Shown here: in pieces, positions 1 through 64,000 of the stretch
Layout: each line of letters opens with the position of its first letter
Position numbering within the stretch: the stretch's first letter is position 1
Notes under the pieces: model-generated
Seen by the model: only the letters and a program-made list of their open reading frames with translations
Database searches by the model: none
What the model was told of the DNA's origin: nothing
Made by a program: the position numbers and the translations under genes
Source of the DNA: Callorhinchus milii
Taxonomy: Eukaryota
Length of the DNA: 64,000 nt
Direction: 5' to 3'
NCBI RefSeq assembly: GCF_018977255.1
Contig: NW_024704742.1
Span: 76,510,001-76,574,000, forward strand

Positions 1-2614
1 TCCTCATTACTTTGAAATATGTCTTGTAGCTAGAGGCTTTTTTGTAAACAGCTATTGCTGATTTTCATCACTGTTAAGAGATACAATACATTGTAGCCTC
101 AATTACCCATGGTGATATAGGTCCCCTCTTTCCTGGTAACTGGTAAATAATAAAAGTTACACTGTAAGTGACAAGAATAACAGAGGTGGTTAGAAGGCAG
201 GAACTGAGCTGTTGAAAGCAGGAGCTGAGTTGGAAAGATTGAATAGATGCAGCACAAGTTAAGTGGTTATCCATCTCCCCACCACTGACAGTCTTTACAA
301 ACACTGATGTTGCAGAGAAAACACAAAGCGTTTTTATTTCTTTGTCAGCAATTTAACATCAAACCTTGATAGAGAAATAGGAATTCAGAATGCTTTGGTG
401 ATTGGTGAGATATGGTCTTGCCGGGAATGAAGTGAGGTCCAGATCTTTTTTGACTGGTGGATGGACTTGCAGTTCCACATATTGGTTGAGATTTTTCCAG
501 TTGATCAGTGAATTAACCAAACGTTATAGGACCCCCAGCTTGGGTCCAAAACTCTATCTGTCAGCGCCTTGTGATGTCCTCCCGATGTGAAAGGTGCTAT
601 ACGAATGTCATTTTGTTGTTGTTGTTGTTGTTGTTGTTGTAATGTCTCAGCTGAAGGCCAGCACCTCTAACAATGCAGCACTCCCCTCAGCATCAGCCTG
701 GAGTTTCTGCCAGATTGACCCCCTCACTGGTGTAATGCAACAAAACTATACCACAATGTCATGAGCTTTAACAAACTGGCAGAAAAAAATCTAATATTGT
801 GTGGATTTTAATGTGTAAGATATGAACTTTTAATACCATATTTCTAACTTGTTTCAAAATAACCTACACCTAGTACTCTTAACTAAGGTCTGTGGAATGA
901 TTCAGTTAATATCTAGTATGATGTATTCTGATGACATAGAAATTACAAGTTTATCCATTTCATAGCAGAAAAGGCTATGACTGCCAAGCTCACTGTAAGA
1001 AAACTAAATCAAGCAGGGAATTTAATCAAGAAATGAGACGCCAAGTAATGTTGCAATGAATGTAACCTAAACAGTCTAACCTGAATGTGTATTTCCATCC
1101 CACATTTGGAATACAAATTGTGAATGATTGGATCTTCAGAAACATAAAGGCGCTTTTTCTGAGTATACTGCTATAAATAGACAGATCACTCCAGAAGTTA
1201 TTAATATGCTTCTGCATTTATCTGCCATCAATCACATAATGTGCATGAGTGTTTGTGTGAGGTGTCATCCATGGTTTTGCAAGGTCAGGAGAATTTCTGA
1301 GAAGGTTTCCAGTAAATAGCTACAGTTATATACTTCACTCAAAATATTTAAGTTAAGACAAACATATCTCTACCACCTATCTTGTACTAAACACAAACAC
1401 AGAATTATGCTTACTGGACTCTGAATGCTGGTAAATGATCTAGAGTTATAAGAAGAGCTGACAGGACAATCTATAATTAGAAAGTGGAATGAAAGTGAGC
1501 TGCAGATTTATTGTATGCTGTGTTTACAGTGTACCATTTCCATCCCATTAAAACCTCTGCAAAATCAGTTCAATCACACATTCGTTTTTAATAAGGATGA
1601 ATATACAACAGCAACAGCCAAGGCTAGGGAATCCCAGAGTATGGGTTGGGGTACTGCTGTAGTCCAATCAGCTAAAACCACATTGTTTGCTATTGATATT
1701 GCTGTCTGGTGAGCGTTCCTGCTGCTTTTCCAGCTTGGACCACCCTATCCATCAGCACTTTGGCTTATAGGGTTAACAGGGGCTGAGTAGGATGACTTCC
1801 TGCCCCCAGTGACTGGTCTGCCCTTCCAGGTCCTGCCAATGAGCCAGGCTGGCTGTGCTGTCATCAGCTGTGCCCTGAAACACTGCAGACTTGGCTGGTT
1901 CAGGAGCTGGACTACTGAGACCACCAGAGAGGGCTGACTTGATTCTGGCATTCCGTTGCCAAGCAAGTCATCTTGGAGCCAGTTCAACTCCAAGGAGACC
2001 CAGCTTTCCTCTCGCCCAAGGACGATAGTCACTGATTAGTTGTTTGACATCCGACAAGTGCTGGTTTGAGCCCTCACTAGGTGGATGGAACTCTCTGTGA
2101 GCTTCTCAGTGAGCAACACAGCTCAGCATGAAATGTGTGGGAGCATTGCCACCATCTTTCTGTCCGCAGCTCGGGCACGCGACCTTGAGCGAGAGGTATA
2201 AATATTAATAATCCTTGTATTGATATAGCACCTTATCATGTTACTGAATGACATACCACCTCACAGGATTTATTTTAAAGTGTAGCGACTATGTAGAGTT
2301 GTGTGCTGTTATGTGGAGTTACACAGAGTGATATGACATGGAAACATGTCATTTGGCCCAACTTGTCTGGGACCAGTGTTTGTCCTCCACATGAGCCTCC
2401 ACCCATCCAATTCCTCCTCTCTCCAATACATTTATTTGTAGCTGAACAAGGTTATGAAGTCATTGTTATTATTGGTTGTGCCTGCAAATTTGAAAACAAA
2501 AGTGTTACCGTATTCAGAAAAGGGGATAAGCTAAATCTTCTAACACATTAACTGGGTCTCATTAATTGGAACTTGATGCAATCAATCATTCCAAGAAAAA
2601 ATGGAAGATTACAT

Positions 2615-4225
2615 CAACAACTTGCACTTATATAGCGCTCTCCATACTCATACTGTACTCATGCAGGGTAGCAGCTCAGAGCGCCTAACAGTGGTGGAGC
2701 CTGACTCCGAGCTGGGTGGGGGGGAGGTGGCTGTAAGCACAGTCAAAGAGAAAGGATTTCAGGCAGGACTTGAAAAAGGGGAGAGAGGGGCAAGGTGGAG
2801 GGATTGAGGGAGAGTGTTCCAGAGTTTTGGGACATAGTGGCTGAAAGTGCGACCTCCGATGGTGGGGTTGAGAGTGCAAGGAATGACCAGGAGGCTGGTG
2901 CCTGTTGAGCAGAGGCACCAGGTGGTGGATTGCGGAGTGCGGAGGTCGGAGAGGTAGTGAGGTGCCAGAGAGTGAAGGGATTTGATCATGATTGTGAGGA
3001 TCTTGAAATCGATCTGTTTGGTAATGGGGAGCCAGTGGAGTCTGACCAGAACTGGTGAGATCTGAGTTCAGAGTTTAGTCTGGGTCAGTATGGGGGTGGC
3101 AGAGTTCTGAATGAGCTGGATCTTTTGAATAGTAGAGCAGGAGAGAGTGGGGAGTGATGCATTTGTGTAATCCAGGTGGGAGGTGACAAACGCATGCAAG
3201 AGGGTTTCGACTGCATTTGGTGTAAGGTATGGTCGGGGGCGGGCAATGTGGCGGAAGTGGAAGAAGATGGTCCTGGTCAGGAACCGGTGTGGGAGGAAGA
3301 ACAGCTGGGGGTTGAACCGAACGCCTAGATTACGCACTGGTTCGTTGAGTGTGAGGGAAAGCCCAGGGCGGTTGAGGAGTTCAGATCCGCAGGAGTGAAG
3401 ATGTTGATGGGAGCCAAGGAGTATGTCTTCCGTCTTGTCCACATTCAGCTGCAGGCATTTATCCAGGCCCTGATGTCTGCCAGACAAGCTGATAGAACAT
3501 CAGTGGACCTGGAGTTGGTACTGGAGGAGGCAAAGTGGATATGTGTGTCATGCGCGTACATGTAGAAGTTTACCCCGTGTCTGTGGATGACATCACCCAG
3601 AGGGTATATTCCTTATATAGATAAGGAAAAGAAGAGGGCCAAGGATAGAGCCTTGGGGTACCCCACAGGTGACCGGGTGGAGGGTGCGAGGCATGAGCAG
3701 GAGGTCGGTGACAGTCGAGCGGAGGCGCCGGGTGGTGGATTGAGGAGTTTGGAGAGGAGGTGCTAGAGAGTGAAGGTATTTGAACACGAGTGTGAGGATC
3801 TTGAAGTCGATCCATTCGGTGATGGGGAGCCAGTGGGTATAGAGGTTGGTCCGGGTGTGTAGAACTTGAAGCATGCGAATGCAGTCACACTATGGTGGAT
3901 GAGGGAGGAGAGGCATTGGAGGAGGATGGCTTGATTGACTGTATCGAACGTGGCAGAGAGATCCAGAAGGATGAGGAGGCAGAGGGAGCCCTGGTCACAG
4001 ATAGAGAGAACATCGTTTGTGACTTTGACGAGTGCTGCCTCTGTGCTGTGGGCAGCGCAAAAAACAGACTGCAGAGGCTCATGGAGGGAGAGGTGTGACT
4101 GAAGTTGAACTGCAACAATGCGTACCAAGACTTTGGCAAGGAAAGGTAGGTTGGAAATGGGATAGTAGTGTGAAAGATTAGAGGGATTGAGGGTGAGGTT
4201 TTCGAGGAGGGGTGTGGTAACATTG
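2615..4225 (-). mobile_element. L2-clade LINE 3' fragments (RT C-terminal part)
   Basis: HSTEAALVKVTND, LLDLSATFDTV, GVPQGSILGPLLF, LQLNVDKTE, HAFVTSHLDY, LHWLP-type motifs and a (ttg)n tail. Degenerate and rearranged. Confidence 0.88.
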
Positions 4226-6135
4226 CCTAATTTAGAAAAATTAAAAATGCAAGGTTACCCTTTGTAAATAATTGGCCAGTCTGCCTGAGACTGACCACAG
4301 GCAATTGACTCCCCCAAAATGTATGACTGTCATTGCTTCACAAATCTGCACTGTCCTTTTGGAGGGATGCATCCAGCTTTTCTAATTAGGCACAGGTTGG
4401 CAAGAGTCAAGGCTTGGGGACCCCAGATTGTGCTTTAAAGGGGCTTCTAGGGTTTAACCAGCTGAAATTACATAGATTGCCATTGAAAGTGCTGTCTGGC
4501 AAGGTTTCCCACTGAATGTCCCGCTCGGATCATCCTACCTGTTAAGGCTTTGGGTTTCAGAATTAGGAGAAGCAGACTGGATTGGTACTGGTCTGGTAAA
4601 TTTTTGTGTTCATTTTGTTTGGTCTGCCACATCACCATGCTTAAGAATAACTGAGATTTCCATGCATCCCACCTACACACAATTCCAGAGGCAGATTGTT
4701 GGAATGGAATGCTCACTCTTTCCCTGGAGGGATTCATGTGTTCATCTAGTCTTAACAGAAGTGATAAATGCAAATAGGGCAATGACACCCTCTGATGTCA
4801 AAATATAAGAATAATGCATTTGATATGGTGCCTTATTACATCTTTGAGATGTCGCAAAGCGCTTCACAGAATATACTGTCCTCCCGACGTGAAAGGCGCT
4901 ATATAAATTTAATCTTGTTGTTGTTGTAAAGTGAATTGGCTGTATATTTTGTGAGCAAAACATGGCAGCCATTTGTGCACAGCAGTGTTCCACAAACAGT
5001 CATGGATTGAGTGGCCAAATTATTTTTTTTTTGAAGGATTATTATTATCCCTGTAAAACGATCCACCAAACGATTAACAACCAGGTTCCTACTTACTGCT
5101 AGGTAAACAGAGGCGTGTTGAGTAAGAAAACTTGCCCAACATTGCACCCTGTTTGGAAATCAAAGCCAGATCCTCTTGCTTGCGAGGCGAGTGCTCTTGG
5201 TTACTATCATTTGCACACAAATATTGGTCCCTGAACACAATTTTCCAAAGAGGAGAAGAAGGCACCTCTTACAAGTCAGTTCCTATCCCTCTTTGTCCGA
5301 ATCTCAAGGTAAAGCTCATACCTTTACAAGTCGTTTGGGACTTGTTGGGATCCATAATCTTGGTATAACACATTACAAAGGTTCACATTATTTGATCAGA
5401 GATCTAAGATGTCACCAAAGCTGCGAGGAAATCTCCTGTAGAGATTTGCCAGTCTGTCTCCCTTGTTGTTGCCATTCACGACCTCTTGTTTTAATGAACA
5501 AACAGCTTCACTTGACATTTGTCCACAATGAAAAATCTACAATTATCTTGCAAGGACCAGAGAAAAAGGGACTTGTGAGTGAAGTTGCATAAGTTCTTGA
5601 AACCTGCAGCACAAGTGAAATGGGCTGGAAAAAAAAACCTAATAGTAGTAATAATCCTTGCATGTGAAATCAAATCATCGCAACATCTCAAAGTGCTTCA
5701 CAAAATATTCTGTAAAGGCATGACTTTGTGTTACATAGAGCTCATGATTCAGGACGCTCTTTATAAAAGCAAGTTGTTGTATTTTGTAGATGAAATGCAG
5801 CACGCAGACAGGTAAGCAGATGCTGCTCAAGCTCCATATCTCCAACTTGTCTTCAACAGGGAGAAAAGAAAAAACCCTTTCAGGTAGAGTGGTCGTAGCT
5901 GGACAACCAGAGGGAAAGCTTGCCAGACAATTCTTTCAACGACAAGCTACTCAGTGTTAGTTGGTTAGACTTCAAAAGTACCCCAGTGCAAACTTTGGGT
6001 TCCCCAAGCCTTGACTCTTGCCAACATGAGTCTTATGCTCTATGGATTTAGCTAGGCAGGATGCGTACTTCCAAGGAGAGAGTGCGCATTCCATTCCAAT
6101 ACATGGTAATAAAGTTTAGTTTGAATACTCTTAAA

Positions 6136-6295
6136 TAGAGGAGAGGAAAGCTCCAGCACTGCAATGTCATAGTCTAATTCATATAGAACACTGTGATACA
6201 GATGAGTGATAATTCTTCTAATGGTTCTTGATATACCACCACCTAAAGTAGTTGACCCCATATAAGCTTTCCACAATGATGAGTTTGCCCCTCGA
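6136..6295 (-). pseudogene. Copy D protease exon SP2, truncated after DIAVLELSSPL
   Basis: RGANSSLWKAYMGSTTLGGGISRTIRRIITHLYHSVLYELDYDIAVLELSSPL, then an abrupt switch into interspersed-repeat sequence. No SP3 or SP4 found in 1-6135. Confidence 0.9.
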
Positions 6296-7122
6296 CTTTA
6301 AATAAACAGAAACAAATATAAAATGTCAAATATAATGACCTGGACATGTTTAACCATATTTATCATTGAACTATATTTATCGTCAAACAATCTGCCTCAG
6401 AAAAGGTTCCAATATGATGTAATAATTTACAAGAATTTCATTTTGCTTAATGTTCACAAGTAATTTTAATGGACCATAAAAATCTAACAGTGCAACAAAA
6501 ATATTGTATTCCTGTCTACTGCAGTTAATAATAATAAAAATTCCTGTATTTGATATAATAACAATAATCCTTGCATTTTTATCATGCCTTATCACGTCTT
6601 TGAGACATCTCAAATCGCTTCACAGGATTATTCTGTAAAGTGTAATGATATAGTGCCTTTCATGTCAGGAAGGCAAGTGCTTCACATGATTTACTGTATA
6701 ATTGTGTAGAGATTGAGTATTTTAAAGGCAAAATCCTACAACCGATTTGCACACAGTATCATGGGATGTTTAATGTCCACCTGATCAGGTATAGATAAGA
6801 TCTCAGTTGAACATGCAAACAGGGACAACTTTGCAAGAGGTTCCTTTTACGATATAGGTTGTCTTTCCTTATTCCCCAATTACGCAGAGTCCAGGAAGCA
6901 TGCTGGTTGGAGCACTCACCTTGCAAGTGAGAGGACCTTGGTTCAAAAACCGGAAAGGGCGAAACGTTAGGCAAGTTCTTACTCCACACGCCTCCATTTA
7001 ACTAGCAGTATGTACGAATTCAGATCTTAATCAATTGATGGATTGCTTTCCCGGGGTTCATGGTCCCTTCAAAAAATAATATTAATAATAATAATTTGCT
7101 CACATAATCCTTGAATGTTTGT
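6137..7122. repeat. Segmental duplicate (copy 1) of 25081-26062
   Basis: About 1 kb of exon plus intron that aligns almost base for base. The paired ORF-track peptides MRCLKDVIRHDKNARII... and MWSKNLPNVSPFPVFEPR... occur at both sites. Confidence 0.95.
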
Positions 7123-7490
7123 GAGAGACTACTGTGTGCAATTGGCTGCTGCATTTTGCCCATAAAATACAATAAATTAATTTTACAGTATATTTTGTGA
7201 AGCACTTTGAGTCATCTCGCAGACGTGATAAGATGTTATATCAAATGCAATGATTATTATTATTACGTCTTGGTACATTACATCTGAAATATTCTATACT
7301 CCCTGTCGGCCCAGATCTCTAATAAGACAGTAAATGAGAGCCACAGGGACAGATTATGAAACAGATGAGGTAGGAGCTCTAACACAAACTTCTGGCTATT
7401 GTTCAAAATATAACATTAAGAAAACATAATTTAGATTCTATTTCCAAAATAAAGTGAAAGGAATACACAAAAGGAAAGAGGAATATTTAC

Positions 7491-7656
7491 CCCTGGAAAC
7501 AGTGAGCTGCAGAGAGGAGCCACCTGTCAGCGATGACAGAAGCCCCACACATGTGTGACCTCCTGACCTGAAGGCTCACTTGCCAGGGCCATTCACCCTG
7601 CACCGCATTTGTTCCTCCAACAATCCTACTGATTATTTCAGGCCGAGTGCCACAAG
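7491..7656 (-). pseudogene. Copy D protease exon SP1 (open frame)
   Basis: Acceptor ccacag|CT, donor GG|gtaaat. Encodes [54 protein letters not shown]. Confidence 0.93.
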
Positions 7657-8586
7657 CTGTGGATAAACCAAAAACAAATCACATGTAGGACTCTCGCTTC
7701 TGAGTCAAAAGGTTGTGGTTTCAAGCCCAATGTCAGGATGTGGAACTCATATCATCTATGATGATACTGCAATGCAGTATTGAGATGTGCTGGATGTTGG
7801 AAGTGCCAACCTTTGGGTGAGATGCAATCCCCCAAATAAAATTGGTCATTCACTTCATGGCTTTTGTGGTATTGGCTAATTGGCTGCTGTGTTCGTCCAC
7901 AGGAAAGCAATTCCTTTGGCCCTCTGTTGGCTGGGATTGGTACAGGCAGCACCACCGATCTGAGGAGTTTGATTCGCCTTCACAAAGAGGAACACACAAA
8001 CTGGAATACAGATCTGCTCTGAGCCCTTGATCACGAGGTTCGGGCCAGGTTTGCCCAGGCATAAGAGGCGATCAGATCACTTGATCTGCTCAGGTGGTCA
8101 TGTGGAAAGGAATCAAGGCCATGTAGTTCTTTGATGTTTTGAGATCTAGATTGAGGGGAAAAGGGTTATCTGAGAGACAGCCTTCATTCCTTTTGGAGGA
8201 ATACAATTTGGTTTCGACAAAATTTGGCAAAATAAAATCAAAATTTCTGTAATGCGCTTTGAGATGTCTCGATGACATGACAAGATGCTATATCAGATGC
8301 AAAGCTTACTATTATTCTATCAAACGCAAGTCCAATGGAAATTGGTAGTCTAGAGTTGGTGTTGGAGGATCGGATGCCATATGATGAGGAATATCTATAA
8401 ATTCCATAAGATGTTTGCCAAATTACCAAATGATAGGCTGATGTTATAAGTATCAATATTAATAGATGGATATGGATTCAAAGTGAGCAGAAGGGAACGA
8501 ATCAGGAATCCTATTTGCTATCCATACTCCGTGTGAAGAGTTTTGAATTGCCAAATTAAATGGGGACCTAGGAAGGCTTAGCTTAC

Positions 8587-8652
8587 CTGGGCTTGGTTCA
8601 ATTGTAAATCCAGGAGTTGTGGATACACCTACAGTTGTTGTTGAAATAACAT
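8587..8652 (-). pseudogene. Copy D Ser/Thr/Pro-rich linker exon
   Basis: Acceptor ctctcttccag|AT, donor G|gtaagc. 66 nt, phase 1-1. Encodes DVISTTTVGVSTTPGFTIEPSP. Confidence 0.8.
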
Positions 8653-9689
8653 CTGGAAGAGAGAAGTATAATGTGTTATTAAAGCTGGATTGAAAACACA
8701 GTGCAAAAAGAAAGAATGTTGATCAAGCCAACTTCAATTTAATTTTTTATGCTGAAATGAATTAAACTGAGTAGTGAAGTTTAACCTTTGCCAACTCTCC
8801 TTCAGGATCCTTCTCATCTATTTCCCTCCCAACCCTCCCAGTGCCTTCCTTCCTGAAATTTCCTTTCTTTTCCCCTTGCTCATCTGTTCTGAGTGCTTCA
8901 TCATCAGGCTGTCAAACATCGCAAAGCACTTCAGAGGATTTCTTGTAAAGTGTAGTGACTGTGTATTTATAGTAAAAGCAGTAGCCACACTGCTCAAGGC
9001 AATGTTCCACACACAGTCATTATTTGATCAATTTTATCTGGAGGATTGTTGGCAAGTAAGGTCACCCAGAGAAATTTTTTCAAATATTGCCTTGGGATTT
9101 TTAATGCCCACTCGAACAAGCAGGTGAGATTATGATTTAGTGTCTCATCTGAAGGTCAGCACCCCTGTCAATGCAACACACCCCAACAATGCACTGGTGT
9201 GTCAGCCCAGACAGTACGAGACATTATGTGGTGTCCCAATGTGCAGCTTGAACCTGCCCTCACCGCCAACCACTGTTATGTTTGGCACAGAGGACATTTC
9301 AGTTTGTAAACAAGAAGTCAATAACATCCACGAGAAGGTAATGAAACAGGCTTGTACCTTGGAGGAAAAGATCTTGCACTTCTGTGACTTGCACTTCTGC
9401 AACTGGCGAAGCTAAGTTTACAAACCTGCAGACTGAGAGGTATTGTTTGCAGTGTGGGTGATATTCACATCGGCACTGTGGCTGGGTCTCCCCTAAACTT
9501 TACAATAATATAATAGTAATCCTTGCATTTAATATAGCACCTTATCACGTCTTCGAGACGTCTCAAAGCGCTTCATAGAGTATACTGTAAAGTGTAGTGA
9601 CTGTATATTCTGTGTGCAAAATGAGGCAGCCAATTGCGCATAGCAGTGTCCCATAAATATAAAATAGGCCCATTTCCTCCAGTCTCAAC

Positions 9690-9812
9690 ACACAGCAATC
9701 AAGCAGCATCAACGGAGAGAGGAATGCAAGTTAATGTTTCAGGTCTATGACCTTTCATCAGAACTTCTGTGTTTATATCAGATATCCAGCATCTACAGTA
9801 CTTTGCCTTCTA
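9690..9812. mobile_element. Penelope-like terminal fragment with internal inversion
   Basis: 9690-9765 matches the 23027-23105 terminal sequence on the minus strand. 9765-9812 matches 23116-23160 on the plus strand. Confidence 0.7.
9729..9765 (-). ncRNA. Minimal type I hammerhead-ribozyme-like motif (Penelope-associated)
   Basis: Minus strand reads AGTT-CTGATGA-A-AGGTC(ATA)GACCT-GAAA-C-ATT-AACT: both core boxes, a 5-bp stem II and a 4-bp stem I. Confidence 0.6.
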
Positions 9813-9818
9813 CTTAAA

Positions 9819-10143
9819 GGAGTCCTGTAGCTCAGTGGTTAGAGCACTCGCTTTGCAAGCGAGAGACCTGAGTTCATTTCCAGGCAGGGCGAAATCTTGG
9901 GCAAGTTTCCTTACTCCACGTGCCTAATAATAATCCCTACAAAACCAAAAGCAATAATAAATTGGTCATTTTCAATTTACGACTGTTTGTGGGACATTGC
10001 TGTGCGCAATTGGCTGCCGCGTTCACCCACAAATATACAGTCAATTCACTTTACAGTGTGTTCTGTGAAGCGCTTTGGGATGTCCTCCTGACATGAAAAG
10101 CGCTATATCAAATGCAAGGATTATTATTATTATTATTATTATT
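9819..10143 (+). mobile_element. Young tRNA(Ala-like)-derived SINE with L2-type tail
   Basis: A box tagctcagtgg, anticodon arm ctcgc-tttgcaa-gcgag, B box gagttcatttc. Tail gggatgtcctcc..tgaaaagcgctatatcaaatgcaagg(att)n. Apparent TSD ttaaagg. Confidence 0.9.
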
Positions 10144-10412
10144 AAAGGGAACCTGGTATGTTTCCATCTTGCAAAGTTACTCCTCAGATAACTCCTTGAT
10201 AACTAGGTTTTATCATATCACAATTATTTTACTGATCTCTATATGATATGTATGTATGCAATTTTCAGTTTGACTTTCCATTTTCATTCGCCTACAAATA
10301 CACATTCAAAACACTTTTCAGTAAATCCAGTTCTATTTAAAATAGCGATTTTAGCATTTAGAGATTGAAAGGAGTCTTAAAGTACATATGAAATGTAATA
10401 TATTTGACGTAC

Positions 10413-10594
10413 CAATGAACTGAATTGAATTCAGGTCTATGTTGAAACTATCGAGCAAAGCGATTTGGTTGATGTTAGTCATATTGCTTTGTTTCAAGCT
10501 TTGGCGGTATGTATCTTCCACTATTTCTTTTGTTATAGAGAAGTCTCCATTCGTGCTGAACATTAACAAGCTGTTCACTTTGATACTACCTGGA
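10413..10594 (-). pseudogene. Copy D SEA-domain exon 3 (GS-IKV autocleavage-type motif)
   Basis: Acceptor cttctacag|T, donor G|gtacgt. Encodes (N)PGSIKVNSLLMFSTNGDFSITKEIVEDTYRQSL...FNIDLNSIQFI. Confidence 0.85.
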
Positions 10595-10889
10595 CTGTAG
10601 AAGAGCAAGTCAAGAAAACAATTAATTTCAGTGCAGTAATCACATACCAGTTATAAGCGAACCAGGAAATCATTAACAATACATTTTACTACTGGCAAAC
10701 AGTGACAGCAGGAAATTCCTGATTGCTGGATACCCAGCATAGTGCCATCATGGACTGTATGGGTTCCAAGTCCTGATGTGGGGCTTGAATCCACGATGTT
10801 CAGTCTCAGAGGCAAGAGTGGAGGTTTCGAGAAGTCTTCAACTCTGCAAGTTAAATCCTTAGCAAGGATCCAGTCCTGGCTGGGTCAGT

Positions 10890-11930
10890 ACAACAACAAC
10901 AAGATTCCATTTATAGACCACCTTTCACGTCAGGAGGACGGCCCAAGGCACTGTACAGTTGGGTCAGGACCCGAGCAGGGGGGAAATGGTCAGGGTGAGG
11001 GGAGGGAAGGGAGGGAGCGAGGAGGGGGAAATGGTCAGGGTGAGGGAAGGGAAGGGAGGGAGCGAGGAGGGGGTAGAGAGTCGAGAGGGGAGCTGAAGGT
11101 ACGGTCAAAGAGAAAGGTCTTGAGACCGGCCTTGAAGGAGGAAAGGGAGGAAGCGGCGAAGGCACTGGGGGATAGAGTTCCAGAGCCTCGGGGCTGAGAG
11201 GCTGAAGGCCCGGCCACCGATGGTAGGGTAGTTGGGGCGGGGGATGTGGAGCAGACCGGAGCCAGAGGAACGGAGGGTACGGGCAGGTAAGTAGGGGGAT
11301 AGTAGGTCAGAGAGGTAGGAGGGAGCAAGGCCGTGAATGGCCTTGTAGGTGAGGGTGAGGATCTTGAAATCGATCCTCTGGGGATGGGGAGCCAGTGGAG
11401 GCGAGCGAGGGTGGGAGTGATGTGGTCGCGAAGCCTGGTGCGGGACAGTACACGAGCTGCAGAGTTCTGAATGACCTGCAGCTTGTGGAGGGAGGTGTCG
11501 GGAAGGCCGGCGAGGAGAGAGTTCCCATAGTCCAGCCTTGCGGTGATAAAGGCGTGGACCAGAGTTTCAGCCGCGTGAGGGGTGAGGTAATGCCGTAGTC
11601 TGGCGATATTCCGGAGGTGATGGAAGGCGGTGCCAGTTGTGGTGCGGATATGAGGGAGAAAGGACAGCTCAGGCTCGAACAGAACCCCGAGGTTCCTGAT
11701 GGCTTTGAGAGGTGGAGAGTGCAGCCTTGGATGCTGATGCTGTCAGCGCCTGAGGTGCGGAGGCGCTAACGTGAGCCAATCAGGAGAGCCTCAGTTTTGC
11801 GCCCGTTGAGCTGAAGAAGGTTGGCTCTCGTCCAGGACTCGATGTCGGACAGGCAGCTGTCAGGACATCGGGGGTCGTGGAGTTGAGGGTAGAGGAAGAA
11901 AGGTAGAGTTGGGTGTCATCCGCATACATC
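10890..11930 (-). mobile_element. Young L2 LINE 3' fragment
   Basis: MYADDTQLY motif at about 11905-11930. Tail gggccgtcctcctgacgtgaaagg...(ttg)n. Near-identical to 40835-41575 and 61885-62085. Confidence 0.9.
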
Positions 11931-12896
11931 ATGCTGTAAACATTATAAACTGTTATAACAATGTCTTATATGTTTAGATGTATCTTATCAAATATGCTTT
12001 CAGTTAACTTTCTTTTTTCCCCATCTCTGAGGAGAAAGTAAACAATTGGGTGGCCAGTCACTGTGTGAAGCCTATGTACGACACAGTCCTCACATGAAAG
12101 GCATTCCAGAGTGTAAATTGCTGTCATTGTCTAAGAAGCCTAACACCATAGGTTATTACAAATAGTTACAGTATTGTATCACTGAAAGGAACAAGAGGCT
12201 TTGGTTTCATCCCTGAGCCAAAGTGACATTTTAAATAATTCTTTCATCTTTCCAGTTCCAAACAATACATTCCTGCTGGGCCATTGATAATTGTTGTTGT
12301 TCCTTTAACTTTCTGTAAATAGCTGATCACAAAATACACACAGTAACGTCACTTTACAGGATATCCTGTGAAGTCGTCTTGATGATGTGATAAGGGGCAA
12401 TATCAAAGGCAAGGGTAATTATTATCTTTTATTTGGGGGTGAAATTAGTAAAATTTTACAAAACATTGGATGTGATGATTATTAAATCAAATCTTTTATT
12501 AAGCTATGCTAATTAACTCCCAGTATTAGAAAGTGAATTTCAGGTAATTGAACCCCCAATTCTATAAGTGTATTTACATATTTTACAGTGCTACCAACTG
12601 AGCCAGACTCAGTAACTGGATTTAGCAAGTCACAGAGGTAGCACCTTGGGATGTCCTCCCGACATGAAAGGTGCTATACAAATGTAATTTTGCATTGTGA
12701 GGTAGGGAGGAGCAAGGATTGGAGGGCTTTGAAGGGAGGACAAAGATTTTGAACTCAATCCTCTGAGGGATGGGGAGCTATTGGAGCCAGGCGAGGGTGG
12801 GGGAGATAGGGTCATGCAGCCTGATGCGGGAGACATAAGCTGCAGAGTTCTAAATGATTTGCAGCTTGTGGCGGGAACAAATTGTCAGATACATAC

Positions 12897-12964
12897 TTGA
12901 ATGATATAACTTCTGTTCCATCGAAATATTAAGACAAGATGGAGTTCATGTACACTATCTCCAA
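12897..12964 (-). pseudogene. Copy D SEA-domain exon 2 with premature stop
   Basis: Acceptor cacttacag|TTG, donor AA|gtatgt. 68 nt, phase 0-2, fits both neighbouring exons. LEIVYMNSILS*YFDGTEVISF, with TAA at 12929-12931. Confidence 0.8.
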
Positions 12965-13464
12965 CTGTAAGTGACAAAAAGAATGGTTTATTTCCTCCAA
13001 AGAAAAAAATGTTGTTCATTTTACACCACCAATTTTCTTCTCCATTCAACCTGAAAATCCCGATACAGCTACCTTCTGATACAAGTCCATTTTACAGTAC
13101 ACAGCAAGCATCACAGCCAAACCTTTCTGCCCTCACCCACCATCCAACACCTGCACTTTCTAGCAGAGGCCATCGAACAGTGAGTAGGGAGTGACAAACT
13201 TAAACTGGTTTCTCTCTCCTTGAGGCTTGATTAATGTATCTCATGGACACTCCAACTAAGATCAGCTGACACAACAGAGACCAAGGAATGGCAGCTATGG
13301 AATGTCAGCCAAGAATACAAGATCAAGTCCCAATATTGGGTTTGAACCGCAACCTTCTGATGCAGAAGCGAGAGTCCTACGGTCAGGCTAACATCTTTCG
13401 TCCCATGAATAAAATTATCCTGCTAACGTCACTCTCAATAGTTCATGTAACATCTTACAGAGCT

Positions 13465-14000
13465 ACTACAACTATAACTTGCATTTACATAGCGCCCCTC
13501 ACACAGCGTAGCATCCCAGAGGGCTTGACAGTAACGGAGCACGAAGCCGAGCCAGGGGATGGGGGAGGTGACCGTAGGTGTGATCGAAGAGGAGGGTGCG
13601 ACATGAAGATGAGGAATGAGGGAGCAAGGCGGAGGGATTGTTCCAGAGTTTCGGGGCATAGTGGCTGAAAACACAGTCACCAATGGTGAATGGAAGACAC
13701 GAGGGACAAGCAGAAGGCCTGAGTCAGTCAAGTGGAGGCAGCGGGTAGTTAGTTGGGGAGAAAACAGATCGGTGAGGTAGGGAAGTGCTTGAACATGAAG
13801 GGATTTGAAGACAAGTGGGAGGATTTTGAAATCGATCTGCTCAGTGATAGGGAGCAAGTGGTTATAACTGGTGTGATGGGGTACGGAGTTTAGTGCAGGT
13901 GAGCATTTGGACAGTCGAGTTTTGGATTAACTGGATTTTGGGCATATTGCAGCTGGGGAGACCGGCGAGGAGGGAATTTGAATAATCGAGGAGTGAAGTG
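13465..14000 (-). mobile_element. L2 LINE 3' fragment
   Basis: LDYSNSLLAGLP...IQLIQN and LPITEQIDFKIL motifs. Confidence 0.8.
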
Positions 14001-14307
14001 CTTTTGAGCAGCACTGATGGAGACCTAGGAGCAGCCCAATGGCAGGCTGACGTGGCTGTGCAGGGTGAAAAGCATAGGCAGAGTGAGACAGGGGAAAATG
14101 AAGTAGTCAAGGTTCAATTTGAAGACTGGTTCCTTAAAGTTTTAAGAACTTTGAGATATCCTCCCAAATTGAAAGACGCTATGTAAATTGTATTGTATCT
14201 GCATCTCATTTGCCAATTTAAGTGGAAGAGGAGAGAGGAGAGAGCTAGAAAAAAAAAAGAGAAAATAATTGTGTAACCGAGCTGGAAGGCATCAGGGAAA
14301 GTCTTAC

Positions 14308-14447
14308 CAATGTGATAATTTCTTGCGATAATGTGGTAAACTCGACTGACCGTCTTATGGACAATTTTTTGTCATAGGTAAGGTTCAGTATGCGGAAATC
14401 CCCCCTGAAGTAAACAGAACTGGAATTGTCAGGTACAGGTTCAGGTC
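14308..14447 (-). pseudogene. Copy D SEA-domain exon 1
   Basis: Acceptor ctttcatag|GA, donor TTG|gtaaga. PEPVPDNSSSVYFRGDFRILNLTYDKKLSIRRSVEFTTLSQEIITL matches the SEA N-terminal pattern (YF.G.F.I.N..Y...L....S.EF..L...I). Confidence 0.85.
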
Positions 14448-14682
14448 CTATGAAAGAGAAACAGAAAGAAGAACTGTTTTTACAATAAATAATAATTGCA
14501 ATAAATTCATTAATAAGAGTCAACCGGAAATTATCTCCACATCCAGTGACTTTTCCGCTCCTCCAGATGCACTAAGAAGACTATTTCAGTGTCATGGAGA
14601 CTGGGAACCTATCTGGATCAGCAATTGGTTTACCAATTCAGAGATGTATGACGTGTGTATTAACCAGTAGACTTCCTCTTAC

Positions 14683-14821
14683 CTCTAGGTGGCAGAAACA
14701 TCAACAGTAAGACAATCATTGTGATTCCAAGGATCAGACCAGCGAAAATAATCAGCAATATTATCCAAGAAGATTTCATTTTGATTATTTGTAGGTTTCA
14801 GTACTATAAGCTTCGGCTTGC
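14683..14821 (-). pseudogene. Copy D exon with start codon (ATG at 14779) and signal-anchor TM helix
   Basis: Acceptor ttcttcacag|G, donor G|gtaaga. Encodes MKSSWIILLIIFAGLILGITMIVLLLMFLPPR. An in-frame TAG lies upstream of the ATG. Joins the next exon in phase 1. Confidence 0.8.
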
Positions 14822-15627
14822 CTGTGAAGAAACATAATTGTTTGTTCATCTTTAAAACTTAGGTAATGCTTGAGATCATTGAAGAGTGGAATTAGGAACG
14901 AGTGGGGAGAAATTCCACCTGGGTCTAGATTTACCCTATTTATGTAGTATTTCAGAGCATCCAGAATTTGGCAAATTCTTAAATACTGTCTTAATTTTGA
15001 AGTCAGTTTCCTATAAGAACTATAGTAAACTAATTTCAAAGTTAAGACTGAAGTCAACTATTTGTCAAACTCTGGATGCCTTAAAATGTTACAAAGATAG
15101 AGTAAATAATAATACTTGCATTTCATATAATGCTTTCTCATGTTGTTGAGATGTGTCAAAGTGTTTCACACGATTTACTGTAAGATGCTGTGACCGTGTA
15201 CTTTATGGGTGAATCTAGATCACAATGGAATTTCTCCCTGAAGCAGAGAGTAATAATTGGCACTTGAACTGTGGAGAAGCAATGTAATGCTTCCCCTAAA
15301 ATGCACTATCCATGAAATGCTTCTTTAAAGGGAGAATGTTGTAAAGGTTCATGCTACAAAACAGAGCAATGAGAAAATCACTGACAGCTGAAGGAAAGTT
15401 TTCTCACAGCCTGTATCTGATCCTTTCTTGTGTTTTCAATGCTCTTTTCTTTTCTGTTTTGTTTGTCTGTCTATGTGAAATCTTTTACAAATAAAACATT
15501 TTCTCATCCATTTTCCTCAGGTTGAACACACAGATAATGAGCTGTGTAGGTCAGTTAGAGAAGCTGCAGGAATCACAATGTGATAACCAGTGAGAATCAC
15601 CGGGAATCAAAAAGTTGAAGTGAAAAT

Positions 15628-16640
15628 ACAACAACAACAAAATGACACTTGTATAGAGCCCTTCACGTTGGGAGGATGTCACAAGGCGCTGGATACTCAG
15701 TGTTTTGGACTCGAGTTGGTGGTCGGGATCAGGGAGGGTGGAGGGCAGTGGTGGGGAAAGAGAGTGACCAAAGGCACGGTTGAAGAGGAGGCTCTTGAGA
15801 CGGATCTTGAAGGAGAAAAGGGAGTGGATGAGGCGGCTTGGCTGCGGGATTGAGTTTCAGAGGTTGGGGGCAGAGTGGCAGAATGCCCACCCGCCAATGG
15901 TGGAGCAGGCATGGCAGGGTATTTTAAGCGTGCTGGAGCCCGCTGAGCAGAGGGAGCAGGCAGGTTGGTAGGGGATTAGGAGGTCACAGAGGTAGGGGGT
16001 AGCAAGGCCATGGAGGGCTTGGAAGGTAAGGACCAGGATCTTGAACTGTATATCCTCTCTGATAAGAAACCATTGGAATCAGGTGAGGACAACAACAACT
16101 TGTAGTTGTACTCGCCCACAAATATACAGTCAATTTACTTTACAGTGTGTTCTGTGAAGCGATTTGGGACGTCCTCCCGACGTGAAAAGCGCTATATCAA
16201 ATGCAAGGATTATTATTATTATTGTATAGTGCCCTCCATACAGGGTAGCATCTCAAAATGCTTATAACAGGGGTGATAGGGAATCCCGGAAAAAAAATGG
16301 GCTGCAGAGTTCTGGATGATCTGCAGCCTATGGAGGGAGGAGTTGGGGGCGCCAACAAGAGTGAGTTTGCATAGTTAAGCCTGGATGTTATGAATGTTTA
16401 TGATGGTCTCGGCAGCTTGTGGTGTGAGTCAATGGAGGAGCCGGGTGATGTTGAGGAGGTGGAGGAAGGCAGAGCGGATCATGACACAGATGTGGTGTAT
16501 GAAGGATAGTTGAGGGTCATCCAGGACTTGATGCCTGACAATCTGTCAGGACAGCAGTGGTCCTGGAGTCAAGCGTGGAGGTAGAGAGAAAGAATTGGAT
16601 GTCATCTACACACATGTGGAAATCGACCCTGTGTCTGTAA
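15628..16640 (-). mobile_element. L2 LINE fragments with a nested SINE tail (16110-16225)
   Basis: Tail ...gacatcctcccaacgtgaaggg...(ttg)n and an MCVDDIQ motif near 16600. Confidence 0.75.
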
Positions 16641-19101
16641 TTTAGGGCAAAAATAATAATTTGTAAGTGAATGATTTTGGAAGAAAATAAATCTTACAAC
16701 ATTTTGCCAGTAATCACATTGTCCATCCATCTGAAGCAGGATGTACTGTGAAGTGCCAGTGTATTCCCTCTGGCTTGGCATTGTGCTCCACCACTGTCAA
16801 GCATTCTCAGATATTACCCTGCATGAGTGGTGCTATATAAATGCAAGTTGTTGTTATTCAATAGGCCAGAAGTGGTCTGCTGGGCTGTTAAAACCGCATA
16901 GCTTGCCATTGACATTGCGGCCTGGCAAGGTCTCCCAGGTCCTGCTGATGAGCTAGGCTGGCTGTGCTGTCATCAGCAGTGCCCTGGCTCAGGAACAGGC
17001 CTACCGAGACCACCAGAGAGGGATGGCTTGATGTTGGCATTATGTTGCCAGGCATGTCACCCTGAAGCCAGTTGCATTTGTTATGGTGCCTGAAGATGTT
17101 GTTGGGACATCTCAAAGTGCTTTACAGGATATACTGTAGAATGGATTGACTGTGTATTTTGTGGGCAAAACTCAGCTGCCAATTGTGCACAGCAATGTCC
17201 CACAAACAGCTCCGGAATGAGTGGACAATTTCATTTGGGGGGATTGTTGGCCAGGACACCAGGAGAATCCCCCTTCTTTATTCGAATAATGCCATGAGAT
17301 CTTCAATATCCACCTGAACAGACAGATGGGACCTTGGTTTGACATCTCATCCGATGGATGGCACCTCTGACATTGCAGCTCAATCCCAACACTGCATTAC
17401 AGTGTCAGCTTAATCTATGCCAAGTGTCGATGTGGGGCTTGAACCCATAATCTTCTGACTCAAAGGCAAGAGTGCTAACACTGCACAAGAGGACACACAA
17501 ACTATTATCCACGAAAAGCAATCTCCAATTGACTAACAATTGAGTTCTTACTTTCTGCTTGGTGAACAGAGGGATTTTGGAGCAAGGCACCTTGCCTAAG
17601 GTTTCGCCCCATCTGGGAATTAAATCGGATCCTCTCACTTGTTAGCGAGTGCTCTAATCACTATGTTACTGCACTCCATACGAGAAAATCTCAGTAGTTT
17701 AGTTTGAATACGCTTATGTGATGGGTTTCTGTAACCTTGAAAATGAAAAGATTTTTTTTTATCTGTGATCAAGTTTTCTTAATTTAAGGAGACAGAAAGA
17801 AAACTGTCTGGTATGAATGAACAAGAAAAACCTGTTCACTTAAGACAGTGTGAGTTCCGAGCATGCCTAATCAGATATTCCATCAGGTTAGATTGACTGC
17901 TTTTAAAGAGCAACTTCATTGGTCCATAGATGAGACGGTAATTGAAGTTCTTTCTACCTATTCAGCTGTTAAAGATCTGATGTCACGATTAAAAAAAAGT
18001 GAGTTTCTCACGGTGTCCTGGCTGACAATTGTTTCAAATAAAATTGGTCATTCCCTGCATGGCTGTTTGTGGGACATTATTGTGTGCAAATTGGCTGCCA
18101 TGTTTACCCATAAAACATGCACCGTCAATCCTGTGATGCACTTTGAAATGTCCTACCGCTGCACCAGGCTGACACAGGCTTTCTGCACATTCTTACACCC
18201 TTCTCTGCAACATTACTGGCCAAACCTTCAGTTATCATGCCTTAACGCGGCGGCCAATTGCACACAGGAATCCAGTTGTTAGTCAATGGTGGATCGTTTT
18301 GCAGGGGTAATAACCCTTTCAAAAGAAACCAATATCTTTGGTCATTCAATCCACGATTGTCTGTGGGACACTGTTGTTTGCAATTGGTTGCCGCGTTTTT
18401 GCCCACAAAATATAGAGTCAATTCACTTGACAATATATTCTGTGAAGCTCTTTGAGACATCTGAAGACGTGTTAAGGCACTATATGAAATGCAAGAATTA
18501 TTATTGTTATTATGATTATTACAGGGCAGCTTCATCTGTCTATGGATGAGACGGTAACTGAGGTCTTGTCTGGATCAGGAACTGGACTGCAACAACAACT
18601 ATTTGCATTTATATAGCCTCCTCCACGCTGGGCAGCCTCCCAGAATGCCCCAGGGACTACTGAGACCACCACAGAGGGCTGGCTTGATTCCAACTTTCCA
18701 TTGCCAGGCATGTCATCTTGGAGCCAATTGAGCTCCAAGGAGACCTCACTTACCTCCTCCCCAAGGAGGACAGTCATTCAGCACTCTGCCTGCGAAATAG
18801 AACACAGCAAATCTTGATAGGGATCTGACGGCTCTGCCCCTGGTTCCCCAGAATAGTACAAAGAACACACCTGAACCGGATTCCGATACAGTTTTCCCCT
18901 GCAGCTGGTAACACAAGTCTTAGCCTGTGATGCCATTTGGTCTTAAAAATCAAGATTGCACAAATTCTGGAAATGTTTTAAATTTTCATAAATTTAGTTA
19001 ATTTAGAAGTAAATTCTTTCTTAGAACTATGAAAAAATTGCTTCCAAATAAATACTTCATTCCCACAACAATATTGGCCTCTAAACCCAATCTTCCAAAG
19101 A

Positions 19102-19419
19102 GGAGTCCTGTAGCTCAGTGGTTAGAGCACTCGCTTTGCAAGCGAGAGACCTGAGTTCAATTCCAGGCAGGGCGAAACCTTGGGCAAGTTTCCTTACTCC
19201 ACACGCCTAATAATAATCCCTCCAAAAACCAAAACAATAATAAATTGGTCATTTTCAATCTACGACTGTTTATGGCACATTGCTGTGCGCAATTGGCTGC
19301 CGCGTTCGCCCACAAATATACAGTCAATTCACTTTACAGTGTGTTCTGTGAAGCGTTTTGGGACATCCTCCCGACGTGAAAAGCGCTATATCAAATCCAA
19401 GGATTATTATTATTATTAT
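19102..19419 (+). mobile_element. Young tRNA-derived SINE, full length
   Basis: Near-identical to 9819-10143. Confidence 0.9.
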
Positions 19420-20505
19420 CTCTTACATGCCAGTTCTCATCCTTATTTTTCCCAATCTCAAGGCTAAACTCATTCCTTTACAATTCTTTTCTTGTTTCCC
19501 TGGGGACACGTAATCTGCAATGTTTTCCAAATCACAAATCATTGATTTTAGAGTGCAGTAATTAAAATACACTAATGTGTGAGTGTGTGTTTGTGTGTGA
19601 GAGTGGGGGGGAGGGGGCATGCGGCATGTGATGTGATCAATTCAATCTAGATCTGTTTAGTTGGGATCCTTCATCTGGGTATGAAACATTATAAGGTTCA
19701 CATTATTGGATCAGAGATCTACGATGTCACCAAAGCTACGAGGAAATCTCCCTGTAGAGATTCGCCAGTCTAGTCTGTCTCCCTTGTTGTTGCATTCACA
19801 ACCTCTCGTTTTAATGGACAACCAGCTCCACTTGACATCTGTCCACAATGGAAAATCCAGACTTATCTTGCAAGCCTAGAAGGAAAGGGACTTGACCATA
19901 ATGGGCAAAGGTTCAGGGTTGTGATGTACATCAAAGTACATCATAGTGTATTATCGAGGTGGCTGGCATGTCACAAGCTGCCTGTAGAGGTCCTCCCACC
20001 ACTCTGAAGGCAAATGTCCACCAGACAGCTGGTGAGGAAACTCTGAGGCTTGGAGTGACAGATGCTGGAGGGCGTTACCTGGAGTCTGAGTTGGCGAATA
20101 TACCCAGTGCCTGGAATCCACCTTGATTGCCTTGCAGAGAGGCAAGTAACGCCTCCTTAATCTCCGCACCTCACTACAAGTAATGAGCCAGAAATAGTTA
20201 GCAATCTGGTGGTGAGAGAGAATCTTGGGAAGTGGTGAACTCAACACTGTATGAAAGAGAAATTGTTCACAATCAGTACAATGTGCTCATATCTAATTGT
20301 GAGAGTAATCCAGTACGTAGACATAGCAAACGTTAAACACTGAAATTTTATTGAGAGCATATGAAGTTACAGAAAATCCTCACATATTGCACGATCGTGT
20401 TCAAATATAACAAAGGCACTTCAGCAGCTGTTTAAACATAGATCACAGGAGTTTTTAGGAAACACAACATTAGCAGTTTATAAACATTACAGAGAATGAT
20501 ACAAG

Positions 20506-20826
20506 TAATAATAATAATAATCCTTGCATTTGATATAGTGCTTTTCACGTCGGGAGGACGTCCTAAAGCGCTTCACAGAACACACTGTAAAGTGAATTGA
20601 CTGTATATTTGTGGGCGAACGCGGCAGCCAATTGCGCACAGCAATGTCCACAAACAGTCGTAGATTGAAAATGACCAATTTATTATTGGTTTTTTTTTTG
20701 GAGGGATTATTATTAGGCGTGTGGAGTAAGGAAACTTGCCCAAGGTTTCGCCCTGACCTGCCTGGAATTGAACTCGGGTCTCTCGCTTGCAAAGAGAATG
20801 CTCTAACCACTGAGCTGCAGGACTCC
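20506..20826 (-). mobile_element. Young tRNA-derived SINE, full length
   Basis: Reverse complement of the same family. Apparent TSD caagta on both sides. Confidence 0.9.
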
Positions 20827-20879
20827 AAGTAGAACAACAACTTGCATTTATTGCATTTATGTTTTCATAAGTCCCATTC

Positions 20880-22325
20880 CACTTGAACCCTGAACCTGGC
20901 CCCGTTCATTGAGAACTGCCGGCGTGACATCAGGCATGTCAGTTTCTCCACTTCCCTCTTCCACTCAAATCTTTCTCCTTCTGAACATGCAGCACTCTCT
21001 CAGGACCAATTCTGACATCATTGTGAAACCCGTCGACAAGGGAGGTGCTGTCCTCGTCTGGCGAAAGCACCTCTACCTGGCGGAGGCTGAACGCCAACTC
21101 TCTGATGACTCCTCCTACCTACCCCTGGAACATGACCCCACACCTGATCACCAAGCCATCATTACCGAGATAGTCAATCTCCTCTGGGGAGCTTCCTGCC
21201 ACAGCCTACAACCTCATACCCTTCCAGCCACACACAGCCCGCCTCTACCTCCTCCCCAAGATCCCTTCCCTTCTGACACCCACCGCCATTTCAATAATTT
21301 TAAGTTCCCTGGCCCTGACCGTCTTCTATTTACAATGGACGTTCAGTCCCTCTACACCTCTATTCCCCACAAGGACATCCTGCAGCCCTCTGCTTCCACC
21401 GCAAACAGCGGCCTAACCAGTCTCCATCCACCATCACCCTCCTCCACCTGGCTGAGCTTGTCCTGACATTGAACAACTTCACCTTCAACTCCAACCACTT
21501 CCTCCAAGTAAAAGGTGTCACAATGGGAACCCGCATGGGTCCCGGCTACACCTGCCTGTTTGTTGGCCACCTGGAACACTCTTTGTTCTGGACCTACTCA
21601 GGTCCACTCCCTGACCAGTTCCTCAGGTACATCAACGACTGTGTTTGGGCTGCTTCCTGCTCTCACAGTGAGCTGGAACAATTCATCAATTTTGCTTCCT
21701 CCTTCCACCTCTCCATAACATTCACATGGTCCATCTCTGACTCTTTCCTTTCTCAACTTCACCATTTCCATCTCAGGGCATAGATTATCAACAGATATCT
21801 TTTACAAACCCACCAACTCCCACAGCTACCTGGACTACATCTCCTCCCATCCCACTTACTGTAAAGACTCCATTCCCTTTTCCCAGCTCTTCCACCTCCA
21901 CCACATCTGCTCTGACGATACCATCTCTCATACCAGAGCAGCTGAAATGTCTTCCCTTTTCCTCGACTGAGGATTCCCATCCACTCCAATAGGCAGAGCC
22001 ATTGTTTGTGTCCACCCTATTTCCTGCACCTCTGCCCTCACCCCTCTTTCCAGAACCGTGAAAGGGTCCCCTTAGTGCCCATCTTCAACCCGCACTGGCC
22101 TCAACATACAATAAACAATTCTCTGCCATTTCCGGTACCTCCAGCGTGATACAACCACAAAGCATATCTTTCCCTCCCCTCCCAGCATTCCAAAGGGATC
22201 GTTCCCTCTGTAAGCCTCTGGTTCATTCCTCCATCACCACCAACAGTTGCTCTCCTCTCCCCAGCACCTTCCCATGCCAGCTCAGGAGATGCATTACCTG
22301 CCCTTTCACCTCCTCCCATATAATC

Positions 22326-22376
<51 letters not shown>

Positions 22377-23165
22377 TCACTGTCCAGGGCCCCAAACACA
22401 GTTTTCAAGCGAGACAGTGATTTACGTGCATTACCACCAATATAAGTTACTGCATTCACTTCTCACTATGTGGTCCCCTCTACAATGGGGAGATGAAACG
22501 CAGATTGGGTGACTGATTTGCTGAACACCTTCGTTCTGTCCGCGAGGGCAACTCTGAGCTTCCGGTTTCTTGTCATTTCAACTCTCCCTCCCACTCGCAC
22601 TCTGACCTCTCCTTCCGCAGCGTCTCCTACGCTTTTCCAATGAGCCATAGCGCAAACTCGAGGAAATGCACCTCATTTATCTGCTACAGACCTTACAGCC
22701 CTCTGGCCTCAATATTCATTTCAACAATTTCACACCATAACAGCTCCCCTTCCTCCCTCCCTCTTCTGTGACTATTACCACATCATCTGCGTCCCAGACA
22801 CCTTTGCTCTCTCTGGTCTGCCTATTTTGTTGCAATTTCCCCCATTTGTTTTGCATTATTAACATCTCTATTCCCTCTTTTGTTGTAATTCCCCCTTTGT
22901 TTTGCATCATTTACAACTTTTTAACCCATCATCATCTGTCCTCTACCCATTTTCTCCTTTGTGTTCCTTGCCCTGCCTCCACTCTCTCTGTTAGCCCTTA
23001 AAAGCCTCTTCCTCCCAACATGCCCTAGTTCTCATGAAGTGTCGTGGACCCAAAACATTGACCCACTTTCCTTTCTCCATAGATGCTGCCTGACCTGCTG
23101 AGTGTTCCCAGCGACTTCTGTTTTTGTTTCAGATTTCCAGCATTTGCTGTATTTTGTGTTTTGTT
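20880..23165 (+). mobile_element. Degenerate Penelope-like retroelement (RT plus GIY-YIG endonuclease) with 3' terminal region
   Basis: KPVDKGGAV, FTMDVQSLYTSIPH, NNFTFN..FLQVKGVTMGTRMGPGY, FLRYIND and YKPTNSHSYL. GIY-YIG-like remnant (SYCI....CGPLY.GE.KRRL...FAEH) at about 22440-22530. Degenerate hammerhead-like motif at 23027-23063. Confidence 0.88.
22328..22376 (+). repeat. (AAT)n microsatellite inside the Penelope element
   Basis: About 16 perfect units. Confidence 0.95.
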
Positions 23166-23471
23166 TGTACTTGCAATTATATTTCACCGTTCATGCAAGA
23201 CAGTGTCTTGGAACACTGATCAATAGCAGACCTACATTACAAAAGAACACCAAATAGCAAAGTAAAATTAAAACAAAGTGGCCCAACTATAGTGTTGTCC
23301 TTTACCATTCACAAAGTGCGAGCAATAGCTTCCAGTGTAAATGTACATCACCAACATGTTTGCACAAATAAAGGCAATGGCACATCTACTTGCATTATAA
23401 ATAGAAGAGGTATTACATTAGTCTGTATCCTAATTTGTTAACATGGTTCTGCCACAAATTATTTCAGTTCT

Positions 23472-23639
23472 CTACACACCGGTCTCCTGCAGCACCCAAT
23501 CTCTGAGGGATGTGACACGAGCGTAACCGTCAGGGATATGTGGTAAACCACAGCCTAATCCTGGAGCAAAGCTTGCAATTCCAGCCTGAAGCCACGACCC
23601 ATCAGACTGTTGACAGACTAGTGGGCCTCCTGAATCACC
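23472..23639 (-). pseudogene. Copy C protease exon SP4 (open frame, Ser195 intact)
   Basis: Acceptor atcacag|GGT. Encodes [55 protein letters not shown] (TAG). Confidence 0.92.
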
Positions 23640-24224
23640 CTGTGATAAATAAAAAGCACAGTCAAAGTTACATGGTAATTATTGATGTGAAATACCATCA
23701 GGAACTATGTTTATCAAGTAGTCTCGCTTAAAAGTGAAGCATGGCATTGGGTTGAATGACATATCCTTTATAGACCAGATCTGTAGAGACACACAGCAGG
23801 TTACCTGCAAGACTTGGTTCCATTTGTATTGGTTGCTATTGTCTGAATAAAAACTGCAAACCAACCTAACAGTGGGTAAAAGACAGGGGGCTGTATCTTA
23901 AATTTTTAAACCAAATTAGAGATCAAAAGGCCTGAATGAGAATACCTGAAGATTAATAGACATAATGTTAATAGACAAATATCACTAATAATATCCTGTT
24001 CCTCTTCACCTTAAGCCTAGTGTAAGAAAAGAGAATTAAGTAGCCGCTCTGTGTAACAGAGCGCCGATAACAGCAACATTGACACAGCCTTCTCATATTA
24101 AACTAACACAACAGAGTTTCACACTATCTTAAGATAGGAAATGAATGTCTACAACAAGACTAAATAGTGATATTAACTTGTTAAACAAATGTGAAGATTT
24201 CAATGATGTGAAATAAAAGTGTAC

Positions 24225-24361
24225 CTGACAAGTGCCAATTTGTTTTCCCCAAACGCTTGCACACAACATTCTGCTGGTAACAGTAATGGTAAAGACTTTG
24301 CTACACATGGAGTTATTGATGATTTTGACACTGGCTTTTTGAAGTCTGGTTGGTACATTAC
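24225..24361 (-). pseudogene. Copy C protease exon SP3 (open frame, Gly189)
   Basis: Acceptor ttttgtag|GT, donor CAG|gtacac. 137 nt, as in copy A. Encodes GNVPTRLQKASVKIINNSMCSKVFTITVTSRMLCASVWGKQIGTCQ. Confidence 0.9.
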
Positions 24362-24979
24362 CTACAAAAAACACTCAGCTGCAATTCAAGCTTCACTAGA
24401 GGGAGACTTCAAACACACAGTCATGATCATCTTGCACGTAGTTATCTTGATAGGACACTCAGCTTAAATTTGGTATTGGTGGTATTTGATGCCGAAGATT
24501 TGCTTAGGCCTCCTTTGCCATCGCTTCCTCCAGGACATCAGGTTAAGTTAGGCCCAGACTCCTAAATGAGTTCAGAAATAATGGTAGGGGTTGTGGGACC
24601 TCCTGACCAATAGTGGTCACAATATAATTGAGTTTTGTGAGGAATTTAGTAAATTGTTCACTGTGGCATTGACCAGGTTAACCACATGGTCTTTTCTGAT
24701 TCTAAACATCCTTATGTTCGTACATTGCTTCATGATGAATCATAATCTGCCAATATACTAATTTTATATCACAAATTCAGTATCAAACAGTATGAAATAG
24801 CTATTTGTGTGGATTTCCTTCAGATTTTCAATGCTGATAAAATCACATTTGAATTATTCAGGTTTTAGGTATCACACATTCACTGTCCCTGGAACTAGAA
24901 ACAGATGCCAAGCTGTTACTTCCCATTTGTACAGCTCAGTATAGAGGCTGTTCATAAACCTAACAATTGACACACTGAC

Positions 24980-25243
24980 CTTGATATGAAAGACATCCTG
25001 TGGCTGTGCAGGTCTGAGCATTAGAGAAGACGTGGGATCTTGACGGAAGACAAATTGGCCATGTAAAGTCAGTGAACGTGAGAGGAGAGGAAATTTCCAG
25101 CACTGCAATGTCATAGTCTAATTCATATAGAAAGAACATTGTAATAAGGATGAGTGATAATCCTTCTAATGGTTCTTGATATACCACCATCTAAAGTAGT
25201 TGACCCCATATAAGCTTTCCACAACGATGGGTTTGCCCCTCGA
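24980..25243 (-). pseudogene. Copy C protease exon SP2, frameshifted
   Basis: Acceptor tttaaag|T, donor G|gtcagt. RGANPSLWKAYMGSTTLDGGISRTIRRIITHPYY, then a 4-nt duplication (25129-25136) giving TGA. Downstream frame LYELDYDIAVLEISSPLTFTDFTWPICLP...CTATGCLSYQ, with 6 nt of the GWG motif deleted. Confidence 0.9.
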
Positions 25244-26062
25244 CTTTAAATAAACAGAAACAAATATAAAACGTCAAATATGATGACCTGGACATGTTGA
25301 ACCATATTTATCATTGAACCATATTTATCGTCAAACAATCTGCCTCAGAAAAGGTTTGAATATGATGTAATAATTTACAAGAATTTCATTTTGCTTATTC
25401 ACAAGTAATTTTAATGGACCGTAAAAATCTAACATTGCAACAAAAATATTGTATTCCTGTCGACTGCATTTAATAATAATAAAAATTCCTGTATTTGATA
25501 TAATAATAATAATCCTTGCATTTTTATCATGCCTTATCACGTCTTTGAGACATCTCAAATCGCTTCACAGGATTATTCTGTAAAGTGTAGTGACATGGTT
25601 GGTGCCTTTCATGTCAGGAATGCAAGTGCTTCACATGATTTACTGTATAATGTAGTGATTGTGTATTTTAAAGTCAAAATCCTATAACCTATTTGCACAC
25701 AGTATCATGGGATGTTTAATATCCACCTGATCAGATAAGATCTCAGTTGAACACGCAAACTGGGACAACTTTGCAAGAGGTTCCTTTTACGATATAGGTT
25801 GTCTTTCCTTATTCCCCAATTACGCAGAGTCCAGGAAGCATGCTGGTTGGAGCACTCACCTTGCAAGTGAGAGGACCTTGGTTCAAAAACCGGAAAGGGC
25901 GAAACGTTAGGCAAGTTTTTACTCCACACGCCTCCATTTAACTAGCAGTATGTAGGAATTCAGATGTTAATCAATTGACGCATTGCTTTCCCGGGGTTAA
26001 TAATCCCTTCAAAAAATAATATTAATAATAATAATTTGCTCACATAATCCTTGACTGTTTTG
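25081..26062. repeat. Segmental duplicate (copy 2) of 6137-7122
   Basis: As above. Similarity stops mid-SINE at about 26062, whereas that SINE continues in the other copy. Confidence 0.95.
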
Positions 26063-26494
26063 AGAAAACTTTTCTTTACACATTGAACTGTGGTGTAAAA
26101 ACACTACAGTACCTGTTGTGACACCTCATTTTGACTCTCTAGGTTTGTTTTTTTGGATCATAAACCAACTTTAATGAAAATTCAAGCTGCCACAGTCCGC
26201 AAGAGAGCAAAGAGACAATGTCACTGTGAAATACACGGAGGAAAGCCTCAATAAATGAAAAGTTGGTTGAGTTGTTTAACCAATGGAGCAGAAATTGTAC
26301 CATTCAGGTTTGTATCTCAAATGTGTTTGTATAACACTTAAGAAGTAATAAAAACTTGAATGTTTTATAACTGTTGCAATCTGGGAAAGTTGTTTGAAAA
26401 TGCACACATCTGAAGGATGTTTGTTTCAAAGTCTTTCAACAATGAAAGTCTATTATATTATCTTGCACTTTTCATCTCAGTCCATCTGAATTTG

Positions 26495-26895
26495 TAGCAG
26501 TGTCACATCTGGATCAGAAAGGTTAGGGTTCAAATCATTTGTAAGGACTTTGAGCTCAGTATACGCTGACACTCCAGTGCAGTGCTGGTGAATAAATGGA
26601 TTTTGAGAATTGCCGTCCTTCAGATGAGATGTCAATCTGAAGTCCTTCCTGTCTGTTCAGGAGGACGTTAAAGATCATGTGATAATACTTGAAAAAAAAA
26701 GGCGATTTCTCCCAGCATCCTGACCAACAGTCCTTCAGATTATTTACTCATTGATTTAATGTCTTGGTGTGGGACCCTGCTGATAATTGGCAAATTGGCT
26801 TAGAGGTTTGTCCACAATAAGACTTGACTGTAATTAAATGTAAAACTCTGAGACATTTCAGTCATTGCAGATGTTTCATCAAATGCAAGAATTAC
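26495..26895 (+). mobile_element. Old DeuSINE-like element. Related copies at about 7690-7900 (+), 8910-9210 (-), 17090-17480 (-), 26940-27265 (-), 50040-50260 (-) and 58680-59080 (-)
   Basis: Recurrent core gctgacactccagtgcagt...gccgtc.ttc.gatgagatgt...caggtggacgttaaagatcccatggcactattt, resembling from memory the Deu domain of AmnSINE/SacSINE. L2-like tail. Confidence 0.6.
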
Positions 26896-27946
26896 TATTG
26901 CAATGGTGATGTGCTCGTCAACCTTATGACAATAAAGTAATAATAATTCTTATATTTGATATAGGACCTTGTCATGTCATCAAGACATCTGGAAAGCACT
27001 TCACAGGATATGCTGTAAACTGATGCAACTGTGTATTTTGAGTGAATGCAGCAGCCAATTTGTACCCAACAATGTCCCACAAACAGCCATGGAGATAGTG
27101 ACCAATTATATTTGTGGGATTGTTGGCCAGGACATTGGGAGAAACTCACTTCTCTTTTCAAACAGTGCCTTGAAATATTTAACATCCACTGTACAGGCAG
27201 CCAGAATCTTAGTCTAATGTCTCATCCGAATAATGACAAATTTGGAGTGTCAGCTTAGACCATATGGGTTCCAGGGCCTGATGTATTTTCTGCTATTCAT
27301 CCAATATTAGAGTCAGAATGTATCTGCCACGAGCACTTCCCTCTCCCTCTGTCATTTGAATTCACATCCTTACCCTTTTGAATGAGTCTCTTTGGGCTAG
27401 GCACTCTCCAGACAGAGAGTCTGCTACACTCTACACCCTGCAGTTAATTTTTAATTACCCATAGAATTGTTTGTGCTGTATTAACTCTAACAATAATAAT
27501 ATTAATAATAATTATTGCCTATGATGTGGCACCTTCCACGTTGGGAGAATGTCTCAAAGCACTTTACACAATATATTGTAAAGTTGCATGACTCTGTTTT
27601 TGTGTGCAAACTCTCATATTAAGTAATATTCATTAGAATTAGGTTAACTGTGTTATTTTCACAACCATCACTTCACACACAAATTACTGCGCACATTTAT
27701 TTGGTAAATGCAGCTTCTTGGAACATAGCATTTACATTGCATTTGAACTTCCACTCCTGTGGTGCTTCCAGCATTGACTTTACTGAATTTGCAAACAATA
27801 ATCAGAATAGAGTAAGAACGACAAGTGACATCAGTGTGATGTCATACTTAACCAGAAACGTAGAACTAACAAAAACACTAACGAAAAACTAATGAAAAAA
27901 CTTTTAAAAAAGAAAAAAAAATTTTGTTAAAAAATCCCTAAAATCC

Positions 27947-30900
27947 AGAGAGAGAGAGAGAGAGCGAGAGGAGAGAATGGCATGGAAGCTGAGCTGGAAT
28001 GTGAGGTGCAGACATGTGCACACAGTATAAGGCAAAGTGAGAGCTTCCTGGAAAGTTTCATCCTGGAGCCAGTCACTCCCCTGAGATTCAGGGAATGTAT
28101 AGATTATGTTACTAGTCAGGGACAGGACAGGGTGACTGACAAGCAGGTAAGGGGACCCCAGAGAGAGTGGTGGAGAATCCCCAGGCTTTAACCTTGTCCA
28201 ACAGATATGAGATACTTGCAACCTATGTGGACAGGGAAGCCTGTGAGGAGTTTGGGCAAACTGACTCCAACACCTTTATAAGGAGCCGTGTGGAGAGATA
28301 GACAGAATTTAATTGGAGGATGTCTCTTCATGGCTGGAGAAGAATTTGAGGCAGAAGGAGGAGGATCCAATTGTGGTAATCCATATAGGTACCAACGGTA
28401 TAGGTAGTACTAGCAGGGACGACTTGAAGAGTGAGTTCAAGAAATTGGGAATGAAATTAAAAGGTAGGACTGCCAAAGAAATAATATCGGAATTACTGCC
28501 TGAGCCATGTGCAAATTTGTTTAAAGGCATAAACAAAATATAGAGTTAAATGCATGGCTAAAAGAGTGACGTGGAGGGCAGGGGTTTCATTTTATGGGCC
28601 ACTGGCACCAGTATTGGGGGAAGTGGGAGCTATTCCATAGAGATGGGCTCCACCTAAACCGAGCTGGGACCAATGTCCTCGCAAAACAAATAAATAGGGA
28701 GGTAGGCAGAGCTTTAAACTACTAAGTGGGGGAGGTGGGGTGGAAGGCTACAACTACAGTTAGAAGTAAACCAATAAAACTAAGAATGTTGAAGGTGGTA
28801 GAGCAGATTAGCGAGGGAGATAAACAGAGTGTGTCAAGGAGGGACAAGAAGCTCAGAAAAGAAAATAGGGCATGAGCGAGTAGGGGAAATAGCAAGAAGT
28901 GGAAATTAAAGGTGCTATATCTGAATGTACAAATCATTCGTAATAAGATAGATAAATTAATGGCACAAATAAAAACAAATGGGTATGATCTAGTAGTCAT
29001 TACTGAGACGTGGTTACAAGGGGATCAAGAGTGGGAGCTAAATATTCTGGGGTATTCAGCATATAGGAAAGATAGGCAACGTGGAAAACGAGGTGGGGGG
29101 CGGGTAGGCCTGCTAATATAGGATGGAATAAAAACAGTAGAGAGGAACGATTTTAAATCAGAAAATCAGGATGTAGAGTCAGAATGGGTGGAATTACAAA
29201 ATAACAAGGGGGAGAAAACACTTGTGGGAGTAGTTTGTAGATCCCCCAAACAGCAGTCACAGTATTGCGCAGAGTATTAACGAGGAAATTAGAGAAGCGT
29301 GTAGCAAAGGTTTTAATCTTCATATAGATTGGGAAAACCAAATTGGCAAAGGTAAGTTAGAGGAGTTTATAGAATGCATTAGAGACAGATTTCTAGATTA
29401 GTATGCTGAGGAGCCAACCAGAGAACAGGCGATCCTAGCTCTTTTTTTTATGTAATGAAATAGGGCTAATCAGCAATTTGGAAATTAAGGCTCCTCCAGG
29501 GCAGAGTGATCTTAACATGATGGAATTTAGCATTAAGTTAGAGAGTGATGTAGTCAAGTCCAAGGCAATGGTCTTAAATTTAAATAGAGCCAACTTTGCA
29601 GGTATGAGAGAGGATTTAGCTAAATAGACTGGGGAATTAGATTAAAGGATATGCCAGTAGACCAGCAATGGCAAACCTTTAAAGATATTGTACATAATTC
29701 CCAGCGATCACATATTCCCTTGAGGAATAAAAATACCATGGGAAAAGTGGTTCAACCATGGCTAACTAGAGCAGTTAGGGCAAGTATAAAATTAAAAGAA
29801 GAGACCTATAATACTGCCAAAAAGAGCAATAAACCCAAGGATTAGGAGGGCTTCAGAGACCAACAAAGAAAGACTTAGAAACTGATTAGGAGGGAGAAAA
29901 TGGATTATGAGGGCAAACTAGCTAGGAACATAAAGACAGACTGCAAGAGTTTTTACAAATACATTTAGAGGAAGAATCTAGCAAAAGTGAATGTGGGTCC
30001 ATTACAGGCAGAGACAGGAGGAATTATAATGGAGGATAAAGATATGGCAGAGTCATTAATCAAATACTTTGCTTCTGTCTTCATGTTAGAAGACATGGAA
30101 AACTTACCAAAAATAGAGGGGAACCAAGAAGCTAATGTCAGTGAGCAACGTAGGGAAATTAACATCAGTAAAGAATTAGTACTAGAGAAACTGTTGGTAT
30201 TGAAAATGACAAATCCCCTGGACCTGATGGTCTGCATCCTAGGGTTTTAAAAGAGGCGGCTGCTAAGATAGTGGATGCCTTGTTTTTGATCTTCCACTTG
30301 TGGGAGTAGTTTGCAGATCCCCCAGAGAGAAGATGGGAAATTATAGACCAGTCAGTCTGACATCGGTGGTAGGGAAGATTCTAGAATCCTTAATTAGGGA
30401 CGTCATAGTGGGGTACTTAGAAGACCATAACATGATTAGACAAAGTCAACATGGCTTTACATGCTTAACAAATCTTTTAGAGTTTTTTGAGGATGTAACT
30501 AACAAGTTAGATAGGAGGAAACCAATAGATGTAGTATATTTAGATTTTCAGAAGGCATTCGACAAGGTGCCACATAAAAGGCTGCTACACAAGATTAGGT
30601 CACATGGAATTAAAGGCAATATATTAGCATGGATCGAAGAGTGGCTAACGGGAAGCAAACAGAGAGTAGGGATAAACAGGACCTTCTCAGATTGGCAAGA
30701 TGTGACTAGTGGAGTGCCACAAGGATCAGTGCTTGGGCCTCAACTATTTACAATCTATATCAATGATCTGGGCGAGGACATAGAACTTAAAATATCTAAA
30801 TTTGCGGATAATATTAAGCTAGGTACGAGAGTAAGCTCTGAGGATGACACAAAAAGATTGCAAAGGGTTATAGATAAGCTAGGTGAGTGGGCAAGAAGAT

Positions 30901-32050
30901 GGTGGATGGAATATAATGTGGGGAAGTGTGAGGTTATTCATCTAGGTAGTGAAAACAGAAAAGCAGATTATTTTCTAGAAGGGGAGAGACTAGATAGTGT
31001 TAGTGTTCAGAGGGATTTCGGTGTCCTTGTACACCAGTCACAAAAGTTAGTATGCAGGTACAGCAAGCAATTAGGAAGGCTAATGGCATGTTGGCGTCTA
31101 TTGCAAAAGGGTTAGACTACAAGTGTAGGGAAGTTTTGCTGAACTGGATACAGCCTTGGTGAGACTGCACCTAGAATGTTGTGTGCAGTTTTGGTCTCCT
31201 TATTTAAGAAAGGACTTACTCATCTAAAGAGGGTGCAGCGTAGATTCACTAGGTTAGTTCGCTGGGATGAGCGGGTTGACCTATGATAGGTTGAGTAAAC
31301 TAGGCCTATATTCTCTAGAATATAGAAGAATTAAAGGTGATCTTATAGAACATATAAGATTCTTATGGGGCTTGACAAAGTAGAAAGTGCGTGACTAATT
31401 CCCCTGGTAGGAGAATCTAGAACGAGGTGTCACAGTCTTAAGATTAAGGGACAGCCCTTTCGAACAGAGTTGAGGAAACACTTCTTCACTCAAAGGGTAA
31501 TGAATTTATGGAATTCTCTACCCCAGAAGGCTGTAGATGCTCAGTCCTTGAACATATTTAAGACTGAGATTGATAAATTTCTGAAGGATAGAGGGATTAA
31601 GGGATAGAGTCCTGTAGCTCAGTGGTAAGAGCAGTCGCTTTGCAAGCGAGAGACCTGAGTTCAATTCCAGGCAGGGCGAAATCTTGGGCAAGTTTCCTTA
31701 CTCCACACGCCTAATAATAATCTCTCCAAAACCAAAAACAATAATAAATTGGTCATTTACAATCTACGACTGTTTGTGGGACATTGCTGTGCGCAATTGG
31801 CTGCCGCGTTCGCCCACAAATATACAGTCAATTCACTTTACAATGTTCTGTGAAGCGCTTTGGGACGTCCTCCCGACGTGAAAAGCGCTATATCAAATGC
31901 AAGGATTATTATTATTATTATTATATGCGGATAAGGCGGGCAGATGGAGTTAGGTTAGAAGATCAGCCATGATCGTATTGAATGGCAGGGCAGGCTCGAG
32001 GGGCCGAATGGCCTACTCCTGCTCCTAATTCTTATGTTCCTATATTCCTA
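27947..32050 (+). mobile_element. Near full-length degenerate CR1 LINE (esterase-type ORF1, APE-RT ORF2)
   Basis: ORF1 SGNH-like motifs (VVIHIGTN, DGLHLN). APE start LYLN...VITETWL...YRKDR at 28912. RT motifs NYRPVSLTS, YLDFQKAFDKVPH, GVPQGSVLGP and KFAD. CR1-type 3' end ggccgaatggcct...ttcttatgttcctat. Many stops and frameshifts. Confidence 0.92.
31607..31924 (+). mobile_element. Young tRNA-derived SINE nested in the CR1 3' end
   Basis: Same family. Splits the CR1 sequence aagggata / tgcggataagg. Confidence 0.9.
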
Positions 32051-32676
32051 ATATCCTTCCTGTTTTGATTTTTGTTTTTGGTCAGCTGGGCGTCTGACAA
32101 TTGCAAAACCTATTACCATGCTTAAGCGTATCCAAATCACACTGAGAATTGTTGGAATGGAAATGTGCACTCTCCCTGAAGGGATACATTTTGCTTACTT
32201 AATTCCAGAAAGTATAAGGCACAGATTGGGGCAAGAGACAAGGCTTGGGGACCCCAGAGTGGGTGCTTGACCTTTACAGACAAGCTGTCCTATAATGGTC
32301 CTCCCGCTATGCTGAAGGTAAATATTGGTCAAATCGCTGATGAGTGAACTTAGAGGCTTTGCCTGGAGTTCAAGTTTAAATACCTAACCTGCTTTGGCTC
32401 TTTGCCTAGTTATAATCAGGACCAATAGAAAATTGTGCAAAAATTTGCCAAAAAATGTGGGGTAGTTTGAGAAATTTTGCAGAAAATTGCAGTGAGTTGA
32501 TTGGTGCTATTGAGAGGTACATTTTACTGCCAACTTTTCACTTCATTGATAAACATACAATAAAGAAATGCATGAAGAAATTACTTAAATAATTTATAGT
32601 AGATATCCATTTAATAACAAATTAATACTTTCTTCAACAAAAACTGGGTCAGCCAGCCCTCGTAAACCGACGGTCT

Positions 32677-32859
<183 letters not shown>

Positions 32860-34429
32860 TCAGGGTTACAGAGCGATTACTAATGCAGCTGAAAGTGAAA
32901 AAAAATAAGTGAAGAGAAACTTGGAATAAAAGAAAGATGCAGCGCTATTTTTCTAGCCAACCATAGCTTCATAGTTGCTATAAGCTCTACATAGAAGCTT
33001 ACTCCCATCATAAACTATTTACATAAAACTATACAGCATAGAAATGAGTCAGCTGGTCCATCTATGTCCTGTTCCCCTCTTTCTTAAACCAGAAAGCTGT
33101 AATTGGAAATGTCAGTTGGTAAGCATTGTTGCCTCTTAAGTCAGAATATTGTGGGTTCAAGCACCACAATGGGACGTTGGAACTTGCAGAACAGTTCCCT
33201 ATAAGGAATTTCTGGTTATTATGCTAAAATATGCTGGAATTAATGCAAAGAAAATCAAGGTAAATACAGATTAAAGAGTGATTATCCTAAACAATACATG
33301 AAGTCACATAATTTTTGATGGGCAGGTGATGGGGGTGTAGAGTTTGGTGCAAGAGAAGATACGGGTGGCGCAATTTTGAATAAATTGGATTTGATGAACA
33401 ATGAAGCTGGGGAGACCGGCGAGGAGGACATTGGAAAACTGAAGGTGGGAGGTGAAGAATATGTGGATAACAATGCATTTTTTTAGTCAGCTGGGTGTCT
33501 GACATATACAGAAACCCATGACAATGCTTAATGGTATCAAAACCAAACTGAGAATTCCATGCATTCCAACAACACATGGAAATTGCACAGATGTTTATTG
33601 GAGTAAAATGTCCACTCTCTCCCTGGAGGAACGCATCCTGCTTACCTAATTCTAGAAAGTATTAGGCCCAGTTTGGCACAAGACAAGGCTTGGGGATACC
33701 AGAGTGTGCATTGGGGTAGTGCTGGCATCTAACCGCTTAAAACCACCTAACTTACCATTGAAAACACTGTCTGGCAAGCTTTTCCACTGTGTGTCTAGCT
33801 CGAATCACCCTACCCATTAGATATTTGGCTTGCAGAGTTAATAGGAGGTCAGATAGAAAGAGTCCCTGCCCTCAATGACTGGTCTGTCCTTCCAAATCCT
33901 GCTGGTGGGCCATGCTGGCTGTGCATGGTTCTAGAGTACTCCAGGTCCACGTACTACGTACCAGGCTTACTCAGCACCAGCTGCTTAACAGATCCTCATG
34001 TGAGGGGCCTTAGCAAATAGACGTGCCCACTGTGAAGCCACCTCCAGGTTGCTTAGCAACAGGGCAATATAGGTTGGAGACCTCCCTCCGTACAGCCGCT
34101 TCCTGTGTTTGCCCAAATCCATAATCCTTGCATTTGACAGAATAATAATAATCCTTGAATTTGATATAGCGCATTTTCACATCTGCTTGATCCTGGACTT
34201 TGCAAATGGTCAGACGACTTATCTGGAATGGTTATCCAGATAACAACGTATCTAGAGGGTATACTGCTAGCTAATGATTGCTACCAGCAATAAATAAATT
34301 CAGCCTCATTTTTATACTAAATTTATCAGACTCATATGTGTGAAGAGCTAAGTTGGACCCTTAGGATTCAAACAGTCTTTAGTTTTTAGGATCACATGTT
34401 TATAGCTAAACTCCATGAACTGTTCAACA

Positions 34430-37360
34430 AAAACAACAACTTGCATTTATACAGCACCCTTCATGTGGGGGAGCGTCCCTGAGTGCTCCACAGTGGCGGA
34501 ATCTGACACCAAGCCAGGGGGAGAGGGAAGGGGGAGGTGACCGTAAGCACGATCAAAAAGGAAGGTCTTTAGGTGAAATTTGAAAGTGGGAAGGGAGGGG
34601 GCAAGGCAGGTGGATTGAGGGAGAGTGTTCCAGAGTTTCGGGGTGTAACTGCTGAAGGCATGGTGACTGATGGTGGAGCAGAGGGGACTAGGGACAAACA
34701 GGAGGCCAGAGCCAGCCGAGCGATGGCAGAGGGTAGGGGAGTGGGGGTAAAGAGTGTGGAGAGGTAGGGAGATGTGAGGGAATGAAGGGATTTGAAAACA
34801 AATGAGAAGATCTTGAAATCGATCTGTTCAGTAATTGGGAACCAGTGGAGCCTGGGAAGGATTGGTTCCTTTCCAATACACAAAATATTCAGATAGAAGG
34901 TTACAATAGCAACAACTTGCATTTATACAGCGCCCTTCAGACAGGGTATTGTTTCAGAGCACTTGATGGTGGCAGAGCACACCGCCGAGCTGGGGCAGAG
35001 GAAGGTGGCCTTAGGCTCAATCGAATAGGAAAATCTTCAAGATTGGGAAGGGGCAAGGCGGAAGGACAGAGAGAGTGTGTTCCAGTGTTTCAGGGCACAG
35101 TGGCTGAAAGCGCGACCACCAATGGAATAGAAGGTACACGGGACATGCAGAAGGCCAGAGCGAGTCGAGCGGAGGCAGCAGGCTTTGGGTTCGTGGGTAA
35201 GCAGGTCGGAGAGGTAGGGAGATGCCAGGGCATGAAGGGATTTGAAAACAAGTGTGAGGATCTTGAAATTGATCTGTTTGGCGTTAGTGAGCCAAGGAGC
35301 CTGGTTCGAACTGGTATGATGGGGGTACAGAGTTCAGTACAGGCTGCGGCGTTTTGGATCAGCTGGATCCTATGCATGACGAAGCTGGGGAAACTGACAA
35401 AGAAGGCATTTGAAACATCGTTGGGAGATGACAAACCCATGGACGAGTGGACCGTACCAATAACAACAACAGATTGCATTTATCTGATGCCTTTCATGTT
35501 GGGAGGACATCCCAAGAGCTGCACAGTTCAGGATTGGAGGAAGGCAATGGGGGTGGGGTGGGGGAGATGATCGAAGGCGGTCGAAAAGGAAGGTCTTCAG
35601 GAATGATCTGAAGATGGGGAAGGAGGGGGGCGACGCGAAGGGGTTGAGGGAGGGAGTTCCAAAGTTTTGGGGCGTAGTGGCTGAAGACACGGCTGCCAAT
35701 GATGGAGCAGAGGATTCGGGGGACGCAGAAGAGGCCGGACCTGGTAGAGCGGAGGCAGCAGGTACTGCTGTGGGGAGAGAGGAGGTTAGAGAGATAGGGG
35801 GATGCCAAGGAATGGAGGGATTTAAACACCAGAGTGAGGATCTTGAAGTCAATCCGCTGTGTGACAGGGAGCCAGTGGAGTTTGGCAAAGACTGAAGTAA
35901 TTGGGGTACGAAGTTTGGTGCAGGTGAGAATGCGGGCGGCAGAGTTTTGAATGAGCTGGATTTTGTGGATGAGGGGAGACCAGCGAGGAGGGCGTTAGAG
36001 TAGTCCAGCCGAGAGGTGACAAAGGACAAGGGTTTGGGCAGCTTTTGGGGTGAGGTATTGTCAGAGGTGGGCAATGTGGGGGAGATGGAAGAAAGCAGTG
36101 CTGGTCAGGGACCAGATGTGCGGGAGGAAGGATAACTGGGATCGAACCTGATGCTTAAGTTGCGTACGGTTCAGAGAGTTTTAAGGACAGGTCGGGTAGA
36201 GGTTAAAGAGGTTGAAACTGTGGGATAGAAGATGTCAGCGGAAGCCAAACAGTATGACTTCCGTCTTGTTGACATTTAACTGAAGGAAATTTGCTCTCAT
36301 CCAGCTCCTGATGTCTGACAGACAAGCTGACAGAACATCAGGGTACTGGGGCTTGCAGCTGGAGGCGGAAAAGTAGAGTTGAGTGTCATCCACATACATG
36401 AGGAAGTTAACTCCGTTCTGCGGATGACATCACCAAGAGGGAGCACATAGATGAGGAAGAGAAGGGGGCCAAGGATGCAACCCTGGGGTACTCCGCAGGT
36501 GACTGTGTAGAAGTGAGAAGAAAAGCCATTTGCAGAAATGTATTGCTGGCGGTTTGTAAGGCAGGACTCGAATCAAGCTAGTGCGGTACCACTGAGGTGG
36601 ATGATGGAGGACAGGCGGTGGAGGAGGATGGCGTGTTGAACGTGGCAGAGAGGTCCAGGAGGACAAGGAGGCAGAGGAGGTCCTGGTCAGGATGTCGTTT
36701 GTGACCTTCACATGCGCTGTCTCTACAAATACTACACTTGTCTACAAATTCCTTCACGTCCTTGGCACTTTCCTACCTTTCTGACCTGCTTTCTCCACTC
36801 TCCACTACCCACTGACTCCACTCAGCTGGCACTGGCCTCCTGCTCTCCACTCCACCAGCAGCGGCCACACTTTCAGCCACTATGCCTGAATCTTTGCATC
36901 TCTCACCCTCAGTTCCTTTGCCTTGCCCCCTGCATCCGTTACTTTAGACCATGAATGAAGACCTTCCTCTTTGACCGTGCTTACGGTCACCTCCTCCTTC
37001 CCCTGGCTCGCTGTCAGGCTCAGAGATGCTGCCCTGCATGAAAGGCGCTATACAAATGTAATTTGGGTTTGTTTGTTGTTGTTGCTCGGCAATCAGAGGC
37101 AGTGAGTGGGTTGCTAGGATTAAAGAATTAACAAAGATAAGGTGGGGCAAGACCATGGAGAGAGTGGGGTCAAAGATCCTGAACTCAGTCACATATCTAG
37201 TTACTGGGGATGGGAAGCCAATGGAGCTGGGTAAGAATAAGGGTGATAGGATTGTAAAGCATAGGGTGGGAAAGGACACAAGCTGCAGATTTCTGGGTAG
37301 AACTGCAGCTTTCATAGTTCTGGGTCGTCAAGTGATCAGAGCCTTGGCATAGTCAAGCAG
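34430..37360 (-). mobile_element. Pile-up of about five L2 LINE fragments (mostly minus strand; 36715-37085 plus strand)
   Basis: Repeated (caa)n tails at about 34430, 34910 and 35460. SFVTSRLDYSNALLAGLP, MYVDDTQLY and KVTNDIL motifs. Confidence 0.88.
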
Positions 37361-37522
37361 GAAACAAAATCTTCAGCAGAAAATAAAGTTATTAGTTATT
37401 ATCCAAGGAGAGATGATTGAATCATTCACACACACACTGCTGGTAAAATTATACTCTCATAGGTGAGAAAAAAGTTGTTCATTCTATTAAACTTTGGAAT
37501 AAGGTCAAAACTGCACACTAAG

Positions 37523-37849
37523 CTTGATATACACAATTTTTCCTCCATCCTGTAACTGTACAGGTCCGACCATCAGAGAAGATGTAGGACATTGACAGAA
37601 GACACAGTGGCCGTATGAAGTCAGTGAACAGTAGAGGAGAGGAAAGCTCCAGCACTGCAATGTCATAGTCAAATTTACTTGTCTTGCCATAATTGGGATG
37701 AGTGATAATCCTTTTTGATGGCTCTTGATGTATCTTCTCCTACAGTAGCTTGGGACGTCCTCCCGACGTGAAAGGCGCTCTATAAATGGAATCTTGTTGT
37801 TTTAGCTGACCCCATGTAAGCTGTCCACAGCAATGGATTGGCTTTTTTT
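37523..37849 (-). pseudogene. Copy B protease exon SP2, disrupted
   Basis: KKANPLLWTAYMGS[L2-tail insert with in-frame TAG]...(+1 A at 37712-37716)IITHPNY...DYDIAVLELSSPLLFTDFIRPLCL...CTVTGW. The donor is mutated to G|cttagt. Confidence 0.9.
37751..37802 (+). mobile_element. 52-nt L2 3'-tail insertion in a protease exon, TSD tagct
   Basis: tagct[tgggacgtcctcccgacgtgaaaggcgctctataaatggaatcttgttgttt]tagct. Absent at the homologous site of copies A, C and D. Confidence 0.9.
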
Positions 37850-38511
37850 CTGAACAAATATGCAAGTAAAATGTTAATTGCATGCACCTAGATAATTGCA
37901 GCATCAAATAAAGAACAGCTTTATTGATAAATACAGATCCTAAATACAACAGAAATATTTGGAAAAATACCAGTGCCCCAAGTTGACTAAATTGAATACT
38001 GGGTTTAGTTCTCTGGTCTCCTATAAAACCTTTATAACTAAATGCATTGTTCAAGGATTCCCCAATAGCCTGACTGGAATATTGATCTTCCAAAGGACAG
38101 CACCTCGAACAATCTGGTGCTTCCAGAGCGCTTTTTTTTATTATGTCAAATATTATTTATTTATATTATTTTTTCTATTTTGAACTCTAATTTTAGTTTG
38201 ATACTCTTAAAGGATAGTGGTGGGTTTCTGCGTGTATCAGACACATAATAATACATAGATAATATTTAATTATTTATTGCAATAGCTTAAAATAAAGTGT
38301 CAGCTGTCAGCTCAAAAGTCCACATCTTTCCTACTCAGAGGGAAGAGTACTACCAGTTAACTGTGCCAGGCAATGGCCCCCAACTCTTCCAACCAATGGC
38401 AATGATTATTTTTGGAATTTTTAATCTGTTGTGAAATGTTGCATTTTTCACCCAAAAGTATTTTTGAAAAATTGAAGCTCAAATAACCCCCTGAAAAATG
38501 GAATACTTTAC

Positions 38512-38661
38512 CCCTGGAAACAGTGGACAGCTGAGATTAGCCACTTGTCAGAGATGATAGAAGCCCCACAAATGTGTGTCCTTATCTGAAGGCTCACTTG
38601 CAGGGCCATTTATCAGTCTCCGAGTCGTCTCCACCAACAATCCTACTGGATATTTCACTAG
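38512..38661 (-). pseudogene. Copy B protease exon SP1, frameshifted
   Basis: [19 protein letters not shown](fs)[37 protein letters not shown]- CAA lacks one G (about 38601). The pro-peptide CGT.. segment is absent. Donor GG|gtaaag. Confidence 0.9.
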
Positions 38662-38699
38662 CTGCGTGTAAAATGTAGAAATTTTTGTTAATCAGATAA

Positions 38700-39600
38700 A
38701 TTTTTGTTAATCATACAAAAATATCTAATAATTGACAGCCAACATGGCTTCAGAAAAGCTAGATCTTGTCTGCCCAATATGATAAATGTTTTGAGGAGGT
38801 AACATCGTAATTGATTGTTGGAAGCTATATGATCTGGCATATCAAGACTTTCAAAAGGCATTAGACAAAGTACCTCATGAAACTGTGGCCACTGGGTATC
38901 AAGGGAAAGACGATTCAAAATCAGCTGAAGGGAAGGAAGCAAAGGATCTTTGTTAGGAGAGCTGGACTGAAATGGAAGAGAGGCATTGTGTGGGCTGCTT
39001 CAGGTGTTTGTGCTGGTACCCCTCCTGCTCCTTGTATATGCAAACCCAGTGTAAGATAATTAAAATTGCAGATGACATCAAGTTGGGGAAGTATGAAATC
39101 AGAGGATTCAGCAAAGGTCCTACAAAGAGAGCTTGATAGAGTATAAACATGGGCCGATAATGGGCAAAATGATGTTTAATATGCAAGTTGTTACTTATAG
39201 GAAGTAATCATAGGAAACACATGTACTCCATGGATAGAACAGAGCTTGCCAAGGGGGAAGCTGAACGAGATCTAGAGGTGTTAATTGACTTGTTGCTCAC
39301 AATGTCAAAACTGTGTGGCAACAATAAATAAGAAACACAGGATTCAGCTATCTTGCTGAATGAATTGTATTTAAGTAGTCAGCTGTCATCTTCAAGCTGT
39401 GTAGTGCTCTGGACAGGCCGCACTCAAGAATACTGCATTATAGTTCTGGTCACTGCAACATAAGGAAGCTGCCCAGAGGAGATTAATGAGGATGATCCCC
39501 ACTGGTAGAGGAATGAGCTATGAGATCCCCAAGCATGCTTGATAGAAGAGTAAAGTTTCCAATATTCCTTCCTTAATGTCAGATAAACTAACTCCAGTGA
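38700..39600 (+). mobile_element. Old CR1 RT fragment
   Basis: Degenerate SQHGFRK.RSCL, DF.KA.DKVPH, KIADDIKL and LDRPH motifs. Confidence 0.75.
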
Positions 39601-40834
39601 AAACCACAAGGTGGAAGCACATCGCTCCAGGTAAATGTCTTATTTGATTGCATTATTTTTTACTTAATTCTAATTTATCAAACTTAAATGGGTGAAGGAC
39701 TACATTGGACCTTTGGAATTCAGGCAGAGGGATAGCGGCAAGATTCAGAAATCAGGCCACAAATGGTATCACAAAGGGGATTGCACAGCAAGTCTAGAGA
39801 ATATTAAGAAGGGGGTCAATGTGATGGCCCATTTTATATTTTCTGCATCCAGTGGAATCAGAAGGGCATGTCACAGCCTCAGCTAAATCCATGTCAAGCA
39901 CCGGCAGGTTTTGTGAGTTTCCGCATCAGAACACTGGGGAATGGTTTTCTGTAAGATCTTTGAGACATTCATATTATAAGTGCTATATCAAATGCAAAGA
40001 TATTATCTTTTCATTTGCATTTTTCGTAAAATGTACCCCTAAAGTGACTTTATAAAAGAGCAAAAAATAACATTTGCATGTTTCTAACCCCTCACTAGTG
40101 TTGATCCGCAGGATGCATCCCTTCAGGGAGAGAGTGCACATTCCATTCCAACAATCTATCTCTGGGATTTCCATGTGTAGGGGGGATGCATGGAATTCAC
40201 AGTTTGGTTTGGATACACTTAAGCATGGGGATGGGTTTGCACATGTGTCAGACACCCGGCTGACCAAAAAAACTAGTGTTGATGATCACCACCAAGGCAA
40301 CCACACATTTTTTCCAGTAAGAGGGATCTTCCTTTTCAGTTCCAGCCATTGTAATGATCCTTGCCTTTATTAGGATATTGATAGTTTGGAACAACTGACC
40401 GTCAAGACGCTCCTCTTCGACCGTGCTTTTGATCACTCTGCTTCCCCCTCTGCTCTCCACCCTCCCCAATACTGACCCTCAGCTCTGATCCGAAACACTG
40501 ACGGTCCAGCACCTTGGGTCGTCCTCCCGTTGTGAAAGACGCTATACAAATGTAATTTTGTTGTTGTTTTTGTTGATCCTTGGGTTATTTCAGGTTTTGC
40601 ACATGTTCAGTAGAGTGTACCTCGACCAGAAGCAAGGTGAGAAACCCTGAAGATCATTTTGGCTGAGATGAAAAAAACACTTTTATAACTTTGATGTACT
40701 GTGTAAATTCTTAATATCAAAAACATCATTAAAGAGAATCCTGTTGTTACATGTGAGGAGCATTGAACAATCCACCGCTTTTTTTAAAAAATCTCTGCAG
40801 CCATAAAATAAGTCTTTATTCTCCCGCCCTTATC

Positions 40835-41575
40835 AGACGTTGACAGCATCAGCATCCAAGGCTGCACTCTCCACCTCTCAAAGCCAGTCAGGAATCTCGG
40901 GGTTCTATTCGACCCTGAGCTGTCCTTTCTTCCCCACATTCGAGTCACAACTGGCACCGCCTTCCAGCGGTGGACTATGGGAACTCTCTCCTCGCCGGCC
41001 TTCCCGGCACCTCCCTCCACAAGCTGCAGGTCATTCAGAGCACTGCAGCTCGTGTACTGTCCCGCACCAGGCTTCGCGACCACATCACTCCCACCCTCGC
41101 TCGCCTCCACTGGCTCCCCATCCCCCAGAGGATCAAATTCAAGATCCTCATCCTCATCTACAAGGCCATTCATAGCCTTGTTCCCTCCTACCTCTCCGAC
41201 CTACTATCCCCCTACTTACCTGACCGCACCCTCCATTTCTCTGGATCCGGTGTGCTCCACATCCCCCGCCCTAACTGCCCTACCATAGGTGGCCGGTCCT
41301 TCAGCCTCTCAGCCCCTAGGCTCTGGAACTCTATCCCCCAGTACCTTCGCCACTTCCTCCCTTTCCTCCTTCAAGGCCGGTCTCAAGACCTTTCTCTTCA
41401 ACCGTGCCTTCAGCTCCCCTCTCGACTCTCTACCCCCTCCTCTCTCCCTTCCCTCCCACTCCCCTCACCCTGATCATTTCCCCCCTGCTTGGGTCCCGAC
41501 CCAACTGTCCAGCGTGTTGGGACGTCCTCCCGACGTGAAAGGCGCTCTATAAATGCCATGTTGTTGTTGTTGTTA
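40835..41575 (+). mobile_element. Young L2 LINE 3' fragment
   Basis: DYGNSLLAGLPGTSLHKLQVIQ...LHWLPIPQRIKFKIL...APRLWNSIP, canonical tail and (ttg)n. Confidence 0.92.
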
Positions 41576-42099
41576 TTGAAAGATCGTTACACAGGTTGTG
41601 AGTGTTTGTGATTCTTTTAAAATTTTACAAGTTGGAGGGAAAAAATTAGAAAAATTATTTTGCAATTTATCAATGGATGGCCAAGTCACCAGGAGAAGCA
41701 CACTACTGCAGTACAATATCAGCCTATGGACTGTGAACTCAAGTGCAGACAATGCACTTGAACCTATGGCTATCCTGCCTAGAAGTCAGAGTGCAACCAA
41801 AACAGAATGTATCTCAATATGATAGAAAGACATTTTACCAAGTCCTTCCAAAAGGTCTCATGTTAAAAATAATTTCAGAAATATTTAGAACAAAATAAGG
41901 GGATATTTCAAAATCGATTCAATGTGGCAATTGTGAAACTCAATCTGTTAAACATTGAAATCTCAATCAATAATTATTGACTGGTTTTCAAGGTGACTTC
42001 CCCTGACTATTACGCAATGGTGGTACAACATTTGTGTGTCTCAAAGTCGCCTATATCTATCTGGAGGTGACTGCCATTCTTCTTCATGCCAATGGCGTC

Positions 42100-43435
42100 T
42101 TGTTTCACCCTCAATTATCCTTTCTAACCCACATCTGTGCCTGACCCGCTCTGCCTTCCCCCACCTCCACAACATTCGCCAGGCTCCGCCATTGTCTCAC
42201 ACCACAGGCTGCCAAAACCCTCGTACACGCATTCATAATATCCAGGCTTGACTATGCAAACTCCTTGCTTATCAGCCTCTCCAATTCCTCCCTCCATAGG
42301 CTGCAGATCATGCAAAACTCTGCAGCCCGTGTCCTCTCCTGCACCAGGCTCCGTGACCCTATCACCACCATCCTCGCCGACTCCACTGGCTTCCCATTAC
42401 ACAGAGGATACAGTTCAAGATCCTGGTCCACACCTTCAAAACCCTCCAAGGTCTGGCTCCCCACTACCTCTGCCACCTCCTAACCCCTACAATCCTGCTC
42501 ACTCTCTATGCTCAGCCGGCTCCGGCCTGCTTCACGTTTTCCGCCTTGCCCACCCTACCATTGGCAGGCAGGTCTTCAGCCACTCTGCCCCCACTCTCTG
42601 GAAGTCCCTTCGTCTTGTCCCCTCCCTTGACTTCTTCAAAACTCACCTCCAGAGCCTCCTCTTCGACCTTGCTTTTGATCACCTTCCTTCCCCCCTGATC
42701 TTCACCCTCCCCAATTCCAACCCCCAGCTCAGGCTCGAAACACTGACCGTCCAGCACCTTGGGGCGTCCTCCCTATGTAAAAGGCCCTATATAAATGTCA
42801 TTTTGTTGTTGTTATATAGCGCCTTCTATGCAGGGTAGCATCTCAGAGCTGTTAACTGTGGAGGAGCCTAACTCTAAGGGGTAGGGGGTTGGTGGCTATA
42901 AGCGCGGTCGAAGAAGAAGTTTTTCAGGTGGAACTTGAAAAAGGGAAGAGAAGGGCAAGGCTGAGGGATTGAGGGAGAGTGGTCCAGAATTTCGGAGCAT
43001 AGTGGCTGAAAGTGTGACCTCTGATGGTGGGCCTGAGGGTGCGATGGACGAACTGGAGGCCAGTGCCAGTTGATCAGAGGCTCCAGGTGGTGGATTGGGG
43101 AGTGAGGAGGTTGGAGAGGTAGGGAGGTGTCAGAAAGTGAAGGGATTTGAACACGAGTGTGAGGATCTTGAAGTCGACCTATTTCAGTGATGGGGAGCCA
43201 GTGGAGCCTGGCCAGTACTGGTGAGAAGTGGGTATGGAGTTTGGTCCGGGTCAGTATGCAGGCGGTAGAGTTCTGAATGAGCTGGATCTTTTGAATAGTG
43301 GAGCTGGGGAGCCCGGCAAGGAGTGTGTATGAGTAATTCAGGCGGGAGGTGATAAATGCATGCACGAGAGTTTCGGCTGGATTTGTGGTAAGGTACATTC
43401 AGAGGCAGACAATGTGACGGAGATGGAAGAAGGCA
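42100..43435. mobile_element. Two tail-to-tail L2 fragments (42100-42812 plus strand; 42812-43435 minus strand)
   Basis: RLQIMQNSAARVL and [10 protein letters not shown]...LHWLP motifs. Confidence 0.85.
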
Positions 43436-44614
43436 GATATCTGTAGATATAGTGAATTAGGGAGAAATATCACAAATTATTTTATGTGGCAATTTTCTCT
43501 GTGTAATTTAAACCTCAGGGGATGAGTGAATCATTTCATAACAAAATGATTTATGGTGAAGCAGATGTGTTGGGATGACAACACCTGTAGGTTATCTTAT
43601 GTTCATTTTGGTGTATTCGCTTGGAATTTTGTCAAAAAAAATGATGTCACAAGAGATTACACTGTTGTTAGGTCTCTGCGTAATTTAATTGCATCAATTT
43701 CAATTTAATGCTACACTATCTAAATGTGATAATTTACACTGGGATCTGATTTGTAGAATACCAAACAAAAGCATTTGTGGTCTATATAAATGCAAATCAA
43801 AGCAAATGTAGCTCAAACAGATAAAACTAATATCCTAAACAGATATTAATTCTCTGGTACTTCTGTCAGACTGCTATAAAATCTTTATAACTAATGTGCA
43901 CTGTTCAATGCTTCCCTCATGACCCAATTAAAATATTGGTCTTCCAAAAAAAATGGCAACTTTAACAATGCAGCGCTCCTCCAGTGCTGCACTGCAGTGT
44001 CATCTTAGTCTTGAAAATTATGTTCTCACATGGTGTTTTAACTAAAAACCTTCTTACCCAGAAGTAAGAGTCTTACCAACTGAGCCAAACTGAAGTCCTT
44101 AAGAAATGGAAGTCAATGCCAGGTCATACAAAAAGGCAACTCAGAAAATCTCAAACTTACAACAATCAAAAGTATGCTATTACTCAGACCCTTGTAGAGT
44201 TAATGTGATGATAATAATTTGCTGGTTAACAGAACTACCTTTAGATATTCTGTTCTTAAGATGGACAAACAAATATTCACAAGAAGGCTATTTGTACCAT
44301 CCTGCGCACCCACTCTACTCCCCTCTCATCACAGCATCAAGCTACTTTTTAAATGAGTGCAGTGTCCTGGCCTCAACTACCCTTCATATGTCATATGACC
44401 TATGTCCTCTTGTTCTACTAACTTGTTGCATCCTAAGTTTTGATCTTGGTTTACTTTCTCAGTCCCCTTTAAACAGATGTACACCTTCTATAGGTCCCTC
44501 TGAGTCATCTTCTCTTGAGAGCCCTAGCTTGTCTAATTGTTGCTCAGAGTTCATTCCTCTTCACTGGGAATCATCTTTGTTGCTCTTCTCTGCCTCCCAG
44601 GCCTGGACAGCCCC

Positions 44615-45760
44615 CTTATGTTGAACTCTCGGCCGCCTTCGATACTGTCGACCACTCCATCCACATACACCGCCTCTCCGCTTTACTCAATCTTCGCGGA
44701 CCTGCCCTTGCCTGGTTCGATTCCTATCTCTCTCACCATCTCCACTTTGTTCCCTCTAATGGTTTCTCCTTCAGCCCCCACACTGCTTATTGGCCTTCCC
44801 AACTCCTCCCTCCATAGGCTGCAGATAACCTCCGCATCACCCCCTCCTTAGCCTCCTGCAAATCCTGTCTGAAGACCCTCCTCTTCGACCATCCCATTGG
44901 CCACCCCCCTTCCCCTCCCCTCCTTTCCTCTCCCCTGACCCCAGCTCAGGTCTGAAATGCTGTACTCTGTCCAGCGTCCTCCCGATGTGAAAGGCGCTAT
45001 TCAAATGTAATCTTATTGTTGTTGTTGATATGTCTGGGTGTATGAAGTACTCTAGGTGTGGCCTGACCAAAACAGTATGATGTCTCTGGGGATCTAAACT
45101 CAACTGATTTAGCAATATAACTCAAAAACCTTTATGTCTTGTTTATTGCTGCCTTACATTGTTTTATGCACAGTTTTATTATATCAAGGCTTGACTATGC
45201 AAACTCCTTGCTTGTTGGCCTCCCCAACTCCTCCCTCCACAGGCTGCAGATCATCCAGAACTCTGCAGCCTGTGTCCTCTCCCGCACCAGGCTCCATGGC
45301 CCTATCACCCCCATCCTCGCCTGACTCCATGGGCTTCCCATCACACAGAGGATACAGTTCAAGATTCTGGACTTCACCTTCAAAGCCCTCACAGTCTTTC
45401 TCTGCAACCTCCTAACCCCATACCATCCTATTCGCTCCTTCTTCTCAGCAGGCTCTGGCCTGCTTCAAGTCCCCCGTCTCCCTTGCCCCACTATTGGCGG
45501 GCGGGCCTTCTGCCACTCTGCCCCCACCCTCTGGAACTCCATCCCGCATTCTCTCCTCCTCACCCTCCCTTGCCTCCTTCAACACCTATCTCAAAATCCT
45601 CCTCTTCAACCGTGCTTTCGATCACCCTGCTTCCCCTCCTGCCTTCCACCCTCCCCATCCCGACCCTCAGCTCGGGTCCAAAACCCTTAGACAGTCCAGT
45701 ACCTTAACACATCCTCCCGATGTGAAAGGCACTATACAAATATAATTTTGTTGCTGTTGT
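44615..45760 (+). mobile_element. L2 fragments interrupting an old minus-strand CR1 remnant (about 44270-46370)
   Basis: LSAAFDTVDH and ISRLDYANSLLVGLP motifs. Flanking CR1 motifs LVRPHLEY and KFNIDKCK. Confidence 0.8.
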
Positions 45761-45932
45761 TTTGACATTGAGTCAAGAAACAACTCTAGATCTCTTTCAG
45801 CTGCCTTTTTGGCAAGTACTATCCCAACCATAGAGTACGTGTGTTTCCTATTGTTATTTCCTTTATGTATTGCCTTGCATTTATCTATATTAAATTTAAT
45901 TTGACATTTACCTGCCCATGTATACCCTATTG

Positions 45933-46240
45933 TGGAGTCCTGTAACTCAGTGGTGAGAGCACTCACCTCGCAAGCGAGAGGATTGGGTTAGATTCCTTGC
46001 AGAGCGAAACCTTGGGCAAGTTTCCTTACTTTACACGCCTGATAATAATCCCTCAAGAAAAAATTAATAATAACTTGGTCAATCAATCCACAACTGTTTG
46101 TGGGACACTGCTGTGTGCAATTGGCTGCCAAGTTGCGCCCAGAAATATACAGTCAATTCACTTTACAGTATATTCTGTGAAGCGTTTTGAGATGTCTAGA
46201 GGATGTAAAAAGCGCCATGTCAAACACAAGGATTATTATT
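45933..46240 (+). mobile_element. tRNA-derived SINE, older subfamily copy
   Basis: ggagtcctgtaactcagtgg head, same body, (att)n tail. Confidence 0.85.
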
Positions 46241-47529
46241 TATCAGGCTCTCTGTGTAGGACCTATGCTGCCTCCTCTCATTCCACAGTTCCCCCAAGTT
46301 AGTATTATTTACAAATGTTCTTTCTTACACTGGGTATGTAAATCCAGGCCACTAATATATACAAGGAACAGGAGGAGTCAAGCAAAGAAGCAAAAATGCA
46401 TCCCATTTCGCAAAGTCATCACATTACATCTTTACATCAGCCATACTCCATCATCACAACATACCTCAACCCCCTCCAGTACCAATTATGCACGCATTTA
46501 TTATATCAAGGCATGACTATGCAAATTCCTTGCTTGTTGGCCTTCCCAACTCCTCCCTCCATACCTCAACCCCCTCCAGTATGCCAATTATTGAAATACA
46601 GGCCGACAACCTATTATAAGGTATAACTGAGTGCGTATTTGTAGGCAAACACTTTAGCCAATTTGCATGAAGCACTGTAAAATCTCCAATACACACTGCG
46701 GGACCCACAAAATAATAATAACATTAAGCTAATAATATAAACCAGTTAAGTTAAATTTAAATACATCAGTTTAGACCTGACAACATTTAATTTGTACAAC
46801 TTCAGCTTTCTGTAAGCACAGCCTCCGAAAATGGTTGCTCCCACAAAGAGTGAAGTGATCTTTCATTCCCTTGCCTCTGGCATGTTAATATGTAAAATAC
46901 ATTTCTGCCTGTTAGATCCAAGTAAATTGTCTGCAACACATAAATTCTAACACAAGATTATAACATAAAATAGAAATTATTTTGACTTGACAGAGTATAA
47001 TAAAACAACAATATTTTGTTGTAGTGGTGTGGAAAAGCTGTAAGACAACTTATATAGTGCAGCCTTAATTTGTAGCTGAATGCCCATGCACCCATTCACC
47101 GATCTTCGGGTGAAAATACTGATGTATATCCTATTGTGGAGTCCTGGATCAGACAAAACTGGCTGCAAATAAATGAAATCTCGGCCTTACAGGAATAAGG
47201 CCATGCTCCCAGGCTGCTGCAAGCTTTACTGCCAGAATTTTCTGTGTGCTGCCAAAATTGATGCGCATATCACGCCAGGTTAGCGCGTCCTATCACGCCA
47301 GGTTATCACGTCCTCCAGAGTATCATCCACGCCATGGATTCAGCCTTCCCCTTCCCCTGGTGCAGTCAGACAAGCTGTGTAGGTCAGCTGAATTTACATA
47401 AATTATTGAATTACAAGCGGACAACTTACCTCTGAATACTGTATACAATCACACCCAATTAATCAAAACAATTACATTCTAAACAATGTCTGTTAACCTT
47501 AGCAACTTATATTATACATCCTATTTCGT

Positions 47530-48800
47530 AACACAACAACTACAACTTGGATTTATATAGCGCCCTCTATGCCGGACGACTTCTCAGAGGGCTTCACAGT
47601 AATGGATCCCGGGGCCGGGCCAGGGGGAGGGGGAGGAAGGTGACCAAAGGCTCGGTCGAAAAGAAAGGTCTTCAGCAGAGACCTGAAAATTGGAAGAGAG
47701 GGGGCGAGACAAAGGGAGTGAGGAAGGGACTTCCAGAGCCTCGGGGCAAAGTGGCTGAAGGCACGGTTGCCGACGGTCGAGCGGAGGACTCGGGGGACAA
47801 GGAGGAGGTCAGACCCAGAGGAACGAAGGCAACGGATACCGTTTTGAGGAGAGAGGAGGTCAGAGAGATAGGGGTTGCAGAGGAGTGGAGGGATTTGAAT
47901 ACAAGGGTGAGGATCTTGAAGTTGATCCTCTCTGGGACAGGCAGCCAGTGCAGTCTGGCAAGGACTGGGGTGATCGGGGAGCAGAGTTTGGTGCGGGTAA
48001 GAATACGGGCGGCGGAGTTTTGAATAATCTGGATTTTGTGGATGGTAGTGGAGGGGAGACCGGTGAGGAGGGCGTTAGAGTAGTCCAGCCGAGAGGTGAC
48101 AAAGGCACGGATCAGGGTTTCAGCAGCTTTCGGAGAGAGCTATTGGCGGAGACGGCCGATGCGTCGGAGGTGGAAAAGCGGTGCTGGTGAGGGACTGGAT
48201 GTGGGGATGGAAGGATAATTGGGGGTTGAACCTGAACCTAGGTTGTCTATGGATTCAGAGAGTTTTAGGGGGAGGTCGGGTAGGTGGAGGAGGTGAGAGC
48301 CGTGAGATTTTAGACGTTGACGAGAGCTAAAGAGTATGGCTTCTGTCTTGTCAATGTTCAGCTGAAGGAAATTTGCGTTCATCCAGCCCCTGAGGTCTGA
48401 CAGGCAGGCTGACAGAACATCAGGGGACTGGGGGTCGCAAAGAGAGGTGGAAAAATAGAGTTGGGTGTCGTCCACGTACAAGTGGAAATGTACCCCATGT
48501 CTGCGGATGACATCCCCGAGAGGGAGCATGTAAATCAGAAAGAGGAGGGGGCCAAGGATGGATCCTTGGGGTTCCCCACAGGTAACTGTGTGAGAGCGGG
48601 AGAAGAAGCCGTTTGTGCAGATGTATTGCTGGCGGTTTGTGAAGTAGGACTCGAACTAGGCGAGTGCAGTCCCACTGAGGTGGATGACAGAGGAAAGGCG
48701 ATGGAGGAGGACGGTGGGATCGACTGTGTCGAATGCCGCAGAGAGGTCCAGGAGGACAAGGAGGCAGAGGGAGCCCTGGTCACTGATAGAGAGGATGTTG
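47530..48800 (-). mobile_element. L2 LINE 3' fragment
   Basis: LPLGDVIRRHGVHFHLYVDDTQLYFS...NFLQLNIDKTEAIL. Confidence 0.9.
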
Positions 48801-48874
48801 TTTGGATGGCCTTGCCCCTCCTAACTCTCTGATCTGCTGACTCCCTATCAACCTCCCTACCACACACAGCCTAG

Positions 48875-49955
48875 ATTTATTTTGGTCAGTCCAGTATCTG
48901 ACATGTGGAAATCCATCATCATGGTTAAGAGTACCCAAACCAAGCTGAGATTTCCATGCATCCCATCTACACCTGGAAATTCCAGAGATAGATGGTTGGA
49001 ATAGAATGCGCACTCTCTCCCTGAAGGGACACATCCCTCTTCCGTAATTCCAGAAAGTACGAGGTGCAGGTTGGCAAGAGCCAAGGCTTGGAGATCCCAA
49101 AGTGTGCATTGTGATACTGCTGGAGTCTAACCAGCTAAAACCATATAGCTTGCTGATGATATTGTTGCCTGGTAAGCTTTCCTGCTGCTTGTCCAGCTTG
49201 GACCACCCTACGTGTTAGGGCTTTCGCTTGTAGGGTTAACAGGAGCTGAGTGGGATGACACCCAGTGACTGGTCTGCCCTTCCAGGCCTGCTGATGAGCC
49301 AGGCTGGCTGTTCTGTCTTCAACAGTGTCCTAGAATACTGCAGAAACATCTGGCTCAAGAACCAGACTACTGAGACCAACAGCAACAACAACAAAATTAC
49401 ATTTATAGAGCATCTTTCACGTCAGGAGGACGTCCCAAGGTGCTGGACAGGGGTGAGGGAAGGCAAAGAGTTGGGAGGGAGACTGAAGGCACGATTGAAG
49501 AGTGGGATCTTGAGACTGGCCTTGAAGGCTGCAAGGGAGGAAGTGAGGCAAAGGATCTGTGGGATGGAGTTCCAGAGTGAGTGTGGGGGCAGAGAAGCTG
49601 AAAGCCCGGCCACCGATGGTAGGATGGGTCGGGCGGGAGAGATGGAGTAGGCCGGAACCTGCTGAACGGAGGAAGCAGGCAGGTTGGTAGGGAGTCAGCA
49701 GGTCAGAGAGCTAGGAGGCGGCAAAGCCATGGATGGCCTTGAAAGTGAGGATGAGGATCTTGAATTCGATCCTCCGGGGGATGGGGAGTCAGTGGAGTCA
49801 GGCGAGGGTGGGAGTGATGGCGTCATGGAGCCTGGTGCGCGAGAATACACGAGGGCTGGCTCAATTACAACATTCCATTAGCAGGCATGTCATCTTGGAG
49901 CCAGTTCAGCTCCAATAGACCCCATTTCCCCCCTCCCCCCTGGAGGATAGTCATA
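48875..49955 (+). repeat. Unclassified interspersed repeat family X, longest copy (about 600 bp without the nested L2)
   Basis: Blocks gcactctctccctgaaggga, caaggcttggggaccccaga and ggagccagttcagctccaa recur at about 1618-2032, 4355-4745, 5900-6110 (-), 16885-17075, 18655-18780, 32070-32260, 33478-33925, 40095-40272 (-) and 59400-59580. Confidence 0.8.
49378..49852 (-). mobile_element. L2 3' fragment nested in the unclassified repeat
   Basis: Canonical tail. The host repeat resumes at about 49850. Confidence 0.85.
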
Positions 49956-50292
49956 CCTAAATAGATAGGAAAGCAACATTCTCTGGGCTGGAGAGTCAAA
50001 ACACAGGTCTCATATGGGTTCTCATATTGGTCATTCATGCAGTGAATGACCAATTTTATTTGGAGGGGATTGTTGGCCATGACACATTAAGAAACTCCTT
50101 TCTTTTCGAGTAGTGCCTGGGGAATAGGCCGAAGGGACCTCGGTTTTACATCTCATCCAAAGAATAGCACCTCAAATAGTGTAGAATACCCCAATACTGC
50201 AATGTCAGTTTAGACTATATGTTTTGCAAGTCCTGACATTGGGTTGCACCCATAACCTTCCAACGGAGTCACACTGACAGACCAGTCCTGTA

Positions 50293-50641
50293 GAGTCCTG
50301 TAGCTCAGGGTTAGAGTGCTCGCCTTGCAAGAGAGACACCTGAGTTCAATTCCAGGCAGGGCAAAACCAAGTTCTAGATCCACACGGGTACCCAGAGCAA
50401 ATGAAACTTGGGCAAGTTTCCTTACTTTACACGCCTGATAATAATCCCTCCAAAACAAAACAATAATAAATTGGTCATTTTCAATCCACGACTGTTTGTG
50501 GGACACTGCTGTGCACAATTGACTGCCGCATTTTGCCCACAAATATACAGTCAATACACTTTACAGCATATTTCTGTGAAGTGCTTTGAGATGGCTAGAA
50601 GACATGAAAAGTGCTATATCAAATGCAAGGATTATTTATTA
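50293..50641 (+). mobile_element. tRNA-derived SINE with an internal insertion of about 40 nt
   Basis: Same head, body and tail, with extra sequence at about 50369-50407. Confidence 0.85.
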
Positions 50642-50689
50642 TTTACCAGTCTGCTATACAGATCATGGTGCTACAAGCCTACCTTGGCA

Positions 50690-50930
50690 AATTAGTCACT
50701 TTGAATGCTATCCAATACATCAATGATGAATATATTGAATAGGGTGGGTGACAGTGGACAAGCCTTATCAGTCTTTTTTTGTAGAGGTATCGTCTCAGTG
50801 AATATCCTATCAACCCTAAAAATGGATCTTTGGAGCTGGAATACACATATTTTTGATAAAATACAAGATTTACAAAGAATGTACAGCATGGAAAAAGGCT
50901 ACTCAGCCCAACTAGCAAAAAGGACCTAAC
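50690..50930 (-). mobile_element. Short non-LTR RT fragment of another clade (RTE/L1-like)
   Basis: ACPLSPTLFNIFIID resembles the RT motif QGCPLSP.LFNI. Confidence 0.55.
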
Positions 50931-51954
50931 CTATCCAATCTGATGCAGTGCTGGTATCATCCTTGTAAACCTATACTTGTATTTTTTTCCAATCGCTGCT
51001 ATATCCTTCATATAGTGTGGTGACCAAAATTGGACACATTACTCCAAATGTAGTTGAACCAAACTTTTGTACAAATTCAACATCACTTCAGTTTAAACTC
51101 TTGGCCATACATTGATGTTGCCATGTATTTTCACAGTTTCTTTGAGAGTTTCACAAGGCACAAGATCAAAATCCTTACAGAAACAAATTAAAACTAAGGT
51201 AGTTTGCCCCTGGGTTTTATGATGATCTGCGATCTCACACACAGAAACAAAGGCACAACCTACCCCACATACTCCTTACGAAAACAGAATTCAGCCTGAA
51301 TGCAACACTAAAAATCTAGCAAAATATTTCATGATCAGGTTACACACATACCTAAATAGTAAAATCGCCAATAGAAACAAAATTCATAAAGGAATGTAAA
51401 TATTAATTTTACAAAATGCAGTTTAGAAATTACTTTTCATTTCATCTCCCATCTAGGGGTTGCAATCCCAGGAACCCTGATCCCTGGATCCCGCATAATA
51501 ATGGCACTCCTGAAATCCCAGGATTTGGGGATGGTATTAATAGAGGGTTACCAAAAAGTTGTGATAGCATTACAATGTCTTATAAATCTTTTAGATAATA
51601 GGTAGCTGAAAAACAAGAAAATTAATCTAGTCAGAGTAATGTACATCACACTGCAATTGTGGACCTGCACTTCTCGAGTGGAAATCATCACAATCACTAA
51701 CCCCCGCCCTGCTGGCTGCCTCGGTTAGTCCCTTATTGCCAGGCCACTGTGTTGCTAAGGTAGGTGCAAAGGGAGGCGAGTGAGTGACTGACTTGGGGAA
51801 AGGTTTCTGTGCAGCACCGGCACTTTTGCGTGAGTTCCCTGGCGTTATCCTGAGGTACCTCGATATTCAGGGATCCAGAAAAGCAATTGCAATCCTTACT
51901 CCCATCCTCAAAGTATACGTTAGATTGCCCTTTTCGTCAATTTAAGTAATAAAA

Positions 51955-52291
51955 TAATACTTGCATTTGATATAGTGCCTTATCACGTCTTTGAGACGTC
52001 TCAAAGTGATTCACAGAATATACTGCAAAGTGAATTGATGAGAGCCAATTGCGCACAGCAGTGTCCCACAAACAGTCATGGATTCAATTTATTATTATTG
52101 TTTTGAAGGAAAAAAATACCTGGAAAAGCAATCCGCCAATCGAATAACAACCGGGTATCTACTTGCTGCTAGGTAAACAGAAGCATGTGGAGTGGAGAAA
52201 GGAAACTTGCCCAACATTTTGCCCTGCCGGGAATCAAACCCAGGTCTCTCGCTTGCGAGGTGAGCGCTCTAACTACTGAGCTACAGGACTC
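51955..52291 (-). mobile_element. tRNA-derived SINE, longer-body subfamily
   Basis: Head gagtcctgtagctcagtagttagagc on the minus strand. Body related to the copies at 4810-5210 and 62590-62860. Confidence 0.8.
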
Positions 52292-54045
52292 TACTGTGGG
52301 ATCTTTAACATCCAAGTGAACAGGCAGACGGGACCTCAGTTTAAAAGTTAGAAAAGTCTCAGAAGGAGACTACATTGTCAGCCCAGGCTACTTGAGTTTA
52401 TAGTCTCATACCTTGTGACTCAGGAGGCGACAGTGCTACTAACTGAGCCATACTGACAACTAAAAATAGGTTTTAAAGTTATTCATTAAAAAAGGGTTAT
52501 TCTATTCCATGGTGCAATTTTATTACTGGAATTTAAAGTCTTTTTTTGTCAAGTTTCCAAAATCATGACTGTTTACTTAAAGATATGCATTAAAATAATG
52601 ACATTTCAGTTATGTCCATGGGGAGAAATTTTTGAACTTTATATACAAAGCTGAATAGTACTCAATTCATTGCACAAAATCCACCACATGGGCTGTGAAG
52701 GCACAGTAAAATTCTTAATGATGACAAATTAGTGTACACATTATATTTTGGCATTTATTTCTATTAAACATGAAACTTCAATAAAATTCAAGTTAAAATA
52801 TCTACAATACATTGAAAGAAATGTTAAAGCTTCAATTCTTTTTGTATTCCTGATACTGAAGTTCAGTATAATTTTATGATAAATTTTATTTGGCGAGTTT
52901 TCTGCATTTGTTAGGTGAAGAATGTCAGGAGTGAGAAATGGAGTACTTTTCCAATTTGCATACCCAGTGTCAATGTTAAATACCATCAGTGAATGTATGC
53001 CACGTATTAGTCTATCCCCCATCTTGACAGCATACCCCAATCCCAGCCATTACTGCACAACATATGAAACTTTCTACTTCGCATATCAGCCACCCTCATG
53101 GCTTCCATTATAAGGGGATCTAAAATGTGGGTTTGGCTAATAGCCCATGAGCTAATCGGATTCATATACAGCTACCCCTAATTGTGTATTTACTTGGTTA
53201 ACTATACAATCACTGCAAGGGCTTTCAATTGTTAAATTACATTGAGGGCACCTGTAAGGTTTTAAATCCTGTTAATCCATAGGCGAGTGGCTCAAACCTG
53301 CATTTGAACTATTGCTTATTTACAGTAGCAATTTGTGCTGAATTGTGCTCAGTTTAGTGCTGTGGAATTACACCCAGAAAGAACTGAAGACATTTTCTAT
53401 TTCCATTACCAACACCAGGCATCCTGTAGCCCTTGAAATTGCTAATTTTGTGCAGATTTAGGGTTTGTTTTGTGCTGTAGCTTTTAGGATGGTTTTGTGA
53501 TGTGGGTTCACATCCACTATGAGGCAGAATGAAACGTCCCAAATATTTCACACAGTTCTCACAAGGCAGCAGGCTGAGGGACTTTCTTCCAGCCTATAAG
53601 GTTCAGCTGGATTCAAATGCTGGTCCTTGAAGTTGCAGATCATTGTCACAGATTAACAACAACCTCACTTGGACTGATGAACACAAAAGATTAAAACACT
53701 GTACACAAAATTAATTGAATGATGCAAGTCACACAGTGCATTCTGAATTTCAACATGAACTTGATACAACGAGGACTGTTGTGGGTTCAATGCTTCTTCC
53801 TCTTCCCCAAGTGAAAATGCTCTTTAAACTTTACTTATAAATTAAGTCATTCACATTCATGAACGCATACTGGAAATATCAACAAAGTTGGATCCCATTT
53901 CAAGTCTGGACATTTAGAAAGGTGAATTCAGATCCAAGCAGTCAATGTGAAATACTGTTAGAAGCTATAGTGCACTTTGAGAAGGAGTTCTTGAAAAACT
54001 CTTGGCGCAATTTTCGAAAACATCCCAGCTGTAGGTTATTGTTGT

Positions 54046-54207
54046 TTATATACCGGTCTCCTGCAGTACCCAGTCTCTAAGAGCTGTAACATGAGAGTAA
54101 ACTCCAGGTGTATCAGGTTGAGCACATCCATCCCCAAAGCTTACAATTCCAGCAAGAAGCCATGTCCCACTGGATTCCTCACAGACCAGTGGACCTCCCG
54201 AGTCACC
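54046..54207 (-). CDS. Copy A protease exon SP4 (catalytic Ser195, stop codon)
   Basis: Acceptor atcacag|GGT. Encodes [53 protein letters not shown] (TAA). G216 and G226 with D189 indicate a trypsin-like pocket. Confidence 0.95.
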
Positions 54208-54249
54208 CTGTGATTAATACAAAGCAATTACGTTACACAGTGATGGTGC

Positions 54250-54278
<29 letters not shown>
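54250..54278 (+). repeat. (TA)n microsatellite
   Basis: Seen directly, 40 nt from the SP4 acceptor of copy A. Confidence 0.95.
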
Positions 54279-54281
<3 letters not shown>

Positions 54282-54534
54282 GACGTGAAAGACGCTATAC
54301 AAATGTAATTTTGTTGTTGCTATAGCTTGTTCACTTAAGAATTAATTTAAATTTAAGAGTAACGTAGTGCATTCATCAATACAAGTTTACCAACAAATAC
54401 AGTAATGAATTCTATAAATACTAAGCTTTCAAAAACAAAATTACATCAGAATTTAGATAAACATTATCAACTCTTTAGCAAATGAATAAAAGAAAAAAAA
54501 TAAAGAGAGAGAAAACGAAGAGAGAGAAAAAAAA

Positions 54535-55215
54535 AGAACCATAAAATCTTTCAGCACAGAAGGAGGCCATTCGGCCCATCATGCCTGTGCCAGCTGAAAA
54601 GCTATCCAACTAGTCCCACTCCCCTGCTTTTACTCCATAGCCTTGTAAATTTTACCTTTGAGTACATATCCAATTCCCTTTTGAAAGCCGCTATCGAATC
54701 TGCTTCCACCACCCTTTCAGCAATGCATTTCAGTTTGCAAAACCTCTTTGGGTAAAACAAATTCTCATCTTTTCTCTAGTTCTTTTGCCAATAATCTTAA
54801 ATCTGTCCTCTGGTTACCAACCTACTCAACAGTGGAAACGGTTTCTCCTTATTTACGCTATAAAAAACCCTCATAATTTTTAACACCTTTGCTAAATCTT
54901 CCTGCTCTAAGAACAATCACAGCCTCACTTGTCTCTCCACATACCTGAAGACCCTCATCCCTGGTATAATTCTGGTAAATCTCCTCTGCACCCTCTCCAA
55001 GGCCCTGCCATCCTTCTTAAAGTGTGTTTCCCAGAATTTGATACAATACACCAGCTGAGGCCAAACCAGTGCTTTGTAAACGTTTAGCATAACTTCCTTG
55101 CTTTTGTACTCTATCCACTATTTATAAGGAAAAGGATCCCATATGCTTTTATTAACAGCTTTATCAACTTGTCCTGTCACCTTCAAAACTTTGTGTATGT
55201 GAACCCTCAGGTTAG
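54535..55215 (-). mobile_element. CR1 3' fragment in the last intron of copy A
   Basis: Reverse complement of a CR1 end (gatgggccgaatggcctccttctgtgctg...tttatggttct) and an LVWPQLVYC motif. Confidence 0.85.
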
Positions 55216-55539
55216 TCTGACAAACAGGCATTCACCACTAGCCTCTGCTTTCTGTTTACCTGCCAATTTCTCCCAAATTTTGTCCAAGCAAGAGAGAGAA
55301 AAAGAGAAAAACAAGAGAGAGAGAAAGATTCCAAAGATATTCCAAAGAGATATGGAGGCTTATTTGATGATACACGATCTAAACGTGGTAACTTACACAA
55401 GAACCTGATTTGGAGAATACCAAAAAAAGCATTTGTGGTCTATACAAACACAAATCAAAGTAAATGGAGCTCAAACAGATAAAACTAATATCCTAAACCA
55501 GACGTTCACAAAATCGTACAATAATTCTTAGGTACCTAC

Positions 55540-55676
55540 CTGGCAAGCATCAATTCCTCCTGCCAAGATTCCAGCGCACAGCATTTTGTTGGAAATTAAA
55601 TTTCCATAGGCACGTATGCATGCATCATTGCTGACAATATTTACATCAGCTTTCTGAAGAATTGTTGGAAAATCAC
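55540..55676 (-). CDS. Copy A protease exon SP3 (S1 Asp189)
   Basis: Acceptor ttttctcag|GT, donor CAG|gtaggt. 137 nt. Encodes GDFPTILQKADVNIVSNDACIRAYGNLISNKMLCAGILAGGIDACQ. Absent from the ORF track. Confidence 0.95.
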
Positions 55677-56502
55677 CTGAGAAAAGAACTTGATATTGAG
55701 ACCTTTCACCTTACATTAATGTGCACAGACAGACATTCCTCCTTTGTTTTGGATGAGTGACATTGACACCCCATGACCTGGCATTCAATTTCAGAACTCT
55801 GTAATTGCAATGGTGCCTTAGGGATGTGCCAAAGTCAGTATGTGTGTATGTGGGACAGGGAAAGGGGGTCATACCTATGGGCAGCCAATATAAAACTGGC
55901 TTGATTGCAATTTGACAACCTAACATTATACCAGCAATTTTCACCATTCTGTTCCTTGGTCAGGCCACATCTGGAGTTTTGTGTGCAGTTTTAGTCTCAT
56001 TGTAAAATAGATAAAGCGTGGACATTTAATGAAGGGCTATTAAATGATTTGAACTTAGGAAGAACTATGAGGAAAGGTTGGCCACCTAGACTTTTCTTCC
56101 TGCAAATGAGAGTTGAGAAAAGCCTCAAGGGAGGCACTTAAACTTATGAAAGTTTGAAATATTTGGAAGCAGATACATATTTCTGTGATGTCAAATTAAA
56201 AAAAAGGTTCAGAGCTTCAAATTTAAAAGAATACAGTAGAATAAGTGTTTACTTAGTAAAATGATGCTAAGCACATGGAACAAACTGCCAGCATGGGTGG
56301 AACAAGAAACTATAAATGGATTTCAAATAGGTACCAAAGGATTCAGGGCTATTAAAAAAGGACACAACAAAGAAATCTTTTGTGAAGTTGGATGGATTGT
56401 CTCGAAAGTTCGTCTATTACTGTTTGAAATGGTTACATTGGTACCATCAAAATAGCTTGGATAACTGGGTTGATTATTGACCTCAGAATAAGGCACACAA
56501 AC

Positions 56503-56768
56503 CTTGATATGAAAGGGTCCCCCATCCTGTAACTGTACAGGTCTGACCATCACGAAAGACGTGGGAACTCGATGGAAGACAAATTGGCCGTATGAAGTCA
56601 GTGAACGTAAGAGGAGAGGAAAGCTCCAGCACTGCAATGTCATTATTAAATAGACCTGGAATGCTGAAATTGGGATGAGTGATAATTCGTTCAATGGTTC
56701 TTGATGTACCTTCTCCTACAATAACTGACCCAAAAAAAGCTGTCCATAGCGATGGATTGGCATTGTTA
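56503..56768 (-). CDS. Copy A protease exon SP2 (catalytic Asp102)
   Basis: Acceptor tttag|T, donor G|gtttgt. 266 nt, phase 2-1. Encodes NNANPSLWTAFFGS...RIITHPNF...NNDIAVLELSSPLTFTDFIRPICLP...CTVTGWGTLSYQ. Confidence 0.95.
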
Positions 56769-57194
56769 CTAAACAAAGAAGGATGTAAAATGTTAATCAC
56801 ACAGACTTAGATACATGGAGTAGCATTAAAGAATATATTTTTATAAAAAGATCTTAAATACAACAGAAATATTGGGAAAAGAACACATCAGTGAATTGTG
56901 CATATTTTAAATTAAACAATGTTTCATTTTAATAATCTTTACATTGGATATAGCACTTAATCGTATAATTGAAACATCCCGAGGTGCTTCACAGGATTTA
57001 CCAGAGGTTAGCGACTTCTGAGCAGCAGCCAATTTAGACACAGCAACATCCCACAAATAACCATGAAGGAAAAGATGGAAACATGCAGTTCCATAAACAG
57101 ATGAGGTAAATTTCACATTAAAGCCATTTCTTTTTTTTTTAAATGTTTTTGAAAAGCTAATGCACTTTAAAAGTTGTAAAAAGAGGAATATTTA

Positions 57195-57419
<225 letters not shown>

Positions 57420-58008
57420 CTAATACAATACAAATTTTAATAGCACCATTCAAATTGGGCGACATCTCAAGGAACTGTGAGGGGCAATTTATTTGTTGTC
57501 TCCATATAAATGGAAGAATTCATCCAAGTAAGTTTTATATTAAAAAAAGTTAGTTGAAAAGGTACTCAAGGCAAACCCGGTTCCCCAGAAAGTACAGCAG
57601 GACTAATTTCACATGTGACACAATTCTGGAAAGCCTAGGTTTAAATGAGTTTGTCACTAAGTTTTCAATAGGATATTGCCAGATACCTGAGCAACTCTTT
57701 TACATCTGCATCTTACATCTCAGGCTCTATTTTTCAACAGTGAGCACACAAAAACGATCAACCCCACCATCTGACCGCCACTGAGAACACTTCCTGCATG
57801 CTACGAGCAGAAACATTGCTAAACCATGGTGCCTTAGAACAGAGTTGCTCTGTAGTTCTGAAGTTTATCAAATAGGTCAATAGTTATAGAAATATTTTTT
57901 CCACTCAATAAAACCAAAAAGAGAACGCCCCTTAATTAAACATCGTACTCACATATTATATTCTACCCAGTCCAAAAACAGTTCAGAACGAAAATGTTGA
58001 AAACTTAC

Positions 58009-58068
58009 ATAGATTACTTGCATTTGACATGAATTGTGAAGACTGTTGAGTTCTCAAATTATCTGGAA
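58009..58068 (-). CDS. Copy A TTSP (TMPRSS11/HAT-DESC-like): 60-nt linker exon preceding the protease domain
   Basis: Acceptor ttcttttaag|TT, donor T|gtaagt. Phase 1-1 and open (PDNLRTQQSSQFMSNASNL). Splices in frame to [15 protein letters not shown]. Same position and phase as the linker exon of copy D. Confidence 0.65.
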
Positions 58069-59600
58069 CTTAAAAGAAACAGCTTTGTCACTGGAGTAGA
58101 AACAGCGTAGAAACAAAAAGGACTTTGTTGTGAAGATTTATTATGATAGCCTTCACTGATAGCTGGTTGATACTCAGGTCTGCGGCAGTTCAGTTTAGTC
58201 ACTCAAAACCTGCACAAGTGACTAGATTCAATTGCTTACAACCTCTGCACACAGCACCAGAGATCTGCGGCACTGATATAGTACAAGGATTAGTCAGCGA
58301 AACAAATTTTTAGGCTAACCTATGCATTCAACTGTGCCTTCAAACTGGGGAGCACAGAGTAGGATAAACTCTTCCAAATGAGATGTTCACAAACACAGAT
58401 GACAAAGGTCAAAGTACAGAATATTGTACAAGATTTCACCTGGGTTCATGATGACCTGCGGAACTAATGGCTGCACACTCTCGCCCCATTTAAACCCTCA
58501 AGTTTCATAGTCCAAGTTGCAATATTTGCAGCATTGCTTGGTGCCATGCTTCAGATGATATTCTGTCTGCCTGCATTCTAGGTGAGAGTTAAAGATTCCA
58601 TGATACTATTTGAAAAGAGAAGGGAGCTTCTCCAGATGACCTAGTCGATAATCTTCCAGATTGAATAAATAATAATAAACAACATTTGGTGTAGTGCCTT
58701 TCCCAGGACCGTCGTCTCAAAGTGCTACAACGGATTTCCTATAAAGTGTAGTGACTGTGTTGTAGGCAATGGCAACAATCAGTTTGCACACAATGTCCCA
58801 CAAACAGTCATGAAGTGAATGATCAATTTCATTTGGGGAAACGTTGATCAGCAAACCAGGGGAAACCTCCGTTCTCTTTTCAAATAGTGCCATGGGATCT
58901 TTGTTGTTCACAGGACCTTGACTTAACATCTCATCCAGAGGACTCCGCCTCCAACAAAGCAGCACCCCCAGCACTGCACTGAATGTTATCTTCGACTACA
59001 AATTCAAAGTCCTGATTTGGGCTTTGAACCTACAACCTTCTAACTCAGAGGCAAGAGTATTTCCAACTGAGCTAGGATGATGTTTCACCTCATCTTGCTG
59101 GGTGCACACACAATGTGTTTATAATCAGTCTCCATATTTCATAGCTATTGCTGTAAAAGCACTTTAAGGCTTTTCAATGTAATGGGGCATTATTCAAAAG
59201 CATTTGTTTTCATCAAGTATCTACACTCTATAGTGGATCTAAGATAATGTGCATAGCAACAGAATATAGAGATTGAATCAACTCTGAACCATGCAGGTAC
59301 CCAATACTTCAAGGTAAGGTTGATAATCAGCAAGCCTGAAACATTGTCAGGACTTGGAGAAGCAACCCATTTACTGGGAGAAGTGATTCTTCCTATTCAG
59401 CTCCCCTTAAACCCTCAAGCTAAAGCTTCAATAGGTAGGGTGGTCCTGACTGGGCATTTTAATGTTTTGCTGGTGGGCAGCAGAAAGCTCACCAGACAGT
59501 GCTCTCAATAGTAAGCTATGAAGTTTTAACTGGTTAAACTCCAGTATTACCCCAATACACACCTTGCCTCTTACCAACCTGCAATTAATACTCTTCACAA

Positions 59601-59907
59601 TTAATAATAATCCTTGCATTTGGTATAGAGCTTTTCACGTCTTCTAGATGTCTCAAAGCGTTTCACAGTATATACTATAAAGTGAATCGACTGTATATTT
59701 GTGGCCGAAACGTGGCAGCCAATTGCGCACAGCAGTGTACCACAAACAGTCGTGGATTGAAGTGACCAATATATTATTTTTTTTCTTGAGTGATTATTAT
59801 CAGGCGTGTGGAATAAGAAAACTTCCCCAAGGTTTGGCCCTACCGGGAATTGAACCCAGGTCTCTCGCTTGCGAGGCGAGTGCTTTAACCATTGAGCTAT
59901 AGAACTC
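59601..59907 (-). mobile_element. tRNA-derived SINE
   Basis: Reverse complement of the same family. Confidence 0.85.
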
Positions 59908-60984
59908 AACGGTGAATTAAGTGAAGAGAGTGCATGCCTCTGGGTAGAGAGCTCACATTCCTTTCCTGATGCAGGGAAATTTCAATGCATGTGTAAACGC
60001 TCAATTTAGCATCAGCTTTTGCTGCATCAGTCATTTGATCTACCAAAAGGAAATGGGGCACCATCACAAACTACATGAGTTAATAAAATCATAGTCCATT
60101 TTAATACATTGTGCAATTATGTCATTCTTTAAATTTACAATAACTTCACCAAAATAAAGTTTTTTTAATAAAACAAAAAAATACTGTTCGTGCTGTTTCC
60201 TACAAAAGCTGTTTTTTCAACTAGTTTGCAACCATGAATATTTCTATACAAACAGGTCATTAAAGAGTTCATTTTAACTTGTTTCTTCACACAGAGTGTT
60301 TGGAAAATTACGCTACTCCCAAACATCATACAGGCAGAATTAATTGGGATCCTTGAAAAGGCAGAGACAGACGGTATTGCTGAGTCTGCATAAATCCTTA
60401 GTCAGACTGCAGCTGAAGTATTATGTCTAGTTTTAAGCCCCCCCATGTCAAGGTCCTAGAGAGGACACAGAGGTTAATTGTGAGATGTGATACCATGGGA
60501 TGAGAAGTTTTTACTTATTAGGAAAGACTGGAGGAACTGGAATGTAAACAGGAATAAATTATTTCCACCAGCTGATAAGTCAGTAACCAGAGGGTAAGAG
60601 CAAATGTAAGAACATTCAGCTGGGGAGGCTGGGAATAACTAACTAACCAGATGTGAATGGAACCAGCATGGATAAATTAGATAGAAAGACTGGCGGATAA
60701 GATCGTAGATGAGCAGAGAGAAACAACAAGTTAATAATAACAAAAAAATTGGTCATTGCAATCTACGACTGTTTGTGGGACACTGCTGTGTGCAATTGGC
60801 TGCTGCATTTCACCCACAAATACAGTCAATTCACTTTACAGTCTACTCTGTGAAGCGCTTTGAGATGTCTAGAAGACGTGAAAAGCGCTATATCAAATGC
60901 AAGGATTATTATATTATAAGTTACATTTATATAGCGCCTTTCACATCAGGAGGACGTGCCATGGAACTAAATCTTTCAAAGATA

Positions 60985-63070
60985 AACAGGGCACAAAATA
61001 GGCATATAGCTATAATTAATAAATGAGCTAGTGCCAAAACAAGGGTTCCTTGGTTGAGTAAACAAATGAAAATGAAAATAAGCTATAATGCAGGATAATA
61101 GGAATAACTACTTAGAAAAGACGTGGGTTGATATACGACAAACCAATATGGATTTGTTAAAGGCAGACTTGGTTGCCCAATCTAATAGAGTTTAACAAAA
61201 TAACTGAGAAAATAGATGAAGATAATGCTGTGAATGGTATATATGGATTTTTAGAAAGCTTTCAATAACCTGTAGGAAACATGTGAAAAAATTAGGGTAC
61301 ATGGTAATAATGGAAAGATAGCAGCATTGATAAAAAGTTGGTTAAAGCCCAGGGTGCATGGAAGTGCAAGGTTGTTATTTGAAATGGAGTAATGTAACTA
61401 GTTGTGTCCCTCGGGGGTCAATGATCAGACCACCTGCTTTTCTCCATATTTATATAAATTATGTGGATTCTGGTATAAAGAGGCACCATTTCCAGTTTTG
61501 CAGATGACACAAAAATGGAGAGTGCAGCTAACATTGAAGAAGATTTTAAGCCACCTCAGGGGGAAAGAAATTAGTTGATTGTGCAGAGAAATAGCAAACA
61601 AAGCTTAATGCAGAAAAATGTGCGGTTATACATTTTAGGAGGTAGAAAAAGGAGAATAAGCATGTGTTGGGTAGGAAAATATTAAAAGGAGTGGAAGAGT
61701 AGAGGGACTTGGGGTTAATGTACATATATCCTTAAAAGGTGGGAAGGCAGATGGATAAGCTGTCAAAAAAGCTAATGGAATCTTATGTTTTATAAATAAA
61801 CTATAGAATAAAAGAACAAAGGGATAATGTTAAACTTGTATAAATAGTTAGACCGTAGTTAGAATATTGTGTATAGGATTAGTCAACAACAACAACAAGA
61901 TTCCATTTATAAAGCGCCTTTCACGTCAGGAGGACGTCCCAAGGCGCTGCACAGTTGGGTCATGTCCTGAGCAGGGGGGAAATGGTCAGGGTGAGGGGAG
62001 GGAAGGGAGGGAGCAAGGAGGGGGGAAATGGTGAGGGGAGGGAAGGGAGGGAGCGAGGAGGGGGAAGAGAGTCGAGAGGGGACCCACTTTATCAAGGCAA
62101 TAAGCCTCGAGTGGTTTGGCCTATGAGTAGAGACTGTGTTTTTCCACTGGAACAAATAAGGTGGAGGGGCAACTTGAACAAGCAATTTAAAATTGAGTGG
62201 ATTTGATACTTTCAATAGGGAAAAATTATTTCCACTCATCAATGAGTCGGTGCATCAATTTAAGATACTGGTAAACGAGCAAATGGGCAGTTAAGAGAAT
62301 GATTTTCATGCAGAGTAGTTAGGATTTGTAGGTAGGTAGCTAAATATTGCTGCGTGCGTGCGAGGGAGAAGAATCGACATGACTGACTGCATGTGTCTAA
62401 GTCAACTTAACCAGGTCTGTCTGCAAAGCTCTGAGCTACTTGGCGAGCAGCAAGCTGTGTAGCTGTTTTGCCACGGGCTTTTGGGGAGTCATGATCTAAG
62501 GCAGCTTGCTGCTTTGATGTCTTTACTTAGCTTATTTTCCTCCCCAACCCCTTCCCTCTGTGTCCCACTTTACACATTCTCCTTACACATAGTAAGTTTC
62601 CTTACTCCACGCACCTCTGTGTACCTAGCAGTAAGTAGGAACCTGCTTGTTAGTCGATTGGTGGATTGCTTTCCGGGGTAATAATCACTTTAAGATAATC
62701 CAAGACTGTTTGTGGGACACTGCTGTGCACAATTGGCTGCCGCATCTCACCCACAAAACACACAATAAGTCCACTTTGTAGTGTATCCTGTGAAGCGCTT
62801 TGAGACATCTCTACGACAAATGCTATATCAAATGCGAGGATTATTATTATATATATTATTATATGGAATGCCTTCCAGGACAGGTGGTTGAGGCAGAATC
62901 CATATTGGCCTTTAAGAGGGAATTAGATAAATACCTTAAAAAGAGTCAGCTACTCAGATATGGTGGAAAGGCAGGTAAATGAGACTGAAAGGATTGCTCG
63001 AGGGAGCTGGCACAGACATGATAGGCCGAATGGCCTACATTCCACGCTGTAAAATATCTATGGTTGTATG
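60985..63070 (+). mobile_element. Old CR1 RT-to-3'-end remnant interrupted by L2 (61885-62085) and SINE (62590-62860) insertions
   Basis: QYGFVKG, YMDF*KAF, VPRGS and FADDTK motifs. 3' end ggccgaatggcct at about 63023. Confidence 0.8.
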
Positions 63071-63435
63071 GTGGGGGAAATGGGAAGTGCCAGAGCTTGG
63101 TCACAGCCAAACTGGAAAGTCAGACTCCTCAGGTATTTCCAAACTACATAGGCACATAGATTGTACTTAATCTGACTAACTCTAAATCTGATCTGAATTT
63201 AAATACATTTCTTTTGATGTACATTATCAATAGGAAAATATTTTCAGCCAATGCACAACACAGCAGCACTCACTGGAGGATAGAGAGGATATGTTCAGAG
63301 TATGTAAGAAAGGGCATGAGGGATGCACAAAGTTAACTTGCTTCTCGTCTCGTTAATGGTAAAAGATACTAATAGTAAAGCATTGGATTATGCCCTTCTT
63401 TCTCCAATGTTCTCAGTCTGGTCAGTTGGTAACTA

Positions 63436-64000
63436 ACAACAACAACAAAATTGCATTTGTATAGCGCCTTTCACGTTGGGAGGACGTCCCAAGGCGCTGG
63501 ACAAGCAGAGTTTTGGATCCGAGTTGGGGATTGGGAGGGTGTAGGGCGGGTTGGGGGGGGAGAAGCAGGGAGATTGAAAGCATGGTCGAAGAGGAGGGTC
63601 TTGAGATAAGTCTTGAAGGAGGCAAGGGAGGGGTTAGGAGGAGGGAATGCGGGATGGAGTTCCAGACGATGGGGGCAGAGTGGCAGAAGGCCCTTCCGCC
63701 AAAAGTGGGGCAAGGAAGACGGGGGATGTGAAGCAGGCCGGAGCCTGCTGAGCGGAGGGAGTGAACAGGATGGTATGGGGTTAGGAGCTCTCTGTGTTTT
63801 CTCACTTTCCTAAGCAAGACTGTGGAGGGCTTTGAGGGTGAAGTCCAGGATCTTGAACTGTATCCTCTGTGTGATGGGAAGGCAGTGGAGTCGGGCGAGG
63901 ATGTGGATGATAGGATCATGGAGCCTAGTGCAGGAGAGGACATGGGCTGCAGAGTTCTGGATGATCTGCAGCCTGTGGAGGGAGGAGTTGGGAAGGCCGA
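63436..64000 (-). mobile_element. L2 LINE 3' fragment running off the window
   Basis: Tail gggacgtcctcccaacgtgaaaggcgctatac...(ttg)n and FGGRAFCHSAPIVWNSIP. Confidence 0.9.

Follow-up and report, generated by a model that had tools for sequence, protein, structure and literature searches.

A probably selected specificity shift kept in a dead, lineage-specific TMPRSS11-type protease paralog of Callorhinchus milii

The protease cluster and its divided member

The window analyzed here, a 64-kb stretch of Callorhinchus milii DNA, carries four protease-domain copies on its minus strand, designated A, B, C, and D, and a fifth copy, E, is located on the plus strand 14-33 kb outside the window. The exons of copy E match P0008, a C. 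milii protein labelled TMPRSS11C at its source, which contains TM, SEA, and trypsin domains. Further beyond copy E lies a rhodopsin-family receptor, which we take to be a GnRH receptor; a GnRH receptor flanks the human TMPRSS11 cluster. Copy A (57358-54046, minus strand) has intact protease exons, and its TM exon lies apart from these (protease exons, 54046..57358), just past the window end at 64813-64698 in window numbering. The two intact neighbours, A and E, both read D189/G216/G226. Copy B (32680..38659, minus strand) is a pseudogene with frameshifts, a repeat inserted in its Asp102 exon, no exon-9 match, the motif GVSGG, and a pocket that is canonical at G216/G226. The remaining two copies, C (25243-23472) and D (ending at 6137), both on the minus strand, are broken and represent a 3′ half and a 5′ half, respectively.

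Copy C consists of a broken Asp102 exon (24980..25243, with Asp102 kept at 25112-25110), a penultimate exon (exon 9, 24225..24361), and a last exon (exon 10, 23472..23639) that bears Ser195 (TCA, 23633-23631), Gly227, and the stop codon TAG. Copy C is without a His57, SEA, or TM exon and without anything 5′ of intron 7. Copy D holds exactly what copy C is without, i.e., the TM, SEA, and stem exons, the R-IVGG site, His57, and half of the Asp102 exon. Its N-terminal exons (8587..14779, minus strand) begin with an exon at 14779-14683 that encodes a hydrophobic N-terminal run, matches the TM exon of copy E weakly at the DNA level (E=0.03), and is unjoined to copy C. There follow three SEA exons (14447-14308, 12964-12897, and 10594-10413), all of which match the SEA exons of copy E, and two stem exons (9396-9358 and 8652-8587). 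Pfam scores one copy D exon of 46 amino acids as SEA at E=3e-5, just under the curated cut-off, and gives no match for a second. The activation/His57 exon (7491..7656, minus strand) is intact, with R-IVGG and AAHC (His57 at 7504-7502), and the 5′ part of the Asp102 exon (6137..6295, minus strand) is in frame and cut off at 6137.

Copies C and D have in common a minus-strand block of ~1 kb (25081..26065 in C, 6137-7126 in D) that is 94% identical and whose homology ends upstream within a SINE-like repeat; their introns differ by 31 substitutions over 798 sites (K2P 0.04). Given their complementary exon content and this block, C and D are halves of one recently duplicated gene. Together they provide R-IVGG and His57 (in D), Asp102 (in both), Ser195 (in C), Asp194, and the cysteines of exons 9-10, and hence a full catalytic triad. 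The halves stand in reversed order, the 3′ half (C) upstream of the 5′ half (D), an order that, like the end of copy D at 6137, is given by the assembly alone and is bridged by no listed contig. As an arrangement, the 20 kb from 6137 to 26065 hold the exons of one gene in permuted order, flanked by a 1-kb direct repeat of 94% identity, and this would fit a circular intermediate as well as a tandem duplication combined with two deletions.

Both halves are dead. The Asp102 exon of copy C bears a 4-nt duplication near 25130 that causes a frameshift and a 6-nt deletion near 24994 by which Trp141-Gly142 were lost, and the second SEA exon of copy D contains an in-frame TAA (12931-12929). The covering contigs repeat these lesions, in 4/4 runs for copy C and in 2/2 DNA runs for the stop of copy D; one X2 contig is without the 4-nt duplication but bears D alleles. 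The pocket exons of copy C are covered by contigs from 4/4 whole-genome DNA runs of one study, with no variant at the pocket codons, so that its sequence is not an assembly error. No RNA run was listed as carrying the locus, and, among the pieces listed, two putative RNA runs matched copy D in repeats only; neither result says anything on expression.

By descent and architecture, as read from exons and trees, this divided gene is a TMPRSS11 (HAT/DESC)-type TTSP. The sequence-only reading, an earlier interpretation of this DNA made from its letters, had taken copy C for a TTSP paralog that nests within this cluster, and the TM and SEA exons of half D as well as the trees bear this out. Two trees make E the sister of C+D (94/91; 95/86) and put C+D within a chondrichthyan TMPRSS11-like clade (100/97; 92/93), separate from TMPRSS9; they were built without mammalian TMPRSS11, and the larger one flags C+D as a long branch. 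The larger tree also unites the four chimaera copies (93/88) and sets them apart from the shark/ray genes, so the paralog looks lineage-specific; conversion among neighbours could also cause this grouping. A stretch of copy D at 7449-7674, which spans the His57 exon and its flanks, is 94% identical to the corresponding part of copy E, vs 73-76% for most other D/C exon matches; gene conversion between the inverted neighbours D and E at this exon is probable from these identities and may blur the tree.

With HAT/DESC proteases, C+D shares the TM-SEA-stem-protease exon order, an S1A protease domain with its triad and an Arg-Ile activation site (R-IVGG), a C-terminal TGV-stop as in DESC1 and HAT, clustered genes, and the TMPRSS11-like placement. 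It is unlike them in G189/A216/D226 and a longer loop, where theirs is a trypsin-like D189/G216/G226 site and the six human TTSPs profiled preferred Arg at P1 (PMC4161349, excerpt), and also in being split and dead rather than an intact gene. The primate HAT/DESC cluster contains pseudogenes as well (PMC3154331, excerpt). Tandem domains of the Polyserase/TMPRSS9 kind were considered and rejected: each copy ends in TGI- or TGV-stop like HAT and DESC1, copies A, D, and E each have their own TM exon, and the trees keep the two groups separate.

The S1 pocket of copy C

The last two exons of copy C, in which the sequence-only reading had seen an S1 pocket rebuilt at 189, 216, and 226, do carry the codons that were claimed: Gly189 is GGC (24236-24234), followed by Thr190, Cys191, and Gln192, the Ala at 216 is GCT (23567-23565), and Asp226 is GAC (23531-23529). 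Both exons have open frames and AG/GT splice sites, and Ser195 is kept, also as described. The residue numbering holds in alignment, with exon 9 residues 1-38 corresponding to chymotrypsinogen 150-187 (1acb_E), where the gap-free alignment is that to chains of this protein in 1afq/1ab9. Against porcine elastase 1bru, its top PDB match, exon 10 aligns gap-free, and against HAT and DESC1 a gap of two residues is needed; the lengthened 217-220 loop reported earlier thus matches the pancreatic-elastase loop length exactly.

The account of three independent changes plus an insertion has to be revised. Around position 216, copy C reads TTT GCT CCA GGA TTA GGC TGT, where E has TTT GGT AAA GAG TGT, A has TTT GGG GAT GGA TGT, and B has TTC GGG AAA GAA TGT, and in the MAFFT alignment the GGA of copy C at 23561-23559 pairs with the conserved Gly216 codons of A, B, and E. 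The old Gly codon is thus still present, and Ala216 opens a 6-nt insertion, GCT CCA (Ala-Pro, 23567-23562), and is not a point change of Gly216, which makes of Ala216 and the insertion a single event. The inserted Ala would occupy strand position 216 in the elastase register.

The changes of copy C at conserved sites lie almost wholly in S1 determinants, namely Y172F (24293-24291), G184S (24257-24255), L185W, G187K (24245-24243), D189G, V213A (23576-23574), A221G, G226D, and V227G, to which is added the Ala-Pro insertion at 216-217; the catalytic residues and the oxyanion segment are unaltered. Two other origins of these residues were rejected. A compensated frameshift in the 184-190 stretch is ruled out, as copy C departs there from E and A by point changes alone, with no gap in the alignment. 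For conversion from an elastase or chymotrypsin gene of a shark, no donor is seen among the 27 other last exons listed, none of which has Asp226 (survey of 40 matches in total, with the GDSG motif at 28/30 loci), and the flanking introns of copy C match those of E.

Clustering of the changes and selection

The changes cluster in the pocket beyond chance. The S1 network was set at 172, 184-192, and 213-228, a set fixed after the changes had been seen, with members from PMC2723916 (loops L1 and L2, position 172) and PMC11172050 (189/216/226), both in excerpt, and with loop limits taken from general background; the reference consisted of 24 distinct shark/ray TMPRSS11-like domains together with A and E. 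On this basis, 9/17 conserved network sites changed vs 1/25 other conserved sites of exons 9-10 (p=4e-4), or vs 8/86 over the whole domain (p=1e-4), and the split is 9/15 vs 1/27 when 191-192 are counted outside the pocket. Pocket changes number 0-2 in each of the 26 functional domains vs 10 in copy C, and with 236 domains, most of them TMPRSS9, as an alternative reference, the split is 6/11 vs 0/20 (p=6e-4). Under simulated uniform neutral decay, the joint probability of such a split does not exceed 8e-5 at any of the 4 depths simulated. In the same neutral simulation both exons stay open in 0.48 of copies at d=0.02, the likely decay depth, and the open frames of exons 9 and 10 are therefore no evidence of function. 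Decay was recent, with a C-D intron distance of 0.04 vs a branch length of ~0.2.

Codon models were applied to the four local copies only, with C+D as a composite of two 4%-diverged duplicates. The whole-branch dN/dS that had been proposed as a check proved uninformative: omega is 0.72 for C+D (p=0.22 vs 1; p=0.29 vs the background of 0.51), and a signal emerges only in the site-partitioned tests. When sites are partitioned, omega on the C branch is 1.3-2.2 in the pocket vs 0.35-0.57 elsewhere (p=1e-4 to 1e-3), the value outside the pocket being below 1 (p=0.03-0.05). For pocket omega above 1, p is 0.03 with whole-domain branch lengths, 0.21 for exons 8-10, and 0.53 for exons 9-10. Uniform decay is rejected by these data, and positive selection is not cleanly separable from local relaxation; the earlier claim of a selected pocket shift before decay is supported, in that the pocket change looks selected rather than decayed, with only marginal evidence for pocket dN/dS above 1. 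Omega is also high in the intact copies (background ~0.5; free-ratio estimates of 0.81 for E and 0.47 for A), which suggests that the whole cluster is fast-evolving or weakly constrained.

The reading that we favour, at a probability of about 0.6, is that these exons formed the 3′ end of a TMPRSS11-type membrane protease, now dead, whose S1 pocket would have been remodelled by selection while it was functional, with a predicted P1 preference for large hydrophobic residues and some Lys/Arg. An E-like TM-SEA-protease gene would first have split from E, with ~0.2 neutral substitutions per site on its branch, its pocket would then have been remodelled, a recent duplication (4% intron divergence) would have produced C and D, and complementary halves would then have been lost before decay set in.

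The strongest competitor, with a real but distinctly smaller chance of being correct, is local relaxation, in which a folded copy stayed under selection after duplication while its P1 specificity was irrelevant, its pocket loops drifted, and its likeness to Gly189/Asp226 enzymes arose partly by luck. Pairwise pocket pN and pS, at 0.38 vs 0.40, are equal as local relaxation would also make them, the excess of omega over 1 lacks robustness (p from 0.03 to 0.53), and the codon changes, GGA to GAC and GAT to GGC, are simple ones; yet every point estimate of pocket omega exceeds 1, and the loss of charge at 189 with its gain at 226 is a pairing that recurs in working enzymes (PMC7914634 and PMC11172050, excerpts). 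Drift would moreover have had to produce an in-frame insertion of just the pancreatic-elastase loop length while the catalytic residues and oxyanion segment went unaltered.

Predicted specificity and relatives

In a remodelled pocket of the kind favoured here, Gly189 would open the floor and remove its charge, and Asp226 would place a negative charge on the wall. Ala216, Ala213, and Gly227 would leave the entrance open, and Thr190 would shield Asp226 only partly, the result being a crab-collagenase or insect GAD/GGD-type pocket on a cell-surface enzyme. By analogy with such enzymes, P1 is predicted to be a large hydrophobic residue, with some activity on Lys/Arg, unlike neutrophil elastase, and activation at R-IVGG would be performed by a trypsin-like neighbour, e.g., A or E. 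Pro217 and Gly227 might, however, have spoiled rather than retuned the pocket.

Gly189, a small residue at 216, and Asp226, all found in copy C, are likewise those of crab collagenase and other brachyurins and of the insect GGD/GAD chymotrypsin-like peptidases, such as Tenebrio SerP38. The G/A/D triad is listed among the insect chymotrypsin-like peptidases, GAD/GGD enzymes favour chymotrypsin substrates, and the crab enzymes cut both types (PMC11172050, excerpt); 189G and 226D occur in crustacean enzymes (PMC10926435, excerpt). These are secreted digestive enzymes of invertebrates with a separate descent, whereas copy C comes from a vertebrate membrane-anchored TMPRSS11, and the likeness is one of working only. 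The engineered rat trypsin D189G/G226D carries this pair of substitutions in a trypsin-like framework and retains cleavage at basic P1 residues, with Lys over Arg (PMC7914634). Compared with that mutant, copy C has some eight additional changes in loops that surround the pocket.

Neutrophil elastase has Gly189 and Ala213. The earlier description of a neutrophil-elastase-like pocket in copy C is nonetheless not sustained: Asp226 is present, and Val190 and Val216 are not. An acidic residue at 226 is common to copy C, neutrophil elastase, proteinase 3, cathepsin G, and NSP4, and the neutrophil enzymes bury it mainly under Val190/Val216 (PMC7914634, excerpt), whereas copy C has Thr190/Ala216, a longer loop, and a different gene lineage and exon context. 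With Thr190/Ala216 in those places, together with Ala213 and Gly227, the pocket is expected to stay open. A true elastase-type protease with small aliphatic P1 is accordingly improbable, even though Asp226 occurs as in the neutrophil enzymes, the loop has the length of that of porcine elastase 1bru, the top match of exon 10, and Thr190 shares beta-branching with Val190; position 216, occupied by bulky residues in elastase-type pockets, is Ala in copy C, and the G/A/D triad is classed as chymotrypsin-like (PMC11172050, excerpt).

An intact G189/A216/D226 paralog, thought earlier to exist nearby perhaps, was not found in this genome, in which only A, B, C, and E were close among 67 candidates, and a second genome search returned only C itself as close among 19 candidates. 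The TM-SEA DNA of copy D has a single match in the genome, in which no further copy of either C or D turned up, and the intact A and E have trypsin-like pockets. Contigs of copy C have single-copy depth in four runs, bearing in mind that contigs can merge near-identical copies; this depth and the scoring of genome candidates led to the rejection of a hidden intact duplicate. No intact carrier of the triad was present among the protein-collection matches (17; the best 120 of 7046; the best 120 of 285), and no other chimaera was among the matches listed. In 373 motif-bearing protease domains, position 189 is Asp in 362, Ser in 9, Asn in 1, and Gly in 1, and Asp226 occurs in none of the 24 shark/ray domains listed. 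The lone Gly189 belongs to P0170, a recent skate paralog (source name TMPRSS9-like) that keeps Gly216/Gly226 and has independently lost the S1 aspartate alone. In the open-access library searched, no account of the locus turned up, nor any of a TMPRSS11 protease that is non-tryptic. Plain pseudogene decay or an assembly artefact, with the pocket changes as random damage, is very improbable: both halves are damaged, whole-branch omega fits a value of 1, and no intact copy was found, but non-pocket conserved sites of the same exons changed at only 1/25, the uniform-decay simulation fails, and contigs of all four DNA runs agree at the pocket codons.

Selective remodelling of the pocket, the reading preferred above, leads to a wider and tentative proposal, on balance doubtful, that a membrane-anchored HAT/DESC protease without trypsin-like specificity arose in chimaeras through rebuilding of the entire trypsin-to-chymotrypsin determinant set (172, loop 184-190, and 213-227), and that it may still be intact and working in other holocephalans. 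If true, nature would here have repeated the classic specificity-conversion experiment in a vertebrate cell-surface protease. The move of charge from 189 to 226, with the loops and 172, is in itself a separate natural instance of a specificity switch that neutrophil, crab, and insect enzymes also show. With the close, unchanged sister E as a control, the steps of the switch are testable by resurrection. The G189/A216/D226 triad itself was already known, and the only genome at hand contains the gene in dead form; what the locus adds is probably a selected specificity shift kept in a dead, lineage-specific paralog.

A separate observation concerns the SEA domain in this family. Every mammalian member of the HAT/DESC group has a single SEA domain (PMC3154331, excerpt). 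In copy A, a TM exon is present and no SEA exon match lies between it and the activation exon, and the shark/ray proteins P0176, P0180, and P0182-P0186, as well as the first half of P0022, consist of TM, a short stem, and protease without SEA. These SEA-less shark/ray proteins form one clade (support 100/99), which points to a SEA-less TMPRSS11-like gene conserved in cartilaginous fish. Copy A falls outside this clade in the protease-domain tree, for which conversion is a possible cause. P0022, from the basking shark and named TMPRSS9-like, looks like an annotation fusion of adjacent SEA-less and SEA-bearing genes.
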